Assembly: GCA_045655065.1 (NCBI GenBank)
Contig: JAZOOP010000066.1
Coordinates: forward strand, 1-56,184
DNA from: Christensenellaceae bacterium
Lineage (GTDB): Bacteria > Bacillota > Clostridia > Christensenellales > Borkfalkiaceae
Reading direction: 5' to 3'
Length of the DNA stretch: 56,184 nucleotides
Shown here: one piece after another, positions 1-56,184 of the stretch
Layout of the letters: every line of letters starts with the position of its first letter
How positions within the stretch are numbered: the stretch's first letter is position 1
Made by a program: the position numbers and the translations under genes
The notes under the pieces: generated by a model
Told to the model about the DNA's origin: nothing
Databases searched by the model: none
The model's input: the letters and a program-made list of their open reading frames with translations, nothing else

Positions 1-153
1 ATTAGTTAACTTACTTTAATTATAATTTGGAACAAAAAGGTAAAGACTATGAGTATAACTAAAATTTATTTTATAAAAAAATTTTATAAAACGACTTCTT
101 GCTTCAACTCTATATTAAACACATACATAAATCGTTTTAATAGGAAGTGTTAT

Positions 154-372
154 ATGAGCAAAAAAGAATTAGAATTTAAAGACGTGTTAAAAGAATTTTT
201 AAAAGAATATTCTCTTACCCAAACTGCTTTTGCAAGTACTATTGGTGTTAAGCAAAGCCAAGTTAGCGAGTGGCTTAAAGGAAAATCTAAACCCGGTTAC
301 GATAGTTTGCGTTCAATGGTGCTTGCTTTTGGAATACCAGCAGAAGTGTTTCTTGGTTTAGAAAGTAATTAG
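154..372 (+). CDS. XRE-family helix-turn-helix transcriptional regulator (72 aa)
   Basis: The internal ATG at 154 follows AGGAAGTG. The motif LTQTAFASTIGVKQSQVSEWLKG is a typical Cro/CI HTH. The longer 49..372 ORF adds only a low-complexity N-terminus. Confidence 0.7.
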   Translation: MSKKELEFKDVLKEFLKEYSLTQTAFASTIGVKQSQVSEWLKGKSKPGYDSLRSMVLAFGIPAEVFLGLESN

Positions 373-394
373 TTATTATTATAAAACTTTAAAA

Positions 395-415
395 GCCCGT
401 ACAAAACGTACGGGC
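395..415. terminator. Bidirectional rho-independent terminator hairpin
   Basis: GCCCGTAC-aaaac-GTACGGGC forms an 8-bp stem, flanked by an A-run upstream and a T-run downstream. Confidence 0.6.
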
Positions 416-458
416 TTTTGTTTAACTTAAAAACTATTAAAAAATTTAAAATACCAAA

Positions 459-480
459 AGCCACCTATTATAAAGTGGCT
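459..480 (-). terminator. Terminator downstream of rpmF
   Basis: AGCCAC...GTGGCT stem. On the minus strand it is followed by TTTTGGTAT. Confidence 0.5.
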
Positions 481-517
481 TTATTTTTACAAAAAACTAT
501 TAGATTAAACTAAAAAA

Positions 518-712
518 TTAGTCTTGTTTTTCTTTCTTAGAAACGTCTATAATTTGTTTGCCATCGTAGAAACCACATTTTGGGCAAACTTTATGAGATG
601 CCTTTAGTTCGTGGCATTGTGGACATTCTGAAAGATTTGGAGCTGTTAATTTCCAATTTGCAAACCTAGTATTCGTTCTTTGTTTAGATGTTTTGCTTTG
701 TTGTACTGCCAT
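518..712 (-). CDS. rpmF: 50S ribosomal protein L32
   Basis: The MAVQQSKTSKQR start and the CPxC...CPKCG zinc-ribbon are the L32 signature. It lies downstream of yceD as in most Firmicutes. Confidence 0.95.
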   Translation of the reverse strand: MAVQQSKTSKQRTNTRFANWKLTAPNLSECPQCHELKASHKVCPKCGFYDGKQIIDVSKKEKQD

Positions 713-733
713 TTTTGTTTACCTTCCTATTCG

Positions 734-1168
734 TTATTTGCATTTGCACTCTTCTTCGTTAAGGTTTACACCACAACTAGCACAAATGCCCTTACAATCT
801 TCCTTACACAAAAAGTTAACGGGGTCGTTCATAATAATTCTGTCGTTAACAATTTTAGTTAGGTCTATAATATCGTTTTTAATTTCGTATCCTTCTAGAT
901 TATTCATTTCTAGTTCTTCATTAAATTCTACAACGAAATCTTTAGTAATGGTAGTTAAGCACCTAGTACAATCTGCTGTAATAGAATAGCTTATTTCCCC
1001 TTCTAAGTAAGCGCTATGCCTACCCGTTAGGAATACTTTTCCGTTTATTTTTATTAAAGATAAAGTTGCATCTGGCAAGCCAACCAAGCTTTCGGTTGGG
1101 ATATATTCAAAAAAGAAATTTTCTTCTTCTTTTCCACTTGCCCTAATTTTTTTAAGGTCTATTAACAT
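734..1168 (-). CDS. yceD: YceD/DUF177 family protein (23S rRNA accumulation protein)
   Basis: C-terminal CKEDCKGICASCGVNLNEEECKC motif, and the conserved position immediately upstream of rpmF. Confidence 0.85.
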   Translation of the reverse strand: MLIDLKKIRASGKEEENFFFEYIPTESLVGLPDATLSLIKINGKVFLTGRHSAYLEGEISYSITADCTRCLTTITKDFVVEFNEELEMNNLEGYEIKNDIIDLTKIVNDRIIMNDPVNFLCKEDCKGICASCGVNLNEEECKCK

Positions 1169-1244
1169 AATAATCTACAAAAATGCTTAACAAGTATATA
1201 CTATTTAATTTTTCTTGTCAACCTTTTTAATACGTTTTTTATAA

Positions 1245-2435
1245 TTAGCCAACTAAAGTTTTTGTTTCACGTGCAATAGATAATTCTTCGTTAGTTGGAA
1301 CTACTAAAATTTTAACAGGTGAATTATCTGCAGAAATTTCACCAATGCCACCCTTATAGGTATTATTTTTGTCTTCGTCTAAAATAGCGCCACAGTATTG
1401 CATATCTTCCATAACCATTTTTCTAATGTGTTTAGCGTTTTCGCCAATACCACCGGTAAACACAATTGCATCTGCACCACCTAAAACCGCTAGGTAACTA
1501 CCAACGTATTTTTTAACTCTGTATGCAACCATTTCTACTGCAAGTTTTGCTCTAAAATCGCCTTCTTCCATTTTAGCCGTGCAGTCACGCATATCTGAAG
1601 AAAAACCACTAATACCAAGCATACCACATTTTTTGTTTAAGTAGTTAACTACTTCTGCACTAGTTAAACCAACTTTTTCTCTTAAATATTCAACTGCTGC
1701 AGGGTCAATATCGCCACTTCTTGTGCCCATTACTAAACCTTCAAGTGGGGTAAAGCCCATAGAAGTATCTTGACATTTGCCGTCTTTAACAGCAGAAATA
1801 GAAGAGCCGTTACCTAAGTGGCAAATAATCATTTTAGCGTTTTTATCTTTTAGATATTTACCTGTTTCTTCACTAACGAACTTATGAGAAGTGCCGTGGA
1901 AACCATATTTTCTAATTTTGAATTCTTCGTAAACTTCGTAAGGAATAGCATACATAAACGCTTTGTCTGGCATTGTAGAGTGGAAAGTCGTATCAAATAC
2001 GGCAACCATAGGAACGCCAGGCATAACTTGCATACAACTCTTTATGCAAGAGATGTTGCCAGGCATATGTAGTGGGCCGAAAACTGCGTTCTTTTCGCAA
2101 ATTTTAATAACTTCTTCGTCAATTACTACTGAAGAATTAAAATCTTCTGCAGAGTGAAGAACCCTGTGCCCTACTGCACTAATTTCGCTAACAGATTTTA
2201 AAGCGCCTTTTTCTTCATCTAGCATAGCCTTTAAAACAAGTTCCATTGCTTCTTTATGAGAAGGCATATCTTGTTCAATAAAAAGTTCTCTCTTGTCAAA
2301 AGTTTTTTGTGTTAAACAACTACCTTTTGCAGTAATTCTTTCGCAAAGACCTTTAATTAAAACTTGTTCGTTTTCCATATCAATAAGTTGATATTTAAGT
2401 GAAGAACTACCTGCATTTATAACTAAAATTTTCAT
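1245..2435 (-). CDS. ackA: Acetate kinase
   Basis: MKILVINAGSSSLKYQL N-terminus, HRVLH, FHGTSH and GGIGEN motifs. Confidence 0.95.
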   Translation of the reverse strand: MKILVINAGSSSLKYQLIDMENEQVLIKGLCERITAKGSCLTQKTFDKRELFIEQDMPSHKEAMELVLKAMLDEEKGALKSVSEISAVGHRVLHSAEDFNSSVVIDEEVIKICEKNAVFGPLHMPGNISCIKSCMQVMPGVPMVAVFDTTFHSTMPDKAFMYAIPYEVYEEFKIRKYGFHGTSHKFVSEETGKYLKDKNAKMIICHLGNGSSISAVKDGKCQDTSMGFTPLEGLVMGTRSGDIDPAAVEYLREKVGLTSAEVVNYLNKKCGMLGISGFSSDMRDCTAKMEEGDFRAKLAVEMVAYRVKKYVGSYLAVLGGADAIVFTGGIGENAKHIRKMVMEDMQYCGAILDEDKNNTYKGGIGEISADNSPVKILVVPTNEELSIARETKTLVG

Positions 2436-2457
2436 TTTTTATATACTTCCTTTTTTA

Positions 2458-3492
2458 TTATTTTGCTTGAAGAGCAGTTATAGCAACTACTGCCTTAATA
2501 TCTTCTACTGAACAACCACGAGAAAGGTCGTTAATAGGTTTTGCAAAGCCTTGACAAATTGGGCCAAGTGCTAAATATCCACCAAAACGTTGTGCAATTT
2601 TGTAACCTATGTTACCTGCATTTATGTTAGGGAATACAAATACGTTTGCATTACCTGCTACTTTAGAATCTGGTGCTTTTAGTTTGCCAACTTCTGGCGC
2701 AACCGCTGCGTCAAATTGGAATTCACCGTCAACAATAAGTTCTGGTGCTTTTTCTTTTGCAATTTTTGTTGCTTCTTGCATTTTTGGAACAGACTTAAAG
2801 AACTTATCGTCGTTACCACTACCCATTGTTGAGAAAGAAAGCATTGCAACTCTTGGTTCTATACCAGCAATAGATTTTGCAGTTTCTGCAGAAGAAATAG
2901 CAATATCTGCTAATTGGTTTGCATCTGGTTCAATGTTAATAGCACAGTCTGCAAATACGGCAACGCCATCTGGATTATATATATTTTCTCTTGGAGCAAC
3001 CATTACGAAACTAGAAGAAATGGTTTGAACACCAGGTGCAGTTTTAATAACTTGTAGTCCTGGGCGAAGTGTGTTTGCCGTTGAGTGACAAGCACCAGAA
3101 ACCAACCCGTCTACGTCGCCTGCCTTTAGCATCAATGCGCCGTACATAGTGTAATCTTTTAATATGCTTGCTTTAGCATCTTCTACCGTAGGGTATTCTG
3201 GAAGATTAGTCTTTTTGTTGATTTTACCTTCCCTTGCCTTAAACAAAATTTCTGCATACTTAATAGTTCTTTCATCTGTTTCAGGGTCTACAATAATAAC
3301 GCCATCTAGGTTAACGCCAGGGTTGTTTTCTTTAATTTTTGCTGGATTACCAATTAGGGTTACCGTTGCTAATTTTTCTTTAGTAACTTCTTCAGCCGCT
3401 TTAACTACACGGCTATCTTCCCCTTCTGGAAGAACTATGTTTTTGTTAAGTTCGCTTGCTTTTTTTGTAATTTGCTCTAAAACTGTTGACAT
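2458..3492 (-). CDS. pta: Phosphate acetyltransferase
   Basis: PTA_PTB family sequence (IVLPEGEDSRVVKAA, SRGCSVEDI). Start moved to the ATG at 3492 (MSTVLEQI), which is preceded by GAAGGTG. The longer ORF to 3600 adds a non-homologous leader. Confidence 0.92.
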   Translation of the reverse strand: MSTVLEQITKKASELNKNIVLPEGEDSRVVKAAEEVTKEKLATVTLIGNPAKIKENNPGVNLDGVIIVDPETDERTIKYAEILFKAREGKINKKTNLPEYPTVEDAKASILKDYTMYGALMLKAGDVDGLVSGACHSTANTLRPGLQVIKTAPGVQTISSSFVMVAPRENIYNPDGVAVFADCAINIEPDANQLADIAISSAETAKSIAGIEPRVAMLSFSTMGSGNDDKFFKSVPKMQEATKIAKEKAPELIVDGEFQFDAAVAPEVGKLKAPDSKVAGNANVFVFPNINAGNIGYKIAQRFGGYLALGPICQGFAKPINDLSRGCSVEDIKAVVAITALQAK

Positions 3493-3676
3493 TTTCACAC
3501 CTTCTTCAATATTTTTAATAAAACGCTTTATTTTTTTACAAAAATGTAATAAAATAAATATAGTATATTTACTATTTATTATTCTACAACAATTTTTCAA
3601 AAAAGTAAACTAACAAAGGCTTAAAAATTAAGTTTTTTAACATTTTTAACCATATTAATAGTTTTTAGGAGAACAA

Positions 3677-4849
3677 ATGAAAGTTTGTGCGTTTATAACT
3701 GAATATAACCCACTACACCTTGGGCATATTAAGCACATTAAATATATGAAAGAAACTTTAAAAGCAGACAAGTTGGTTTGCATAATGAGTGGTAACTTTA
3801 CCCAACGTGGCGAAGCAAGTGTTTTAAATAAATATACCCGTGCAAAACAAGCCATAAACGCAGGCGCAGATATAGTGCTAGAATTACCTACCGTTTTTGC
3901 AATATCTAATGCAGAAATTTTTGCTAAAGGCGCTATTAGTATTCTAAACAAACTTAGCATTGTAGATACTTTGTGTTTTGGTGTAGAGAGTGGCGAAAAA
4001 GAAGATTATTTAGCCCTTGCAAAAGAGTTAAATAACGAAAGTAAAGAGTTTAAGAAAACCCTAAAAACTTATTTAGATAGTGGCGTTTCCTTTGCAAAAG
4101 CAAAGTTTTTAACGGTTAAAAGTTTAACTAACGTTGCCTTTGATGAAAACTTAGTAAATTCGCCAAATAATATATTAGGAATAGAATATGCTAGAGCCTT
4201 ATTACAATGTAATTCTAATATAGAAATTTGCCCTATGTTAAGGCTTGGAGACCACAACGATATTACCTATAAAAAAGGCATTACAAGTGCTTCTAGCATA
4301 AGAAATATGCTAAAATTAGGCAAAAAAAGAAAGGTTAAAAGTAGTTTGCCTAATTTCGTTTATAAAGAACTTAAACCATACCCTTTTGCCTTTGATAAGT
4401 TAATTATGGCATCTATATTAACTTCTTCGCAAGAAGAAATTGCAAGCATTTACGACTGCACCGAAGGGCTAGAAAACAGAATAAAAGCACTTGCTACCGA
4501 CAACCTTTGTTTAGAAGATTTTATAGAAAAAGTTAGCACAAAAAGGTATACTCAAGCAAGAATTAGAAGAATACTTATTGCTAACCTTCTTAAAGTTAGC
4601 AAGGGGCTTATAGACAGCGCTCTTTCTAACGATTTATATGCAAAAGTTTTAGCAATTTCTAACGATAGTAAAGACCTAATTTCAATCATAAACGGCAAAA
4701 GCAGTATTCCACTTTTAACTAGAAAAAGCGACTGCGAAAAACTGAAAAAAACCGCAAAACTTTGCTTTGAAAAAGACGTTTTGGCAAACGACCTTTATTC
4801 CCTAGTAACAAACGAAAAAAGCAATGAATACCAAACGTTATTCGTTTAA
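3677..4849 (+). CDS. tmcAL: tRNA(Met) cytidine acetate ligase / YlbM-type nucleotidyltransferase (UPF0348)
   Basis: ITEYNPLHLGHIKHI HxGH-type nucleotidyltransferase motif, and the ~390 aa length typical of the YlbM/TmcAL family. Confidence 0.8.
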   Translation: MKVCAFITEYNPLHLGHIKHIKYMKETLKADKLVCIMSGNFTQRGEASVLNKYTRAKQAINAGADIVLELPTVFAISNAEIFAKGAISILNKLSIVDTLCFGVESGEKEDYLALAKELNNESKEFKKTLKTYLDSGVSFAKAKFLTVKSLTNVAFDENLVNSPNNILGIEYARALLQCNSNIEICPMLRLGDHNDITYKKGITSASSIRNMLKLGKKRKVKSSLPNFVYKELKPYPFAFDKLIMASILTSSQEEIASIYDCTEGLENRIKALATDNLCLEDFIEKVSTKRYTQARIRRILIANLLKVSKGLIDSALSNDLYAKVLAISNDSKDLISIINGKSSIPLLTRKSDCEKLKKTAKLCFEKDVLANDLYSLVTNEKSNEYQTLFV

Positions 4850-4885
4850 AATTAAATTAAAACAATACCAAGTGAGATAAAAATT

Positions 4886-6013
4886 TTGAAAATAGCACTA
4901 TTTACAGAAAGTTTTCTACCCGGCTGTGGCGGAACGGAAAACGCCGTATTAAAAACTGCATACGAGTTGGTTAACAAAGGGCACGAAGTTGCCGTTTTTG
5001 CCCCAGATTACCATAGGGCTAATAACGATAACGAATACCCTTTTAACGTTATTAGAAGTAAAAGTATTAAAATTACCGAAAGCGATATGTTTGCCATACC
5101 TAACCTAGATAAAAAGTTTAAGTTAGAAGTAAAAAAGTTTGCTCCAAACGTTATACACATTCACACAGTAGGTATGATGGCAGATTACGGCTTAAAATAC
5201 GGCAAAAAATATAACGTACCAACTATTTGCACTGCACATATGCCATATAAAAGAAGTTGGCAACAAACCATAAACTTTCCACCCGTTATTTGGTGGGTTA
5301 TGCGTAGAATTATTAAAAGGTTGCGCCTAACCACCCAAGTTTGCACGGTTTCTAATTTTATGGTTAAAGAACTGCAATCTTACGGGTATAAAAAGCCTAT
5401 TATCGTAATTAAGAACGGCAATACCGATAACGTTTTTGAAGAAAAAGCCTATGCCTCTAACGAAAAATTTACTCTAACCTACGTAGGTAGAATTGTTAAA
5501 TATAAGAATTTAGATTTTGTTTTTGAAGTAGTTAAAGAATTAAGTAAAAAAACTAATAACTTTGTACTTCGTATGGTTGGCGACGGCCCAGATTTTAAAA
5601 AATATACAAAAAAATGCAAGAAAATGGGCATAGAAAACTACGTTGAATTTGTTGGAAGAATTACCGATAGAGAAAAACTTGGCAAAGAGTATAAAAAAGC
5701 AGACGTTTTCTTTTTCCCAAGTGTTATAGATAGCGACGGATTGGGCTTATTAGAATCAGCAACCAAGGGAACTCCTTCACTAGTAGTAGAAAATACAGGA
5801 CCTTCCGAAAGAGTTATAAACAACCAAACAGGCTTTATTGCTGAAAACAACGTTAAGGATTTTGTAGATAAAATTATATACCTTATGAGCAACCCAACAA
5901 TAGTAGAAAACGTTGGTAAAAACAGCAAGAAACTTTGCACGACTTGGGAAGATAACGTAGCAAAATACATAGAAATTTATAGTCAACTTATTAATGCTAA
6001 AAAGAATAAATAA
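4886..6013 (+). CDS. GT4-family glycosyltransferase (possible glycolipid synthase)
   Basis: TTG start. N-terminal FTESFLPGCGGTENAV and C-terminal FFFPSxxDSDGLGLLES (E-x7-E-like) GT-B/GT4 signatures. Confidence 0.8.
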   Translation: MKIALFTESFLPGCGGTENAVLKTAYELVNKGHEVAVFAPDYHRANNDNEYPFNVIRSKSIKITESDMFAIPNLDKKFKLEVKKFAPNVIHIHTVGMMADYGLKYGKKYNVPTICTAHMPYKRSWQQTINFPPVIWWVMRRIIKRLRLTTQVCTVSNFMVKELQSYGYKKPIIVIKNGNTDNVFEEKAYASNEKFTLTYVGRIVKYKNLDFVFEVVKELSKKTNNFVLRMVGDGPDFKKYTKKCKKMGIENYVEFVGRITDREKLGKEYKKADVFFFPSVIDSDGLGLLESATKGTPSLVVENTGPSERVINNQTGFIAENNVKDFVDKIIYLMSNPTIVENVGKNSKKLCTTWEDNVAKYIEIYSQLINAKKNK

Positions 6014-6023
6014 CCCTAATATT

Positions 6024-6052
6024 AAAAGCCGTTAGTTTTTCTAACGGCTTTT
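6024..6052 (+). terminator. Terminator of the glycosyltransferase gene
   Basis: AAAAGCCGTTAG-ttttt-CTAACGGCTTTT perfect stem followed by a T-run. Confidence 0.75.
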
Positions 6053-6080
6053 TACTTTTTATTTAGCAATTTAAAAATAA

Positions 6081-6106
6081 AAAACTGCTGTTAATACAGC
6101 AGTTTT
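6081..6106 (-). terminator. Terminator downstream of rplL
   Basis: CTGCTGT-taat-ACAGCAG stem extended by A/T pairs. T-runs lie on both strands. Confidence 0.7.
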
Positions 6107-6125
6107 CTTTTTTTGTTTGTTGAAA

Positions 6126-6500
6126 TTATTCAGCAACAGCAGTAGCGCCAACTTCTTTGAATTTAGCAATGATTTGGTCAGCTTCTTCTTTGCTAACGTT
6201 TTCTTTAATTGTTGCACCAGCAACAGCTAAAGCTTTAGATTCAATTAGACCTAAACCAGTGATGTCTTTAACGGTTTTAATAACCTTAACGCCACCATCG
6301 CCAACTTCTTTAAGAACTACTTTGAATTCTGTTTTTTCTTCAGCAGCTGGAGCTTCAGCAGCAGCTACAGGAGCAGCAGCAACAGCTACAGGTGCAGCAG
6401 CACTTACTCCAAATTCTTCTTCTAAAGCCTTAACTAATTCGTTTAGTTCTAATACTGTCATACTTTTAACTTCTTCTAACATTTTTTGAATGTCTGCCAT
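6126..6500 (-). CDS. rplL: 50S ribosomal protein L7/L12
   Basis: [37 protein letters not shown] and an Ala-rich hinge. Start set at the ATG at 6500, preceded by GGAGGA. Confidence 0.95.
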
Positions 6501-6566
6501 TTTTCTATCCTCCAAATTATCTTTAATTTAAATTTTTTATTTTTTTATTTTTTGTTTTTTAAGCGA

Positions 6567-7088
6567 TTACGCTTGTTTTTCAGCAATTGCGTTTAGGGCA
6601 ATTACTAGGCTACGTGGCATAGCTGAAAGTACGCCAACGAAGTTTGCAATAGGTGCTTGTAATGAACCAAGCATTTTTGCAATAAGTTCTTCTTTGCTAG
6701 GCATTGCAGCTAGTGCTTTAACACCATTTTCGTCTACTCTAGCGCCTTCTACGAAAGCACTTTTAACGATAACTTTATCTTGATATTTTTTTGCTGCTTC
6801 AACGATAGCTTTTGCAGCACCGGTTTCATCCGTACCAAATGCAACAGCGGTTGGGCCGTTCAAATCGTCGTTAAAATCGGTAATTCCTAAAGATTCAAAC
6901 GCTTTACTAATAAGGGTGTTTTTGTAAACCTTATATTCAACGTTGTTCTTTCTAAATTCTCTACGAAGTTCAGTATCTTCTGCAACGGTAAGACCGCTAA
7001 ACTTTACGAATACAACTGACTTAGCTTCTTGAATTTTTTCTTTAATAACGCTTGATAATTCTATTCTTGCTTGTTTACTTGCCGACAT
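6567..7088 (-). CDS. rplJ: 50S ribosomal protein L10
   Basis: L10 family sequence. Start set at the ATG at 7088 (MSASKQARIE), preceded by GGAGGTAATAAA. Confidence 0.95.
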   Translation of the reverse strand: MSASKQARIELSSVIKEKIQEAKSVVFVKFSGLTVAEDTELRREFRKNNVEYKVYKNTLISKAFESLGITDFNDDLNGPTAVAFGTDETGAAKAIVEAAKKYQDKVIVKSAFVEGARVDENGVKALAAMPSKEELIAKMLGSLQAPIANFVGVLSAMPRSLVIALNAIAEKQA

Positions 7089-7246
7089 TTTATTACCTCC
7101 TTTATTTAATGAAAAAGCCCTTGCACACCAAACGGAATACAAGGGCATAAAAATACTATTTTTACACTAAAGATTTCCGCCTCGGTGGGTTTGCTAAAAG
7201 CAATTACATAATACCTACTGTCTTGGGCTATTTAATTTACGTTGTG
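7089..7246 (-). promoter_or_regulatory. rplJ (L10) leader with terminator-type attenuator
   Basis: A ~150-nt structured 5' UTR lies between a consensus promoter and rplJ. It ends in GCCCTTG...CAAGGGC (7117-7146) plus TTTTT just before the RBS, as in Firmicute L10 leaders. No covariance search was run. Confidence 0.55.
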
Positions 7247-7275
7247 ATTATAACACTCTTTTACAAGATTGTCAA
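7247..7275 (-). promoter_or_regulatory. Sigma-A promoter for rplJL
   Basis: Minus-strand TTGACA (7275-7270), a 17-nt spacer, then TATAAT (7252-7247). Confidence 0.65.
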
Positions 7276-7962
7276 CTAAATTTTAGCATTAATTTTAACA
7301 CCAGGGCCCATTGTACTAGCAATAGCAACACTCTTAACGTATTGGCCTTTTGCTGCAGCTGGTTTAGCCTTAACGATGGCATCTATTAATGCTTCATAGT
7401 TTTCTTTAATCTTTTCTTTGCCAAAACTCTTCTTACCAATTGGGCAGTGAATAATAGCAGTTTTATCTAATCTGTATTCAACTTTACCTGCTTTAGTATC
7501 TTTAATAGCTTTAGCAACGTCCATAGTAACCGTACCACTCTTTGGGTTTGGCATTAAACCTTTAGGACCTAAAAGTTTACCAATACGGCCAACTAAACCC
7601 ATCATATCTGGGGTGGTGATAATTACGTCGTAATCAAACCAGTTTTCAGTTTGAATTTTTTGTATCATTTCTTCTGCACCAACAAAATCTGCACCAGCTT
7701 CTTTAGCAATATCTGCTTTTTCGCCTTTAGCAAGAACTAAAACCTTAACGTCTTTACCTGTTCCGTTAGGAAGAACTAAAACGCCCCTAACTTGTTGGTC
7801 TGCTTGTTTAGGGTCTACACCTAAACGAACGTGAAGTTCAATAGTTTCGTCAAACTTTGCTTTTGCCGTATCTAAAACTAAACCAATAGCTTCTTCAACT
7901 TCGTATAATTTTGTTGATTCTATGTTTTTTACACTATCTATATATTTTTTTCCGTGTTTCAT
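7276..7962 (-). CDS. rplA: 50S ribosomal protein L1
   Basis: The MKHGKKY start and full-length L1 sequence, in the conserved rplK-rplA order. Confidence 0.95.
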
Positions 7963-8012
7963 TGAATTTACCTCCCGTGGTACTACCGGGTGTTACCCCT
8001 CCCACATAAAAT

Positions 8013-8438
8013 TTAATCTACTACTTCTACACCCATACTTCTTGCTGTGCCACGAATCATACTGATTGCGCTTTCAAGAGTATTTGCGTTCAAGTCTGGC
8101 ATTTTTAACTTTGCAATTTCTTCTACTTGAGCTGCTGTAATTTTAGCAACCTTGTTTTTGTTAGGTGTTGCACTTGCAGATTCAATACCACAAGCTTTCT
8201 TAATTAGAACCGGTGCTGGTGGTGTTTTTAGAATAAAAGTGAAAGAACGGTCTTGATAAATGGTCATAACAACCGGAATAATCAAACCTGCCTTGTCTTG
8301 TGTCTTAGCATTAAATTCCTTTGTGAACCCTGGGATATTAATTCCGTGAGGACCTAGGGTTGAACCAACAGGTGGACCTGGCGTTGCCTTACCTGCAGGC
8401 AATTGCAATTTAACGATAGCTGTAACTTTTTTTGCCAT
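8013..8438 (-). CDS. rplK: 50S ribosomal protein L11
   Basis: [25 protein letters not shown] is the canonical L11 N-terminus. Confidence 0.95.
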
Positions 8439-8553
8439 AATTAATTTCCTCCGTTCGTGGTAATATCGTTGTAATAAGAGATAGATTTTGTTACAACTCC
8501 CACTTTATATACAAGGTTAATAACCTTCGTACTCTAATAATTTATTGTTTTAT

Positions 8554-9084
8554 TTATGCGTTTATTTTTTTAACTTGAGCAAAGGTAACTTCTACTTCGG
8601 TTGAACGGCCGAACATTTCTACGTTAACCATTGCCTTTTGCGTGTTTTCGTTCATTGAAATAATTTTACCACAGAAAGATTCTAATGGACCAGAAACTAT
8701 TTGAACTTCGTCGCCAACAACAAAATCTGCATTTATAACTACTTTTACTAAGCCCATTCTAGCAACTTCTTCTTCGGTTAGTGGTAGTGGCCTACCTTGT
8801 GGACCAACGAACCCCGTTACACCCCTAGTGTTAGTAACTAAATACCATATGTCGTTAGAATATATCATTTTTAAGAAAACGTAGCAAGGAAATTTTTTTC
8901 TTTCAACAATTTTCTTTTTGCCGTTAGCCTTTTCTTCTAAGGTTTCTTCGGTAGGAATTTGTATTTCAAAAATATTTTCTTGCAAGTTGTTGTTTTCTAT
9001 AAGTTTTTCTAGGCTATCTTTAACCATTGCTTCATAGCCAGAATACGTGTGTATAACGTACCACTTTGCTTCTTCTATTGCCAT
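8554..9084 (-). CDS. nusG: Transcription termination/antitermination factor NusG
   Basis: WYVIHTYSGYE NGN domain and a C-terminal KOW (GDEVQIVSGPLESFCGKI), in the secE-nusG-rplK context. Confidence 0.95.
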   Translation of the reverse strand: MAIEEAKWYVIHTYSGYEAMVKDSLEKLIENNNLQENIFEIQIPTEETLEEKANGKKKIVERKKFPCYVFLKMIYSNDIWYLVTNTRGVTGFVGPQGRPLPLTEEEVARMGLVKVVINADFVVGDEVQIVSGPLESFCGKIISMNENTQKAMVNVEMFGRSTEVEVTFAQVKKINA

Positions 9085-9093
9085 ATTAACTCC

Positions 9094-9402
9094 TTAACCT
9101 TTAGGTGAAACCAATTTTAATAGTTCGTAAAGACCAAAGTCAAATGCAGTAATAATAACAAGGAACAACAAAACAACGGCAAGAACTACCCCCGTTTGTT
9201 TTACTACCTTAGAAAAGTTTGGCCAATTTACCTTTTTAAGTTCAGAGAACACGTCTTTTATTTTTGTACCAATTCTAGAAAAAAAGCCAGGCTTTCCACT
9301 TTTCTTAGCATATTGAGCCTTTTTATTATTCTTTTCTTTTAAGTTGTTGTTTCCTGTAGCAACGTTGCTGTTGTCTACTGAAAGTTTTTTATTCTTTACC
9401 AT
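9094..9402 (-). CDS. secE: Preprotein translocase subunit SecE (with N-terminal Lys/Asn-rich extension)
   Basis: SELKKVNWP motif followed by a single TM helix. It sits between rpmG and nusG. The exact start is uncertain. Confidence 0.85.
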   Translation of the reverse strand: MVKNKKLSVDNSNVATGNNNLKEKNNKKAQYAKKSGKPGFFSRIGTKIKDVFSELKKVNWPNFSKVVKQTGVVLAVVLLFLVIITAFDFGLYELLKLVSPKG

Positions 9403-9430
9403 TCAAAAACCCCTTTTACTTAAACGAAAA

Positions 9431-9468
9431 CTGCACAAAGAAAAATTATTTTGCTTCTTTGTGTGCAG
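9431..9468 (-). terminator. Hairpin/attenuator overlapping the rpmG stop codon
   Basis: Minus-strand CUGCACACAAAGAAG...CUUCUUUGUGCAG imperfect stem followed by UUUUCGUUU, located between rpmG and secE. Confidence 0.5.
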
Positions 9469-9610
9469 TATGCTTTTTGCAGAATTTGCAGTATTTTTGC
9501 ATTTCTAACCTTTCTGCATCGTTTTTCTTGTTTTTAAAAGTGTCGTAATTTCTTTGTTTACATTCTGTACAAGCTAATGTAATTTTAGCTCTTGCTCCTT
9601 TTGCAGCCAT
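9446..9610 (-). CDS. rpmG: 50S ribosomal protein L33 (54 aa; absent from the ORF track because it is under 60 aa)
   Basis: My own translation of the minus strand gives [54 protein letters not shown]. It has the CxxC...CxxC L33 zinc-ribbon and the conserved position upstream of secE. Confidence 0.9.
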
Positions 9611-9665
9611 TTTATCACCTTCTGAACATCAAAAAATTAACACCCCGACTCCGAAGTGCTAACTT

Positions 9666-9694
9666 ATTTTAACAAATAACTTCTATAATGTCAA
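9666..9694 (-). promoter_or_regulatory. Sigma-A promoter for rpmG-secE-nusG
   Basis: Minus-strand TTGACA (9694-9689), a 17-nt spacer, then TAAAAT (9671-9666). Confidence 0.6.
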
Positions 9695-9806
9695 GGTTTT
9701 TTACTTGTTTTTACACATTTTTAACAATTTTTTGCCACTTTTTTAAATAAACTTTTTACGCCATAGAAAAAGCACAATATATTGTATTTTTATTAACCTT
9801 TTTACA

Positions 9807-10652
9807 CTATTTTATATGCACAAATTTGCCAATTTCGGCATAAAGATAGCCGTTTAATATAATTTTATTAATTTTTTCTTGCGAAAAAACAGCTATAGGG
9901 GTTAAGCCGTCGTAGACCACTATTTCGTTAATGCACTCGTCGTCTAAACACCTAATCATTTTATATATACTAACCGATTTATCTAATGCCGTGCGCTTAA
10001 TTTTTACGCCTTTTTTTAATTTGTTTGTAGAAATGCTAGATAATGCTTTTACGTACACGTTTTCTTTATCTTTATTCATTACTCCGCCTAGAATAAAAAT
10101 AGAAAATAGTAAAATAGAATAATTAATAGTATTAAACGCCGTGTAAATAAAGGCACCCAAAACTAAAATAAAAAACCCAAACCCTATGCCTTTATTTATT
10201 TTTAATGCCGTTTGGCTATTAAACTTTAACCTTAACAAAGAAAGCAATATTCTGCCCCCGTCTAAAGAGTGTATTGGTAATAGGTTAATAAAACCTATGG
10301 AAAAATTGGCTTCTACTATAATATCGGTAAAAGCATAAATTTCAGGGAACAGCCACCACAACGCAACGAAAAAAAGGCCTATTGCAATATTCATAATAGG
10401 CCCTGCCAATGCTATTTTAATTTGTTCTTTGCTTCTTAAGCCGTTTAAGTCGCCAGAAATTATTGCACCAAATGGCATTAGGGTTAATTTGTTTAACCTA
10501 TACCCTAAGTTTGACGCTACGAAAGAATGCCCCAATTCGTGTATAATTGCCGTTAGGGTATATACTGCGAATACTAAAAGATTTTTAGTAAACGCATAAT
10601 ACACCCCAAGAACAATAAATAGCGGATGAACTTTAATTTTTATACTGCCCAC
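9807..10652 (-). CDS. Site-2 protease (peptidase M50), SpoIVFB-like
   Basis: HELGH zinc motif, NLLPIHSLDGGR motif, multiple TM helices and a C-terminal CBS-like tail. GTG start overlaps the upstream gene by 13 nt. Confidence 0.8.
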   Translation of the reverse strand: MGSIKIKVHPLFIVLGVYYAFTKNLLVFAVYTLTAIIHELGHSFVASNLGYRLNKLTLMPFGAIISGDLNGLRSKEQIKIALAGPIMNIAIGLFFVALWWLFPEIYAFTDIIVEANFSIGFINLLPIHSLDGGRILLSLLRLKFNSQTALKINKGIGFGFFILVLGAFIYTAFNTINYSILLFSIFILGGVMNKDKENVYVKALSSISTNKLKKGVKIKRTALDKSVSIYKMIRCLDDECINEIVVYDGLTPIAVFSQEKINKIILNGYLYAEIGKFVHIK

Positions 10653-11404
10653 ACAACGTTTCCATCGCTACTAATAGTATAGTTTGTAATTACGCTACCA
10701 TCAAAGTCGGTAAAACACATAGTTGCTTCGCCGTTTAATATGTAACCTATTGGAATATTAGAATAAACCGTATCGTTTAGCGAACAATAAGCGTAGTCTA
10801 AACCCTTAAAAATAGAACTGAAATTATTGCTAAAAGAAATGCAAAGCGTATATTTGCCGTTTTCATCTACTAGCATATTGGTAACCTTTCCATCGCAAGG
10901 CGAATAAATACTGCCGTTACCACTTAAACACATAACCCCTTCGTCTACAAAAAGGTTTTCTAAATTAGTAACGGGTAGGTTTGGGTTAAATTCCACGTAT
11001 AGCCTATCGTCTACGCTTTCTGCTTGTTCAGCACCAAATACGTTGTTAAAGAAAACCAATAGCCCACTTTCTGGAACAAACATAGTGGTTAAACAAATTG
11101 TAGCAATTAAAACGCCTATTATTGCTAATTGAATAGCAATAATATTTGGTCTTTTTCTTTCCTTTTTTGTTTTTGCAACTATTACGGAAGATTGGTAGTC
11201 TTCGTTAGGTTTTTCACTATTGTTTTCGTTTAGTTCAGTTTCTTCGTTTAACACTGTATCGTTAACCTTTTCTATAAGTTGTTGTTTAACCTTGTCTAGT
11301 TCTTTGCTCTTTTTTTGTTTTTTGCGTTTAGCAGGCTTTACCGTAATATTACAGGAATTTACGGGTATTTCTAACATTTCTGCATACTGTAATTTATCAT
11401 TCAT
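10640..11404 (-). CDS. Membrane protein with degenerate LytM/M23-like C-terminal domain (SpoIVFA-like)
   Basis: Basic N-terminus, one TM helix, and a C-terminal SPCDGKV...IPIGYI beta-domain lacking the catalytic His residues. It is paired with the M50 protease as in spoIVFA-spoIVFB. The ATG at 11404 is preceded by AAGGAG. Confidence 0.55.
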   Translation of the reverse strand: MNDKLQYAEMLEIPVNSCNITVKPAKRKKQKKSKELDKVKQQLIEKVNDTVLNEETELNENNSEKPNEDYQSSVIVAKTKKERKRPNIIAIQLAIIGVLIATICLTTMFVPESGLLVFFNNVFGAEQAESVDDRLYVEFNPNLPVTNLENLFVDEGVMCLSGNGSIYSPCDGKVTNMLVDENGKYTLCISFSNNFSSIFKGLDYAYCSLNDTVYSNIPIGYILNGEATMCFTDFDGSVITNYTISSDGNVVWAV

Positions 11405-11474
11405 AACCACTCTCTCCTTAATTATCTATAAATACTTATGAATTTTATAAATGATATATGCAGGGTAAATAAAA

Positions 11475-11503
11475 AAATTTCGCCAAAAAAATTGGCGAAA
11501 TTT
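11475..11503 (-). terminator. Terminator downstream of apgM
   Basis: AAATTTCGCCAA-aaaaa-TTGGCGAAATTT perfect stem. A T-run follows on the minus strand. Confidence 0.7.
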
Positions 11504-11531
11504 AAGTTTTTTATGGTTGATTTAGGTTTGT

Positions 11532-12743
11532 TTAGTTTTTTAAAAACTCTTTCATTAACGAAAAGCCGTTTTCAAAGAAAATACCCGTTTTTTGTGCTTC
11601 TTTCTCTGTGTAACACTTAGCCGTTCCGTTAACCTTAACGCTACTTTTATGCATTATATAAGGTACGGGGTCGCTAACGTGGGTTTTAAGATTTAACGGA
11701 GTTGGATGGTCTGGTAAAATTAGAATGGCAAACTCTTCATTGCTACTTTGTAAATAGTCTAATATAGGTTTAACCACTATTTCATCTATTTGCTCAATAG
11801 AATAAATTTTGTGTTCTGCATCTCCGTGGTGGCCACACTCATCTGGGGCTTCCATATGCAAATAAACATAGTCAACACCATTTTTAAGAGCATTTATGCA
11901 AGCGTTTGCCTTGCCACTAAAATTAGTATCGTAATTACCGGTTGCACCTTCAACTTCTATAACTTGCATACCAGAAAGTTTGCCTATGCCTTTAAGTAAA
12001 TCTACCGCAGAAATTATTGCACCCTTAATACCATATCTTTCGGTAAAATTTTGTAGGCTTGGCTTAGTGCCTTCCCCCCAAAACCAAAGTGAGTTTGCAG
12101 GGTTTTTGCCTTGCTTTATTCTTTCTACGTTTATTGGGTGATTTTTTAATAACTCATAAGAAAGTTTTTGCATTTCTAAATATTGTAGCCCAATTTCATC
12201 AGTTGGCAAATATTCTTTAATTTTTTTATTAGTAATGTCGTGCGGTGGGGTTAAAGTGTTAGCAACCTTACCAAACGCAGTTACTAAACAATGCCTATAA
12301 CTTATTCCGTTATATAATTTTCTTTTTTCGTTATTAACGTGATTTGCAAGGTATTCTATTAATTCTTTGGCTTCTTCAGAAGAAATTTCGCCAGCAGAAT
12401 AGTCTACCATAGTTTTATCTTGGTAGTTTTCTTCGTTAGAAAGAGTTACTAGGTTAGCCCTTGCAGTAACGTCGGTATCTAATAAATTAATGCCAATAGA
12501 CGCCGCTTCTAGTGGCGACCTACCCGTGTAGCATTTTTCTACTTCGTAACCTAAAACGGAAAGGTTAGCCACGTCGCTACCAGGTTTTAAGCCGTTAGGA
12601 ATAGTTTTAACTAGCCCAACTTGGCTTTTAGCGCACAAAGAATCTATACTAGGTTTAAACGCTAGTTCTAATGGTGTTTTATTGTTTAAATTTGCTTGTG
12701 GATAGTCTGCCATACCATCCCCTAAAATAACTACGTATTTCAT
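11532..12743 (-). CDS. apgM: Cofactor-independent phosphoglycerate mutase, archaeal-type (ApgM family)
   Basis: MKYVVILGDGMADYP N-terminus and the metalloenzyme-superfamily HMEAPDECGHHGD motif. The ATG at 12743 overlaps the ung stop as ATGA. Confidence 0.85.
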   Translation of the reverse strand: MKYVVILGDGMADYPQANLNNKTPLELAFKPSIDSLCAKSQVGLVKTIPNGLKPGSDVANLSVLGYEVEKCYTGRSPLEAASIGINLLDTDVTARANLVTLSNEENYQDKTMVDYSAGEISSEEAKELIEYLANHVNNEKRKLYNGISYRHCLVTAFGKVANTLTPPHDITNKKIKEYLPTDEIGLQYLEMQKLSYELLKNHPINVERIKQGKNPANSLWFWGEGTKPSLQNFTERYGIKGAIISAVDLLKGIGKLSGMQVIEVEGATGNYDTNFSGKANACINALKNGVDYVYLHMEAPDECGHHGDAEHKIYSIEQIDEIVVKPILDYLQSSNEEFAILILPDHPTPLNLKTHVSDPVPYIMHKSSVKVNGTAKCYTEKEAQKTGIFFENGFSLMKEFLKN

Positions 12744-13408
12744 AAATTGCCCCAATCTATTGGAAGTATTCCGTGAGTAATTAAATATTTATTTGCCGTT
12801 AAAAAATGCCCGCACCCAAAAAACCCGTTATATGCAGAAAGTGGGCTTGGGTGAGCACTTTCTAAAACTAAATGTTTAGAAGTATCTATTAATTTTTTTT
12901 TGCTTTTTGCATTGTTGCCCCAAAGCAAGAAAACAACGTTTTTTCTTAATGAAGATATTTTTTCAATAATGCTATCTGTAAACTGTTCCCAACCCTTATT
13001 TTGATGAGAGTTTGGCATATGCGCCCTAACAGTTAACGCCGTGTTTAATAAAAGCACTCCTTGTTTAGCCCAATTAGTAAGGTCGCCACTAGCGGGAATA
13101 TCTATATCTAACTCTGCTTTAAGTTCCTTAAAGATATTAACAAGTGATGGCGGTTTTTCTATGCCGTTTGGCACGGAAAAAGAAAGCCCCATTGCTTGAC
13201 CTTCGTTATGATAAGGGTCTTGCCCCAATAAAACTACCTTAATAGAATTAAAAGGGGTTAACTTCATACTATTAAAAATGTTGTACATAGAAGGATACAC
13301 GGTATAGTTAGAATATTCGCTTTTTAAAAACTCTCTTAAGGTTTGGTAGTTTTCGCTAGCAAATTCTTCGTTTAATATCTCATCCCACTCTTTTGTAATT
13401 TTAACCAT
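12740..13408 (-). CDS. ung: Uracil-DNA glycosylase (family 1)
   Basis: VLLGQDPYH, LLLNTALTV and HPSPLS motifs. Confidence 0.95.
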   Translation of the reverse strand: MVKITKEWDEILNEEFASENYQTLREFLKSEYSNYTVYPSMYNIFNSMKLTPFNSIKVVLLGQDPYHNEGQAMGLSFSVPNGIEKPPSLVNIFKELKAELDIDIPASGDLTNWAKQGVLLLNTALTVRAHMPNSHQNKGWEQFTDSIIEKISSLRKNVVFLLWGNNAKSKKKLIDTSKHLVLESAHPSPLSAYNGFFGCGHFLTANKYLITHGILPIDWGNL

Positions 13409-13445
13409 AATTAATACACTATATATTATATAATATCATTTTCTT

Positions 13446-13474
13446 TTGACAAAATCAATATAATTATATATACT
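13446..13474 (+). promoter_or_regulatory. Sigma-A promoter for mntP
   Basis: TTGACA (13446-13451), a 17-nt spacer, then TATACT (13469-13474). Confidence 0.55.
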
Positions 13475-13503
13475 AAAAGAATAAAAAAATTAGGAAAACG
13501 AAA

Positions 13504-14109
13504 ATGAGTGTTTTAGACGTTATTTTAATAGGCGCAGTTTTGGCAATAGACGCTTTTGCATTAACCATAGCCAACTGCACCACTTATAAAAATTGTTTAG
13601 TTGGCAAAAAAGGGTTAAAACTACCTATTACATTTGGGTTGTTTCAAGGAATAATGCCGTTGCTTGGTTATTTTGTTGGACTACTAATAAATTTAGCATC
13701 TAACGGGTTTATTGAAAAAATTTCCGGTTACTTAACCTTTGCAATCTTTTTAATTTTAGCAACTAAAATAGTAATAGATAACGTAAAAGAAATTATTGAG
13801 TGCAATAAAGAGCAAGAAATAACAAACTGTCCTTGCCAAGAAAAAGAAACAAACCTAACTCTTCCTATTTTGCTTTTACAAGGACTTGCCACTAGTATAG
13901 ATGCTTTTGCAGTAGGTTTAACCTTTATTTCGGTACAATTTTCCGTTTACGTTGCCGTTCTAATTATTGCTCTAATAACTTTTGTGTTAGTTTTGTTAGC
14001 CTTGTTTGCAGGTAAAGCACTAGGCAAAATATTTGGTAAATATGCAGAGTGGGCGGGTGCAGTAATTTTACTAGCCCTTGCAATAAAGGCACTTGTTGGT
14101 GCGTTATAA
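13504..14109 (+). CDS. mntP: Manganese efflux pump MntP (DUF204)
   Basis: Two DUF204 repeats (AIDAFALT and SIDAFAVG) and about six TM helices. Confidence 0.85.
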   Translation: MSVLDVILIGAVLAIDAFALTIANCTTYKNCLVGKKGLKLPITFGLFQGIMPLLGYFVGLLINLASNGFIEKISGYLTFAIFLILATKIVIDNVKEIIECNKEQEITNCPCQEKETNLTLPILLLQGLATSIDAFAVGLTFISVQFSVYVAVLIIALITFVLVLLALFAGKALGKIFGKYAEWAGAVILLALAIKALVGAL

Positions 14110-14140
14110 ATTGCTATATAATATATATAATGTTTATAAA

Positions 14141-14170
14141 AAACGAACCTAGAATTTTCTAGGTTCGTTT
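14141..14170. terminator. Bidirectional terminator shared by mntP (+) and the 922-aa lipoprotein gene (-)
   Basis: CGAACCTAG-aatttt-CTAGGTTCG stem flanked by A- and T-runs. A near-identical copy lies at 17455-17478. Confidence 0.8.
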
Positions 14171-14179
14171 TTTTATTAT

Positions 14180-16948
14180 TTAATCAAAAATATCTTGTGC
14201 GTAAAATTCTAAGTCGCTTTCTATATAACCCCAAACTACTGGGCGATTTGAATAGTTCCAATCATAATCCCAACCACTTGGCTTACTTTCTGCTTCGCAA
14301 TAAATTGTTAATGAACTGCAACCAGAGAACGCCCCAGCACCTATACTTGTTACACTTTTTGGTATTTCTATTGCTTCTAATGAACTGCAATTACAGAACG
14401 CAACATAACCTATACTTGTTACACTGTTTGGTATTACTATACTTGTTAAATTACTGCACCCATAGAACGCAGAAGAACCTATACTTGTTACACTGTTGCC
14501 TATAGTTACGCTTGTTAATGAACTGCAATTACAGAACGCATCTTCACCTATACTTGTTACACTGTTGCCTATAGTTACACTTGTTAATAAATCGCAATAA
14601 CAGAACGCTTTATAACCTATACTTGTTACACTGTTTCCTATGGTTACACTTGTTAATGAATCGCACATATAGAACGCATAATCATTTATTTTTGTTGCTG
14701 TAGTTATATTTGCTTCTGTTACTAATTCATTGTTTATGTATAAGTTTTTAGCATGTAATAATGGGTTTGAATCTAAATCAGCAAATTCTATTTGCACCCA
14801 CTTATCTATTGTGCCTAAATAGTTTACTTTTGTTAATGAATCGCAATAATAGAACGCATTGTCACCTATACTTGTTACACTGTTTCCTATGGTTACACTT
14901 GTTAATGACTCGCAATATGAGAACGCAGCATAACCTATAATTGTTACACTGTCTCCTATGGTTACACTTGTTAATGATAAGCACATATAGAACGCCTCAT
15001 AACCTATACTTGTTACACTGTTTGGTATTTCTATTGCTTTTAAATCGCAATATTTGAACGCAGAATCACCTATACTTGTTACACTGTTTGGTATTTCTAT
15101 TGCTTTTAAATCGCAATTAAAAAACGTAGCCTCACCTATACTTGTTACGCTGTTTGGTATTTCTATGCTTGTTAATGACTCGCACTCACAGAACGCCACA
15201 TCACCAATACTTGTTACACTGTTTGGTATTACTATACTTGTTAAATTACTGCACCCATAGAACGCAGCATAACCTATAAATTTACAATTTTCGTTTATAT
15301 TGGCTGTGAAAATATACTTTGAAGTTACACTTGCTAAATATAAATATGGGTTTTCTTCATTGCCTAAATATTTTAGGTTTTCTTCTATATTATAAGTTAA
15401 ATTACTGCAACCAGAGAACGCCTCATCACCTATACTTGTTACACTGTTTGGTATTTCTATTGCTTCTAATGAACTGCAACCAAAGAACGCATCAGAACCT
15501 ACAAACCTACAATTATTGTTTATTGTTGCTGTTGTAAGATTTTTATCTGCAACACTTAAAAGATATAAATATTTATTATTTTCGTTGCCTAAATAGTTTA
15601 AACTGCTTTCTGTATTATAATTTAATGAACTGCAACCTTCAAATGCATAATCACCTATACTTGTTACACTGTTTGGTATTACTATACTTGTTAATTTACT
15701 ACAGCCAGAGAACGCAGAAGAACCTATACTTTTAACGGGCTTGCCTTCATATTCTTCTGCTATAATAATTTTTTTTGCAGTACCTTCATAGCCGATTACT
15801 TTTGCATAAGTGCCATCGGAAGAAATGTCATATATAACGCCCTCTGTTGCTCCTATTATTGCGTTACAAGTAGTGCAATAGCCAGAACCATCTGAAATAT
15901 GTTCTGCAATGTCTTTTGTTGCATCACAGTCGTTACACTTTATCCAATGGAAAGTATTATCTGTTGTATACGTTACTTGCCACTTATGGTCTGAAATAGG
16001 CGTATAATTTACTAGTTCTTCTATTCCACATATTGTACAAATTTTGTGGTCGTAACCTTGCGATTGGCAAGTTGGCTCTATTGTTTCAACTTCAAAGTCG
16101 TGGTCTTCATAAGTACCGTGCAAAAACTGTATTTCGTTACAAGTTTCGCATACGTGGTAAAATATTTTATTTTCGCAAGTATTGCCTTCATTGCCAAAAA
16201 CTATTAATTTCCCAAAAGTATGTACGTGCTCATTTTGTATTATGTTTTCTAATTCTGCAACCCTATCTAAAAGGGCATTTATAACTTCTCCTTGGGTTGC
16301 ATTTGTGGTTTTAATTTCTGCAATAAGGCTATTGATTTCTGCTAGTTTTGAATTGTAACCAGTGTTTATTTCTTCTATTTTGTTTTCTAGTTCATTTTTG
16401 TTTGTTTGTAATTGTGTGGTTAAATCACTTATACTGTTTTCTAACGTTTCTACTTCTTCTAAATATTTAGCGTCAAGGTTAGCCAAGGCCTGTTCAGTCG
16501 CTAAGTCCTTTTCTTGTAAGTCTGCTAAAGCTTCTTCATATTCATTTCTTAATGTTGTTATCGCTTCTTCTGTTGCTAAGTCCTTTTCTTGTAAGTCCGC
16601 TAAAGCTTCTTCGTATTCATTTCTTAAAGTTGCTAGTGCTTGTTCAGTCGCTAAGTCTTTTTCTTGTAAGTCTGCTAAAGCTTCTTCATATTCACTTCTT
16701 AAGGTTGTTAGCGCCTGTTCGTTTTCGGCTATTGTTGCCGAAAGTTCATTATCTTTTGCTTTATACTCTTCTGTCAATGCGTTTATTTTTGCTTCTAACT
16801 CTGTTTTGTTAGTATTAATTGTTGACTGAAGTTGTGCTATTAGTTCGTCTGTTTCAGTTGCCGTGTATGTTTTTTCGCAACCTGTTAACGTAAATGCCGT
16901 TAAACATAAAGTAACAATAGCCATTAGTACAATTAATAATTTTTTCAT
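14180..16948 (-). CDS. Surface lipoprotein with N-terminal coiled-coil repeats, a 10-Cys module and BspA-type leucine-rich repeats (922 aa)
   Basis: Signal peptide plus lipobox LTGC. It has 3x 25-aa heptad-like repeats and many 23-aa IPNSVTSIGxxAFxxCxSLTS LRR_5-type units. AGGAGG RBS. Confidence 0.85.
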   Translation of the reverse strand: MKKLLIVLMAIVTLCLTAFTLTGCEKTYTATETDELIAQLQSTINTNKTELEAKINALTEEYKAKDNELSATIAENEQALTTLRSEYEEALADLQEKDLATEQALATLRNEYEEALADLQEKDLATEEAITTLRNEYEEALADLQEKDLATEQALANLDAKYLEEVETLENSISDLTTQLQTNKNELENKIEEINTGYNSKLAEINSLIAEIKTTNATQGEVINALLDRVAELENIIQNEHVHTFGKLIVFGNEGNTCENKIFYHVCETCNEIQFLHGTYEDHDFEVETIEPTCQSQGYDHKICTICGIEELVNYTPISDHKWQVTYTTDNTFHWIKCNDCDATKDIAEHISDGSGYCTTCNAIIGATEGVIYDISSDGTYAKVIGYEGTAKKIIIAEEYEGKPVKSIGSSAFSGCSKLTSIVIPNSVTSIGDYAFEGCSSLNYNTESSLNYLGNENNKYLYLLSVADKNLTTATINNNCRFVGSDAFFGCSSLEAIEIPNSVTSIGDEAFSGCSNLTYNIEENLKYLGNEENPYLYLASVTSKYIFTANINENCKFIGYAAFYGCSNLTSIVIPNSVTSIGDVAFCECESLTSIEIPNSVTSIGEATFFNCDLKAIEIPNSVTSIGDSAFKYCDLKAIEIPNSVTSIGYEAFYMCLSLTSVTIGDSVTIIGYAAFSYCESLTSVTIGNSVTSIGDNAFYYCDSLTKVNYLGTIDKWVQIEFADLDSNPLLHAKNLYINNELVTEANITTATKINDYAFYMCDSLTSVTIGNSVTSIGYKAFCYCDLLTSVTIGNSVTSIGEDAFCNCSSLTSVTIGNSVTSIGSSAFYGCSNLTSIVIPNSVTSIGYVAFCNCSSLEAIEIPKSVTSIGAGAFSGCSSLTIYCEAESKPSGWDYDWNYSNRPVVWGYIESDLEFYAQDIFD
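16490..16714 (-). repeat. 3 x 75-nt in-frame tandem repeat (LxTLRxEYEEALADLQEKDLATEx)
   Basis: Three consecutive 25-aa units spanning aa 79-153 of the 922-aa protein, seen directly in the translation. Confidence 0.85.
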
Positions 16949-16960
16949 ATAAGCCTCCTA

Positions 16961-16995
16961 AAATAAAAAAGTGCGACAACCGAAGTTATCGCACT
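16961..16995 (-). terminator. Strong UUCG-tetraloop terminator hairpin inside the 5' leader, abutting the RBS of the 922-aa gene
   Basis: Minus-strand RNA GUGCGAUAAC-UUCG-GUUGUCGCAC (10 bp including one G-U) followed by UUUUUUAUUUU, then AGGAGG and ATG. Confidence 0.65.
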
Positions 16996-17018
16996 AAAAA
17001 CGCAAACTCCGTTAGTCG

Positions 17019-17167
17019 CCAAACCAATATTATGTGAAAAATGTTACTACACCTACATAAATGGAATTTGCATTTTTTACAAATTCAATATAATTAGTGT
17101 AGTAAAATAAGTGTTTTTTATTCATAAAAAAATAACACTTTTCCACAAATATTCAATTGGTTTGGCA
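17019..17167. repeat. Nested inverted repeats forming a ~150-bp imperfect palindrome in the leader of the 922-aa gene
   Basis: GCCAAACCAAT (17019-29) pairs with ATTGGTTTGGC (17157-67). TTACTACAC (17045-53) pairs with GTGTAGTAA (17098-106). GAATTTG (17065-71) pairs with CAAATTC (17081-87). Confidence 0.7.
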
Positions 17168-17173
17168 AACTTA

Positions 17174-17202
17174 GTATAACACACATTTAAAATTATATCA
17201 AG
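17174..17202 (-). promoter_or_regulatory. Candidate sigma-A promoter of the 922-aa lipoprotein gene
   Basis: Minus-strand TTGATA, a 17-nt spacer, then TGT-TATACT (extended -10). The predicted TSS falls at the outer inverted repeat. Confidence 0.45.
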
Positions 17203-17220
17203 TAATTTTTGGCAACAAAA

Positions 17221-17243
17221 AACGGCTTAAAAATTAAGCCGTT
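17221..17243 (-). terminator. Terminator following the orphan glnN 3' fragment (probably the ancestral glnN terminator)
   Basis: AACGGCTTAA-aaa-TTAAGCCGTT perfect 10-bp stem. On the minus strand it is followed by TTTTTTGTT. Confidence 0.75.
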
Positions 17244-17256
17244 TCTTTTTATTTGG

Positions 17257-17408
17257 TTTTATTTTAATATTTTACGCTATATAAAATATCTTCATAAGTT
17301 GGGTATGGCAAGAAAGATTTGCCTGTTAAAAGTTCTGCTTCATCTGCAAACTTTCTAACTTCTTTCATATCTTTAAGAATTACATCACGGCAATATTCTG
17401 CACGTTTA
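17257..17408 (-). pseudogene. Orphan 3'-terminal fragment of type III glutamine synthetase (last 48 codons, stop, and 7 nt)
   Basis: Ungapped 143/152 nt identity to 22502-22653, the true glnN 3' end. It would encode KRAEYCRDVILKDMKEVRKFADEAELLTGKSFLPYPTYEDILYSVKY* but has no upstream coding continuation. Confidence 0.9.
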
Positions 17409-17454
17409 TTGACGCTATATAATATATTGTTTATAAAGTATTTAAAAATTGAAA

Positions 17455-17478
17455 CGAACCTAGAATTTTCTAGGTTCG
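17455..17478 (-). terminator. Terminator of the 1650-aa lipoprotein gene (copy of the 14141-14170 module)
   Basis: Identical CGAACCTAG-aatttt-CTAGGTTCG hairpin. Flanking homology (GCTATATAATATAT..TGTTTATAAA) extends to 17414. Confidence 0.8.
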
Positions 17479-17496
17479 TTTTAGTTTGTTTGTTTT

Positions 17497-20400
17497 TTAT
17501 TTATCTATTACTACTATACCATTTTTAAGCAATGGTTTATTATTAGAAATATACCAAACTTCCGTGCCCATATCATTAATTAGGTTGTTTGTTACAAACC
17601 TATTTTCAGTACCAACTGCAAAGAAACCTTTTTCAATTTTATAAGAGCCGTATACTGAAGACGCATATTCATCTGGAACAACGTATACGTTAGTCATAAG
17701 CAACGTGCCAGAGCCGTGTGTTACCCTTAAATCGTTTGAAGTTACGTCTCTATTAATATCAATATAAATATTTTTAGCAGTAGCATTATTAGACACCTTC
17801 ATTAAATAACCACTTTGAGCGCCACTCCAAGTTGAATAGTTAGTGCCGTTATAGGTTGTAGCAACCCTACCCTCAATAAACCCGTCTAAAATAACGTTTT
17901 CTACGTTACCAGAACAAGATGATATTAAACTTGAAGCACCACACATTACATCCCAGAATTTTTTTACCGTTAGGTTATGAACTTCTAAGTTTCTAATTTC
18001 ACCCGTAACTTTGCCAAACACTTGTTTACCTGTAACACTTTCCCAATCGTTAGGCACAAGTTTAATGTTGTTTAGCGCATAGCCGTTACCATTAAACAAC
18101 CCACCAATATTAATACCACCTGAAACAGAAATGCCAGAGAAATTTAAATCTTTGGTCAATAACGCATAGTCGGTTGATTGAAGACTTAAAAAAGCACTTG
18201 TAGTTGAAATATATTTGTTATAAATTAATAAGTCTACAAACTTGTAGGTGTAATCGTTATAACTTATTATAATTTTTGTTCTACCACCCTTTTTAGGTGT
18301 AAGAACACCATTAATATCTATTTCGGCTACGCTTTCATCTTCAACAGTGTAAATAAAGTTGCTTGCGCTATATTTATGGTTAGAAGAAGTTTCTAAGAAA
18401 TTAACGCTAGGTGTCATTTCAAACTCACCATTACCGGTATATAGCGTTAAAGATTCTTTATAAGAAATAGTAACTTTTAATATTACGTCTACTTCGCAAT
18501 AGAAAGTATATTCCTCCCCGCCATAGGTATGAACAGCGGTTATAATAACAGGTGTGCCTTTTTGGTTAACATCTAAAGCCCTAACTACACCGTCGTTAGA
18601 AACGCTAACTAAACTTGGGTTACTAGAAGTCCATACGGTTTTTCCACCTTCTACTACGTTTCCACCTAACGTTTTAGTAATTTTAAGTTTATATTCGTTG
18701 GTGCGATATAACGTTATATCGGTAGAGTTTATGGTTACTAGTTCTACAGGTACGTTATTATCTTTAACGTTAACGTTGCACTTTAAGAAACCATCTTCAT
18801 AATAACAAATAACGTAAGCAGTTCCAACGTTTTCTGCCGTTACTAAGCCGTTTTCAGAAATTGTGCAAACACTTTCATCTAAAGAAGCCCAAACAAATTC
18901 TCCACTATAGTTTTCAATGGTAAGTTGATAAGTTTCGTTAAGAGCAATTTCTAACTCTTCATTTGAAAGTTTAACTTTTTCCTTTATAGTTTTAGAACTT
19001 ACTACACCATTTGGTAATACGATGGTTGGTAAAGATATGCAACTTTCAAATATACCTTTACCTGCACTACTTAATAGGCTGTTTTCTTCAAACACTACGC
19101 TATTTAATTTAACGCAGTAAGCAAAAGCATAATTGCCTATTGTTCTTACACTTGCAGGAATTTCTATGGTTTTTATAGATTTACAGCCGTAGAAAGAATA
19201 ATCTGAAATGCTAGTTATGTCTGTTAATTGAACGTCGGTAACTAGTGTGCCGTTTAAATATAGGTTATAACCTAAGTATAGGCTAATGCCGTTTTTTGCT
19301 ATAAAGTTAATAGCAATTTCTTTTTCAGCCCACTCTTCCATAGTGCCTATAAAGTTAATTTTTGCAATATTACTATAAACGTTAAACTCGCCCGTTAATT
19401 TTGCTACTGCACTTGCAGGTAATTCTAGTTCTTCTATGTTATTACACATATAGAAGGCTTCTGCCCCTAAACTAACTAACTCTGCACCTTCTCTAATTAT
19501 TACCTTTTCTAACTTACTACAAGAAATAAATGCTCTGTTTGCAATAGTAGTTATTGTTGAAGGAATTATAACCGAAGTTACGTTACATTTGTTAAACGCA
19601 TAATATTCTATAGTTTTTACAGGCAAGCCGTTATAGTTAGTTGCAATAATAACGTTTGTTTCCGTGCCGTTATAACCTGTAACCATAGCGTACGTGCCGT
19701 CGTTAGAAATAGAATAAGATAGCCCTTCGGTTGGCAGTTCTAAACTACAAATATCGCAAATATCGTTTGCATTGTGGTCAGTATGCGCTTGTTTATCTTT
19801 TATAGTTTCGCAATTTACACATTCTACCCAATGGAAATAACTATCCGTTGTATAAGTGCTTTCCCAACTATGTGGTAAAACAGCAGTATAATTTACCTTT
19901 TCTTCTTTGCCACATATTGTACAAATTTTATGTTCGTAACCTTGAGCAGTGCAAGTTGCATTTATTGTTTCAACATCAAATTGGTGGTCGTTATAAGAGC
20001 CGAACCTATATTCAACGTCTTCGCAATGCGTACATTCACGGTAGAATAGTTTGTTTTCGCAAGTGGTTTGGCCGTTACCAAATATTTGCCATTCTCCATA
20101 GTTATGTATATTAGGAACTTCTATAGGTGCTAAAACCGTGCCGTCTGTTAAAGTTATAACAAGCCTGCCTTGGTTATCGTATTCCATTTTTTCTATAGTT
20201 GCGCAAGCATCACCGATTTCGCCATATGCGTTATACTCTGTTTTAACGCCGTCTATTACCCAATACCCGTCGTTGCTTATTTCTATATTTGGAATAACGC
20301 CGTCGTTGCCGTCTGCACCATTTGAGCCATTTGCTCCGTCTTGCCCGTTAGAGCCAACTGCTTTATATTCGGTTTTAACTCCGTTAATTACCCAATACCC

Positions 20401-22449
20401 ATCTTGGCTTATTTCTATGGTTGGAACAACTCCGTCTTTGCCGTCTTCGCCATTTGCTCCGTTAGAGCCGTTTTGCCCGTTAGCACCAATTGCCTTGTGT
20501 TCGGTTTTAACTCCATCAATAACCCAATACCCGTCTTGGCTAATTTCTATAGTTGGAACTTTTCCGTCGTTGCCGTTAGAGCCGTTTGTTCCGTCTGAGC
20601 CTATTGCTTTATATTGGGTTTTTTCTCCGTTAATTACCCAATAACCGTCTTGGCTAATTTCTATAGTTGGAACTTTTCCGTCGTTGCCGTCTGCACCATT
20701 TGAGCCATTTGCTCCGTCTTGCCCGTTAGAGCCAACTGCCTTATATTCGGTTTTAACTCCGTTAATTACCCAATATCCGTCTTCGCTGATATCTATGGTT
20801 GGAACAACTCCGTCTTTACCATCTTCGCCATTAGCGCCGTTAGAGCCGTTTTGCCCGTTAGAGCCAACTGCCTTATGCTCGGTTTTTTCGCCGTTGATTA
20901 TCCAATATCCGTCTTGGCTAATTTGTATAGTTGGAACTTCACCGTCAGCACCATTTGCGCCGTTTGCTCCGTCTTCGCCAACTGCTTTATATTGGGTTTT
21001 TTCGCCGTTGATTACCCAATATCCGTCTTGACTAATTTCTATAGTTGGAACAACTCCGTCTTTACCATCTTCGCCATTAGCGCCGTTAGAGCCGTTTTGC
21101 CCGTTAGCACCAATTGCCTTGTGTTCGGTTTTAACTCCATCAATAACCCAATACCCGTCTTGACTAATTTCTATAGTTGGCATTAAACTATTTCCGTCGT
21201 CGGTAGCAATTGCCTTATGTTCAGTTTTAACGCCGTTAATTACCCAATAACCATCTTGGCTTACTTGTATGGTTGGAACAACTCCATCTACGCCGTCTTT
21301 TCCGTTTGTGCCGTCTTGCCCGTCTTGACCATCTTCACCAATAGCCTTGTATTCGGTTTTAACTCCGTTTATAACCCAATATCCGTCTTCACTAATTTCT
21401 ATTGAAGGGGTTACTCCGTCAACGCCGTTTGTACCATTTGTACCGTTTTGCCCGTCTTGACCATCTTCACCAATAGCCTTGTATTCGGTTTCAACCCCAT
21501 TAATAACCCAATAGCCATCTTCACTAATTTCTATTGAAGGGGTTACTCCATCAACGCCGTTTGAACCATTTGTACCGTTTGCGCCGTTTTGACCATTAGA
21601 GCCAATGGCCTTATATTCGGTTTCAACTCCGTTAATTACCCAATATCCGTCTTCACTAATTTCTATTGAAGGTATTACTCCGTCTTCGCCGTTTGAACCA
21701 TTTGTACCGTTTGCGCCATTTTGACCATTAGAGCCAATGGCTTTATACTCGGTTTTAACTCCGTTAATTACCCAATAGCCGTCTTGGCTAATTTCTATTG
21801 AAGGGGTAACGCCGTCTTCGCCGTTAGAGCCGTTTGCTCCGTCGTTTCCAATAGCCTTATGCTCGGTTTTAACTCCGTTAATAACCCAATAGCCGTCTTC
21901 ACTAATTTCTATAGTTGGTATTTCGCCGTCAGTGCCATTATCACCATTTGCTCCGTTAGAGCCATTAGCACCATTATAGCCAACTGCTTTATATTGGGTT
22001 TTTTCGCCGTTTATTACCCAATAGCCGTCTCCACTAACTTCTATAGTTGGTATTAAACCATCTGCACCATTAGCACCATTTGTGCCGTTTGCACCATTAG
22101 AACCATTAGAGCCAACTGCCTTATATTCAGTTTTTACACCATTAATTACCCAATATCCGTCTTCGCTGATATCTATTGAAGGGGTTACTCCGTTTTCGCC
22201 GTCTTCGCCGTCTTCACCCTTATCGCCTTTATCACCTTTGTCGCCCTTATCGCCTTTTTCACCCTTAATGGTTTCTAACCATTCTTCATAACTTAGTGGT
22301 GTTTGGCCATCTGTTTGCATTTGGGCTACGTATAAATTGTATTTTTCATAACTTTCGCCACTCTGTTTATTACCACAACCAATTACTGCAAACGCAGAAA
22401 CACTCGCGATTAACAACGTAAGTAAAAATATTAGTATTTTCTTTTTCAT
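17497..22449 (-). CDS. Giant surface lipoprotein (1650 aa) with six domain regions
   Basis: Domains in order: interrupted collagen-like repeats, 10-Cys module, BspA-type LRRs, three Big_2-like domains, and a C-terminal beta-helix-like domain. Signal peptide plus lipobox VIGC; AAAGGAG RBS. There are 16 GXY-tract/PTIEISxDGYWVINGxKTEYKAxG units. The LRR and Ig-like (VxWxSSNxxVxxVSxxGxVxA) motifs and the GGLFNGNGYALNNI motif were read from the translation. Confidence 0.85.
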   Translation of the reverse strand: MKKKILIFLLTLLIASVSAFAVIGCGNKQSGESYEKYNLYVAQMQTDGQTPLSYEEWLETIKGEKGDKGDKGDKGDKGEDGEDGENGVTPSIDISEDGYWVINGVKTEYKAVGSNGSNGANGTNGANGADGLIPTIEVSGDGYWVINGEKTQYKAVGYNGANGSNGANGDNGTDGEIPTIEISEDGYWVINGVKTEHKAIGNDGANGSNGEDGVTPSIEISQDGYWVINGVKTEYKAIGSNGQNGANGTNGSNGEDGVIPSIEISEDGYWVINGVETEYKAIGSNGQNGANGTNGSNGVDGVTPSIEISEDGYWVINGVETEYKAIGEDGQDGQNGTNGTNGVDGVTPSIEISEDGYWVINGVKTEYKAIGEDGQDGQDGTNGKDGVDGVVPTIQVSQDGYWVINGVKTEHKAIATDDGNSLMPTIEISQDGYWVIDGVKTEHKAIGANGQNGSNGANGEDGKDGVVPTIEISQDGYWVINGEKTQYKAVGEDGANGANGADGEVPTIQISQDGYWIINGEKTEHKAVGSNGQNGSNGANGEDGKDGVVPTIDISEDGYWVINGVKTEYKAVGSNGQDGANGSNGADGNDGKVPTIEISQDGYWVINGEKTQYKAIGSDGTNGSNGNDGKVPTIEISQDGYWVIDGVKTEHKAIGANGQNGSNGANGEDGKDGVVPTIEISQDGYWVINGVKTEYKAVGSNGQDGANGSNGADGNDGVIPNIEISNDGYWVIDGVKTEYNAYGEIGDACATIEKMEYDNQGRLVITLTDGTVLAPIEVPNIHNYGEWQIFGNGQTTCENKLFYRECTHCEDVEYRFGSYNDHQFDVETINATCTAQGYEHKICTICGKEEKVNYTAVLPHSWESTYTTDSYFHWVECVNCETIKDKQAHTDHNANDICDICSLELPTEGLSYSISNDGTYAMVTGYNGTETNVIIATNYNGLPVKTIEYYAFNKCNVTSVIIPSTITTIANRAFISCSKLEKVIIREGAELVSLGAEAFYMCNNIEELELPASAVAKLTGEFNVYSNIAKINFIGTMEEWAEKEIAINFIAKNGISLYLGYNLYLNGTLVTDVQLTDITSISDYSFYGCKSIKTIEIPASVRTIGNYAFAYCVKLNSVVFEENSLLSSAGKGIFESCISLPTIVLPNGVVSSKTIKEKVKLSNEELEIALNETYQLTIENYSGEFVWASLDESVCTISENGLVTAENVGTAYVICYYEDGFLKCNVNVKDNNVPVELVTINSTDITLYRTNEYKLKITKTLGGNVVEGGKTVWTSSNPSLVSVSNDGVVRALDVNQKGTPVIITAVHTYGGEEYTFYCEVDVILKVTISYKESLTLYTGNGEFEMTPSVNFLETSSNHKYSASNFIYTVEDESVAEIDINGVLTPKKGGRTKIIISYNDYTYKFVDLLIYNKYISTTSAFLSLQSTDYALLTKDLNFSGISVSGGINIGGLFNGNGYALNNIKLVPNDWESVTGKQVFGKVTGEIRNLEVHNLTVKKFWDVMCGASSLISSCSGNVENVILDGFIEGRVATTYNGTNYSTWSGAQSGYLMKVSNNATAKNIYIDINRDVTSNDLRVTHGSGTLLMTNVYVVPDEYASSVYGSYKIEKGFFAVGTENRFVTNNLINDMGTEVWYISNNKPLLKNGIVVIDK
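20221..22263 (-). repeat. 16 in-frame coding repeats of 96-132 nt
   Basis: Each unit is a GXY tract (2-6 triplets) plus a 26-aa module. The array is preceded by (GDK)n collagen-like triplets. It spans aa 63-743 of the 1650-aa protein. Units are 44, 38 or 32 aa, and blocks of 2-3 units are themselves duplicated. Confidence 0.9.
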
Positions 22450-22508
22450 CTACAGCTCCTTTTATGATAATGCATTAACTGAGTAACAATTCTTTTTTAC
22501 TTTTTATT

Positions 22509-24611
22509 TTAATATTTTACGCTATATAAAATATCTTCGTAGGTTGGGTAAGGTAAGAAAGATTTGCCTGTTAAAAGTTCTGCTTCATCTGCAAACTTTC
22601 TAACTTCTTTCATATCTTTAATAATAACGTCTCGGCAATATTCAGCACGTTTAAGAGTGCCTTTTTCGTTATCTAGTTTAATAACGTCTGCCTCTAACTT
22701 GTCTAGTGCTATAGCAAACTTATCGGTTAACTCGCTTAGTTTTTCTATTAAAGAAGTTTCTAACCTAGAGCCAAGTTTTTTACTTAGCGCTTTTTTACCT
22801 TTTAATTCTTTAAGCAAGAAACTTTCGTAAGAAATTATTGCAGGGGTAATTTCTTTTCTTGCCATATCTATAGCAGTTAAAGCCTCTATGTGAATAATAT
22901 TAGCATAGTTTTCTAATAGAATTTCCATTCTAGAAGCAATTTCGTTTTTACTTAATACCTTGTGTTTTTCAAAGGTAGCAACGTTTTTATCTTGCATAAA
23001 TAGTGGAAGAGCATCTACGGTAGTTCTTAAATTTAATAGGCCACGAGCTTTTGCTTCTTCTTCCCACTCTTTAGAATAACTATTGCCAGAAAATAAAATT
23101 CTTTTGTGCTTAATAACGGTATTTTTAATAAGTTTGTTAAGTTCTGCCTTAAAGTCTTTTGCTTTTTCTAAAACGTCGGCAAACTTGCTTAGTTCTTCGG
23201 CCACTATAGTATTTAATATGTAGTTAGGGCAAGCAATATTTTCAGAAGAGCCTACCATTCTAAATTCAAACTTATTACCTGTAAACGCAAAAGGAGAAGT
23301 TCTGTTTCTATCGGTAGAGTCTTTTGGTATAGGTGGCAAGGTAGAAATACCAATTTTTAGGTTAGAATTCTTTTTAGCCTTATATACCCCACCCGTTTCT
23401 ATTGCACTTAAAATAGCATCTAGTTCTTCGCCTAAATAAATAGAGATTATTGCTGGTGGTGCTTCTTTTTCGCCTAAACGCAAGTCATTACTAGCAGATG
23501 CAACGGAAATTCTTAACAAGTCTTGATATTCATCTACAGCCTTAATAACTGCAACTAAGAATAGTAAGAATTGTGCGTTGTCCATAGGGGTTTCACCTGG
23601 TTCTAGTAGGTTTTCACCCGTGTCGGTTACAATAGACCAGTTGTCGTGTTTACCACTGCCGTTAACGGTTGCAAAAGGTTTTTCGTGCAATAAACATACT
23701 AAGCCGTGCCTATTTGCAACGCTTTTTAATATTTCCATTGTTAATTGGTTTTGGTCGCTAGCAATGTTACAAGAAACGTAAATTGGCGCAAGTTCGTGTT
23801 GGCTTGGCGCAACTTCGTTATGTTTAGTTTTTGCTAAAACCCCTAACTTCCAAAGTTCTTCATCTACTTCTTTCATAAAAGCAGAAACCCTGCTTTTAAT
23901 AGCGCCATAGTAGTGGTCTTCTAATTCTTGACCTTTACTTGGCCTTGCACCAAATAAAGTTCTGCCACAATGTATTAAGTCTATACGTTTTTCGTAAACA
24001 CTTTTATCAATTAAAAAATATTCTTGTTCAGCACCAACGGTAGGGGTAACCCTTTTAACCTTTTCGTTACCAAAAAGTTTTATTATTCTTAATGCTTGCT
24101 TGTTAAAAGCATCCATAGAACGTAGTAGTGGGGTTTTCTTATCTAACGCTTCGCCACCATAAGAACAGAATGCCGTTGGAATATATAAACTGCCGTCTTT
24201 AACGAAAGCATAAGAAGTAGGGTCCCAAGCGGTGTAGCCCCTTGCTTCAAAAGTAGCACGTAAGCCACCAGAAGGGAAAGAAGACGCATCTGATTCACCT
24301 TTAACTAAAGATTTTTCGCTAAAGTTCATAATAACGTCGCTATCGCCTACAGGCTTAATAAAACTATCGTGTTTTTCGGCAGTAATCCCCGTCATAGGTT
24401 GGAACCAATGTGTATAATGAGTTGCACCTTTTTCTATTGCCCAATCTTTCATAGCATTTGCTACTTCTTTTGCGCATTCAATAGTTAAAGGCGTACCTGT
24501 ATTTATAGCGTTTCTAACTTCGCTATAAATTTCTTTAGACAATTTTTCTTTCATAACCTTGTCGTTAAACACCATTGTTCCAAAAATTTCGGGAACACAC
24601 ATACTTTTCAT
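22509..24611 (-). CDS. glnN: Glutamine synthetase, type III
   Basis: ~700 aa, with a GSIII N-terminal domain (THYTHWFQPMTG) and catalytic-domain motifs (NGSGKHDNWS, NRTSPFAFTGNKFEFR). Confidence 0.93.
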   Translation of the reverse strand: MKSMCVPEIFGTMVFNDKVMKEKLSKEIYSEVRNAINTGTPLTIECAKEVANAMKDWAIEKGATHYTHWFQPMTGITAEKHDSFIKPVGDSDVIMNFSEKSLVKGESDASSFPSGGLRATFEARGYTAWDPTSYAFVKDGSLYIPTAFCSYGGEALDKKTPLLRSMDAFNKQALRIIKLFGNEKVKRVTPTVGAEQEYFLIDKSVYEKRIDLIHCGRTLFGARPSKGQELEDHYYGAIKSRVSAFMKEVDEELWKLGVLAKTKHNEVAPSQHELAPIYVSCNIASDQNQLTMEILKSVANRHGLVCLLHEKPFATVNGSGKHDNWSIVTDTGENLLEPGETPMDNAQFLLFLVAVIKAVDEYQDLLRISVASASNDLRLGEKEAPPAIISIYLGEELDAILSAIETGGVYKAKKNSNLKIGISTLPPIPKDSTDRNRTSPFAFTGNKFEFRMVGSSENIACPNYILNTIVAEELSKFADVLEKAKDFKAELNKLIKNTVIKHKRILFSGNSYSKEWEEEAKARGLLNLRTTVDALPLFMQDKNVATFEKHKVLSKNEIASRMEILLENYANIIHIEALTAIDMARKEITPAIISYESFLLKELKGKKALSKKLGSRLETSLIEKLSELTDKFAIALDKLEADVIKLDNEKGTLKRAEYCRDVIIKDMKEVRKFADEAELLTGKSFLPYPTYEDILYSVKY

Positions 24612-24656
24612 AAAATACTCCTAAAAAAATGTATACTAATTCATTATATATAAGAA

Positions 24657-24685
24657 ATTTTAACATTTATATACATAAATGTCAA
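24657..24685 (-). promoter_or_regulatory. Sigma-A promoter of glnN with an embedded 8-4-8 palindrome
   Basis: Minus-strand TTGACA (24685-24680), a 17-nt spacer, then TAAAAT (24662-24657). ACATTTAT-atac-ATAAATGT (24663-24682) fills the spacer. Confidence 0.6.
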
Positions 24686-24784
24686 CTTAGTTATAATAAA
24701 TTACCTATTAATCGCCTCTTTTTTTATATATTTTGCAGTTAGAAAAAAAATATTTTAAAAGTAATAACGAATTTTACAAAATAA

Positions 24785-24813
24785 TTGACTAATGTAAAAA
24801 AAAATATTATACT
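24785..24813 (+). promoter_or_regulatory. Sigma-A promoter of the GMP synthase subunit gene
   Basis: TTGACT (24785-90), a 17-nt spacer, then TATACT (24808-13). Confidence 0.55.
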
Positions 24814-24861
24814 ATTTTATATAAAAATTATGTAAAAATATCGTCGGTTTTGGAGGGATTT

Positions 24862-25842
24862 ATGGATTGTAACGTTCGTCCTGCAAGTATGGAAAGAATA
24901 GTTAATTTAGAACTTGCTAACGCATTTATAGAACAAGAAGTAAATAAAGTTAGAGAACAAGTTAAAGATAAAAAGGTTTTATTAGCATTATCTGGTGGTG
25001 TAGATAGTTCTGTAGTTGCAGCACTTTTAATTAAGGCTATTGGCAAACAACTAGTTTGCGTGCACGTTAACCACGGCTTAATGCGTAAAGGTGAAAGCGA
25101 ACAAGTTATAGAAGTTTTTGGCAAAGAATTAGATGCTAACCTAATTTACGTAGACGCTACAGACCGTTTCTTAAATTTATTAGCAGGTGTTTCTGCTCCA
25201 GAACAAAAAAGAAAAATTATTGGTGGCGAATTCATTAAAGTTTTTGATGAAGAAGCAAAAAAATTAACCGATATCAACTTCTTAGCGCAAGGCACCATTT
25301 ACCCAGACATTTTAGAAAGTAAAGGTGTAAAAGCGCACCACAACGTTGGTGGACTTCCTGAAGATATGAAGTTTGAACTTGTAGAACCAATTAAACTTTT
25401 ATATAAAGACGAAGTTAGAATTGTAGGTAAAGCACTAGGCTTGCCAGATAATATGGTGTTTAGGCAACCTTTCCCAGGCCCAGGGCTTGGCGTTAGATGT
25501 TTAGGCGCTATTACGAGAGATAGATTAGAAGCGTTAAGAGAAGCCGACGCTATTTTAAGAGAAGAATTTGAAATTTGTGGCTTAGCCGAAAAAGTATGGC
25601 AATATTTTATAGCCGTTCCAGATATGAAGAGCGTTGGCGTTAGAAACGATATGCGCTACGAAGGTTGGCCTGCTATTATTAGAGCCGTTAACACGGTAGA
25701 CGCAATGACTGCAACCATTGAAGAAATACCTTACGAAGTATTACATAAAATAACCGCTAGAATTACCAACGAAGTAGAAGGTATTAACAGGGTTTTATTA
25801 GACCTAACACCAAAGCCAATTGGCACTATAGAGTGGGAATAA
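24862..25842 (+). CDS. guaA: GMP synthase ATP-pyrophosphatase/dimerisation subunit only (no glutamine amidotransferase domain)
   Basis: SGGVDSSV PP-loop, full C-terminal domain ending KPIGTIEWE. The ATG at 24862 is preceded by GGAGGG. There are only ~45 aa before the PP-loop, against ~230 aa in fused GuaA. Confidence 0.85.
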   Translation: MDCNVRPASMERIVNLELANAFIEQEVNKVREQVKDKKVLLALSGGVDSSVVAALLIKAIGKQLVCVHVNHGLMRKGESEQVIEVFGKELDANLIYVDATDRFLNLLAGVSAPEQKRKIIGGEFIKVFDEEAKKLTDINFLAQGTIYPDILESKGVKAHHNVGGLPEDMKFELVEPIKLLYKDEVRIVGKALGLPDNMVFRQPFPGPGLGVRCLGAITRDRLEALREADAILREEFEICGLAEKVWQYFIAVPDMKSVGVRNDMRYEGWPAIIRAVNTVDAMTATIEEIPYEVLHKITARITNEVEGINRVLLDLTPKPIGTIEWE

Positions 25843-25868
25843 ACACCTAAACTTTCTAGGGGGTAAAA

Positions 25869-26279
25869 ATGGATAGAAAATTTAATAAATTCTTTTACGT
25901 ATTGGTACACGTTTTAGAATATATAATAGCAGTATTAACCATTATTGTTTTGCTTGGTTTACTTGGGCTTGAAGTATATAAAATGTTTACCGTTGCAGAT
26001 TATTTTGCTTCGGCAGATACTTTTCTTAAAAACGTGTTAACAATAGTTGTAGGGCTAGAATTTGTTAGAATGTTAATTAACCTAACACCTGCTAACACTT
26101 TAGAAGTTTTAATAGTGGCAATAGCAAGGCAAGTTATTATTAACCACGATAATGCTATTAGCAACCTAGTTTGCGTCGCTTGTATTGCAGGGCTATTTGC
26201 AATTCGTAAATTCTTAATTTCTAAAAACGATTATAAGAAAGGTCTTTCTGAAGAATTAGAAGATTCTTCTAATAAATAA
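25869..26279 (+). CDS. psiE: PsiE-family (phosphate-starvation-inducible) membrane protein
   Basis: Four TM helices with the GLEFVRML / IAIARQVI pattern typical of PsiE. Confidence 0.6.
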   Translation: MDRKFNKFFYVLVHVLEYIIAVLTIIVLLGLLGLEVYKMFTVADYFASADTFLKNVLTIVVGLEFVRMLINLTPANTLEVLIVAIARQVIINHDNAISNLVCVACIAGLFAIRKFLISKNDYKKGLSEELEDSSNK

Positions 26280-26303
26280 ATTAAATAAAAAATAAAAAAA
26301 TTA

Positions 26304-26330
26304 AAAACGCATGCAAACGCTTGCGTTTTT
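26304..26330 (+). terminator. Terminator after psiE (module shared with 26813-26840)
   Basis: ACGCATGC-aaac-GCTTGCGT stem followed by a T-run. It is followed by CTAGTTAACAATTA, as in the second copy. Confidence 0.7.
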
Positions 26331-26364
26331 TTCTAGTTAACAATTATTTTTTATTGCTCTTACC

Positions 26365-26393
26365 TTGACTAGCAACTTTTTCACTGTTATAAT
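26365..26393 (+). promoter_or_regulatory. Sigma-A promoter of zinc-ribbon membrane gene 1
   Basis: TTGACT, a 17-nt spacer, then TATAAT. Confidence 0.6.
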
Positions 26394-26434
26394 ATACATA
26401 TATTAATACTTATACAATGTTCAAAGGAGAAAAA

Positions 26435-26782
26435 ATGTACTGTAGAATTTGTGGAAAAGAGATAAACGACCAAGCAGTTATTTGCCCACATTGCGGATGC
26501 GCAACTAAGGAAACACCAATTCAACCTACCAGAAGTAAACAATTAAACGTATTATCTTTACTAGGCTTTATTTTTTCATTAGTTAGTTTATTAATAGCGC
26601 TTTTTGGTTCGGTTGCCCTAGCAGGTTTAATATGCTCTATACTAGGTCTTGTTCAAACAAAAAATAATACTCAACAATTTGGAAAAGGGTTTGCAATTGC
26701 AGGTATTTGCGTTTCTGTAGGCTCTCTTGCATATACCGTTTACGTAGTAATGATTTATTACATTTTATTAATGGGCGTATAA
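26435..26782 (+). CDS. Zinc-ribbon (CxxC-x14-CxxC) membrane protein, paralog 1
   Basis: MYCRICGKEINDQAVICPHCGC followed by two or three TM helices. The ATG at 26435 is preceded by AAAGGAG. About 60% identical to 27170..27523. Confidence 0.75.
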   Translation: MYCRICGKEINDQAVICPHCGCATKETPIQPTRSKQLNVLSLLGFIFSLVSLLIALFGSVALAGLICSILGLVQTKNNTQQFGKGFAIAGICVSVGSLAYTVYVVMIYYILLMGV

Positions 26783-26812
26783 AAACTAATTACCTATAGT
26801 TATATAAAAACT

Positions 26813-26840
26813 AAAACGCAAGCAAACGCTTGCGTTTTTT
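26813..26840 (+). terminator. Terminator after zinc-ribbon gene 1
   Basis: ACGCAAGC-aaac-GCTTGCGT perfect stem followed by TTTTTT. Confidence 0.75.
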
Positions 26841-26884
26841 CTAGTCAATTATATGCTCTACTAAAGGCTCTTTAATTATATTTT

Positions 26885-27091
26885 TTATTTATTTATTTTT
26901 GGGTTTTCCGTTCGTTCCAATAAATAATCTATAGACACGTTAAAATAATCGGCAAAAGCAATTAAAGTTTTGTAATCTGCTTCTCTTTGCCCATTTTCGT
27001 ACCTGCTAATACTATTTTGATTCATATTCAAATCCATCGCCATTTTTAACTGCGATATTTTTCTGCTTTTTCTTAAAACTTTTAATCTCAT
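26885..27091 (-). CDS. XRE-family HTH regulator (68 aa)
   Basis: The sequence ISQLKMAMDLNMNQNSISRYENGQREADYKTLIAFADYFNVSIDYLL matches HTH_3. It is divergent from zinc-ribbon gene 2. Confidence 0.85.
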   Translation of the reverse strand: MRLKVLRKSRKISQLKMAMDLNMNQNSISRYENGQREADYKTLIAFADYFNVSIDYLLERTENPKINK

Positions 27092-27095
27092 ATCC

Positions 27096-27124
27096 TTGAC
27101 ATAATTATACCAACTTGGTATAAT
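27096..27124 (+). promoter_or_regulatory. Sigma-A promoter of zinc-ribbon gene 2 with an overlapping palindromic operator
   Basis: TTGACA, a 17-nt spacer, then TATAAT. ATACCAA-c-TTGGTAT (27107-27121) spans the spacer and -10. An extra TTGGTAT half-site lies at 27139-27145. Confidence 0.6.
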
Positions 27125-27169
27125 AAATATATCCCGTTTTGGTATATTACATTAAGGAGAAATATAAAA

Positions 27170-27523
27170 ATGTTTTGTAAAGTTTGTGGAAAAGAAATTA
27201 ACGACCAAGCAGTTGTTTGCCCAAATTGTGGGTGTGCCATAAGCGACACCCCAATTCAACAACCAACCGAAGAAAAAAAGCAAAAAGTTAACGTATTAGC
27301 CATTGTAGGTTTTGTTCTTTCTCTTGCAAGTTTGCTTTTAGCACTTTGGGGCACAGTTGCTATTGCTGGTTTAGTTTGTTCTATAATAGGTTTAGTTCAA
27401 ATAAAAAATAGCGACCAAGGTGGACGTGGACTTGCAATTGCAGGTATTTGCGTTTCTGTAGGCTCTCTTGCATACACGTGTTATAGTTTAATAACCTTAC
27501 TAACTATTTTAGGTTCATTATAA
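27170..27523 (+). CDS. Zinc-ribbon membrane protein, paralog 2
   Basis: MFCKVCGKEINDQAVVCPNCGC followed by TM helices. AAGGAG RBS. Confidence 0.8.
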   Translation: MFCKVCGKEINDQAVVCPNCGCAISDTPIQQPTEEKKQKVNVLAIVGFVLSLASLLLALWGTVAIAGLVCSIIGLVQIKNSDQGGRGLAIAGICVSVGSLAYTCYSLITLLTILGSL

Positions 27524-27552
27524 TATTTAATTATAATTTTATTACACAAAAA

Positions 27553-27574
27553 ACTCGGCTAAAATTAGCCGAGT
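27553..27574. terminator. Bidirectional terminator between zinc-ribbon gene 2 and rny
   Basis: ACTCGGCTAA..TTAGCCGAGT stem with an A-run and a T-run on either side. Confidence 0.75.
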
Positions 27575-27595
27575 TTCTTTTTTTAGTTTATTTAA

Positions 27596-29203
27596 TTATT
27601 TTGCGTATTCGGTTGCACGCCACTCTCTTATAACGTTAACCTTAATTTGACCAGGATATTCCATTTCTTGTTCAATTTTCTTTGCAATATCTTTTGCTAA
27701 GAATAAGGTTTGAGCATCGTCTATTTGTTCTGGTTTAACCATTACACGAACTTCTCTGCCCGCTTGAATAGCATAGCACTTTTCAACACCCTTAAAGCTT
27801 GAAGAAATTTCTTCTAACTTTTGTAATCTCTTAACGTAGTTAGTAGTAGTTTCCCTTCTAGCGCCAGGTCTTGCGCCTGAAATAGAGTCTGCCGCTTGAA
27901 CTAAAATTGCTTCAATGGTTTTAGGCTCTACGTCGCCGTGGTGAGCAAGTATTGCGTTTACTACAAGGTGATTTTCTTTATATTTTTTAGCAATATCGCC
28001 ACCAATTTGCATATGCGTACCTTCTATTTCAAAGTCTACTGCTTTGCCAAGGTCGTGTAATAAGCCAGCGCGTTTAGCAAGGTTTACGTCTACACCAAGT
28101 TCGGTTGCCATAAGGCCTGCCAAACGAGAAACTTCTATAGAGTGTTTTAATACGTTTTGGCCATAACTTGTACGGAATTTTAACCTACCCAAAGTTTTAA
28201 TAATTTCTGGGTGTAAGCCGAAAATTCCACATTCAAACATAGCAGATTCGCCTGCTTCTTTAATTTGTTGTTCTAATTCTTTTTTAACTTTTTCAACTGT
28301 TTCTTCAATTCTAGCAGGGTGAATTCTGCCGTCTTGAATAAGTTTTTCTAACGCAATTTTTGCAACTTCCCTTCTAACAGGGTCAAAGCCAGAAACAATA
28401 ACTACTTGTGGCGTATCGTCTATAATTAACTCTATACCGGTAGCGTTTTCTAACGTTCTAATGTTTCTACCTTCTCTACCAATAATTCTTGCCTTCATAT
28501 CGTCGGAAGGAAGTGGTACAACCGAAACTGTAATTTCAGTTGCTTGTTCTGAACTACATTTTTGAATTGCTAAACTAACTATTTCTTTAGCCTTTCTTTC
28601 GCCTTCTTCTTTGGCTTCGGCTTCTATGTTTTTAACCATACCAGCAGCATCACGCCTAGCATCTTCTAAAATGTTTTCTATTAGTTGTGCCTTGGCTTCT
28701 TCTTTGCTTAGTTGAGCAATTTTTTCAAACTCGGCAATCATTTTGTCGTGTTGTTCGCCAATTTCAGTTAACTTTTTGTCTAGTTCAGTTTCTTTTTGTT
28801 TAAGAACGTTTTGTTGCCTTGTTGTTTCTTCGTTTCGTTTAAGAAGAATTTCTTCCTTCTTGTCTAAACTTTCTTCTTTTTGGTTAAGTCTGTTTTCAAT
28901 TCGTTGAAACTCTGCACGTTTTTCTTTACTTTCACGCTCAAAGTCGTTACGAAGTTTTAACTCCTGTTCTTTTGCCTCTAAAATTGCCTCTTTCTTAATT
29001 TTTCTGCTTTCTTCTCTAGCATCATCAAGCATTTTATCGGTAACTTCTTTAATGTCGCCTTGCTTTTTCTTGAAAGAATTGTTTTTTAAAAACCATCCAA
29101 TTAAAACGCCAACAGTGGCAAACACTATTGCCACTATAACCGCAATTAAAATAACGGTTGCGTCTACTGCCAAGAACAGGGAGCCGTAGTTAAAATTTTG
29201 CAT
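27596..29203 (-). CDS. rny: Ribonuclease Y
   Basis: N-terminal TM helix, a long coiled-coil, a KH domain ([10 protein letters not shown]) and an HD domain (HDLGK). Confidence 0.95.
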
Positions 29204-29302
29204 ATTTAATGCCCTCCTGTTTTTATTTGTTAAAGCCGTGCTTAACGGCTTTTATTTACTAACTATATTTTATACCTTTATATAAAAAATGTCAATCTTT
29301 TC

Positions 29303-30301
29303 TTATTGTTTGCCACTCTTAAAGGCTTCTAAAATTCTATTTTTAACGTTTTTGGCAATTTCTGGGTTGTTTTCTAAATAGTTAACTGCGTTTTCTCGGC
29401 CTTGAGCAATTTTTTCGCCGTCAATAGAGAACCAAGAGCCACTCTTTGTAACTATTTCGTATTGTAAACCTAAGTCTATTAAACAACTGCCGTTAGAGAT
29501 ACCCTTGCCATAAATAATATCAAACTCTGCCGTTTTAAATGGTGGAGCAACCTTGTTTTTAACAACCTTTGCTTTTGTGTGGTTGCCGTATGCATTAGCG
29601 CCGTCTTTTAAGGCATCTGCCTTTCTAACGTCTATACGAACACTTGCATAGAATTTAAGCGCTTTACCACCTGCTGTAACTTCTGGGTTACCAAACATAA
29701 CGCCAACCTTTTCACGAAGTTGGTTAATAAAAATAATACAGGTTTTAGATTTAGATGCTATTGCAGTTAGTTTTCTTAACGCTTGGCTCATTAATCTTGC
29801 TTGTAACCCAACGTGAGAATCGCCCATATCCCCTTCAATTTCCGCACGTGGGGTTAAGGCTGCAACAGAGTCTACAACGATAATATCTACTGCCTTACTA
29901 TTTACCAATGAAGCAGTAATATCTAAGGCTTGTTCGCCGTTATCTGGTTGAGAAACGTACAAAGTATCTAAATCAACACCTAAGTTTTTAGCATAAACAG
30001 GGTCTAGGGCGTGTTCAGCATCTATAAACGCTGCAATACCACCCGCCTTTTGCGTTTCGGCAATAGCGTGTAATGCTACCGTTGTTTTACCAGAAGATTC
30101 TGGTCCGTAAATTTCAATAATTCTACCCCTAGGGAAACCACCTACGCCAACTGCTAAGTCTAAAGATAAACAACCTGATGGCAACACTTCTATGTTAGTA
30201 TCGCCTGCAGTTTGACCTAAACGCATAATTGCGCCTTTACCAAATTGTTTTTCAATTTGAGCAAGCACTCCGTCTAGTGCTTTTATTTTTGCATCATCCA
30301 T
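29303..30301 (-). CDS. recA: Recombinase A
   Basis: GPESSGKTT Walker A and full-length RecA sequence. Confidence 0.97.
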
Positions 30302-30313
30302 AATAAATTCCTC

Positions 30314-31513
30314 TTATAAATTTTTTAGTTTTTTTATTACCAAAAACAACGCGTTATTTTTTGCTGTTTCTGTTATTTCTTCTCTCGTACCCGTTAAATT
30401 TAACTTATACGAGTGTATTCCATCTTTAAGTCCTATACCAATATAGGCAAGCCCCACGGGTTTAGTTTCCGTTTCCCCCGTTGGCCCTGCAATCCCCGTA
30501 GTTGAAACTGCAATATCGCAGTTACCTTCCATTAAAAGCCCCAATGCCATTTCGTAGGCTACTCTAGAACTAACTGCACCTTCATTTTCTAGGCTTTCTT
30601 TTTTTACACCTAATCTTTTTTGTTTGCTTTCGTTAGAATAACAAACAATACCTTCTACTAAAAATTCCGATGCCCCGTTATTTTTAATAATTTCGCTAGC
30701 CACTCTACCGCCCGTAAAAGATTCGGCAGTAGAAATTCTTACTCTTCTTAACTTTAATAAATCAAAAACTCTTTCACCTAAACTAACGTCGTATTCAGCG
30801 TAAAGAATATCTTTAAATTTTTCTACTATAGCCCTAACTACTTCGTTAATTTCTTTTCTTGGTAAATTACCTTCAAACAACAAGTCTATTTTGCAATCTC
30901 CAAAAGAAGAAGAAACGAAAAACTTAAAAACGTTGTTTTGTTTTTGAATTTCTGCTAACCCCTTTTCTATTAGTGTTTTGCTACCAAAACACTTAAGCGT
31001 TAGCCTTTCTACAACCCTGCCGTGTTTTGTTTCTAAATAAGGTAGAACGTATTCAACACACATAGAAAGTAGTTGTTCTTTTTCGCTAGGTAAAAAAGCA
31101 ATAGAAAACTCGTTTTCTTCACATAAAAAGCCTTGTAAAACACCTTTTTTATTAGGCACTATAGTTGCCTCGTTAGGCATAAGAGCATATTCGTTAGAAT
31201 ATTCTACTCCGTTTTTAACACCTAAATCTTTAACTAATTCTAGCGCCGTTTCGTTTTCTACTAACACAGTATCTAATTCTTCGGCAATAAGTTCTTTAAT
31301 CTTATTAGAATTTTTAGAACACAATACTATAAGGTTAGTAAACCTTTCTCTAAAATAACCAAGCCTTTTTTTAAATTCAAGTTCATCTTCTAACTTTAGC
31401 GTTTCAATAATATCTACGCCTATTCCAGAAAGCCTAAACTCGTTAATTAAATCTTCAATATAGTCGTTTACTTTGTCAAACGATTGGCGAAAGGTTATAA
31501 TAGCCGTTTTCAT
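30314..31513 (-). CDS. cinA: CinA-family protein (divergent N-terminal domain plus C-terminal nicotinamide-nucleotide amidase domain)
   Basis: TAESFTGGRVAS and VSTTGIAGP motifs of the CinA C-terminal domain, in the conserved pgsA-cinA-recA order. Confidence 0.8.
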   Translation of the reverse strand: MKTAIITFRQSFDKVNDYIEDLINEFRLSGIGVDIIETLKLEDELEFKKRLGYFRERFTNLIVLCSKNSNKIKELIAEELDTVLVENETALELVKDLGVKNGVEYSNEYALMPNEATIVPNKKGVLQGFLCEENEFSIAFLPSEKEQLLSMCVEYVLPYLETKHGRVVERLTLKCFGSKTLIEKGLAEIQKQNNVFKFFVSSSFGDCKIDLLFEGNLPRKEINEVVRAIVEKFKDILYAEYDVSLGERVFDLLKLRRVRISTAESFTGGRVASEIIKNNGASEFLVEGIVCYSNESKQKRLGVKKESLENEGAVSSRVAYEMALGLLMEGNCDIAVSTTGIAGPTGETETKPVGLAYIGIGLKDGIHSYKLNLTGTREEITETAKNNALFLVIKKLKNL

Positions 31514-31519
31514 TTTAGT

Positions 31520-32095
31520 TTATTTTTCTTCCTTTAATACGTCTATATTTTTAGCCATGCATTCAACGCCCGAAATAATAGTTAATAGTACAGAAATTCC
31601 AAATGCAATTAGCCCAATTATGTTTATAATTGAAAAACTTTGTGGCATAACGGAAGCGCCAACTAATAAAACTACTATTGCAATATCTTGAACGAAAGTT
31701 TTAATTTTACCAGCCATATCGGCAGAAATTACTTTGTTTTTGTTAGATGCTATTAGCCTAAAGCCACTAATAACTAAATCTCTGCAAATAATAATTGCAA
31801 CACCTATGCTACAATACCAAGGTAAAATAACAACCCCACTATTAGGTAAAAGCATTATAATTAGTGCAGAAGAAACTAAAGCCTTATCTGCAATAGGGTC
31901 TAAAAACTTACCGAAGTTAGTAACAAGGTTATATTTTCTTGCAATATAGCCGTCTAAAAAGTCTGTAATAGCGGCAAGCGCAAACACTACTGCAGAAATT
32001 AAATAGTTATATGGTATAGCAGTTATATAAAATACTGCAATAAACACTGGTATTAATATTAAACGTAAAACTGTTAGTTTGTTTGGTAAATTCAT
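31520..32095 (-). CDS. pgsA: CDP-diacylglycerol--glycerol-3-phosphate 3-phosphatidyltransferase
   Basis: DGxxARxxxxxxxxGxxxDPxxD motif (DFLDGYIARKYNLVTNFGKFLDPIADK). Confidence 0.92.
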   Translation of the reverse strand: MNLPNKLTVLRLILIPVFIAVFYITAIPYNYLISAVVFALAAITDFLDGYIARKYNLVTNFGKFLDPIADKALVSSALIIMLLPNSGVVILPWYCSIGVAIIICRDLVISGFRLIASNKNKVISADMAGKIKTFVQDIAIVVLLVGASVMPQSFSIINIIGLIAFGISVLLTIISGVECMAKNIDVLKEEK

Positions 32096-33426
32096 AATAT
32101 TTCTCCGTAAAAATCGTAATCTGTAAAACCTGTAATTTTAACTTTATAATACTTGCCGAACACAATTTCTTTCTTAGAAAAGAAATAAATTTTGCCATCT
32201 ATATCTGGAGCATTAAAATATGCCCTTCCGTAGTATATAAAATTATTTTCATCAAACCCTTCGGCTAAAACTTCAATGCTAAAGCCAATTAAACTCTTTG
32301 CTCTTTCTTTAACAACCTTTTTCTGTGTTGAATAAAGTTTTTTAAGCCTTTTTTGTTTAACTTTATTTTCTATATGACCTTCTAATTTATCGGCAGGGGT
32401 ATCTTTTTCTCGGCTATAGGCAAAAAAGCCAACGTTAGAAAGTTTAGTTTCTTTAATAAAGTTTACTAAATTGTTAAAAGCCGTTTCATCTTCGTTAGGG
32501 AAACCCGTAATAAAGGTAGAACGAATTGCAATATTAGGTATTTCTTCCCTTAATTTATTAATTAAGTCTAAGTAACTTTGGTATGTTCCACGCCTATTCA
32601 TAAGTTTAAGCACCTTATCGTCGGCATGTTGCAAAGGAATATCTAAATACTTAATAACCTTTTCGTTAGTTTTAATTTCTTCAATTAGTTCGCTAGTTAT
32701 GTTTTCTGGGTAGCAATATAACAGCCTAATTTTTTTAACGTTTTTTAAATTTGAAAGGCTTTTAATTAACCCAACTAAATTAGTGCCGTTATTTAAATCT
32801 TCGCCGTAACGAGTTACGTCTTGGGCAACTAAAATAAGTTCGCTAACCCTACCTAAACACTTTGCCTCAGCAATTAGTTTTTCTTGTGGGGTAGACCTAA
32901 ATTTACCACGAATTTTAGGAATTAAACAATATGTACAATGGTTAGAACACCCGTCTGCAATTTTTAAATATGCATAATTTTTAGTAGTTAATACCCTTTT
33001 CGTGCCACGTTCCTTTCTAGGCTCGCCAACGGCATTTACTCTTTCACCTAAATAAATTTTATCTATAACCCCGTTAATTTTAGAATAATCGGAAACACCT
33101 AAAAAAGCATCTACCTCCACTAGTTCGTTAAATATTTCATTTATAAACTTTTGTGGCAAACACCCTGTAACTATAATTTTTTCTAAACCCTGTTTTTTTA
33201 GTTGTGCCACCCTTAATATTTCTAAAATGGCTTCTTTTCTGCTACTTTCTAAAAAAGCACAAGTGTTTATAACTATTATTTGGGCATTTTCTTCTTCTGC
33301 AACTAGGGTATGTTTTTTGCTCAAAATTGCAAGCATTTTTTCGGTATCTACCCTATTTTTATCGCACCCAAGCGAAATTACGCCTATTTTTTTACCTTTA
33401 CACATAATTTTCTGGCATACTGCCAA
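32092..33426 (-). CDS. rimO: Ribosomal protein S12 methylthiotransferase RimO (radical SAM MTTase)
   Basis: UPF0004 N-domain (GCDKNRVDTE), radical-SAM CxxxCxxC (CSNHCTYC) and a C-terminal TRAM domain. The start is uncertain; alternative ATG at 33405. Confidence 0.85.
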   Translation of the reverse strand: MAVCQKIMCKGKKIGVISLGCDKNRVDTEKMLAILSKKHTLVAEEENAQIIVINTCAFLESSRKEAILEILRVAQLKKQGLEKIIVTGCLPQKFINEIFNELVEVDAFLGVSDYSKINGVIDKIYLGERVNAVGEPRKERGTKRVLTTKNYAYLKIADGCSNHCTYCLIPKIRGKFRSTPQEKLIAEAKCLGRVSELILVAQDVTRYGEDLNNGTNLVGLIKSLSNLKNVKKIRLLYCYPENITSELIEEIKTNEKVIKYLDIPLQHADDKVLKLMNRRGTYQSYLDLINKLREEIPNIAIRSTFITGFPNEDETAFNNLVNFIKETKLSNVGFFAYSREKDTPADKLEGHIENKVKQKRLKKLYSTQKKVVKERAKSLIGFSIEVLAEGFDENNFIYYGRAYFNAPDIDGKIYFFSKKEIVFGKYYKVKITGFTDYDFYGEIL

Positions 33427-36400
33427 ACCTTTCTATAAATTCTTCTCTAGTAATTAAAATTCTTCTTACGCCTCTACCACCTTCGTTAGGTGAAACAAAC
33501 CTCATTTGTTCCATTCTATCTACTATACCACCAGCCCTATTAAAGCCTATTTGATATCTTCTTTGTAGCGCAGAAATAGATATCCCACCAGAAGTTATTG
33601 CAAACGCCAATGCTTTTAAGAAGAAATCGTCTATTTCAGGGTTGTCTTCACTAGTGCTAGAAACGGCTGTTTCTTCTACTTTAGGTGCAGTTGCTCTTTC
33701 TAAATAACTTGCAAGGTCATCGTCAAAATAAGCCTTGTTGTTTTCTATAATATACTTAATTATGCTATAAACTTCGCTACTAGAAATAAACGCACCTTGG
33801 TATCTTTCACTATCAGACATAGTAGAGTTTTTATACAACATATCGCCGTTACCAAGTAGTTTTTCTGCGCCCTTGCTATCTAGAATAATAAGTGAATCGG
33901 TATAGTTGCCTACCTTAAACGCAATTCTAGAAGGTAGGTTGGTTTTAATAACACCCGTAACAACGTTTGCAGAAGGTCTTTGTGTAGCCAAAACTACGTG
34001 AATACCAGCAGCACGTGCCTTTTGCGTTAATATTTGAATTTTAACTTCTAAATCTTTCTTAATATTAGCCATTAAATCGCCAAATTCATCTATAACGATT
34101 ACTATTTTTGGCATTTTTGGAACTGTGTCGCTTGCTATATGTTGGTTATATGCAGCAATACCATCTATAAACCCACCTGCTTTTTCAAACATTTCGTAAC
34201 GCCTTTCCATTTCTTCAATAGCCCATTGTAGAACGGCAAGCGTCTTTTTAGGGTCGGTTATAATTTCATCTACCATAAGGTGTGGTATATGTTCGTATTT
34301 ACGCATTTCAATACGTTTAGGGTCTATTAAAATAAACCTAAGTTCTTCTGGGCTATAACGCATTAGTAAACTTACTATCATAACGTTTAGGCAAACGCTT
34401 TTACCTGAACCCGAAGAACCTGCTATTAGGTAGTGTGGGCCTTTAGTTAAATCGTCGTATTTAGATTCGCCAACAATATCTTTACCAAGAGCAAAAATAA
34501 GAGAATCTTGCTTAAAGTTTTGCCCTGCCATACCCATAAGAACTTCTTTTAGCCCTACGGTAACCTTAACTTTGTTTGCAACTTCTATGCCCACTAGGTT
34601 TTTACCTGGGATAGGCGCTTCTATTCTTATGCCGTTTTTAACTGAAAGAGCCATTTGCAAGTCGTCATCATAACCCAAAACCCTTTTTACCGAAACACCC
34701 GCAGGCATTTTTATTTCGTACCTTGTTATAGAAGGACCTTGAATATGGTCTTGTGGCTCTACGTTAATACCAAACTCTTCTAATTTAGCCTTAATGGCTT
34801 CTTTTCTGCCATCGTGGTCTTCTTGAGGTAGGTCGGTTGGTGGAGTGTGGCTTTCTAATAAGTCTAGTGGTGGAGCATAATATTTTCGGTTAATAGGTGG
34901 AATTTCCTTTTTAGGTTGTTCTTCCACAACAGGTTTAGTGCTTTCAAAAGCCCTACTTTCCGTTTTAGGTTGGTAGGTTGGTTCATCAAAAATAGGCTCT
35001 TCCACGTCTTGAATAACAGGCTCTGTTGGTAAAACCCTACTTCTTTCTCTTCTAAACCCAATAGGGTTTTCTTCTGCTTTAGAAGTTTCTTGTTCTTCTT
35101 CCACGTCGTTTGCTAAAGATTGGAACATTCTTTTTGCCCTAGATTCAGTTTCAATAGGTTTTTCTTCTTTCTTTTCGTTTTCAAAAGGAGCATAACTTTC
35201 TTCAACGTGTTTTATTTCTTCCGTTTTAGGTAGTTCTACGTTTTCTTCTACAGCATATTCGCTTTCTTCAGTTTCGTCTACATCGTAAGGCGTATAACTT
35301 TCTTCCACCATATACTTATCGCTAAAACTTTCTGCGTGGGATTTAGCGCTATCGTCGGTAATCTGTTCTTCTTCGTGTGTGTATAACGGAATATTTTCTT
35401 CTATGCCTTTTTCTTCCGGTTCAACTTTAGAAGGCCTACTTATAGGCGAAGAAATAGTTGTGCTCGTTACGGTTGAGTTTTTGTATTTTTCGTTGTTAAG
35501 CGTTTCTTTAACGTTTATTTCGGCAGGGGTTTTAATATAATCTATTTTCTTTTCTATATCTGAAACGTAGGTGTCTTTATACTTTTGTGGAATAGATGCA
35601 ATATTTAGCCCCTTTTCATCTTTATTAAGTTTAATTTTATCTTTATCGCTTTCGTTCTTTAATTCTTTTTTGCTTTTATAATAAAATTTATCTGGGTCGG
35701 TGATAAATAGTTTTTGTGCTGGTTTTTCTTCTTTGTCGTAAGCCTTTAGGTCAACGTCTTCTACAGGGTAATCTACAAGTGGTAAATTACTAATAGGGTC
35801 GTCGCTAGCAGTTTTATCTACGTAACTGCTTTTAAACTTTTCGCTCTTCTTAACAGGCTTTCTTACAGGTTGAATTTTAACTATTCCACCAACGAAAGCA
35901 TATACGTCTAGGCATATTAATAACCCTAAAGCAACGTAACTACCAACGTTAGTTAAAAGTGCCGTTAACGGGTATGCCACTAAACCCACAAATAGCCCAC
36001 CTGCAGAGCAAGTTGCAATACCGCCTTCTGCCATGGTGTAAGATAGCGTTAAATATTCGCCAAAGTCTTTAACCTCAGCACCTGCCATTGATATGGTGTG
36101 CATTAATAACGCAAGTAAAATTACAAAAGAAGAAACGTAAAATTTATTTTTAACGCTTATTCCCGTTTTTTTGCCAGATACCAAAAGTACGCCTATAAAA
36201 ATTAAAAATAGGCAAACCACGTAAGCAAAATACCCAAAACAACCAAATAAGAATGCGTTAATATATTGCCCTGGTAAAGAAAAAAGAGTTTCCCTCGTAA
36301 TAAGGCAAATTGTTGCTAACGTTGAAAATAAAATTAAAACTACACCCATAGTTTCTTTAGTGAAAACGGGTTGTTTTTCGTTGTTTTGTTCGGAATTTCT

Positions 36401-36430
36401 GCCTAGACTGTTCAATTTAGTACCCCACAA
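33398..36430 (-). CDS. ftsK: DNA translocase FtsK/SpoIIIE
   Basis: N-terminal TM helices, a long acidic linker, the motor domain (GSSGSGKS Walker A) and a C-terminal gamma wHTH. The 36430 start is TTG with no visible SD, so the exact start is uncertain. Confidence 0.9.
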   Translation of the reverse strand: MWGTKLNSLGRNSEQNNEKQPVFTKETMGVVLILFSTLATICLITRETLFSLPGQYINAFLFGCFGYFAYVVCLFLIFIGVLLVSGKKTGISVKNKFYVSSFVILLALLMHTISMAGAEVKDFGEYLTLSYTMAEGGIATCSAGGLFVGLVAYPLTALLTNVGSYVALGLLICLDVYAFVGGIVKIQPVRKPVKKSEKFKSSYVDKTASDDPISNLPLVDYPVEDVDLKAYDKEEKPAQKLFITDPDKFYYKSKKELKNESDKDKIKLNKDEKGLNIASIPQKYKDTYVSDIEKKIDYIKTPAEINVKETLNNEKYKNSTVTSTTISSPISRPSKVEPEEKGIEENIPLYTHEEEQITDDSAKSHAESFSDKYMVEESYTPYDVDETEESEYAVEENVELPKTEEIKHVEESYAPFENEKKEEKPIETESRAKRMFQSLANDVEEEQETSKAEENPIGFRRERSRVLPTEPVIQDVEEPIFDEPTYQPKTESRAFESTKPVVEEQPKKEIPPINRKYYAPPLDLLESHTPPTDLPQEDHDGRKEAIKAKLEEFGINVEPQDHIQGPSITRYEIKMPAGVSVKRVLGYDDDLQMALSVKNGIRIEAPIPGKNLVGIEVANKVKVTVGLKEVLMGMAGQNFKQDSLIFALGKDIVGESKYDDLTKGPHYLIAGSSGSGKSVCLNVMIVSLLMRYSPEELRFILIDPKRIEMRKYEHIPHLMVDEIITDPKKTLAVLQWAIEEMERRYEMFEKAGGFIDGIAAYNQHIASDTVPKMPKIVIVIDEFGDLMANIKKDLEVKIQILTQKARAAGIHVVLATQRPSANVVTGVIKTNLPSRIAFKVGNYTDSLIILDSKGAEKLLGNGDMLYKNSTMSDSERYQGAFISSSEVYSIIKYIIENNKAYFDDDLASYLERATAPKVEETAVSSTSEDNPEIDDFFLKALAFAITSGGISISALQRRYQIGFNRAGGIVDRMEQMRFVSPNEGGRGVRRILITREEFIERFGSMPENYV

Positions 36431-36522
36431 ATAATTATTCTATTTTATTATACCAAACGAATTGCTTTTTTACAAGACTTTTATAAATATTATTTATAAA
36501 AACTGCAAAATAAAACAAAAAA

Positions 36523-36556
36523 ACCAACGGCGTTTTTTATTTAACTTTCCGTTGGT
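36523..36556 (-). terminator. Terminator downstream of the DUF164 gene
   Basis: ACCAACGG...CCGTTGGT stem. On the minus strand it is followed by TTTTTTTTGTTTT. Confidence 0.6.
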
Positions 36557-36586
36557 TATTATGCTTTTATTTAATTTTGTTAAACG

Positions 36587-37294
36587 TTATTTCTTAAACA
36601 TTAGCCTATGGCAATGGTCGCACTCTACAATTTCGCCCTTGTTTAGTTTAGAAACGGCACTAAGGTCTAACATATTATAGCACTTGGCACACATAAAATC
36701 TTTACCATTAGCCTTTACTTCGCAAACTATTGGGAATAATTTTTCTGCACGCTTTTTTAAATAAAGTTCCATTGCGTCTTTATCTATTCCCTTTGCAAGT
36801 TTTTCTAGTTCCTTTTCTATCTTTTCCTTTTCAGGTTGAATTTCATTTCTTAATTGTTCGTATTTAGGTCTAAATTCAGCAAATTGCGCTTGAGCGGCAG
36901 CAGTAGAATTTTTTATTTGACTATATTCTTTAGCCATTTCGTTAATAGCATTAGAAAGTTTATTTAATTCGGCATCAATGCTTTTTAATTCTTGCATAAG
37001 TTCGTTAGCCTTTTTTAGCAAAAATTCTGCTTCTGCGCCATCTTGTAAAGATGCAAGAGCCTTAGCAATATCTTTTTCCTTTTCTAAAACTTTTTCTTGT
37101 TTAACTTTTAGCGCTTCGTAGGTGGCGTTAAGTTCACCTGCTTGAGAATTAAGTTTATTTAAATTTTCTTCAACGCCTTCTAAATATTTTTTTGCAGATG
37201 CAACTTTTTTTCTTTCTTCACTACCTAAAACCTTTGCTTCTAAATTTTTTAGGTTACCATCTATTTCTTGGTACGCTAACAACTTTTCTATCAT
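36587..37294 (-). CDS. Coiled-coil plus C4 zinc-ribbon protein (COG1579/DUF164)
   Basis: Long heptad region followed by CAKCYNML...CDHCHRL, next to nif3 as in many bacteria. Confidence 0.8.
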   Translation of the reverse strand: MIEKLLAYQEIDGNLKNLEAKVLGSEERKKVASAKKYLEGVEENLNKLNSQAGELNATYEALKVKQEKVLEKEKDIAKALASLQDGAEAEFLLKKANELMQELKSIDAELNKLSNAINEMAKEYSQIKNSTAAAQAQFAEFRPKYEQLRNEIQPEKEKIEKELEKLAKGIDKDAMELYLKKRAEKLFPIVCEVKANGKDFMCAKCYNMLDLSAVSKLNKGEIVECDHCHRLMFKK

Positions 37295-37305
37295 AACTAT
37301 CTCCT

Positions 37306-38100
37306 TTACTTAAATCTTTCATCTAAGAAATAAATTGTTTCTATTTTTTTATCAATGACTTCATTAACGCTAGAAAAATACTTGTTAAATCCATATTCTT
37401 CTGCAACGTAATGAGGTATTAAAATTACACTTTTTTGCCTTTCTATAAGTTCTTTTAAAACGTGGTGAGGCATATCGGAACTAACTACTAAATCTGCCGT
37501 TAAACTGCCGTTATCTAGCCCTTTAACTATAGAAGAAGAACCACTTCCACAAAAACTTGCAACCTTTTTTATTGGGGCATTTTCGTTGCCATAATATAAA
37601 ATTTTATTGCAATTAAAATTGTTTTTAACCCTTTCGTAAAAGTTTAAAAGGGTTGTTTCTTCTATTAAAAATTGCCTGCCGTAGCCACAATTACAATCTA
37701 ATTTTTCTAGAATTTCCACTTCTTTTGCACCAAGTTTTTTTGCTAAACTTTGGTCTATGCCACAAGCTGCAACGTCTAAATTAAGGTGCATAGAAATTAC
37801 GTTTATGTTGGCTTTTATAGCCTTTAATAAAGCCTTTGAACAAGGGTTTTCGTTGCTTAAATTTTTTAGTGGTGCGTATATTGCTGGGTGATGAGTAACC
37901 ACCGTATCGCAACCATTTTCTATTGCGTAATCTACAGATAACTCGCTTAAATCTAGTGTGAATAACGCCTTTTTTACTACCCCGTTATTTTCTATTAAAA
38001 TACCGCTATTATCGTAGTCGCCAAGTTCAATTAGTTTATGGCTTAAACTTATTGGGGCTAACTCGTTTAGTACGGAATAAAACTCTTTTAAACTATACAT
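37306..38100 (-). CDS. Nif3-like dinuclear metal centre protein (YqfO family)
   Basis: VTHHPAIY and SMHLNLD motifs, with trmK-nif3 synteny. Confidence 0.85.
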   Translation of the reverse strand: MYSLKEFYSVLNELAPISLSHKLIELGDYDNSGILIENNGVVKKALFTLDLSELSVDYAIENGCDTVVTHHPAIYAPLKNLSNENPCSKALLKAIKANINVISMHLNLDVAACGIDQSLAKKLGAKEVEILEKLDCNCGYGRQFLIEETTLLNFYERVKNNFNCNKILYYGNENAPIKKVASFCGSGSSSIVKGLDNGSLTADLVVSSDMPHHVLKELIERQKSVILIPHYVAEEYGFNKYFSSVNEVIDKKIETIYFLDERFK

Positions 38101-38743
38101 ATTTTTTTAACCTTTCAATTTCTAATAGCATTTTTTCTTTGGTGTCGTTAGAAATTTGCTCGTTTGCTATTACTTTCGTTAATTGGTTTATTTTTAACTT
38201 TACCTTGTTTATAAAAGGTAAGCCTTTTTTTATTAAATTAGTTCTACCAAACTCTATTTCTTCTTCTGTTAAACTATCTTTTCCTAAGGAACAAACTATT
38301 AAATCGTAAAACCTTTTGCCTTCGTTAAAAGTGTAGTCTTTTTCTATTTTATACCCTAATTCTATTAAGGTTTTTCTAACCTTTTCGGTATTCTTCATTG
38401 GTTGAAGAACTAGGTTGTTTGGCTTAAAACTTGCATTTTTTAAAACTTCTATAATTTCTTCGCCACCCATACCAGCAATTAAGGCACAATTGCAAAATTC
38501 TATTTTGCTAAACCCGTTAGAAACAACACCCGTTGCCCTATTTTCTTCTACGTAAGTTTTAAGCAAAACGTTTGCTTTTTCTAAACATTTTGCACTAATA
38601 TCGCTAAAAATTGCCTTATTACATTTGCCACTTTCTAGCATCTTTTGGGTAATATACCCGTGGTCGCAACCAATATCGGCAAACATTTCACAAGTGGGTA
38701 TGGAGTTAAAAATTTCAGTAAGTCTATAACTTATATCTGCCAT
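38093..38743 (-). CDS. trmK: tRNA (adenine22-N1)-methyltransferase TrmK
   Basis: ADIGCDHGY SAM motif and the conserved position after sigA. Confidence 0.85.
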   Translation of the reverse strand: MADISYRLTEIFNSIPTCEMFADIGCDHGYITQKMLESGKCNKAIFSDISAKCLEKANVLLKTYVEENRATGVVSNGFSKIEFCNCALIAGMGGEEIIEVLKNASFKPNNLVLQPMKNTEKVRKTLIELGYKIEKDYTFNEGKRFYDLIVCSLGKDSLTEEEIEFGRTNLIKKGLPFINKVKLKINQLTKVIANEQISNDTKEKMLLEIERLKKYV

Positions 38744-38744
38744 A

Positions 38745-39851
38745 TTAATCTAAATAATCTTTTAGTCGTTTAGAACGGCTAGGGTGCCTTAGTTTTCTTA
38801 GCGCTTTTGCTTCTATTTGCCTAATTCTTTCCCTAGTAACGTTAAATTCCTTACCTACTTCTTCTAAAGTTCTTGGTCTGCCGTCGTCTAAACCATAACG
38901 AAGCCTAATAACCTTTTCTTCTCTAGGTGTAAGAGTATCTAAAACGCCAATAAGTTGTTCTTTTAACATTGCAGAAGAAACTGCGTCGGTTGGGGCTGTA
39001 CTACCTTCATCTTCAATAAAATCTGAAAGGTGGCTATCTTCTTCTTCACCGATAGGTGTTTCTAAAGAAACAGGGTCTTGTGCGATTTTTTGAATTTCAC
39101 GCACTTTTTCTACCGAAACGTTCATTTCTTGAGCAATTTCTTCAGGGGTTGGTTCACGGCCAAACTCTTGTAAAAGTTTTCTTGCAACCCTAATTTGTTT
39201 GTTTATTGTTTCTACCATATGAACAGGAATTCTAATGGTTCTTGCTTGGTCTGCAATAGCCCTAGTTATTGCTTGCCTAATCCACCAAGTAGCATAGGTA
39301 GAGAATTTAAAACCTTTTTGGTAGTCAAATTTTTCTACGGCTTTCATAAGCCCAAGGTTACCTTCTTGAATTAAATCTAGAAATTGCATACCCCTGCCCA
39401 TATATCTTTTAGCAATAGAAACTACTAAACGAAGGTTAGCTTCAGAAAGCAACCTTTTAGCACCTTCATCTCCTTCCATCATACGTTTAGCAAGTTCCGT
39501 TTCTTCATCTGCCATAAGTAGTGGAACTTTACCAATATCTTTAAGGTACATTTTAACAGGGTCGTCCATACTAACTTCTTTTAGAATTTGGTCGTACAAC
39601 TCCTTATCCTTTTCATATTCGTTTATAACTTGAATACCTGCTTCTTCCAAAAGTTTATAAATTTCATCTAGTTCGCTAGGTGTTGCTTGGCATTTTTCTA
39701 ACTTATCAAAAAGTATTTCCGTAGTTATTTTGCCCCTATTTTTGTATTCTATAATAATATCTTCAACAATAGTAAGCACAGGGTTAGGTTGTTCTTCAGT
39801 TGACATTACTTGGTTAATTTCCGGTGTAATTATAATTTCCTTTTCTTCCAT
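38745..39851 (-). CDS. sigA: Primary RNA polymerase sigma factor (sigma-70/SigA)
   Basis: Regions 1.2 to 4.2 are present, including [14 protein letters not shown] and the [21 protein letters not shown]. Confidence 0.97.
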
Positions 39852-39882
39852 TTAGAGTATCTCCTTAAAATACTTTTCTAGT

Positions 39883-41655
39883 TTATAGTTTGTTTTTTAA
39901 TGCTATGGCTTCTGCCATTTTCTTTGCTAGTTCTTTTCTTTTAACAGTATCTGTTTCTTCTTTAAATTGTTTTGTTAACGTAGCAATTTCGGTGTTAATT
40001 TTTTCTACAGCAACGGTTTTTAGGCAACCATTAAAGTAGTGTTCTTCGTTAAACTTTCCATCTTCTTCGGTGTTCATACCTGCTATTCTAGAAAGTTCAT
40101 CTCTAAATTCTTCGTTTAAGAGTTCGTAAAGGTCGTTAAACTTCAAGTTAGAGTCTTGTGCCTTTCTATCTAAAATAAGTTTTTTAATTTCTATAAACGC
40201 AGGGTTAGTAAAATTAATTTTTTCTATATTTTCTTCTTCTGCATATGCTTTATTAAAAAGGTAAGCATATATAATAAACCTTTCAGCCATTAAAAGTTTA
40301 TCGCCAACGTTATCGTTAAAAATTGGCACCACTTCTTTTTCTTTGCTTTGTGGTTTTTCTTCGGTATTCATTAAATCACGCTTTAACGATTCGTACGTTA
40401 TACCCGTAATATCTCTAACCTGTTTTAGTAAATCTTCTTGTTCGCTGGCAGAAGGGCTTTCTTTAATAACTTTTAGCGCTTCTAATACGTATTTCCTTTT
40501 GCCACTAACCGAGTTTATATCAAACGTATTTTTAATAATATCTAACTTAAAATCTATTAGTGGTTTTGCCTTTTGTAGAAGTTCAGCGTAGCCTTCTTTT
40601 CCATACTTTTTAATAACGTCGTCTGGGTCTAGCCCGTCTGGCAAGGCAACAACCTTAACGTCTAACCCTTCTTCTTTTAGTATTTCTAGCCCACGAATAG
40701 ATGCTTTTTGCCCAGCAAAGTCGCCGTCGTAACTAATAAACACCTTGTCCGTGTAGCGTTTTAATATTCTTGCTTGGTCTTTGGTTAAACTTGTGCCCAT
40801 ACTAGCAACAACGTTTTCAAAACCACCGCTAACTAACGAAATAGTATCCATATACCCTTCAACTATAATAATGCTATCTATACCCTTTTCGTTTTTAAGT
40901 TTTTTAACTAAATTTAAATTATATAACGTATTACTTTTTGAAAAGGCAATGGTTTCTTTAGTGTTTTTGTATTTAGCAAAATCTGCATTTTCTAGTAGCC
41001 TACCACCAAAGGCAACCACTTGCCCCATAGCGTTTATAATAGGTATAATTAACCTGCCGGCAAGGGCATCGTAAAGCCTATCGTTTTTCTTATCTACTAC
41101 CCCTGAAGATAGCATTTCTTCTTCGGTATAGCCCTTTTGTTTTAAATGTGCTACTAAGCCTTGAAAATCTAGCGAAGCACCTATGCCGAATTTAGAAACC
41201 AACTCGCCTTTTATGCCACGTTTAACTACGTATTCTATATGTTTTGTGGCTTCTTTACTTTTTAGGTTATTTACGTAAAAGTAAGCGGAATCTTTTAATA
41301 GTTCTAAAACCCTTTCTCTTTTCTTTTTTTGCTCTTTAGCCCTTTCGTCGTCGTATTCAACTTCAGGAATAGGTAAATGTACTTTTTCGGCTAAAAGTTT
41401 AACTGCGTCGCCAAAATCTAACGATTCCATTTCCATTACAAAACTTATAACGTCGCCACTTTTGTGGCAACCAAAACAGTAATAAAACTGACCTATTGCA
41501 TTAACGCAAAAAGAAGCCGTCTTTTCGTGATGAAAAGGGCATTTCCCCCAAAAGTTACTTCCCTTTTGTTCAAGGTGAATATAACTTTTAACGATATCTA
41601 TAATATCGCATTTATTTTTTAATTCATCTATAAACTTTGCGTTAAAACCTTTCAT
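39883..41655 (-). CDS. dnaG: DNA primase
   Basis: Zinc-binding CPFHHEKTASF..CFGC, a Toprim domain (VEGYMD) and dnaG-sigA synteny. Confidence 0.95.
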   Translation of the reverse strand: MKGFNAKFIDELKNKCDIIDIVKSYIHLEQKGSNFWGKCPFHHEKTASFCVNAIGQFYYCFGCHKSGDVISFVMEMESLDFGDAVKLLAEKVHLPIPEVEYDDERAKEQKKKRERVLELLKDSAYFYVNNLKSKEATKHIEYVVKRGIKGELVSKFGIGASLDFQGLVAHLKQKGYTEEEMLSSGVVDKKNDRLYDALAGRLIIPIINAMGQVVAFGGRLLENADFAKYKNTKETIAFSKSNTLYNLNLVKKLKNEKGIDSIIIVEGYMDTISLVSGGFENVVASMGTSLTKDQARILKRYTDKVFISYDGDFAGQKASIRGLEILKEEGLDVKVVALPDGLDPDDVIKKYGKEGYAELLQKAKPLIDFKLDIIKNTFDINSVSGKRKYVLEALKVIKESPSASEQEDLLKQVRDITGITYESLKRDLMNTEEKPQSKEKEVVPIFNDNVGDKLLMAERFIIYAYLFNKAYAEEENIEKINFTNPAFIEIKKLILDRKAQDSNLKFNDLYELLNEEFRDELSRIAGMNTEEDGKFNEEHYFNGCLKTVAVEKINTEIATLTKQFKEETDTVKRKELAKKMAEAIALKNKL

Positions 41656-41667
41656 AAGTTTTCCTTT

Positions 41668-42663
41668 TTATAGTTTCCATTTGTCTGGCACGAATAGTTC
41701 AGTAAATTTTTTTACAACAAATCCGTCGCTCATACCCGAAATATAATCGCATAAAACGGTATCTTTATCGTAAGAATTTAGTAATTCTACGTAGAATTTT
41801 GGCATTAGATTTAAGTTTTCTTTATAGTAGTTATATAGAGCAGAAATCATTCTGTTTGCCTTTTCTTCTTCTACCTTAAAAGTATTTGCATTATAAACGT
41901 TATTAAATAAAAAATTGCGCAATTCGTTTGTGGCGTTTTCTATTTCAGGTTGCATTTCTACCTTATTTTTGCCGTCGCTTTCAATAAAAATAGATTGCAC
42001 CATTGTATTTATTCGCTCGCTAGAAGTTTTACCTAAAATTTCTATTAAATCTTTAGGTAGGTCGTTAAAAGTTATAATGCCACTTTCAATAGCATCGTCT
42101 ATATCGTGGTTTATGTAGGCAATTCTATCGGCTATGCTAACTGCTTTACCTTCTAAGGTTTTAGGGTTAGAATTTAGTTTATGGTTAACTATGCCGTCTA
42201 CAACTTCACGGGTAAGGTTTAAGCCCTTTCCGTCGCTTTCTAATAAGTCTACTACTCTACCTGAATTTTCGTTATGCTTAAAGCCTTTAGGGTTAAGTGA
42301 ATTTAATATTCGCTCGCCCGAATGACCAAAAGGTGTATGCCCCAAGTCGTGCCCTAACGCTATGGCTTCGGTTAAATCTTCGTTAAGAGATAACGCCCTT
42401 GCTATTGCCCTTGCCACTTGCGAAACGGTTAGAGTATGCGTTAGCCTTGTTCTATAGTGGTCGCCTTCTGGAGAAAAGAAAACTTGAGTTTTATTTTTTA
42501 AACGCCTAAACGATTTACTATGAATAATTCTATCTCTATCTCGTTGAAATTCCGTTCTCATTGGGCAAGGCGTTTCTTCTTTTAGCCTACCAATAGTGTT
42601 TATAGACTTAAAAGCGTATTTAGATAAAAACATTTCTTCCATTTTAAAGGTTTTATCTTTCAT
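41668..42663 (-). CDS. dGTP triphosphohydrolase-like HD-domain protein
   Basis: RTRLTHTLTVSQVAR..GHDLGHTPFGH HD motif and ~330 aa length, as in short Dgt homologs upstream of dnaG. Confidence 0.85.
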   Translation of the reverse strand: MKDKTFKMEEMFLSKYAFKSINTIGRLKEETPCPMRTEFQRDRDRIIHSKSFRRLKNKTQVFFSPEGDHYRTRLTHTLTVSQVARAIARALSLNEDLTEAIALGHDLGHTPFGHSGERILNSLNPKGFKHNENSGRVVDLLESDGKGLNLTREVVDGIVNHKLNSNPKTLEGKAVSIADRIAYINHDIDDAIESGIITFNDLPKDLIEILGKTSSERINTMVQSIFIESDGKNKVEMQPEIENATNELRNFLFNNVYNANTFKVEEEKANRMISALYNYYKENLNLMPKFYVELLNSYDKDTVLCDYISGMSDGFVVKKFTELFVPDKWKL

Positions 42664-42801
42664 TTGCCATACCCCTTTTATGACTTAATAAATTTGTTCA
42701 AATAATTATACTACGCAAAACTCAAAAACCCTTTTTTTATTTGATTTTTTTGCAAAATTTTTTAAAAATTTTAAGGCTACCCCGTTTAGTAGCCTTAATT
42801 T

Positions 42802-45627
42802 TTATTTTTCTGCTAAAATTTTTCTTAAAAATTGCCCCGTATAACTATTTTCTACCTTTGCCACGTCTTCCGGAGAACCATAGGCAATAATCGTGCCACC
42901 ACCAGAGCCACCTTCTGGGCCTAAATCTATAATATAGTCGGCAACCTTAATAACGTCTAGGTTGTGCTCTATAACAACAATGGTATTGCCACTCTTTTGT
43001 AAGCGTTGTAAAACTAACAATAACTTATTTACGTCGTAACTATGCAATCCCGTAGTAGGCTCGTCTAAAATATATAGAGTTTTGCCCGTTGCTCGCTTGC
43101 ATAATTCGGTAGCAAGTTTTACCCTTTGGGCTTCGCCACCAGAAAGAGTTGTAGAACTTTGACCTAGTTTAATATAGCCTAAGCCTACGTCTTGCAAAGT
43201 TTTAATTTTATTGTATATAGATGGTTGTGCACTAAAGAATTCACACGCTTCGTCTACCGTCATATCTAAAACTTCGCTAATGTTTTTGCCCTTATATTTA
43301 ACTTGCAAAGTTTCTCTGTTATATCTTTTACCTTTACACACTTCGCAAGGCACGTAAATATCTGGTAAAAAGTGCATTTCTATTTTTAGTATGCCGTCGC
43401 CATCGCATCTTTCGCATCTGCCACCTGCAACGTTAAAAGAAAACCTTCCTGCTTTATAGCCCCTTTCCTTTGCATCTACAGTAGATGCAAATAGTTCCCT
43501 TATATGAGAAAATACGCCTGTGTAAGTTGCAGGGTTACTACGTGGCGTTCTGCCTATTGGAGATTGGTCTATTGCAATAACCTTATCAAAATATTCTATT
43601 CCGTCTATTTTTGTAAATTTACCACCACGAATTTTGCTATTGTTTAGTTTATTAGAAAGTTCTGGTAAAATTATTTCGTTTACTAACGAACTTTTACCAC
43701 TACCCGAAACACCCGTTATTGCAGTAAATAAACCCACCGGAATTTTTACGTTTATATCTTTTAAGTTGTTTTGGCTTGCGCCATAAACTTCTAGCCACCT
43801 ACCGTCTGGAGTTAACCTTTCGTTAGGAACTAAAATTTTTCTTCTGCCTGCAAGGTAGTCGCCCGTAATAGAGTTAGGCTCGTTTATAATATCTTCAACA
43901 CTACCCGTTGCCACTATTTCGCCACCGTGAACGCCTGCTTTAGGGCCAATATCAACAATAAAGTCGGCACTTTTTATAGTGTCTTCGTCGTGTTCTACAA
44001 CTATTAAGGTGTTACCTAAATCTCTTAATTTTTTTAACGATGCAAGTAGTTTTTCGTTATCTCTTTGGTGCAAGCCTATGCTTGGCTCGTCTAAAATATA
44101 TAGCACGCCCGTTAGTCCACTACCAATTTGGGTTGCAAGCCTAATTCTTTGCGCCTCGCCACCAGAAAGAGTGCTTGCAGTTCTACTTAACGTTAAATAC
44201 CCTAAGCCAACGTCTTTTAAGAAGTTTAACCTTGCCTTAATTTCTTTTAGTATTGGTTTTGCTATTAGAGTTTTGGTGTGGTCTAAAGCAATTTTTTCTA
44301 CGAAATCAAAAAGGTCTATAACAGCCATATCAGTTAGTTCTGCAATGTTTTTACCATTTATAGTTACGGCAAGCGCTTCCTTTTTTAACCTTTTGCCGTG
44401 GCAGGTATTACAAGGGCTAACCGTCATATACCTTTCTATTTCGCTTTTAGTATAGTCGCTTGTGGTTTCCCTATATCTTCGCTCTAGATTAGGAATAATA
44501 CCTTCCCAACTGCTCATATAACTGCCTGTAAAGGTTTTTGTAGAATAATCCATTTTGATTTTTTCGCCGTTGTTACCATATAATAAAATATTTACTATTT
44601 GGTTAGGCAAGTCTTTTACAGGGGTATCTATGCTAAAGCCATAGTGTTTAGCAAGTGAAGTAAAATACATTTCGCACATTTTACCACTATCTAAATTCCA
44701 ACCCGTAATACACATAGCGCCATCTCTTAAAGACATATTTTCATCTTTAATAACAAGTTTTGGGTCTACTTCGTTTTTATAACCTAAGCCGTGGCAGTCT
44801 GGACAAGCGCCGAAAGGATTGTTAAAAGAAAACAACCTTGGCTCTATTTCTTCTATGCTAATATTACAATTAGGGCAAGAGTATTTAGTAGAATATAAGG
44901 TGCTTTCGCCACCCAACTCTTCTACTATAACTAAGCCGTTAGCAAGTTTAATTGCAGTTTCTAAACTATCAAATAGCCTTTTTTCAATACCTTCTTTAAC
45001 AATAAGCCTATCTATAACAACGTTTATGTTGTGTTTAATATTTTTATCTAAAGAAATTTCTTCAGTTAGGTCGTAAACAACACCGTCTATTTCTATTCTA
45101 GAATAACCACTTTTTCTAAAGTTTTCTATTTCCTTTTTGAATTCCCCTTTTTTGCCTTTAGCAATAGGTGCGTTAATTAAAATTTTAGTGTTTTCTTTTA
45201 ACGACATAACCCTATCTAAAATTTGGTCTATGGTTTGCTTAGAAATTTCTTCGCCACAAACGGGGCAATGCGGAACGCCAACCCTAGCGAACAGCAACCT
45301 AAAATAGTCGTAAATTTCGGTAACCGTACCAACGGTAGAACGTGGATTGTGCGAAGTGGTTTTTTGGTCTATAGAAATTGCTGGGGATAAGCCTTCTATT
45401 AAATCTACGTCTGGCTTTTCCATTTGCCCTAAAAACATACGGGCATAACTAGAAAGACTTTCAACGTATCTTCTTTGCCCCTCAGCGTAAATTGTATCAA
45501 ATGCAAGCGAAGACTTACCACTACCAGAAAGCCCTGTAAATACAACAAGTTTTTCTCGTGGTATGGTAACGTTAACGTCTTTTAAGTTATTTCCCCTTGC
45601 ACCTTTAATAATTATATTCTCTTTCAT
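42802..45627 (-). CDS. uvrA: Excinuclease ABC subunit A
   Basis: Two ABC modules (GLSGSGKSS and GVSGSGKSS) and zinc-finger insertions, 941 aa. Confidence 0.97.
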
Positions 45628-45628
45628 A

Positions 45629-47590
45629 TTATTTTCTCATTTTTAACTTTAATTTTGCAATAGTATCTCTTATTTCAATACACTTTTCAAAGTCTAAATT
45701 ACTAGATGCTATTTTCATTAAAGCCTTTAATTTTTCTATTTCTTCTGGAATATCGGCTTTTTTAACTTCTTTAGTTCTATCTACTTTTTTGGTTATTTCT
45801 AAAGTGTTAACAACGTCTTTAATAATGGTTTTTGGAACAATGCCGTGTTTAGCGTTATATGCAGACTGAATATCTCTACGCCTTTTAGTTTCATCTATGG
45901 CACGTTGCATACTTCCCGTAATAGTATCGGCATACATTATAACCTTGCCGTCTTTGTTACGCGCTGCACGCCCTACTGTTTGAACTAAAGAAGTTTCACT
46001 ACGCAAAAAGCCTTCTTTATCGGCATCTAATATAGCAACTAATTTAACTTCTGGCAAATCTAACCCTTCTCTTAAAAGGTTAATACCACAAAGCACGTCA
46101 AATTCACCGTTTCGTAGCCCCGAAACAATTTCTATTCTTTCCATAGTGTCTATATCGCTATGCATATACCTAACTTTAATACCTGCTTCTTTTAGGTATT
46201 CTGTTAAACTTTCTGCCATTTTTTTAGTTAAGGTGGTTATTAAAACCCTACCTTTTTCTTTAATAACCTTGTTTATTTCAACTAGCAAATGGTCTATTTG
46301 GTTTTTAGTTGGCACAACGAAAATTTCTGGGTCTAATAACCCTGTAGGTCTAATAAGTTGTTCTACCACTTGCCCCGCTTGGTCTAATTCATACTTTGCA
46401 GGGGTTGCCGAAACGCAAATCATTTGCCCAACCCTTGCATCAAATTCACCAAAAGTTAAAGGTCTATTATCAAATGCAGATTTCAACCTAAACCCGTATT
46501 CAACAAGGCTTTGTTTTCTGCTTCTATCTCCGTTATACATAGCACCTAGTTGTGGAATCGTCATATGAGATTCATCTATAAAAACAATAAAATCTTTGGG
46601 GAAATAATCTAACAAAGTAAAGGGTGGCTCGCCAATTTGCCTGCCATCAAAATAACGGCTATAATTTTCTATACCCTTACAAAAACCTATTTCTTTAATC
46701 ATATCTAGGTCGTATTCGGTGCGTTGGTTAAGCCTTTGCGCTTCTAAAAGTTTTCCGTCTTCTTTTAGTAGCCTTACTTCGTCTTCTTTATCTCTTTCAA
46801 TGGCAATGGTGGCAAGTTTAAGTTTTTCTTCTGCAACTGCGTAGTGGCTTGCAGGAAAAATTACGGCGTGTTTTAGTTCTGCAATAATTTTACCACTAAC
46901 AAATTCTACTTCTAAAATTCTATCTACGGTATCGCCAAAAAACTCTACTCTAATAATAATTTCCGTGTTGGCGGAAGGAAAAATATCTACCGTATCTCCC
47001 CTAACTCTAAACGAAGAACGGCTAAAATCAATATCTCTTCTGGTATATTGAATAGCAACTAACTTGCGCATTAGTTCATCTCTATCTAGTTGTTGGTTAG
47101 GGCGAATAGAAAGGGCTAGCCTATAATATTCTTCTGGCGCACCTAACCCGTATATACAAGAAACGGATGCCACAACTATAGTATCTCTCCTTTCTGATAG
47201 AGAACAGGTTGCAGAGTGGCGCAATTTATCTATTTCATCGTTAATAGCAAGGTCTTTTTCTATATAAGTATCGGTAGAAGGGATATATGCTTCGGGTTGA
47301 TAATAGTCGTAATAAGAAACAAAAAATTCTACTCTGTTTTCTGGAAAGAACTCTCTAAATTCGTTGCAAAGTTGGGCAGCAAGAGTTTTATTGTGGGCAA
47401 TTACTAAGGCAGGCCTATTTACGTTAGCAATAACGTTTGCCATGGTAAACGTTTTACCACTACCCGTAACGCCTAAAAGGACTTGCGTGCGCAAGCCGTC
47501 TAAAATACCTTCCGTAAGTTTAGAAATTGCTTGCGGTTGGTCGCCCGTAGGCGCATATTTAGATTTTAACTTAAAACTTCTTTCTTCCAT
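45629..47590 (-). CDS. uvrB: Excinuclease ABC subunit B
   Basis: GVTGSGKT Walker A, helicase motifs and a C-terminal UVR domain. Confidence 0.97.
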
Positions 47591-47591
47591 A

Positions 47592-47945
47592 CTAAAAAAT
47601 TGCTTTTAATAATAATCCTAATAAAAAACTTAAAAAGGCAAAGCACACGGTAACTACTAACTTAAATATTAAAGTGCGCTTAATTTTTTCGCCGTTTCTA
47701 GTAAAAAACTTACCCTTTTCTAAGATGGTTATACAATATACTTTTTCGCCGTGCCTATCGGAATAAATTAAATCTATAAACCCGTCTATAACAAGTGCGT
47801 TTATAATTTTTTCTAAATCTGTAGCCGTTAGCCCCTTTATTGCCACCAAATTAAGTAGGTCTAGTGGGGTTATTAAAAAGGTTGTTTTATTTTTACCAAT
47901 AGTGTTTAACACACTCATAACCCTATTTTCCGTTTTGTTTAGCAT
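47592..47945 (-). CDS. Small winged-helix-like protein with a C-terminal TM anchor (paralog B)
   Basis: N-terminal ~80 aa with a wHTH-like pattern (VLNT...[13 protein letters not shown]...ILEKGKFF) followed by a hydrophobic helix. Its stop is 1 nt before the uvrB ATG. Confidence 0.55.
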
Positions 47946-48325
47946 TATAGTTTACCTACCAAAGCCAAAACTAAAGTAATTAGTAAACTAACAAAAAACG
48001 AGCCTATAAAAGCACCGAAAAAAGAATATAATAATAAACTTTTTTTGTTGTTAAAAACTTCTATTTCGCTATCTAAATTCTCTTCAAATAATAGCCTACC
48101 TTTAGGCAAAGGGCAAACGCAAAGTTCTTTTTCGTCTTCGTATTTTATGCTTATATATTCCCTTTCTAATAAAAAGTTTAAGCAATGTTTAAGCCCAAAC
48201 TCATCTAAGCCAACGGCTTTTGGCATAGAAGAAATTAAAAACTCTTTATCAAAAACCTTATAGGTAGAGCCTTCACATTCGGTATTTAAAACTTGTAATA
48301 GTTGTTTTGAACGGCTATCTAACAT
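47945..48325 (-). CDS. Small winged-helix-like protein with a C-terminal TM anchor (paralog A)
   Basis: Same architecture (VLNT...LLEREYISIKYED...LPKGRLLF followed by a TM helix). Its TAA stop overlaps the next ATG by 1 nt. Confidence 0.55.
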   Translation of the reverse strand: MLDSRSKQLLQVLNTECEGSTYKVFDKEFLISSMPKAVGLDEFGLKHCLNFLLEREYISIKYEDEKELCVCPLPKGRLLFEENLDSEIEVFNNKKSLLLYSFFGAFIGSFFVSLLITLVLALVGKL

Positions 48326-48393
48326 ATAACACCTAATAACACAATTATTTTGCGTAAATTATTAAAGAGTTATACATTAATAGTGGTTATAAC

Positions 48394-48422
48394 ATTTTAG
48401 CACAAATTTATATTTTTTACAA
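48394..48422 (-). promoter_or_regulatory. Candidate promoter of the wHTH-wHTH-uvrB-uvrA operon
   Basis: Minus-strand TTGTAA, a 17-nt spacer, then TGC-TAAAAT (extended -10). Confidence 0.45.
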
Positions 48423-48437
48423 TAATAAAAAACAAGA

Positions 48438-48460
48438 AGCCCCCAATTTTTAGGGGGGCT
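48438..48460 (-). terminator. Terminator after the ABC importer operon
   Basis: AGCCCCC...GGGGGCT stem. A T-run follows on the minus strand. Confidence 0.7.
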
Positions 48461-48479
48461 TAATAATATTTTTTTAAAT

Positions 48480-49454
48480 TTAACGCTCTTCTCTAAAGTA
48501 ATTTAAGCCTAAAGACGCCGGTGGTTGAGTAGATTTACTACCCGTAATACTTGTTATAAGTAAAACTATAATGGTAAATAAATAAGGAATCATTTCAATA
48601 ATTTTCTTTAATGCAGTATTTGTTGTTATTGCAGCCATAATGTTTACGTTTGGTAAAATAAACAATGCACCGAAAATTATAGAACCAAATATTGCAAGGT
48701 TAGGTCTCCACAATGTAAAAATAACCAACGCAATAGCAAGCCAGCCAAGAGATTCCATAATATAATAACTATCGTATCCACCTTGAATATAGTCCATTAT
48801 AAAGAAACAACCTGCAAGCCCTGCTATACCAGAACCTATTAATATTGCCAAAGTTTTATAAAGGTCTACTTTAACACCAACAGCATCGGCAGCAGCAGGG
48901 TTTTCGCCAACTGCACGTAAACGTAAACCTACTTTGGTTCTTTTAATAACTATTGCTGCAATTACAGAAATAATTACTGAAAGATAAATAAATATGCCGT
49001 GAGATAAGAATATTTCGCCAAACCAACCAAGTTCTTTAGCAAATGGTAAACAATTTTTAAATAACGTAGATGCTATAGAAATATTATCCATATTAACGAA
49101 GTTCTTCATAACAAATTGAGTTAACCCCGTTCCAAAAGTGGTTAGCGCTAAACCAGAAATGTTTTGGTTGCATTTAAGATAAACGGTTAAAAATGCATAA
49201 ATTTCGCCAAGTAATACAGCAAATAAAAATGCAAATATTAAAGAAAATAAAATTAATAAAATATAACTTGGCGAGCCACCTGCAACTAAATTCATATAAA
49301 TAGAAGCGCCTAATGCCCCACCTGCGCCACCTGCACAAATAATACCAGGAATACCAAGATTTAAATGCCCAGATTTTTCTGTAATAATTTCACCCGTACA
49401 ACCGAAAAGGAAGAACGGCATAAAAGCGATTGCGCTTGCTAAAAGTGATACCAT
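48480..49454 (-). CDS. ABC transporter permease (BMP/nucleoside uptake family, NupQ/RnsD-like)
   Basis: Polytopic membrane protein of the BPD_transp_2 type, adjacent to the partner permease, ATPase and BMP lipoprotein genes. Confidence 0.85.
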   Translation of the reverse strand: MVSLLASAIAFMPFFLFGCTGEIITEKSGHLNLGIPGIICAGGAGGALGASIYMNLVAGGSPSYILLILFSLIFAFLFAVLLGEIYAFLTVYLKCNQNISGLALTTFGTGLTQFVMKNFVNMDNISIASTLFKNCLPFAKELGWFGEIFLSHGIFIYLSVIISVIAAIVIKRTKVGLRLRAVGENPAAADAVGVKVDLYKTLAILIGSGIAGLAGCFFIMDYIQGGYDSYYIMESLGWLAIALVIFTLWRPNLAIFGSIIFGALFILPNVNIMAAITTNTALKKIIEMIPYLFTIIVLLITSITGSKSTQPPASLGLNYFREER

Positions 49455-50645
49455 TTATTTTTCCTCCTTTTTGTTTTTAGGTTTTTTAGTAAATAACTTT
49501 TTAATCTTTAACCATAAACTAACAAATGGCTGTTTAATTTTATTAAGCCTTGCCGTAGTTTTTGAGTTAAATATTATTTTGTATTGAATAAAGAACGAAC
49601 AAGCAATAATAAAGAAATATACTAGCCCCATAACTAAGTTAGAAATAGTGTCGTCTAACATACCAAAGGCTGGCCTTACTTGCCCCATACCTTTTGAAAC
49701 GAAAACAACCAACCCACACGTTGCAATAGCCATAAGTGGATTACAATTTGCTAACCAAGTGGTCATAATAGCGGTAAACCCACGGTTACTAGCAGTTGCA
49801 TCTGAAATACTATTAGACATGCCACTAGTTAAAAGTAAACCAACTAGCCCACAAATTGCGCCTGAAATAACTAAAGTTCTTGTTACTACTTTTTTAACGT
49901 TTATACCTATATATTTAGCAGTGTTTTGACTATCGCCTACAACCGATATTTCATAACCTTGTTTAGAAAATTTTAGGTATATAGAAATTATTGTGGTAAT
50001 AACTATACCAAATAAAATTATAAGCAAATACGAGTTACCTATTAACGGTAGTTTTCCGTTGGCAAGTGGTTTTAGAATACCAGAACCACCCGTTACCCAA
50101 AGTGCTATAAAGAAATTTACAAGACCTGATGCAATGTAGTTAAGCATTAAGGTAAACAACGTTTCGTTAGTGTTCCAAAGCACTTTGCATATTGCCGGAA
50201 TAGCAGACCATAACGCACCAAATAAAATGCTTGCTAATATTTCTATTACTATGAGTAAAGGTTCTGGAACTAAACCGCCCAAGTAATAAGAACAAGCAAT
50301 AGCGGCAAGCCCACCCATTAAAATTTGACCATTAGCACCTAAGTTCCAAAATTTCATTTTGAAAGAAAGAATTAACGACATTGAAACAGCAAGTAATAAA
50401 GCAAATTCCTGAGCAAATAGCCATATTTTTCTTTCTGAACCAAAACAACCTTCAAAAAGAGAAGTAAAGAAAGTAAAAACGTTGCCACGAGTAGAAACTA
50501 ACGAGCAAATAATTGCACCAAATAATAACGATAAAAATATTGCAACGGTGTAAATAGTTATTTTCTTTCCTAAACTAATATTATCTCTTTTTACTATGTG
50601 CATAAAGGGTTCACGAATAGTTTTAGTAGTTTTTTCGTTATTCAT
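49455..50645 (-). CDS. ABC transporter permease (NupP/RnsC-like)
   Basis: Polytopic BPD_transp_2-type protein. It overlaps the ATPase gene by 8 nt. Confidence 0.85.
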   Translation of the reverse strand: MNNEKTTKTIREPFMHIVKRDNISLGKKITIYTVAIFLSLLFGAIICSLVSTRGNVFTFFTSLFEGCFGSERKIWLFAQEFALLLAVSMSLILSFKMKFWNLGANGQILMGGLAAIACSYYLGGLVPEPLLIVIEILASILFGALWSAIPAICKVLWNTNETLFTLMLNYIASGLVNFFIALWVTGGSGILKPLANGKLPLIGNSYLLIILFGIVITTIISIYLKFSKQGYEISVVGDSQNTAKYIGINVKKVVTRTLVISGAICGLVGLLLTSGMSNSISDATASNRGFTAIMTTWLANCNPLMAIATCGLVVFVSKGMGQVRPAFGMLDDTISNLVMGLVYFFIIACSFFIQYKIIFNSKTTARLNKIKQPFVSLWLKIKKLFTKKPKNKKEEK

Positions 50646-52251
50646 TTTCGTTACCCCCTTTAATTATTTCTTCTTGCTTTTCTACCCACTCTTCTTCGGT
50701 TAGGTTACTATCTTTAGCAAAGCCAAGTTTCTTTTCGGATTTTGCTTCGGTTAAGTCTAAAGAACCCGTCATCATAAGCCCAAGTTGTTCTTTGGTGGTT
50801 TTAGAAGCGTGTACTATACCCATGTTTTCGCCATGACATAAAACCATAATTTTATCGCAAAGGGCAAGCATAACGTCTAAATCTTCGCCAATAAATAAAA
50901 TACCTGCGCCTTTTTTCTTTTGTTCATTTAGAATATCATAAATTTGGTAAGAAGAGTTAATATCTAACCCCCTAACAGGGTAAGCAGTAACAATAACGTT
51001 AGGGCCTGCATCAATTTCTCTACCAACCAATACCTTTTGAACGTTACCACCAGAAAGTCTTCTAACAGGTGTTTCTGTTGAAGGTGTAACAATGCCTAAT
51101 TTTTTTATAAGTTTTTCAGCATTTTCTCTTGCAGTTTTTCTATCTACGAAAGGACCTTTAGAATCGTTATAAGTTTTAAGCATCATATTGTCGGTTATAG
51201 AAAACGAAGGGCATAACCCCATGCCTAACCTATCTTCTGGAATAAAACTCATAGAAACGCATTTTTCTATAATTGTTTTTGGTGGCAAACCAACAATGCT
51301 TTCGCCCTTATGCATTATAAAGCCAGATTCTATTTTTCTAAGCCCTGCAATTGCTTCGCAAAGTTCTTTTTGCCCACACCCTGCTATACCTGCAACACCT
51401 AGAATTTCGCCACCACGAATATAAAAACTTGCGTTTTCTATTTTTTTACTGCCATCATCCCCCCTAACGTTAAGGTTTCTAATTTCAAGTAAAGGTTTAT
51501 CAAATTCCGTTTTAACACGTTCAATTTTTAGGTCTATTTTTTCGCCTACCATCATTTCGGTAAGTTGTTTTTCGTTTGTTTCTTTGGTATTTACCGTTCC
51601 AATATATTCGCCTTTGCGAAGAATAGAAACCCTATCTGAAACTTCTAAAACTTCGTTAAGTTTGTGCGTAATTATTATTATAGACTTTCCGTCTTCACGC
51701 ATTTTTCTTAAAACGTCAAAAAGTTTTTTGGTTTCGTGCGGGGTTAGAACTGCAGTAGGCTCGTCTAAAATTAAAATGTCTGCTCCACGATATAAAACCT
51801 TAATAATTTCTACCGTTTGTTTTTCAGAAACAGACATATCGTATATGTGTTTTTTTGCATCTATTTCAAAACCGTATTTGTTAGCAATTTCTTCAACACG
51901 GGAATTTACTTCTTTAATATTAAATTTATCGTTAACACCAAGCACTATATTTTCTGCAGTAGTAAATACGTCTACTAACTTAAAGTGTTGGTGAATCATA
52001 CCAATTTTGTATTTAAAAGCATCTTGAGGAGAAGAAATAACAACTTCTTCACCATTAATAAATATTTTACCTTCATTTGGGTAGTATATACCCGAAATCA
52101 TATTCATAAGGGTAGTTTTACCACTACCATTTTCGCCAAGCAAGGCTAAAATTTCGCCTTTGTTTAACGTTAAGTTAACGTTCTTGTTTGCAACTACGCT
52201 ACCAAAAGTCTTTGTAATGTTTTTAAGTTCAAGGGCTATGTTTTTACTCAC
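50638..52251 (-). CDS. ABC transporter ATP-binding protein with duplicated ATPase domains (NupO/RnsA-like)
   Basis: GENGSGKTT Walker A, two ABC signatures (MSVSEKQ / LSGGNVQK), 537 aa. Confidence 0.92.
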   Translation of the reverse strand: MSKNIALELKNITKTFGSVVANKNVNLTLNKGEILALLGENGSGKTTLMNMISGIYYPNEGKIFINGEEVVISSPQDAFKYKIGMIHQHFKLVDVFTTAENIVLGVNDKFNIKEVNSRVEEIANKYGFEIDAKKHIYDMSVSEKQTVEIIKVLYRGADILILDEPTAVLTPHETKKLFDVLRKMREDGKSIIIITHKLNEVLEVSDRVSILRKGEYIGTVNTKETNEKQLTEMMVGEKIDLKIERVKTEFDKPLLEIRNLNVRGDDGSKKIENASFYIRGGEILGVAGIAGCGQKELCEAIAGLRKIESGFIMHKGESIVGLPPKTIIEKCVSMSFIPEDRLGMGLCPSFSITDNMMLKTYNDSKGPFVDRKTARENAEKLIKKLGIVTPSTETPVRRLSGGNVQKVLVGREIDAGPNVIVTAYPVRGLDINSSYQIYDILNEQKKKGAGILFIGEDLDVMLALCDKIMVLCHGENMGIVHASKTTKEQLGLMMTGSLDLTEAKSEKKLGFAKDSNLTEEEWVEKQEEIIKGGNENE

Positions 52252-52328
52252 AATAGTCTCTCCGTATAATAAAATTTAACTAGTTAATATTTTTAAAAGT
52301 GTTTTTAATGTTCAGTAAAAAAAATTAT

Positions 52329-52355
52329 AGGGCGAGGCAAATTTTACCCCGCCCT
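52329..52355 (-). promoter_or_regulatory. Intra-operon hairpin after the binding-protein gene (partial terminator or mRNA stabiliser)
   Basis: AGGGCGAGG...CCCCGCCCT stem with one mismatch. On the minus strand it is followed by ATAATTTTTTTT. Confidence 0.5.
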
Positions 52356-52367
52356 AAAGTTTTTTTA

Positions 52368-53660
52368 TTATGCAGCAGGTGAAGTAACGTCTGCACCAAC
52401 AGTAATACCATCTATAATGATCTCAAAGTAAGGAGCTGAACGGAATTCGCTTTCTGCAAAGTAAGTAATGCCACCTTCTGTCTTAATAACGTTTGTTTCA
52501 CCAGTAAAAGTACCATCGTCAATAACGTCTGCATTATAAGCAATAAGATGTCCGTCATTATCCATGGTAATTCTATTAGCTGGTTCGTCGCCTGCTTTAT
52601 CTTCTATGTTAGCCTTTGTAACTGTGAAGTTAGCAACGTTAAATACTTTAATTGTACCAGCAATTAGTTGTGCTTTAACAGCATCTAGAACTTCTTGAGT
52701 GCCAGGAGCTGCAGCAGCGCCTAAAGCAGTAATTTGAACTGAACCGTTAGATAATGTACCAACGTAATCTTTCTCAATTGTAGCACCTTCAACCATAACG
52801 CCGTCTAGCATATGTTCAAAGTATGGTTGCCAGTTGATTTTAGATGCGATAACGAAAGTATCTTCAGAAGTTGTGCCATTGTAGAAAACGTTAGGAATGT
52901 TTGCGTTTTTACAAGCAGTTGGAACGCCATAAGAGTCTGCGTGACCAGAAACAAGTTTAGCACCATTTTCAATTAATGCTTCTGCAGCGGTTTGTTCTGC
53001 AACAGGGTCGTACCAGCTATTAGTAAATCTAACTTCCATAGTGGTATTAGGAACGATTGATTTAACACCAAGGTAGAAAGAAGTTAAACCAGATTTAACT
53101 TCAGCAAATGGCCAAGCGCCTACGTAACCAATTTTTGCTTCTTCGTTAGTGATGTCGTCGCCATACATTGCTTTTAGTTTTAAGCCAGCAGCAACACCTG
53201 CTAAATATCTACCTTCGTAGATAGATGCAAAAGCATTGTGGAAGTTTGCAGGTGCTTCGTCGGTTGTGTCTGCAGTGTTTAAGAAACCACCGTTTGTACC
53301 TGTTGCGTGGCAGAATTGTACTTCTGGGAATTCTTGTGCAGCTTGAATCATATATGCTTCGTGACCAAAAGAGTCAGCAAATACGGCTTTGTAACCAGCA
53401 TCAGCAAATTCAGCAGCCTTGTCGTAACATTCTGGGCCTTCTGGAATATCAACTACGATTGTGTATTGATCTTCACTAAGACCTTTTGCAGCACATGCAG
53501 CCTTGAATGCATCAATAAAGTTCTTGTCGTAAGAAGAACCTTCGCCGTGTAAGCAAATAAGTGCAGCAACTTTTTCAGCTTTTGGGCCACAAGCCGTTAA
53601 GCCGATGCAGCAACCTAATGCCATTACAACAGCAAGCATAAGAGTGAAAAGTTTTTTCAT
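52368..53660 (-). CDS. BMP-family (PnrA/Med-like) nucleoside-binding lipoprotein
   Basis: Signal peptide plus lipobox LTAC. Sequence is BMP-family-like (no specific motif checked). The ATG at 53660 is preceded by GGAGGA. At ~430 aa it is longer than typical members. Confidence 0.85.
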   Translation of the reverse strand: MKKLFTLMLAVVMALGCCIGLTACGPKAEKVAALICLHGEGSSYDKNFIDAFKAACAAKGLSEDQYTIVVDIPEGPECYDKAAEFADAGYKAVFADSFGHEAYMIQAAQEFPEVQFCHATGTNGGFLNTADTTDEAPANFHNAFASIYEGRYLAGVAAGLKLKAMYGDDITNEEAKIGYVGAWPFAEVKSGLTSFYLGVKSIVPNTTMEVRFTNSWYDPVAEQTAAEALIENGAKLVSGHADSYGVPTACKNANIPNVFYNGTTSEDTFVIASKINWQPYFEHMLDGVMVEGATIEKDYVGTLSNGSVQITALGAAAAPGTQEVLDAVKAQLIAGTIKVFNVANFTVTKANIEDKAGDEPANRITMDNDGHLIAYNADVIDDGTFTGETNVIKTEGGITYFAESEFRSAPYFEIIIDGITVGADVTSPAA

Positions 53661-53690
53661 AAAAATATCCTCCATTTTACCTTTCGGTAA

Positions 53691-54263
53691 TTATTTTACA
53701 AATTCAATTTTGCCGTTTTCCATTTTGCCAACTCTGGCTAAGGAATAAACGTCTAAACCAAGTTCAACTAACGCATCGTGCCCTTTTTGATAAGATTTTT
53801 CTACGGCGCAACTAACACCTTTAACGGTAGCCCCTGCTTGTTTACAAATATCTATAAGAGCTAAACAAGCGTTGCCGTTGGCCAAAAAGTCGTCTACTAT
53901 TAAAACTTTGTCTTCTTTGCTTAAATATTGTTTAGAAACGAGCAAGGTGTTTTCTTTTTGATGAGTATAACTATAAGCAGTTGCAGTATAAACATCGTTA
54001 GATATATTAGAAGTTTTACCTTTTTTTGCAACTAACATTTTACAATTAAAAAACTGCGCAGTTAAACATGCCAAACCTATGCCAGAGGCTTCTACGGTTA
54101 ATACCTTGTTAACTCCACAGTCTTTGTAATGTGCATATATATCTTTTGCAAGTTCCGCCAAAAAGGGCACGTCCATTTGATGGTTCAAAAAACAATCAAC
54201 TTTAAGAACGTCTCCTTCTAAAACTTTGCCTTCTAATAAAATTTTTTCTTCTAGTAATCTCAT
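53691..54263 (-). CDS. xpt: Xanthine phosphoribosyltransferase
   Basis: The MRLLEEKILLEGKVLEGDVLKVDCFLNHQ start and the PRPP motif VLIVDDFLANG. Confidence 0.93.
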   Translation of the reverse strand: MRLLEEKILLEGKVLEGDVLKVDCFLNHQMDVPFLAELAKDIYAHYKDCGVNKVLTVEASGIGLACLTAQFFNCKMLVAKKGKTSNISNDVYTATAYSYTHQKENTLLVSKQYLSKEDKVLIVDDFLANGNACLALIDICKQAGATVKGVSCAVEKSYQKGHDALVELGLDVYSLARVGKMENGKIEFVK

Positions 54264-54394
54264 TTTTTCCTCTAAAAAAATAAAAAACCTTAGTTGAACA
54301 ATTTAAGTAACGTTATTATAATTGCAAATAAGGGTTTAAGTAGAAACTAACGAATAAAAAATATGAATTTTTACGTAAAATTATTTATGTATTT

Positions 54395-54423
54395 ATTTTA
54401 ATACAAATATAAATATTTGTCAA
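54395..54423 (-). promoter_or_regulatory. Candidate sigma-A promoter of xpt
   Basis: Minus-strand TTGACA (54423-18), a 17-nt spacer, then TAAAAT (54400-395). It predicts a ~125-nt AU-rich leader. Confidence 0.5.
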
Positions 54424-54469
54424 GTAGAAAAAACAAAAACTACCTACTCTCTAAACAAAAAAATACTAT

Positions 54470-54563
54470 CACTTTTATGGCAGTTCCTATTAGGGTTTTT
54501 TATCCATAATAAAAGTGTAGCACACTATACTTCACTAAAAGAGAAACGTAGTGTGCTTTTCTT
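54470..54563 (+). other. Two adjacent long hairpins, the second terminator-like on the plus strand
   Basis: CACTTTTATGG (54470-80) pairs with CCATAATAAAAGTG (54504-17). AGCACACTA (54519-27) pairs with TAGTGTGCT (54549-57), followed by TTTCTTAT. Confidence 0.5.
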
Positions 54564-54591
54564 ATCCACAAAAGTTAATTTTATATAAGTT

Positions 54592-54824
54592 TAGCCGAGC
54601 GTAGCGAACGCCAACGACTTTAGTCGTTTTATTTTTAGCCTTGTGGCTAAAAGTGATATGCCGTTGGCGTGGTATTTTGGCTCTCGCCAAAGTTATATTA
54701 AATAAATCCTAAACTTGCCGTTAGGCAAATATAACTGCGTAGCAATATCACTTGCGTTAGCAAATCTAACAAATCCGTAAGGATTTATTTAGTTGCCGAA
54801 TCCCTTGCGGGGACTCGGCTACCA
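54592..54824 (+). other. Array of nine short hairpins with interleaved long-range complementarities, ending in a minihelix followed by ACCA (candidate structured RNA; strand uncertain)
   Basis: Hairpins lie at 54613-28, 54633-52, 54658-70, 54676-91, 54715-28, 54736-44, 54752-63, 54771-86 and 54795-819. Complementary 8-11-mers are listed in the findings. Confidence 0.35.
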
Positions 54825-54849
54825 ACTTGTTGTATTTTTTTTGGCGTTG

Positions 54850-54858
54850 TGCTATAAT
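54850..54858 (+). promoter_or_regulatory. Extended -10 element (TGcTATAAT) 7 nt upstream of the thioesterase ATG
   Basis: TGCTATAAT lies at 54850-54858 and the ATG at 54865. No Shine-Dalgarno sequence lies between them. Confidence 0.4.
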
Positions 54859-54864
54859 AAATTT

Positions 54865-55359
54865 ATGAAAGTAATTAAAAAACAAAAAAACAGTAAAAAT
54901 TGTATAATTTGTGGGTTAGATAATCATATTGGCGTAAAAGCCAATTTCTACGAACTTGAAGACGGCAGTTTGGCTTCACTTTTTTCTTTTAGTTTAGAAC
55001 ACCAAAGTTACCCTGAACGCGTGCATGGTGGAATGAGTTCTGCCCTACTAGACGAACTTATGGGCAGAGTTATTTGGGTTACAGAACCTACAACTTACGC
55101 CGTTACTACAAGTATGCAAGTTTCGTTTAGAAAACCCGTGCCTTACGGCGAAAACTTAAAAGCAAGGGCTGAAATAACCTTTAATTCTTTAAGAGGCTAC
55201 ACTGCAAAAGGCGAAATTTACAATATGAACGGCGAAACGTTAGTTTCGGCAACGGCAAAATACGTTAAACTGCCAGAAAAAACTATTACTAAAAACTTTG
55301 ATATGCACGAAGAAATGGCTTACTTAATTGAAGACGGCGTTGCAGAAATAGATTTTTAA
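54865..55359 (+). CDS. PaaI/4HBT-type hotdog-fold thioesterase
   Basis: N-terminal CIICG motif and [14 protein letters not shown], typical of PaaI-family thioesterases. Start set at the only in-frame ATG (54865). Confidence 0.75.
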
Positions 55360-55444
55360 CAAAACACAAAATTTAACTTTTTTTCATAATATAGTAGTGG
55401 AAGGCAACTTCCACTATTTTTTTGCAAAGGAGAAAAAAGTTTAT

Positions 55445-56184
55445 ATGTGTATTTTTGGCTGTAATCGTTGTGGTAATAATTTTGGAAACAACGGTTTTAC
55501 AAATTACGGCTACGGAAATTATTCATTAAATAGAAACTATAACGATTGTTTTTTTAGTAGAAACTACAATAACAACGGTCGTTGTTGCAACCAAACACCA
55601 AGATTTATAATTGCAACCCAAACCATAAGGGGCCCTATCGGTCCGCAAGGTCCAATAGGTCCTGCCGGTCCACAAGGACCACAAGGTTTACAAGGTCCTA
55701 TTGGTTTAACTGGTGCAACTGGCCCACAAGGCCCTACAGGTGCAACCGGTGCTACTGGACCACAAGGTCCAATTGGTTTAACTGGTGCTACTGGCCCACA
55801 AGGTCCGCAAGGTTTGCAAGGTCCAATAGGTCCTGCCGGTCCACAAGGTGAAACTGGTGCAACTGGCGCAACGGGCCCACAAGGTCCACAAGGTGTACCT
55901 GGTGACCCTGCTATAAGCGACGTAGTTTATGCTACTGCAAGCGACGTAGCAGTTGAACCAAACGCAATTATTCCACTTACCTTAAACGATTCAACTTCAA
56001 CTTCTACGATGAGTGTTTCTGGTGGCTCTGTTGTAGTTCCAGAAGCAGGTAAATATTTAGTTAGTTATTTCTTTAACAACGTTGCTACTACAACGGACAC
56101 GGACGTTACTCTTTATTTAAATGGCGTTGCCGTTACTGATGAAAGTGTAAACGCTAGCACTAACGCAACTGCAAGTAAAACTAT
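55445..56184 (+). CDS. Collagen-like (GXY)31 protein with a BclA-C-terminal-like domain, 3'-partial (runs off the window; absent from the ORF track)
   Basis: My own translation from the ATG at 55445 (AAAGGAGAAAAAAG RBS) is open to the window end. It reads [16 protein letters not shown]...[17 protein letters not shown]...[17 protein letters not shown]...[10 protein letters not shown]. Confidence 0.85.
55631..55909 (+). repeat. 31 uninterrupted Gly-X-Y triplets (collagen triple-helix region)
   Basis: Counted directly: [30 protein letters not shown] ... GVP GDP. Confidence 0.9.

Follow-up and report, generated by a model that had tools for sequence, protein, structure and literature searches.

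A second copy of the glnN 3′ end between two BspA-type lipoprotein genes: a probable recombination scar joining two haplotypes of a hypervariable locus

In a Christensenellaceae bacterium (assembly GCA_045655065.1), the last 152 bp of the glutamine synthetase gene glnN occur a second time, separated from the intact gene by a large lipoprotein gene. On the evidence of the alignments given below, this second copy is probably one half of a recombination scar at the hypervariable locus between glnN and mntP, where two haplotypes that had diverged from each other are joined. On this reading the rearrangement is of an ordinary bacterial kind and is not a mobile element. The window analyzed here is the whole stretch from position 1 to 56,184 (56,184 nt) of contig JAZOOP010000066.1, and all positions refer to it unless a relative is named.

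The intact glnN gene (22509-24611, minus strand; open reading frame and Pfam domains) encodes a type III glutamine synthetase, with all three GSIII domains found within a single protein of 700 aa (GSIII_N, PF12437, 260 bits; Gln-synt_C, PF00120, 65.7 bits; Gln-synt_C-ter, PF18318, 137 bits). Its 3′ end forms one copy of the repeat (g1, 22502-22653, minus strand), which aligns without gaps to the orphan copy (g2, 17257-17408, minus strand), non-coding here, with 143 of 152 nt identical (blastn, 94.1%, E = 7e-64). The repeat contains the final 48 glnN codons including the stop, followed by 7 nt, and a repeat search lengthens the pair to 161 nt at 92% (17248-17408 and 22493-22653). A hairpin terminator, termA, lies 3′ of the orphan copy (17220-17244, minus strand), as identified by a hairpin search and by a metagenomic contig discussed below.

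Read in the glnN frame, eight of the nine differences in the 152-nt pair are synonymous third-position changes, and the remaining one exchanges Ile and Leu at codon 11. Nine random substitutions simulated on the glnN end gave at least eight synonymous changes in 7 of 100,000 trials (P about 7e-5). When polarity is assigned with the relative L081 as outgroup, the orphan copy carries six derived changes, five synonymous and one Ile>Leu, a pattern with P of 0.003-0.006 under neutrality in simulation, while the intact copy carries three, all synonymous. The two copies thus look like functional alleles of different lineages. Plain decay of a dead duplicate in situ was also considered, and is ruled out because of the synonymous bias and because the orphan copy matches an allele found in a metagenome. 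The preliminary description of this DNA had reported the gapless repeat, its largely synonymous differences and a terminator after the orphan copy, all of which are borne out; its reading of the copies as functional alleles from different lineages gains support from the polarized changes and the metagenomic allele.

What that description had overlooked is that the other end of the locus is duplicated as well. On its far side the variable locus is bounded by mntP (13504-14109, plus strand; Pfam Mntp and synteny with L081), a gene of the manganese efflux pump family that is convergent with glnN. The resident glnN-mntP spacer (tB2, 14110-14179, minus strand) has a hairpin at 14138-14173 and runs into the complete mntP. 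A second copy of this native spacer lies at 17491-17408; it includes the terminator and extends over the final 15 nt of mntP. The spacer part of this copy (tB1, 17423-17496, minus strand; pairwise and three-way alignments) has the same hairpin, AAACGAACCTAGAAAATTCTAGGTTCGTTT, at 17452-17481. Identity is 81% between 17482-17414 and 14171-14113, and 84% between tB1 and positions 12103-12180 of L081, which are the single glnN-mntP spacer of that relative. The terminator word is found at two places in the window, with none expected by chance, and once each in L081 and in a second relative, L082. The shared terminator was considered as a feature of the family of leucine-rich repeat (LRR) genes found here and rejected, since it is native to the glnN-mntP spacer of a relative that has no LRR gene.

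The spacer copy is followed by a relic of the last four codons and stop of mntP (m15, 17408-17422, plus strand; minus-strand reading TTATATAGCGTCAAT), which agrees at 14 of 15 positions with the mntP end of L081, TTATATAGCGCCAAT, but at no more than 10 of 15 with that of the window itself, TTATAACGCACCAAC. This copy of the spacer and mntP end directly adjoins the orphan glnN end, and therefore the whole unit, consisting of glnN end, LRR lipoprotein gene, terminator and mntP end, occurs twice in tandem, head to tail. Neither of the two gene fragments, the orphan one of glnN and the 15-nt one of mntP, presumably has a function.

Base 17408 both ends the mntP relic and begins the orphan glnN copy, which therefore places a novel joint there. 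It is a single joint (17408/17409) that fuses mntP codon -4 to glnN codon -48 (glnN position -145), and the homology across it is at most 1-4 nt. Homology-facilitated illegitimate recombination would lead one to expect a microhomology of about 3-10 nt, and the one seen here is imperfect: both parents have TTAAA at the breakpoint, the product is one T short and the strict overlap is 1 nt; the homologous anchor is one that we infer only. The sequences 3′ of the two glnN stops have only about 16 nt in common. When indexed public runs were searched with a 66-nt sequence centered on the joint, none proved to contain its 31-mers.

The cargo of the first unit is the gene of a 1650-aa lipoprotein (17497-22449, minus strand; open reading frame and Pfam) with collagen-like, DUF4988, BspA-type LRR_5 and Big_2 domains. 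Its signal peptide ends AVIG/C (N-terminus MKKKILIFLLTLLIASVSAFAVIGC; lipobox read by eye). The Gly/Pro-rich repeats of this gene account for a GC content of 0.40-0.44 at 20000-22400. The second unit carries the gene of a 922-aa BspA-type LRR_5 lipoprotein (14180-16948, minus strand; Pfam LRR_5, E = 8e-114), whose signal peptide ends TLTG/C (N-terminus MKKLLIVLMAIVTLCLTAFTLTGC; lipobox likewise read by eye). LRR_5 (PF13306) scores 113.8 bits in the longer protein and 375.3 bits in the shorter one, against a cut-off of 27.7, and this gathering-level score together with the lipoprotein signal places both among the BspA-type LRR lipoproteins. They are 35% identical over 462 aa (BLASTP, E = 9e-66), and a DNA repeat common to the two genes (D7) has 74% identity. 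As judged from these comparisons, the cargo genes are paralogues and not copies of each other.

Upstream of the 922-aa gene there is a promoter-like site with a structured 5′ leader (16949-17201, minus strand; sequence scan and fold energy). The site reads TTGATA-17-TATACT (17201-17173), and the leader, with a fold energy of -67.8 kcal/mol (z = -6.4), ends in a UUCG hairpin and U-run (16995-16970) just 5′ of the ribosome-binding site (RBS). Neither for 13000-25500 nor for this leader does Rfam give a match above threshold; a ctRNA_pT181 match at 17179-17258 (38 bits, cut-off 56) was dismissed as merely the terminator hairpin.

The locus is found in other states in related genomes. In the closest relatives, L081 and L082, whose GlnN is 94% identical, only 59 nt separate glnN from mntP and LRR genes are absent, so that the site is doubly empty. 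The 922-aa gene, too, is missing from L081. Both relatives are syntenic with the window on both flanks; recA lies within the syntenic region of L081. At the nucleotide level the window's glnN is 90.3% identical to that of L081 (protein P0002, 94%). More distant genomes have other neighbors: where GlnN is 80% identical (P0003), the next gene is that of a Branch-family glycosyltransferase instead of mntP, and the nearest GTDB species representatives are uninformative on the locus because their GlnN is 76% or less identical and the genes downstream are unrelated.

Two gut metagenomes from different studies contain glnN joined directly to the orphan allele, on contigs of 899 nt (X1) and 873 nt (X5). 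In both, the glnN body at 22756 is connected to 17408 with the expected 102 nt between them. No difference from the orphan copy is listed for X1 in 17262-17408 (145 coding nt), and just upstream of 17408 its sequence agrees with glnN of L081 at 30 of 30 positions. The X1 contig continues through termA to 17018, and there the terminator ends a working glnN. The preliminary description had predicted such an empty site, with glnN followed by the terminator at 17221-17243, and these contigs agree with it. Against unit 2 the X1 contig shows 17 differences and 2 gaps in 391 nt (about 96% identity), but against the glnN body of the window 49 differences in 404 nt (only 88%). What X1 and X5 have in common with the window extends over the orphan allele, termA and the leader and does not include the first half of the 922-aa gene; the contigs are short, covering glnN, orphan allele, terminator and leader but not the gene beyond. 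In a third metagenome, X2, a glnN like that of the window (95%, including the hypervariable part upstream) is present on contigs that end exactly at the glnN stop. A fourth, X19, has pieces of the 1650-aa gene at 99-100% identity with a depth of 2-4x, and no contig over the joint. In public data the locus thus occurs empty, with one occupant and with two, and it clearly turns over between strains.

Searches for a second parent gave negative results. No assembled record has the postulated arrangement of glnN, 1650-aa gene, terminator and mntP. Among 5.8 billion proteins there is no close orthologue of either LRR protein (the best match of the 1650-aa protein has 40% identity over 37% of the query), and for this reason the second parental haplotype could not be located. 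An exact-protein look-up gave no identical record for GlnN, MntP, UDG or the 922-aa protein of the window, and exact-pattern scans of JGI metagenome contigs found nothing for a degenerate 50-mer of the repeat or for the 26-nt terminator.

The following course of events would account for these observations. In the ancestral state of this lineage, which belongs to the uncultured gut Clostridia, glnN would have been followed by a spacer of about 60 nt with the shared hairpin terminator and by the convergent mntP. The variable site would consist of the short interval from the glnN stop to the terminator, at which strains carry different BspA-type LRR genes or none. One haplotype would have contributed unit 1, made up of the last 152 nt of glnN, the 1650-aa gene, the spacer with its terminator and, from mntP, the terminal 15 nt. 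The other would have supplied unit 2, that is, the last 152 nt of glnN with its own terminator, the leader, the 922-aa gene, the spacer with its terminator and the complete mntP. One illegitimate joint may then have fused the two. Unequal exchange could have produced it, or else homology-facilitated illegitimate recombination, in which one end would have been anchored by homology in glnN (or in mntP) and the other joined illegitimately. The event would be recent, with no decay of the displaced glnN end so far.

We prefer an origin from two haplotypes because the cargo proteins have only 35% amino-acid identity, the sequences beyond the two glnN stops are unrelated after about 16 nt and the mntP relic comes from a different allele. 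A tandem duplication in situ within one lineage, with one or both units later overwritten by recombination with other strains, would predict exactly the tandem topology and single novel joint seen here. Paralogous cargo genes fit it, as does the turnover of the locus between strains (X1 and X5 depart from the window in the first half of the 922-aa gene, and X2 breaks off at the glnN stop), and once alleles had been replaced the same final sequence would be expected. Cassettes would then be exchanged between conserved flanks, and the present differences, as imported alleles, would be silent on the founding event. However, at least two additional events are required, and the entire interior must have been replaced, because the post-stop sequences share so little. 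Moreover, the relic should resemble the window's own mntP end, yet it is closer to that of L081. We therefore consider this course rather unlikely. The chance that the contig is an assembly artefact, with the cassettes of two co-existing strains stitched together, is small: gut metagenomes do contain several strains with differing sequence 3′ of the glnN stop, and the joint is absent from the indexed public runs, but words spanning the joint must exist in the reads, and a misjoin driven by repeats would be expected inside the 152-bp repeat or the terminator, whereas the joint lies where the mntP relic ends. The two sides have no more than 1-4 nt in common, and an overlap or de Bruijn assembler would have had no common word by which to connect them.

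The preliminary description had compared the locus to an integrative element that regenerates the 3′ end of its target. A site-specific element that brought the 1650-aa gene into the glnN 3′ end, with the 152-bp copies as attL and attR, would explain a 5.2-kb insert between direct repeats of the target's 3′ end, the intact target and the existence of empty sites, but we find it hardly credible. The insert has neither an integrase nor any second gene, and it terminates in chromosomal spacer, terminator and mntP end rather than in element DNA; an att core would be expected to be shorter and more exact than 152 bp at 94%, and the neighboring 922-aa gene is also inserted relative to L081 without such repeats. 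That no integrase is present in the window had been stated before and holds true (open reading frames and Pfam). Between the repeats, the single real reading frame is that of the 1650-aa lipoprotein, the others being overlapping out-of-frame artefacts. Nor is there a recombinase gene in the 8.3 kb that the window has in excess of L081 (same methods). GC content gives no sign of a foreign insert. Of the earlier interpretation, the empty site and the different lineage are thus supported, while the integrative element gives way to the topology of a tandem duplication or unequal exchange of the whole glnN-mntP intergenic cassette. It is improbable, too, that the glnN-mntP spacer is a dedicated stacking site, to which LRR cassettes are added repeatedly at reused breakpoints. 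A possible second mntP-end relic, TTATATAGCAAT, directly before the real mntP stop (14111-14122), has its closing ...CAAT in common with the relic at 17408-17422. If the spacer were such a site, a unit of glnN end, cassette, terminator and mntP end would move between strains and integrate without a recombinase of its own, or a site-specific activity would act at the terminator or TTAAA.

In the preferred reading, a joining of two haplotypes, glnN would have kept its integrity but lost its own terminator. As had been noted earlier, no terminator precedes the 1650-aa gene: neither a terminator-like nor a minus-strand promoter-like site is present in the 59 nt that separate its ATG (22449) from the stop of glnN (22509). 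There is an AGGAG immediately upstream of that ATG. The 1650-aa gene, with an RBS and no visible promoter, is thus probably read through from glnN, and, if confirmed, its dependence on glnN transcription would tie a surface protein to nitrogen regulation.

The locus offers a clean natural example of a gut anaerobe enlarging its variable repertoire of surface lipoproteins, with relics of both flanking core genes recording the event. It also indicates that a displaced gene end with a signature of purifying selection need not imply a mobile element, as recent recombination between strains yields the same pattern. For annotation, 17257-17408 should be named a glnN pseudogene fragment.

Tandem duplications formed by illegitimate recombination in Salmonella and E. 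coli have reportedly been reviewed by Reams and Roth. The present locus resembles tandem segmental duplications in that both unit ends are repeated head to tail (g1/g2 at 94%, tB1/tB2 at 81%), in its one novel joint, from mntP +15 to glnN -145, with little or no homology, and in the truncated gene fragment at the joint between intact outer genes. Unlike in such duplications, the units are not copies: their interiors differ and the alleles at their flanks belong to different lineages, and a joining of haplotypes is for this reason most likely, and not a doubling.

Homology-facilitated illegitimate recombination in natural transformation is known from work of 2002 and from Meier and Wackernagel (2003), as summarized in PMC6382021. 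As outlined in that summary, a homologous anchor combined with an illegitimate join at very short microhomology adds foreign DNA beside a conserved gene, as would be the case here, and the allele divergence at this locus (about 6-10%) is within the range that still permits RecA-dependent exchange. In the experiments by which the process was defined, the recipient usually lost DNA at its illegitimate end, whereas here recipient DNA would have been retained, giving a duplication.

Integrative elements and islands at the 3′ ends of tRNA, tmRNA and protein genes likewise have an intact target, an insert, a displaced copy of the 3′ end and empty sites. They differ from the present case in having an integrase and a short exact core, in place of a 152-bp repeat at 94%, and here the distal 90 nt of the insert, beyond its single cargo gene, are the host's own: a copy of the downstream spacer and of the mntP end. 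The locus is closest in content to the strain-variable BspA-type LRR genes in hotspots between core genes of host-associated anaerobes, with which it shares LRR_5 lipoproteins and variable occupancy; unlike in the usual hotspots of this kind, the mechanism by which the locus would have grown can here be read directly from the relics of both flanking genes.

Read in the minus-strand direction, the locus begins with glnN (24611 to 22509), which encodes 700 aa with GSIII_N, Gln-synt_C and Gln-synt_C-ter domains. It is followed by 59 nt that hold an RBS and in which no terminator-like or promoter-like site was found, and then by a 1650-aa gene (22449 to 17497), into which read-through from glnN is probable. 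Next come a hairpin terminator (17481 to 17452), an orphan match to the glnN 3' end (17408 to 17257) and, directly after it, a second hairpin, termA (17244 to 17220). A promoter-like site and a 230-nt leader (16949-17201) lie between termA and a 922-aa gene (16948 to 14180), whose own hairpin terminator (14173 to 14138) is followed by the convergent, plus-strand mntP (13504-14109). Both intervening genes, on the minus strand like glnN, encode BspA-type LRR_5 proteins with lipoprotein signal peptides.

The window's own proteins have no exact record in the protein database, and among GTDB species representatives GlnN identity is 76% at most, with unrelated neighbours. The sole close relative from the protein search is P0002, 94% identical in amino acids to the window's GlnN; its gene lies on L081, a 346-kb scaffold, and also on another contig, L082. 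In blastn, L081 8729-12120 matches window 25889-22490 at 89.8% and 12103-22103 matches 14181-4220 at 85.4%, with synteny on both sides of the locus. The glnN-mntP interval of L081 is only 59 nt, with the same terminator hairpin inside. Relative to this arrangement the window has an additional 8.3 kb (22490 to 14181), so neither LRR gene belongs to the ancestral locus. That blastn search also aligns the glnN end of L081 (11959-12115) with window 17408-17252 at 92.4%, and 12103-12180, made up of the spacer and 18 nt of mntP counted from its stop, with 17491-17405 at 84%. A second variable spot lies between a guaA-like gene and rny (25869-27523). Two paralogues of zinc-ribbon/DUF4190 type (26417-26782 and 27170-27523; repeats D11 and D12, 81-82%) occur here in the window, with similar terminators nearby (D13, 26274-26331 and 26783-26840) and a 136-aa gene, while L081 has instead an MFS transporter, an AraC regulator, one DUF4190 gene and an HTH gene.

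The orphan copy (17257-17408) and 22502-22653 form a gap-free alignment with 143 of 152 positions the same (blastn E 7e-64), and a repeat search of the window extends the match to 161 nt at 92%. In the glnN frame, eight of the nine differences are third-position synonymous changes and one is Ile/Leu; when nine random substitutions were simulated on the glnN-end coding stretch, at least eight were synonymous in 7 of 100,000 trials. The preliminary description had reported this second 152-bp glnN end, its ungapped match, its substitution pattern and the terminator after it, and its whole account of the sequence features is borne out. With L081 as outgroup, the working copy has three derived changes, all synonymous, and the orphan six, namely five synonymous and an Ile>Leu whose Leu is also found in more distant GlnN proteins. 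Since at least five of six synonymous changes has P 0.003-0.006 under random substitution, the orphan's changes arose while the copy was still coding. Directly upstream of the repeat, glnN has a hypervariable stretch (22654-22800, codons about 605-652), 71% identical to L081 in nucleotides against about 90% for the remaining gene; one version is common to L081 and the public gut metagenome run X1, another to the window and run X2.

It is important to point out that the glnN end is not the only repeated element. The terminators 3' of the two LRR genes are identical (AAACGAACCTAGAAAATTCTAGGTTCGTTT), a word with two sites only within the window where chance would give none, and the similarity reaches beyond the hairpin (17482-17414 vs 14171-14113, 81%). 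The two proteins are paralogues (35% identity over 462 aa, E 9e-66). From the shared terminator and the paralogous LRR_5 lipoproteins it follows that the glnN-mntP interval is two units of one build, and not one repeat-bracketed insert; the preliminary description did not see this duplicated spacer/terminator or the paralogous cargo. Projected onto L081, the repeated unit spans some 220 bp, from 11959 to about 12178, and both window copies contain an LRR gene between the glnN stop and the terminator.

The minus-strand order 3' of the 1650-aa gene is AACAAACAAA, the terminator, and TATAAACAATATATTATATAGCGTCAAT. In L081, TTATATAGCGCCAAT is the mntP stop with the last four codons, and the window's 15-nt relic of mntP (17408-17422) agrees with this allele at 14 of 15 positions, compared with 10 of 15 for the window's own mntP end (TTATAACGCACCAAC). 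The relic's final T and the opening base of the orphan copy are one and the same position, 17408, so the joint fuses mntP codon -4 to glnN codon -48. Words spanning the joint were found in none of the indexed public runs searched. At 14111-14122, directly before the real mntP stop, lies TTATATAGCAAT, ending at the same ...CAAT as the relic. It resembles another, shortened relic of the L081-type mntP end, and may mark an older like event at the locus or else a small local duplication.

We now turn to other strains. A word-index search with 16900-17700 returned gut metagenome runs (sheep, goat, other hosts) with up to 17% of words. X1 and X5, from separate studies, show one and the same glnN-orphan join. 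An 899-nt X1 contig runs 23159-22756 and then 17408-17018; the two parts are separated by exactly 102 nt, and 22755-22654 is just as long. The contig's 30 nt directly upstream of 17408 are identical to L081 glnN. Differences, listed from 1% of depth, number zero in 17262-17408 and 17 in 17071-17261, the terminator and intergenic part. An 873-nt X5 contig joins 17408 to 22756 (5347 skipped, 102 letters between) and shows five private differences in the copy; with three of these, codons 10-11 read ATA TTA and still encode Ile-Leu. Working glnN genes elsewhere therefore end in the orphan allele, followed by the terminator at 17220-17244, which is the empty site that had been envisaged. In X2, glnN has 95% identity to the intact copy of the window, hypervariable stretch included, and 1650-like pieces occur at about 91-92%. 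Two X2 glnN contigs (628 and 124 nt) start exactly at 22509, the last base of the stop codon, and contigs of other organisms leave the window sequence no more than a few bases away; the assembly graph thus branches right at the glnN stop, which would fit variation among strains that begins directly after the gene. Run X19 has 1650-aa gene pieces at 99-100%, at a depth of only 2-4x.

The BspA-type LRR family, to which both cargo genes belong, is very large, and no close orthologue of either protein was found among 5.8 billion proteins, in keeping with fast turnover. Periodic arrays cover 20195-22252 and 14299-15746 across the two genes: in the 1650-aa gene the period is 132 nt (12 copies at 64-82%), with collagen-like triplets close to the 5' end, and in the 922-aa gene the units are LRRs of 69 nt. 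Inside the arrays, skip and go-back joints are numerous in metagenome contigs, so repeat numbers probably differ among strains. A separate gene near the window's right end has a collagen-like Gly-X-Y array (55645-55914; 9/27/36-nt periodicity). The leader of the 922-aa gene folds at -67.8 kcal/mol (z = -6.4 vs shuffles), ends in a UUCG hairpin and U-run directly before the RBS, and matches no Rfam family. Its last ~60 nt (16966-17024) reach 100-1100x word depth in four gut metagenomes, with flanks at 3-8x, and on the gene side the metagenome contigs have many different continuations. The pattern suggests a leader, possibly an attenuator, that is widely shared, multi-copy and placed before different genes.

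Four observations point to two haplotypes behind the two units: the synonymous bias of the orphan copy; its match, with no difference listed, to a functional allele in X1; the relic, since a within-genome duplication should have left a copy of the window's own mntP end; and the X1 contig, about 96% identical to the orphan-copy unit and only 88% to the window's glnN body. They support the earlier proposal that one copy came from a different lineage. The simplest account would be one illegitimate event joining a glnN-1650-terminator-mntP haplotype, carrying the working 3' end, to a glnN-termA-LRR-terminator-mntP haplotype carrying the orphan allele. Unequal exchange may have been the pathway, or homology-facilitated illegitimate recombination (HFIR) with a homologous anchor on one side, a process described for transformable bacteria according to the summary in PMC6382021. 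TTAAA stands at the breakpoint in both proposed parents, but one T is missing from the product, which leaves a strict overlap of one T only.

The same end state would result, in more steps, from a duplication that arose in situ and was then overwritten by imported sequence. A site-specific element, to which the preliminary description had likened the insert, is contradicted: it had noted that no integrase is present, indeed no recombinase of any kind was found, and the insert's distal end is host-derived. An assembly chimera at the joint is unlikely, because its two sides have no common word usable by an assembler.

The locus is of use for annotation, with its glnN pseudogene fragment, its 15-nt mntP relic and the probable glnN read-through into the 1650-aa gene, and it is a small case study in the stacking of surface genes. 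Its structure works like a tandem duplication joint, and most resembles products of illegitimate recombination or HFIR at a hotspot flanked by core genes; it falls outside the integrative-element class. It represents a known kind of event, here well resolved, and will not surprise a specialist.

Follow-up and report, generated by a model that had tools for sequence, protein, structure and literature searches.

It has been suggested that the N-terminal part, of about 300 residues, of the B. thetaiotaomicron proteins BT3328 (a PL29 lyase) and BT3329 acts as a spacer (PMC6994673). In these DUF4988 proteins a collagen-like Gly-X-Y (GXY) tract accompanies a 'P-x-I-x-I..G-Y-W..' hairpin, and the repeat region lies directly behind the lipoprotein signal, ahead of the functional head. 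The streptococcal collagen-like surface proteins Scl1 and Scl2 possess one continuous collagen domain, trimerise through an N-terminal V domain and are anchored at the C-terminus by LPXTG. In experiments, the collagen-like protein EPclA of an E. coli O157 prophage proved to be trimeric, its triple helix being bordered by trimerisation domains (PMC3368898). For FibU from the S. aureus phage 80alpha, the structure 6v8i lacks the fibrous part, and no model extends beyond residue 123 (PMC7048315). Finally, long repeats of high identity are the defining feature of Periscope Proteins, and their similarity at the DNA level is presumed to drive recombination (PMC8201768).

The gene described here is carried by an uncultured Clostridia bacterium and lies in a window of 56,184 nucleotides (the whole stretch of DNA analysed). 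Its product shares with BT3328 and BT3329 the GXY tract, the hairpin and the placement of the repeats between lipoprotein signal and head. The Bacteroides DUF4988 proteins, however, have few, mixed modules and a Bacteroidales host, with lyase or glycan-binding heads in BT3328 and BT3329, whereas the window protein has 16 uniform units, a Clostridia host and a leucine-rich repeat (LRR_5) head. It resembles Scl1 and Scl2 as a surface protein with Pro-poor, Asp-rich GXY triplets and a stalk-plus-head design, but its collagen is chopped by beta modules and its lipid anchor is N-terminal. Collagen-like phage tail proteins (EPclA/B, 80alpha FibU gp68 and crAss-like proteins) likewise have GXY tracts flanked by small non-collagen modules; unlike these, the window gene is chromosomal, and its product combines a lipoprotein signal with an LRR head. 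As in Periscope Proteins and fibrillar adhesins (SasG, Rib, Sgo_0707 SHIRT repeats), an adhesive head sits on a projecting stalk of tandem repeats, and the repeat number varies among relatives. Periscope stalks are monomeric globular-domain repeats encoded by highly identical DNA, while the units here are 32-44 aa long, contain collagen, are probably trimeric and share 78% DNA identity.

Gene and domain order

The features of the locus, all on the reverse strand, are as follows.

22456..22462, reverse strand: Shine-Dalgarno-like AAAGGAG, 6 nt 5' of the ATG (direct reading of the sequence)
17497..22449, reverse strand: whole coding sequence of the 1650-aa surface lipoprotein (ORF list; Pfam DUF4988, Collagen, LRR_5, Big_2, HL_N-beta)
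22375..22449, reverse strand: signal peptide and lipobox, aa 1-25 (..AFAVIG/C25), N-terminal lipid anchor (sequence)
22264..22374, reverse strand: N-terminal module, aa 26-62, ending 'PLSYEEWLETIK' directly before the first GXY tract (motif recurrence in homologues)
22183..22263, reverse strand: leading collagen-like tract, aa 63-89, GEK (GDK)4 (GED)2 GEN GVT, 9 triplets (sequence; best Pfam Collagen stretch aa 63-87)
20224..22182, reverse strand: 16-unit array, aa 90-742, 23-aa core plus in-phase GXY tract (repeat analysis; DUF4988, 9 stretches; AlphaFold2)
21181..21207, reverse strand: degenerate linker 'ATDDGNSLM', aa 415-423, between modules 8 and 9, candidate hinge (no Gly in register)
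19726..20223, reverse strand: neck, aa 743-908 (alignment; AlphaFold2; kept in at least 50 fetched homologues)
18970..19725, reverse strand: BspA-type leucine-rich repeat head (LRR_5), about aa 909-1160 (Pfam LRR_5; Foldseek)
18250..18969, reverse strand: three Ig-like domains (Big_2 / HL_N-beta type), about aa 1161-1400 (Pfam)
17500..18249, reverse strand: C-terminal segment of about 250 aa, distal tip of the protein (no family match)
17452..17481, reverse strand: terminator-like hairpin, 16 nt past the stop codon (sequence)

We considered the gene intact because lipobox, ribosome-binding site and terminator are all present. The lipobox, for which the rule is [LVI][ASTVI][GAS]C, also starts homologues of the protein, and the 'YE..GT.EEWL.SLKG' motif of aa 26-62 adjoins GXY tracts in homologues too. 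The order of stalk, neck, LRR_5 head, Ig-like domains and a C-terminal domain without family assignment follows from these assignments, and the layout from lipobox (Cys25) to array (aa 63-742) to head (from aa 909) is the same in homologues. Open reading frames on the forward strand within the array were rejected as coding, being antisense by-products of the repeat. A prophage origin was also rejected, as the neighbours glnA, guaA, RNase Y, ftsK, uvrAB, dnaG and ackA are housekeeping genes. A second LRR_5 gene adjoins this one.

The neck, which adapts the stalk to the head, consists of a 'GRLVITLTDG' beta hairpin and, behind it, repeats rich in His and Cys whose H and C columns are invariant. 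AlphaFold2 predicted it to be all-beta, with confidence as a monomer (mean pLDDT 90), and the model found no fold match in the PDB. The head was assigned to LRR_5 by Pfam (113.8 bits against a cut-off of 27.7; E values of 3e-35 and 7e-33) and matched T. pallidum TpLRR (6mlx) in Foldseek with a probability of 1.0. BspA/TpLRR-type LRR_5 proteins of oral and gut anaerobes thus have the same head; the likeness concerns the cargo and not the array. The C-terminal segment of about 250 aa gave no Pfam match past the HL_N-beta edge and a single weak BLAST match among the fetched proteins, and no LPXTG motif was seen in the C-terminal sequence.

Repeat units, register and selection

The initial annotation had placed 16 repeat units of 44, 38 or 32 aa at positions 20221-22263, and these positions are exactly aa 63-743 of the 1650-aa reading frame. 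Behind the (GEK/GDK) tract we counted 16 DGYW-anchored modules, within aa 63-742, with spacings of 44 (11 times), 38 (three times) and 32 (once), in agreement with those figures; the order is 44, 44, 38, 44, 44, 44, 44, 32, 44, 38, 44, 44, 38, 44, 44. The core consensus is P-x-I-x-[IV]-S-x-D-G-Y-W-[VI]-I-[ND]-G-x-x-T-x-x-x-A-x (23 aa), and 11 module columns are invariant (P4, I6, S9, D11, G12, Y13, W14, I16, G18, T21 and A25). The alternation of GXY tracts with modules was thus as described, but the boundaries, drawn at a 26-aa module and tracts of 2-6 triplets, are a matter of definition. The Gly register spans from the G after 'KAx' to 'GVT' ahead of Pro, and each unit can therefore be divided into a 23-aa non-collagen core and 7, 5 or 3 triplet positions, as opposed to 26 aa and 6, 4 or 2. 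Nor does the 32-aa unit contain a 2-triplet tract as had been supposed, since 'ATDDGNSLM' at the junction of modules 8 and 9 has no in-register Gly and is a true interruption, the only such junction in the array.

The remaining 14 of the 15 linkers are perfect in-phase GXY. Perfect tracts in the array comprise 5-7 triplets in which Y is always Asn or Asp, with no Pro and few Lys, and the collagen-like sequence as a whole is split into 17 short tracts by the beta modules. Asn and Asp are among the weaker Y-position residues in host-guest peptide data. Duplicated blocks of two or three units, reported earlier, were recovered by Tandem Repeats Finder as periods of 132, 114, 246, 264 and 378 nt with scores of up to 1322, far above chance. 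A 48-aa peptide quoted as occurring twice is indeed present at aa 435 and aa 643, and its copies agree at 133 of 144 DNA bases.

Comparison of the units at the DNA level indicated that they are diverged, with a mean module identity of 78% (range 63-96%) and dS of about 1. The ratio dN/dS was 0.20 for the GXY tracts and 0.09 for the modules. Across the 11 seven-triplet tracts all 77 Gly residues are in register, although 2-4 synonymous codons are found at every Gly column. The Y position holds Asn or Asp in 100% of these triplets, and residues are position-specific, with Asn in column 11 and Asp in column 17 in 11 of 11 tracts. Gly and the module sequence are therefore kept by purifying selection and not by slippage.

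Family relationships of the array

The initial annotation pointed tentatively to similar motifs in Bacteroidales DUF families and suggested a profile search of the module. This search bore the suggestion out and placed the repeats above threshold in Pfam DUF4988 (PF16378; 134.3 bits against a cut-off of 30, E 5.4e-39, 9 stretches), with two units mapping to profile positions 64-150 of 183. Pfam Collagen (PF01391) also matched, with 65.8 bits against 27.2, and the strict Gly-X-Y periodicity expected of it was found. The statement that the architecture is not a characterised one overstated its novelty, as Pfam and NCBIfam already list it and it occurs widely. A match to a well-described Pfam family of known structure and function had been named as what would speak against the proposed stalk; DUF4988, for which no solved structure and no tested function were found, is not such a family. 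About 1,140 protein clusters contain the module, from Clostridia, Treponema and Bacteroidota, and the array is fused to diverse unrelated domains (LRR_5, carboxypeptidase-regulatory-like, solute-binding protein, GDPD, BNR sialidase-like and DUF4838).

Matches to more narrowly defined families were partial. The repeats align with positions 87-171 of 840 of NCBIfam BT_3328_fam (NF058554), that is, with its N-terminal part only, and the score of 133 bits against 1100, with no full-length match, does not place the protein among the BT3328-family PL29 hyaluronate endo-lyases. NCBIfam SclB matched with an E of 9e-37, below its cut-off, and the scores for Scl1/Scl2 (NF038329 / NF038330) were 127 against 325 bits and 72 against 400 bits. 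PHROG 27088, which has no assigned function, matched the GXY-plus-module units with an E of 4e-47. With aa 24-743 as query, collagen-like tail fibre PHROGs were matched as well, their best stretches lying at about aa 39-213. Related units are carried by crAss-like phage DAC15 gp37, with the sequence 'CSIEISKQNTWVINGVDTG..GITPKIGPNGNWWI..', and by Dulem virus 41, and the top match in BFVD was a crAss-like protein named 'tail fiber protein' (40% identity, probability 0.99). FibU residues 184-231 of phage 80alpha aligned weakly (E 0.05); the fibrous part is unresolved in 6v8i, and therefore no structure transfers to the window repeats.

Linker register was examined in the window protein together with fetched homologues, each linker being scored from the last Gly of a module to the 'GxxP' of the next. 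Of 120 linkers, 108 had a length that is a multiple of three and 103 were perfect in-phase GXY of 0-13 triplets. Some relatives have 0-2 triplets between modules, and collagen is therefore not required for continuity. Distant homologues contain 1-13 units, those with the same neck and head contain 1-6 as against 16 in the window protein, and the best 150 of the 1,140 array matches have at most 13 matched stretches. With 16 nearly uniform units, the window array is the longest and cleanest natural example among the matches listed, which makes this stalk a record-length member of DUF4988, a known but uncharacterised stalk family. No close orthologue was found in the protein cluster search, where the best match was 40% identical, and in the nearest genomes (76% GlnA identity) the gene is absent downstream of glnA. 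Related sequence is present in goat, sheep and other gut metagenomes, where two sequencing-run searches recovered Logan short-read contigs containing at most 19% of the sampled words; the pieces at the locus are 100-350 nt long, and their joints are indistinguishable from cross-mapping of other collagen-like genes.

The stalk and alternative explanations

The initial annotation had suggested a beads-on-a-string stalk, and the AlphaFold2 monomer model agreed with the beads. Each module was predicted as a three-stranded beta meander (strands E18-20, E25-28 and E31-36; block-mean pLDDT 62-74), separated from the next by GXY segments that were unstructured or of low confidence (pLDDT <50); a monomer model carries no information on packing. 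Both faces of the central strand are hydrophobic, with Y13/V15 on one and W14/I16 on the other. PDB sequence searches with the whole array, the module profile, a Bacteroidota homologue and phage DAC15 gp37 returned no significant solved relative. The only solved lead was the N-terminus of B. ovatus GH98 (9h6f/g/h), where residues 81-129 of 9h6f were picked up by the two-unit profile HMM with a non-significant E of 0.03; 9h6f was also the top Foldseek match of the monomer model, at a non-significant E of 0.5. This region has module-like hairpins without any GXY, and the module may therefore fold outside a trimeric collagen context.

The region encodes the stalk of a lipid-anchored BspA-type LRR surface protein, and we consider, with moderate confidence, that a trimeric rod of GXY segments and beta nodes explains it as a whole. 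By analogy with BT3328, a spacer function, in which the LRR adhesin head would be held far from the cell, is the most likely one. Gly is invariant despite synonymous codon turnover and the linkers are in phase, which favours a structured triple helix and so a trimer. Collagen-type packing in a trimer would be further favoured by the relatives annotated as phage tail fibre proteins. We infer the trimeric state, the packing of the nodes and the length of the rod. Three identical chains, each with its own lipid tether, would associate in parallel, and their GXY tracts would form short collagen-type triple helices that are individually weak. The beta modules would pack about the three-fold axis as nodes which nucleate each helix segment and set its register. 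Together they would make a rod that is segmented and semi-rigid, with a possible hinge at the junction without Gly register (aa 415-423). Its length would be on the order of 100 nm if about 300 GXY residues are counted at 0.286 nm apiece and the 16 nodes are added. Such a rod would carry neck, LRR_5 head and Ig-like domains across the cell wall and out past it.

Against a trimer stand the absence of Pro, the few Lys and the Asn/Asp at Y, the relatives with 0-2 triplets between modules, and a neck that is confident as a monomer. A tether made of one chain, with the modules as autonomous 23-aa mini beta-sheets and the GXY tracts as extended, polyproline-II-like or flexible spacers, so that reach is given by contour length, would account for these points: triple helices without Pro and with N/D at Y are predicted to be weak, the modules may abut, and both neck and head resemble monomeric folds. 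It is also in keeping with modules that fold alone in the AlphaFold2 monomer and with the crystallised GH98 hairpins that lack GXY. A flexible spacer, however, leaves unexplained why every third Gly is invariant under synonymous turnover, and why X and Y residues are position-specific and linkers quantised in triplets across phyla. In addition, the two-faced hydrophobic central strand could probably not be buried in a lone 23-residue sheet, and the phage tail fibres as which some relatives are annotated are a typically trimeric class (PMC3368898). We therefore regard the monomeric tether as rather unlikely.

The initial annotation had also expected near-identical DNA repeats to make the length of the stalk hypervariable. 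A contingency stalk of the Periscope type, in which units are gained and lost by intragenic recombination and the height of the head is switched among strains or cells, draws on the higher-order repeats of 246, 264 and 378 nt, on unit pairs with 90-96% DNA identity (9/14, 12/15, 6/7, 4/5 and 10/13), and on exact repeats within the array, namely 59 repeated 50-mer sequences and one repeated 80-mer. The spread in unit number among homologues points the same way. A tandem-repeat stalk, here of 16 units between anchor and head, is a feature shared with Periscope Proteins, but the highly identical DNA that defines this class (PMC8201768) is not found here. Apart from the few blocks at 90-96%, the mean identity and the dS of about 1.0 are those of old duplicates, and no exact repeat reaches 100 nt, so that hypervariability is not borne out and contingency switching appears improbable. 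That the modules are instead ligand-binding, with aromatic-rich 'DGYWxING' hairpins that presumably resemble cell-wall-binding hairpin repeats of the choline-binding manner and would bind cell-wall polymers or host glycans, the array being an avidity device or wall anchor, is in line with the strong purifying selection (dN/dS 0.09) but highly improbable, as a relation to cell-wall-binding repeat families was rejected (no Pfam match even at E up to 1), the same modules occur in Bacteroidota outer-membrane lipoproteins and phage proteins annotated as tail fibres, where there is no Gram-positive wall, and the array adjoins the membrane anchor while fused heads already supply binding or catalysis.

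For the trimeric rod we also put forward, tentatively, a broader reading, namely that the array may represent an undescribed 'segmented collagen', a homotrimer of many very short, Pro-free (G-X-N/D)n triple helices, each nucleated and set in register by a 23-residue trimeric beta node. Such a design would be common to, and exchanged among, crAss-like phage proteins with a tail fibre annotation and the surface lipoproteins that Clostridia, Spirochaetes and Bacteroidota of the gut display. On this reading the node would represent a new, minimal module for trimerising collagen and setting its register, and the length of the stalk could be tuned in steps of three residues. Were the stalk monomeric, it would simply be another spacer. 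As the cleanest and longest array found, with 16 nearly uniform units, the window array is a good source of constructs for the question of the trimeric rod. The DUF4988 / collagen-like stalk is present on many surface proteins of gut anaerobes, enzymes as well as adhesins, and related modules occur in the crAss-like phage proteins. If the trimeric rod is correct, the 23-residue module would interest collagen engineering as a compact tag for registration and trimerisation, and the length of the stalk would become a measurable variable in the display of adhesins and glycan-degrading enzymes past the wall or capsule.

Gene, locus and repeat array

The array consists of 16 units, each pairing a Gly-X-Y (GXY) tract with a DGYW-anchored module, and lies in the N-terminal part of a lipoprotein that begins with a signal peptide and lipobox (MKKKILIFLLTLLIASVSAFAVIG-C25). 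A Shine-Dalgarno-like AAAGGAG is located 6 nt 5' of the start, and a terminator-like hairpin 16 nt 3' of the stop codon. The features are as follows.

17497-22449, minus strand: lipoprotein coding sequence, a single long open reading frame of 1650 aa
22264-22374 (aa 26-62), minus strand: N-terminal element, a 'PLSYEEWLETIKG' motif abutting the first GXY tract
19726-20223 (aa 743-908), minus strand: neck, made up of a 'GRLVITLTDG' hairpin and, after it, repeats rich in His and Cys (HxYGxW.., CxxC pairs)
14180-16948, minus strand: adjoining downstream gene, 922 aa, nearly all BspA-type LRR_5 repeats (E 8e-114)

DNA 20221-22263 corresponds exactly to aa 63-743, and the domains run in the order lipid anchor, array, neck, BspA/TpLRR-type LRR_5 head and Ig-like domains; outside the array, Pfam assigned LRR_5 and three Ig-like domains (Big_2 / HL_N-beta). 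The C-terminal ~250 aa (aa 1401-1650; 17500-18249, minus strand), the unassigned distal tip of the protein, matched no Pfam family and were essentially without homologue among ~250 fetched relatives.

The gene is chromosomal, with glnA, guaA, RNase Y, ftsK, uvrAB, dnaG and ackA as neighbours, and since the LRR_5 gene lies downstream, two LRR surface-protein genes stand in tandem. GlnA was at most 76% identical to that of any GTDB species representative, all matches being uncultured Clostridia MAGs. In the two nearest genomes by GlnA (76% identical; L001 12100-14535 and L002 7854-10290, compared with 17497-22508 here), glnA is followed by glutamate-synthase-like genes and the syntenic position lacks the stalk gene, indicating that the stalk protein is lineage-specific at this locus. 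Gut metagenomes, among them those of goat and sheep, were the only source of near-identical sequence. At 43.7%, the G+C content of the array (20215-22263) exceeded that of the remainder of the gene (34.3%) and of the window (34.6%); a foreign origin was rejected, because Gly (GGN) codons account for the difference. Four plus-strand open reading frames within the array (20138-20644, 20341-20598, 20684-21031 and 20719-21186; 85-168 aa) are not genes, as the repeat keeps antisense frames open, giving Pro/Ser/Leu-rich translations.

The sixteen repeats described in the initial annotation are real, and the repetition is far beyond chance. Tandem Repeats Finder reported overlapping arrays repeating every 132, 114, 246, 264 and 378 nt (scores up to 1322), and anchoring on DGYW gave 16 modules at spacings of 44, 44, 38, 44, 44, 44, 44, 32, 44, 38, 44, 44, 38, 44 and 44 aa, with 11 invariant columns and a mean column identity of 83%. 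The peptide quoted as occurring twice was found at aa 435 and 643 (133/144 bases identical). The alternation of tracts with a 26-aa module stands, with different boundaries: the Gly register spans from the 'G' after KAx through 'GVT' before Pro, which leaves a non-collagen core of 23 aa and tracts of 7, 5 or 3 triplet positions. Unit lengths of 44, 38 and 32 aa were also correct, except that the sole 32-aa unit (aa 415-423, ATDDGNSLM) has no in-register Gly, and hence no GXY tract, and is a true interruption of the collagen-like register.

Relatives of the module in bacteria and phages

A Pfam search, called for by the initial annotation for the module, identified DUF4988, which the array matched in 9 stretches at 134 bits (cut-off 30), two units covering profile positions 64-150; the Collagen family scored 65.8 (cut-off 27.2). 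Among NCBIfam models, the BT3328-family lyase was matched at N-terminal positions 87-171 of 840 only, and Scl-type collagen models were also matched, all far below their cut-offs. A search of 5.8 billion proteins yielded no close orthologue of the lipoprotein (best, 40% identity over 37%) and many proteins with arrays of the same type, carried by Treponema, Clostridia, Alistipes and Paludibacteraceae, whose Pfam domains include LRR_5, carboxypeptidase-regulatory-like, solute-binding protein, GDPD, BNR and DUF4838. A module-only profile (E up to 1e-3) matched 1,140 cluster representatives among 1.84 billion; the best 150 of these had at most 13 matched stretches each, making the 16-unit array the longest of its subtype among the matches listed. 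The GXY tracts of homologues are separated by interchangeable short modules ('GNGNWWIG.DTGV', 'DGYWYVSYD.G.TW', 'G.LVITLTDG' and the helical 'SAYEIAV.NGY.GTEEEWL.SLKG'), and the DUF4988 family is therefore a mosaic of modules strung on collagen-like tracts, of which the array is a record-length member.

The N-terminal element at aa 26-62 is seen again in many homologues, as 'SAYEIAVENGY.GTEEEWL.SLKG' placed between their collagen tracts, and a query covering this region and the array matched PHROGs of phage collagen-like tail fibres; the element is a candidate module for nucleation. The array itself matched PHROG 27088, of unknown function, at E 4e-47, together with several PHROGs labelled 'tail fiber' or 'collagen-like minor tail'; its best structural match in BFVD was a crAss-like 'tail fiber protein' (40% identity), and by tblastn the unit was located in Dulem virus 41 and in two crAss-like phages of Bacteroides, DAC15 and DAC17. 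DAC15 gp37 (L081 5869-8925) reads 'CSIEISKQNTWVINGVDTG...GITPKIGPNGNWWI...GITPHIGSNYNWFI', then canonical GPP-type collagen. Both gp37 and the Dulem virus 41 protein (L082 4131-5627), the latter flanked by portal and 'pyocin knob' genes, are annotated as hypothetical and join 'IEIS..TWVINGxDTG' and 'GNWWI' modules to GXY tracts.

The module had no sequence match to solved structures. Staphylococcus aureus phage 80alpha FibU matched weakly (E 0.05), in a part that lacks resolved coordinates (PMC7048315). Modelled by AlphaFold2 as a monomer from an alignment of 55 sequences, two units showed a beta meander of three strands in each module (E18-20, E25-28, E31-36; block-mean pLDDT 62-74), and the tracts came out as low-confidence coil. 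Two independent routes, Foldseek of this model (E 0.5) and an HMM search with a two-unit profile (E 0.03), both non-significant, had the B. ovatus GH98 endoxylanase (9h6f/9h6g/9h6h) as top match, at residues 81-129 ('YYWTLDD...APIVDINTDGYWTVKYG'). Its N-terminus (residues ~68-144) holds two module-like hairpins without GXY or collagen, and we treat it as a lead, probably to the module's sole crystallised relative.

Triple helix or flexible tether

Of 120 inter-module linkers from the window and fetched homologues, 108 had a length divisible by three, and 103 were perfectly in-phase GXY (0-13 triplets) from the module's terminal Gly to the next 'GxxP'; most of those breaking the rule hold another inserted module. 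In the 11 seven-triplet tracts of the window, Gly was in register at 77/77 positions with 2-4 synonymous codons per column, position Y was always Asn or Asp, and residues were position-specific. Between-unit dN/dS, at dS ~1, was 0.20 in the tracts and 0.09 in the modules. The periodicity is therefore kept by selection and not by recent slippage; such periodicity is needed by a triple helix, not by a flexible tether. The conserved central strand of the module has two hydrophobic faces (Y13/V15 and W14/I16), more than an isolated 23-residue sheet could bury, and phage collagen-like tail proteins are trimers by experiment, with trimerisation modules at their flanks (PMC3368898). Against a triple helix, the tracts lack Pro and have scarce Lys, only 0-2 triplets separate modules in some relatives, and in the GH98 lead the modules occur without collagen. 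We put the chances of the array being trimeric at roughly even; the trimeric 'clamp' role proposed initially for the module is plausible and has the pattern of selection in its favour.

Proposed stalk role and length

A stalk or spacer role is considerably more likely than a trimer, and both context and precedent support it well. Ndeh et al. described a ~300-aa N-terminal region common to BT3328, BT3329 and other SGBP-positioned proteins of B. thetaiotaomicron, and proposed it to be a spacer, functionally BACON-like, with which surface proteins reach past the capsule (PMC6994673); the BT3328-family positions matched by the array fall inside this region. The neck, carried by at least 50 fetched homologues, had no Pfam family or PDB fold match; AlphaFold2 predicts an elongated all-beta rod (mean pLDDT 90), and H37, C52, C61, C64, H77, C132, C135, H144, C153 and C156 are invariant (alignment A3, of neck homologues). 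The rod may be stabilised by metal or disulfide. As the Clostridia cell is presumably monoderm, the membrane-anchored protein would also have to span the wall; with 0.286 nm for each of ~300 GXY residues in register, and 16 nodes besides, the contour would be on the order of 100 nm.

The premise of near-identical DNA repeats failed, and the suggestion that they make the stalk hypervariable is not supported. Module DNA identity averages 78% (63-96%), no exact repeat reaches 100 nt, and differences between units (626 / 231 / 1284 by codon position) are mostly at third positions; the repeats that define Periscope Proteins are, in contrast, highly identical (PMC8201768). Recent block duplications are few (units 9/14, 96%; 12/15 and 6/7, 92%; 378-nt period), and exact 50-80-nt matches could permit occasional unequal recombination; metagenomic matches to the locus were fragmentary short-read contigs only. 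Homologues sharing neck and head have 1-6 units, so that stalk length varies over evolutionary time.

The DUF4988 / collagen-like stalk is already catalogued, with structure and function so far predicted or proposed. Gut bacteria carry the family widely, related modules occur in crAss-like phages, and the 16-unit array is an ideal object for tests.

Follow-up and report, generated by a model that had tools for sequence, protein, structure and literature searches.

The hairpin-rich region of the spacer between xpt and the thioesterase gene is, on the combined evidence of its linkers, its compensatory changes and its copies in other genomes, a diverged member of the Gut-1 hairpin-array family (RF01706). 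The window analysed here is a 56,184-nucleotide stretch from a Christensenellaceae bacterium, in which this array is carried by a 344-bp cassette (54478-54821) that is present in this strain and missing from the same spacer in its relatives. Our tentative preference, which we hold at somewhat less than an even chance, is that the cassette is a Gut-1-type, low-copy, insertion-prone intergenic module selected for the fold-back of single-stranded DNA, and we lean slightly towards fold-back DNA over RNA as the acting form. A previous sequence-only reading had proposed, among other explanations, a structured RNA or a "cluster of small palindromic elements"; both came close to the truth, since the region is a diverged Gut-1 array whose hairpins are kept by compensatory changes.

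The extent of the cassette was established from spacer alignments with relatives. In every close relative recovered, belonging to three lineages (L001, L002/L003 and L372-L375), the segment 54478-54821 is absent from the xpt-thioesterase spacer, which measures 601 bp here versus 257-300 bp in those genomes. The empty sites read straight through, CACTTTTAC being joined to CAACTTG in L001 and CTGCTTTTAC to TAAATCG in L372/L375, with no intervening bases in either case. A single site is occupied in this strain and empty in all three lineages, which amounts to a precise presence/absence polymorphism. The dinucleotide TA (54476-77 and 54820-21) makes the boundary ambiguous; it flanks the cassette on both sides and, being only 2 nt long, could be a chance duplication. 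Homology to the other full-length copies begins a few bases from the left junction and stops at the right junction, with 54483-54820 being the span shared with the copies in L338, L141 and L319; the junctions of such copies can be fixed only where empty sites exist. The copies in other genomes are 74-85% identical to that of the window. One array occurs in these 56 kb, with no second array of the same kind elsewhere within the window, and two occur in L338 (L338a and L338b). A BLAST search with the cassette found nothing similar in the phage and plasmid collections, two more cassette-derived patterns found only chance matches in viral contigs, and the window's own thioesterase and xpt proteins returned no record on exact look-up. 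Judged from the alignments, the 344-bp segment is one that was inserted into, or has been uniquely retained in, the spacer of this strain; a single gain would be more parsimonious than separate losses in the three relative lineages, loss being a possible but less parsimonious history.

These limits revise the earlier outline of the element. The hairpin cluster described at 54592-54824 stands, but the unit to which it belongs is bigger (54478-54821). The ACCA that had been taken for its end is not part of it as such: the CCA (54822-24) is host DNA in the relatives' empty sites, and the preceding A (54821) falls in the ambiguous junction TA. Similarly, the 11-bp complementarity between 54467-77 and 54648-58 exists, but it relates host flank to element and is not a pairing within the element. 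The insertion spares the xpt promoter (54423-54395), and its right end lies 9 nt upstream of the thioesterase −35 element. Both this xpt promoter and the thioesterase promoter (about 54830-58, read from the sequence) are directed away from the cassette, and the reading of the neighbouring genes is unchanged by any finding on the cassette.

On the + strand, the sequence and the copy alignments define a left end, TGGCAGTTCCTATTAGGGTTTTT, with a small CC..GG hairpin (54478-54500). Compared by hand with the right end in reverse complement, it agrees at about 13 of 21 positions, a resemblance that suggests an imperfect terminal inverted repeat. The inverted-repeat scan placed a long hairpin of 17 pairs at 54519-54563 (54519-35 with 54541-57), which lies between an A-run and a T-run. 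This helix, the first in the covariation analysis, is 83% paired across copies, and in 5 of its pairs both partners have changed. From its form we infer a putative bidirectional terminator, although a simple terminator scan did not list it. In the copy alignment, TTATCCACA (54562-54570, + strand) equals the DnaA-box consensus and sits within the block CCACAAAA, which is invariant in 6 of the 6 copies covering it. Of the 83 non-redundant arrays from gut Clostridia on which the array statistics are based, only 3 have a perfect DnaA box nearby, so the box is particular to the window's subfamily, and a DnaA-box or origin reading was dropped for the same reason. An extra module on the + strand (54590-54628, copy alignment), composed of GTTTAGCCGAGCGTAGCGAACGCCAAC and the hairpin AACGAC-ttta-GTCGTT, splits the first linker; it contributes the first of the nine hairpins as well as the 5' strand of the "outer helix". 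It is missing in L338a, L338b, L141 and L319; in L167 a short insert of unrelated sequence is all that stands there, and L306 carries a near-identical GTTTAGCCGAGCGAAGCGAACGCCAAC located elsewhere in its array.

The array itself consists of two half-arrays around a centre, all read on the + strand. The left half (54633-54698) contains hairpins at 54633-52, 54660-68 and 54676-91 (covariation helices 3-5), with the linkers GTGATAT (54653-59), GTGGTAT (54669-75) and GTTATAT (54692-98). The right half (54715-54792) contains hairpins at 54715-28, 54736-44, 54752-63 and 54771-86 (helices 6-9), with the linkers ATATAAC (54729-35), ATATCAC (54745-51), ATCTAAC (54764-70) and ATTTAG (54787-92). The centre, TAAATAAATCCTAAAC (54699-54714; inverted-repeat scan and copy alignment), is invariant in 7 copies, and its segment 54699-54710 is complementary at 12 of 12 positions to 54780-54791, which consists of ATTTA and the 3' arm of the last hairpin that is flanked by linkers. 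The terminal G+C-rich hairpin, GCCGAaTCCC-ttgcg-GGGAcTCGGC (54795-54819, sequence and fold), has an interior a/c mismatch on the + strand that becomes a G-U pair on the − strand. As helix 10 it is 73% paired, at a point where the alignment is poor, and it matches in position the terminator hairpin closing tRNA-adjacent arrays.

All nine hairpins of the sequence-only reading were recovered in place (54613-28, 54633-52, 54658-70, 54676-91, 54715-28, 54736-44, 54752-63, 54771-86 and 54795-819), and the inverted-repeat scan confirmed its exact complementary words, the pair TAGCCGAG (54592-99) and CTCGGCTA (54814-21) being readable directly. The long-range words that had been described as interleaved are thus present, but two 9-bp words among them (54651-59/54745-53 and 54691-99/54728-36) reflect nothing more than the opposite orientation of the 7-nt linker in the two halves. 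In the array core, short perfect palindromes with stems of 3-8 bp alternate with this linker, which is GTGATAT-like in the left half and has the complementary ATATCAC-like form in the right half. The halves are therefore inverted copies of one kind of unit, alike on both strands, and this inversion accounts for most of the interleaved complementarities. As for the 8-bp terminal helix, it is present here but not conserved, its letters occurring only in the window's row of the 7-copy alignment; L306 carries the TAGCCGAG word, and its terminal hairpin is not complementary to it.

The same architecture was verified across the 83 arrays. The two halves converge in all of them, and their palindromes differ in sequence but stay paired. 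The linker order +++−−− is the only one that occurs in numbers, the reverse order (−−−+++) having been seen in just two fragmentary patterns. A typical array has 3-4 linkers per half, with a spacing that ranges from 16 to 27 bp and clusters at 20-25 bp. In 248 of 288 cases, the segment between two linkers forms a palindrome that reaches its outermost bases, compared with 3 of 288 after shuffling, and a centre-to-end complement of at least 10 nt was found in 21 of 49 arrays and in none of 245 shuffled centres. Among the 3-4-nt loops, 126 are triloops and 70 tetraloops, and 139 of the 196 (71%) have the form 5'-C(G..A)G-3'; on the strand that carries ATATCAC, these read C(GNA)G or C(GNNA)G. A typical unit reads ATATCAC-TGCGAAGCA-ATATCAC, the linker being ATTTCAC in the G+C-rich members of the family. 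GNRA tetraloops are favoured in RNA also, a point against a DNA reading. No strand bias was detected in G.T versus A.C mismatches (16 vs 10, p = 0.33), and the other count of such mismatches (7 vs 13) was likewise non-significant and allowed no strand assignment.

Folding and covariation also set this region apart. Its minimum free energy is −88.7 kcal/mol on the + strand (z −5.43) and −86.9 on the − strand (z −7.00), and none of 200 shuffles folds as well as the hairpin region. The raw count of perfect hairpins fails to single the region out and is uninformative, because the other hairpin-dense spots in the window are plain A/T runs that score equally. The compensatory change in homologues that had been suggested as a check was indeed found: pairing in the 7-copy alignment amounts to 88%, and in 16 pairs both partners have changed, a number that 0 of 500 shuffles reach. 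Moreover, whole hairpins are swapped for unrelated palindromes between copies, as with GCCGTTGGC versus GCAAAACAGTTTTGC, and the number of internal units differs between copies. In the MFE fold of a canonical array, the linkers of the two halves are paired, forming a chain of four-way junctions. A "zipper" pairing of the halves was nevertheless dropped, since on inspection the linker variants do not covary between halves, which suggests that the zipper is not under selection.

With regard to the Gut-1 family, the Rfam search proposed earlier returned a sub-threshold match of the window copy at 54724-54795 on the − strand (41.5 bits, E = 1.1e-6, against a gathering score of 50), whereas the corresponding part of homologous copies scores above 50 bits (52.4 in L338a, 52.5 in L338b and 58.9 in L167), so membership rests on transitive homology. 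On the − strand from 54795 to 54715, CUAAAU, GUUAGAU, GUGAUAU and GUUAUAU lie between four hairpins, and the + strand at 54633-98 mirrors this arrangement. The region has at least three short hairpins in succession with a GUGA(A/U)AU-type heptamer between them, and in the 7-copy alignment these hairpins are kept by compensatory change despite their varying sequence. In the sections of Weinberg et al. (2010, PMC2864571) that concern the motif, Gut-1 was reported from human-gut sequences and rated "certainly RNA" on covariation. The flanks of that alignment have the same GUGAUAU...AUAUCAC layout as here, and a literature search on Gut-1, the heptamers and hairpin arrays found only this study. 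Both Rfam and Weinberg et al. class Gut-1 as RNA, which speaks against reading it as DNA.

The family occurs in Oscillospiraceae, Acutalibacteraceae, Ruminococcus, Christensenellaceae and Lachnospiraceae. Of the 83 arrays, 18 (22%) are no more than 120 nt away from the 3' end of a tRNA or tmRNA, the tRNA reading toward the array in 18 of 18. In these tRNA-adjacent arrays the tRNA is intact, its own terminator separates it from the array, and the array fills the gap between this terminator and the promoter of the next gene. This terminator possesses an A-tract as well as a T-tract, as would suit one that also ends an array transcript, an observation unfavourable to DNA as the acting form. The same applies to half-arrays found within phage operons (L131), which are co-directional with the genes and so must be transcribed there, and to one subfamily with a promoter-like TTTACA-17-TATATT located by eye ~25 nt upstream of the array. 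Among the matches listed, several MAGs and contigs have more than one array each. Hence the REP-like scatter of palindromes that had been raised as an objection was seen in part: the arrays recur in gut Clostridia, at more than one per genome, but they are not high-copy junk, since they are low-copy and structurally conserved. A PF05635 protein is the sole recurrent neighbour (9 of 83 arrays); no RAYT-like gene was found near the arrays, and no transposase, integrase or other mobilising gene recurs near the 83. This last observation, together with copies that are diverged (74-78% identical) and few, unlike those of a recently active MITE, goes against a mobile module. Flanking genes showed no significant orientation (62 toward the array vs 45 away, p = 0.12), and in a crude test those of half-arrays were split 18 vs 8. 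A viral scan with the triple heptamer yielded about 97% tandem-repeat noise and 4 true arrays in 120 loci.

On the explanation that we tentatively prefer, one DNA strand of the unwound duplex would fold into a row of very stable mini-hairpins displaying the linkers. The module would have a lifestyle comparable to that of REP/BIME or BOX elements, settling where insertion is harmless (usually directly behind tRNA and tmRNA terminators, and here between two divergent promoters) and bringing its own terminator-like hairpins. The window copy would be driven by neither neighbouring promoter and would have no relation to tRNA mimicry. The leaning towards DNA derives from the triloop excess and from the C(G..A)G loops, which are the known DNA mini-hairpin motif d(GCGNAGC)/d(GCGNNAGC) (PMC13037366, PMC3201870). 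It also derives from the absence of a G.T versus A.C strand bias with the same architecture on both strands, and from siting, as both neighbouring promoters point away and tRNA-adjacent arrays fill the terminator-promoter gap.

A serious alternative, though on balance a doubtful one, is that the cassette is a self-contained gene for a small non-coding RNA, a Gut-1 RNA in the Rfam sense, with a transcript of ~230-340 nt. In this case, the repeated single-stranded GUGAUAU/AUAUCAC linkers would bind protein or RNA in a sponge-like manner, and the first half could be masked by the inverted one zipping onto it. The Rfam match and the "certainly RNA" rating of Weinberg et al. (2010) are consistent with such a gene, as are the hairpin covariation found here too, the terminator-like hairpins at the ends with the bidirectional tRNA-side terminator, the promoter-like element of one subfamily, the half-arrays inside phage operons and the cross-half linker pairing of the MFE fold. 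However, no convincing promoter was found within or upstream of the window copy, whose neighbouring promoters both point away, the linker variants do not covary between halves, and G-U is not favoured over A-C. In addition, C(GNA)G triloops predominate, and the strand symmetry would have no obvious use in RNA.

Returning to single-stranded DNA, a broader claim, which we consider unlikely, is that Gut-1 arrays are an unrecognised class of strand-symmetric fold-back elements and not sRNA genes. Such arrays would present rows of C(GNA)G mini-hairpins with an ATATCAC linker, one set per strand, gaining and losing whole hairpin-plus-linker units. They would dock behind tRNA, tmRNA and rRNA operons, occasionally moving as insulated cassettes, and the opened duplex might be read by a host or mobile-element enzyme, such as a primase, an HUH nuclease or a hairpin-specific polymerase.

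It is quite improbable that the cassette acts as double-stranded DNA, with the heptamers serving as iteron-like sites, four per orientation, for a ribbon-helix-helix, ParB-like or initiator protein, combined in the window's subfamily with an A/T-rich stretch and the block that resembles a DnaA box. Taken with its flanks, the linker gives TATCACT, which agrees with the omega/ParB heptad 5'-WATCACW-3' (PMC9499535); the usual 3-4 linkers per half at a clustered 20-25 bp would suit such sites, and TTATCCACA is conserved in the subfamily. The omega system, however, needs at least four heptads, in tolerated mixed orientations but contiguous without gaps (PMC9499535), while here variable sequence keeps the heptamers 9-18 bp apart (spacing 16-27 bp). 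Furthermore, the ATTTCAC of G+C-rich members does not fit WATCACW, the DnaA box is absent from 80 of the 83 arrays, no partner gene recurs near them, and the perfect-palindrome spacers with oriented G..A loops would be left unexplained.

The earlier proposal of a tRNA- or tmRNA-like RNA, a decayed tRNA or an att remnant, ending in CCA, retains hardly any probability. It drew on GAATCCC and the ACCA following a G+C-rich hairpin, and related arrays do often adjoin tRNA or tmRNA genes; but ARAGORN found no tRNA or tmRNA gene in the window, and Rfam gave neither at E<=10 over 54200-54900. The CCA is host sequence, the 8-bp closing helix is confined to the window copy, and the tRNA-adjacent arrays have an intact tRNA with a separating terminator. 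Chance clustering of palindromes, for which only the many short perfect hairpins of the window's A/T-rich intergenic DNA could be invoked, can be dismissed in view of the fold (z −5.4 and −7.0), the family-wide match to a curated covariance model and the homologous copies elsewhere, whose compensatory changes refute it.

To our knowledge, Gut-1 has stood in Rfam since 2010 as a 77-nt model with no function and no cultivated host. The present analysis adds that the real unit comprises two convergent half-arrays, a defined centre and terminator-like hairpins on its flanks, that its hosts lie in named lineages of gut Clostridia, that it strongly prefers the spot just behind tRNA and tmRNA terminators, and that it behaves, in one version or more, as a cassette that is gained and lost. 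From the loop statistics comes the further, testable possibility that selection acts on a DNA structure and not on an RNA.

Several known systems resemble the arrays in part. Protein-sponge sRNAs (CsrB/RsmZ, CrcZ) likewise display a short repeated motif between or on many hairpins; however, the array motif is neither GGA nor A-rich, and half of its copies complement the other half. The REP/BIME elements of enterobacteria are also non-coding and extragenic; their clustered palindromes alternate in orientation or are inverted, their single strands fold, and they lie mostly behind genes and terminators at more than one per genome. In REP, the palindrome is conserved and the linkers vary, whereas here the linkers are conserved and the palindromes vary, the copy number appears low, and no RAYT-type gene was found nearby; with the conserved and variable parts reversed and this neighbour lacking, the arrays were not assigned to REP/BIME. 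MITE, BOX, RUP and Correia elements of Firmicutes and Neisseria share an intergenic location, a length of a few hundred bp with no ORF, presence/absence polymorphism, a varying number of internal units and, possibly, imperfect inverted ends and a TA duplication. In contrast to them, the cassette copies are diverged (74-78% identical) and not near-identical, compensatory change extends across families, and no parent transposase was identified. The omega/ParB heptad centromere (pSM19035 parS) was set aside, because TATCACT fits WATCACW but the heptads lie 16-27 bp apart.

The mini-hairpin DNA signals of the phage G4 complementary-strand origin, RSF1010 ssiA/ssiB and the phage N4 hairpin promoters (PMC13037366) share the C(GNA)G/C(GNNA)G caps and carry signals on both strands in an inverted arrangement. 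Their exact GCGAAGC core occurs in many members of the array family, the equivalent hairpin of the window reading GCGTAGC (54737-43). Those signals are single defined hairpins beside replication or transcription genes, while the arrays have 6-9 variable hairpins, a conserved linker and no associated replication gene. Finally, the likeness to Gut-1 (RF01706) itself comprises consecutive short variable hairpins with a conserved GUGA(A/U)AU heptamer between them, the occurrence in gut Clostridia and their metagenomes, and a covariance model that matches the right half on the − strand. Compared with it, the linkers of the window copy are degenerate (GTTAGAT, GTTATAT, CTAAAT), and the Rfam model covers one half, whereas the unit described here has two convergent halves, a centre and flanking terminator-like hairpins, and rides in this window on a strain-specific 344-bp cassette with extra modules.

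The spacer between xpt and the thioesterase gene of the window carries an insertion of 344 nt (54478-54821). In L001, the contig encoding the closest homologue of the thioesterase (95% identity), the flanks are near-identical to those of the window and everything between 54477 and 54822 is missing. This empty site reads CACTTTTAC followed directly by CAACTTGTTG, that of contigs L372 and L375 reads CTGCTTTTAC followed by TAAATCGTTG, and the filled site is CACTTTTA-[344 nt]-CCAACTTGTTG; since TA is found on both sides, the insertion boundary is ambiguous by 2 nt. Additionally, in a second lineage (L002 and L003; 86% identity) the spacer is 300 bp long and lacks the element, and in a third, whose xpt protein is 97% identical to the window's and occurs on 10 contigs, the spacer is 257 bp at all 4 places listed. 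The insertion accounts for the unusual length of the window's spacer (601 bp), and a single gain in the lineage of the window strain is the parsimonious reading. The cassette ends are imperfectly inverted (about 13 of 21 positions), with TA on each side. Both neighbouring promoters lie outside the insertion and are directed away from it, that of xpt (54423-54395) with 11 of 12 consensus matches and that of the thioesterase gene, as read from the sequence, with an extended -10 element (TTGTAT at 54830-35, TGCTATAAT ending at 54858).

The strong promoter-like site of xpt (TTGACA-17-TAAAAT) precedes a leader of about 130 nt (54264-54395, minus strand), in which Rfam gave no match, to a purine riboswitch or anything else, even at E<=10; xpt is under guanine riboswitch control in many Firmicutes. 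At gathering thresholds, Rfam identifies nothing in the window but the ribosomal protein L10 leader (RF00557; 7102-7245, minus strand, 60.9 bits). The product of the gene after the thioesterase (55446-56184, plus strand) is collagen-like, with GPQ/GPT triplet repeats, and its homologues contain Pfam Collagen and BclA_C domains, as in exosporium proteins, and the pairing of the two genes is kept in relatives (L006-L008 and L372).

A sequence-only reading had described nine local hairpins connected by interleaved complementarities. All nine hairpins are where it placed them, and its exact complementary words are present, but its delimitation was wrong, the unit being the 344-nt insertion. The segment 54585-54850 (266 nt) folds with an MFE of -88.7 kcal/mol on the plus strand (z = -5.43) and -86.9 kcal/mol on the minus strand (z = -7.00), and none of 200 shuffles folded as well. 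The number of perfect hairpins does not set the region apart, because A/T runs elsewhere in the window score equally high; no second linker-plus-hairpin layout was found elsewhere in the 56 kb. On the plus strand, the palindromes are joined by a heptamer linker, present in the left half-array as GTGATAT (54653), GTGGTAT (54669) and GTTATAT (54692), and in the right half-array as ATATAAC (54729), ATATCAC (54745), ATCTAAC (54764) and ATTTAG (54787). Left and right linkers are complementary, and therefore two of the 9-bp interleaved words, real as they are, represent the same linker in opposite orientation. The 11-bp complementarity between the host flank and 54648-58 arises because CTATCAC-TTTTA (54466-54477), left of the insertion point, mimics a linker plus hairpin start, being the reverse complement of GGCTAAAA-GTGATAT (54648-54659). 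This linker-like host word, missing in the L372 lineage, might reflect target choice or microhomology.

When thresholds are relaxed, Gut-1 RNA (RF01706; 54724-54795, minus strand) ranks first among the Rfam matches in 54200-54900, scoring 41.5 bits where the cut-off is 50 (E = 1.1e-6). Where Weinberg et al. 2010 (PMC2864571) present Gut-1, it appears as a non-coding RNA candidate restricted to human-gut metagenomes, with no further discussion at that place. In the Stockholm file of that study, flanks included, several entries extend beyond the modelled three hairpins, joined by GUGAUAU/GUGAAAU, into a centre and then hairpins joined by the complement AUAUCAC, which is the layout of the window's plus strand. 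Canonical arrays are called as Gut-1 at gathering thresholds (52-78 bits), and in the locus L264 both half-arrays are called, one per strand. Window-like copies also exceed this threshold (L338a, 52.4; L338b, 52.5; L167, 58.9 bits); therefore, the window copy, itself below the curated cut-off, is a diverged member tied to Gut-1 by these close homologues, and the element is a variant of that known family.

The core pattern ATATMAC-TGCNNNGCA-ATATCAC gave at least 120 matches in metagenome contigs, and three GTGATAT 9-18 nt apart gave at least 120 in species-representative genomes. The genome matches listed are nearly all gut Clostridia MAGs, and carriers among the matches listed belong to Oscillospiraceae, Acutalibacteraceae, Ruminococcus, Christensenellaceae and Lachnospiraceae; searches of phage, plasmid and viral collections did not turn up the window-type cassette. 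Homologous regions, as the sequence-only reading had proposed to seek by BLAST, were recovered by local BLAST against the listed loci: full-length copies (74-78% identity over 54483-54820, approximately the whole inserted segment) in the Clostridiales MAG L338 (two, inverted, 2.1 kb apart), in L141 (one) and in the Christensenellaceae MAG L319 (one), and partial copies in L306, L167 and L291. The inverted L338 copies (3494-3772 and 5875-6160) enclose 2.1 kb of ordinary genes, labelled from their translations as a short-chain dehydrogenase, a small acidic protein, a RuvX-like protein and a small ORF, and this arrangement is probably not a composite transposon. Copy alignments resolve the cassette into a small hairpin at the left end, a 17-bp hairpin between an A-run and a T-run, an invariant CCACAAAA block that forms TTATCCACA in 4 of 6 copies, about 20 A/T-rich nucleotides, two half-arrays surrounding the centre TAAATAAATCC, and a terminal G+C-rich hairpin. 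The window copy has an extra 38-nt module (54590-54628) that is missing in four copies, lies at a different position in L306 and is matched in L167 by an unrelated short insert only. This module contains the first of the nine hairpins and the 5' arm of a proposed 8-bp terminal helix, which for that reason is without counterpart in other copies; its arms are not complementary in L306.

Among the loci listed, 145 arrays of 5 or more linkers were reduced to 83 non-redundant arrays. GTGATAT linkers precede ATATCAC linkers (+++---), the opposite arrangement occurring in two fragmentary patterns only, and linkers recur at a spacing of 16 or 20-25 nt. Between linkers of like orientation, 248 of 288 segments form perfect palindromes of 3 bp or more from their very ends, versus 3 of 288 when shuffled, and in 219 of these 248 a T-A pair adjoins the linker. 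Loop orientation follows that of the linker (GAA, GCA, GTAA, GTA and GCAA on the ATATCAC strand), with 126 triloops versus 70 tetraloops, and 139 of these 196 follow 5'-C(G..A)G-3'. In a 7-copy alignment of the window subfamily, the local hairpins are 88% paired, with compensatory changes on both sides of 16 pairs, a number reached by 0 of 500 shuffles; long-range helices are invariant or window-specific. In 21 of 49 arrays, versus 0 of 245 shuffled centres, the centre is complementary to the terminal unit over at least 10 nt, and the sequence of this complement varies by subfamily (TATATTCGCC/GGCGAATATA; TAAATAAATCC/GGATTTATTTA in the window; GGGACGAATATA in L135). The MFE fold predicts a half-to-half zipper, which is not evidently under selection, since on inspection the linker variants of one half do not correspond to those of the other.

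For 18 of the 83 arrays (22%), the 3' end of a tRNA (Tyr, Met, Arg, Trp, Gln, Thr, Cys, Asn or Gly) or tmRNA is no more than 120 nt away, and this gene is directed toward the array in 18/18 cases; a 5S-tRNA cluster ends with the array in L135. Usually, the tRNA is followed by a terminator with A-tract and T-tract, by the array 2-3 nt further on, and by the promoter of the next gene. No recurrent transposase or integrase was found beside the 83 arrays, the sole recurrent neighbouring protein being PF05635 ("23S rRNA-intervening sequence protein"), whose four-helix-bundle gene lies directly beyond nine (L133, L139, L142, L147, L195, L197, L261, L348 and L352) and, in four loci also adjacent to a tRNA, is co-directional with it. 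Of the arrays flanked by called features on both sides, 33 separate tandem genes, 9 convergent genes and 3 divergent genes, and the window's site between divergent promoters is a rare case. Several MAGs have two matches among those listed and several contigs two arrays, some paired within a few hundred bases: L240 (tandem, before tRNA-Arg, each with its own terminator-like hairpin), L312 (1042-1180 and 1455-1593) and L297 (6927-7054 and 7646-7817). A few arrays or half-arrays occur on phage contigs (L047, L026, L131 and L072). The viral contig L026 has a G+C-rich array at 5000-5400 (GTGAAAT x3, then ATTTCAC x4), immediately followed by two distinct short tandem repeats, (GGTAACTTGCC)n and (GCTATCT/GCTATCG)n.

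The element is structurally constrained, repeated, non-coding and polymorphic for presence at the window site. These results redefine the Gut-1 unit, name its hosts and preferred sites and document a gain/loss event, and the locus raises a testable DNA-versus-RNA question for Gut-1 arrays. An sRNA gene is only slightly less likely than a DNA-level reading: Gut-1 is classed as RNA in Rfam, phage operons contain half-arrays, the terminator beside tRNA-adjacent arrays is bidirectional, one subfamily has a promoter-like element and GNRA loops occur. A DNA-level role is suggested instead by an architecture that is the same on both strands, by stems without bias of G.T over A.C, by the excess of triloops, and by the usual location between terminator and promoter, no neighbouring promoter entering the element in the window. 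An array bound as duplex heptads is improbable; the linker fits the WATCACW of omega, but omega needs contiguous heptads (PMC9499535). Anything tRNA-like or tmRNA-like, as the sequence-only reading had proposed from a terminal ACCA, can practically be dismissed, given no such gene in the window by ARAGORN, no such Rfam match in 54200-54900 at E<=10, and an ACCA that belongs to the host flank because CCA is present in empty sites and the A falls within the ambiguous TA.

The element is tentatively proposed to be a repeat that acts by fold-back of DNA and has a lifestyle like that of REP/BIME elements; the state under selection would be one strand folded up as successive hairpins. The imperfect inverted ends and the TA on both sides fit a MITE, without proving one. 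The loops match C(GNA)G triloops and C(GNNA)G tetraloops closed by a C-G pair, an extraordinarily stable mini-hairpin DNA motif that occurs at phage G4 origins, RSF1010 ssiA and N4 promoters (PMC13037366, PMC3201870), and this match also argues for a role at the DNA level; many arrays of the family carry the exact GCGAAGC of these mini-hairpin DNA signals.
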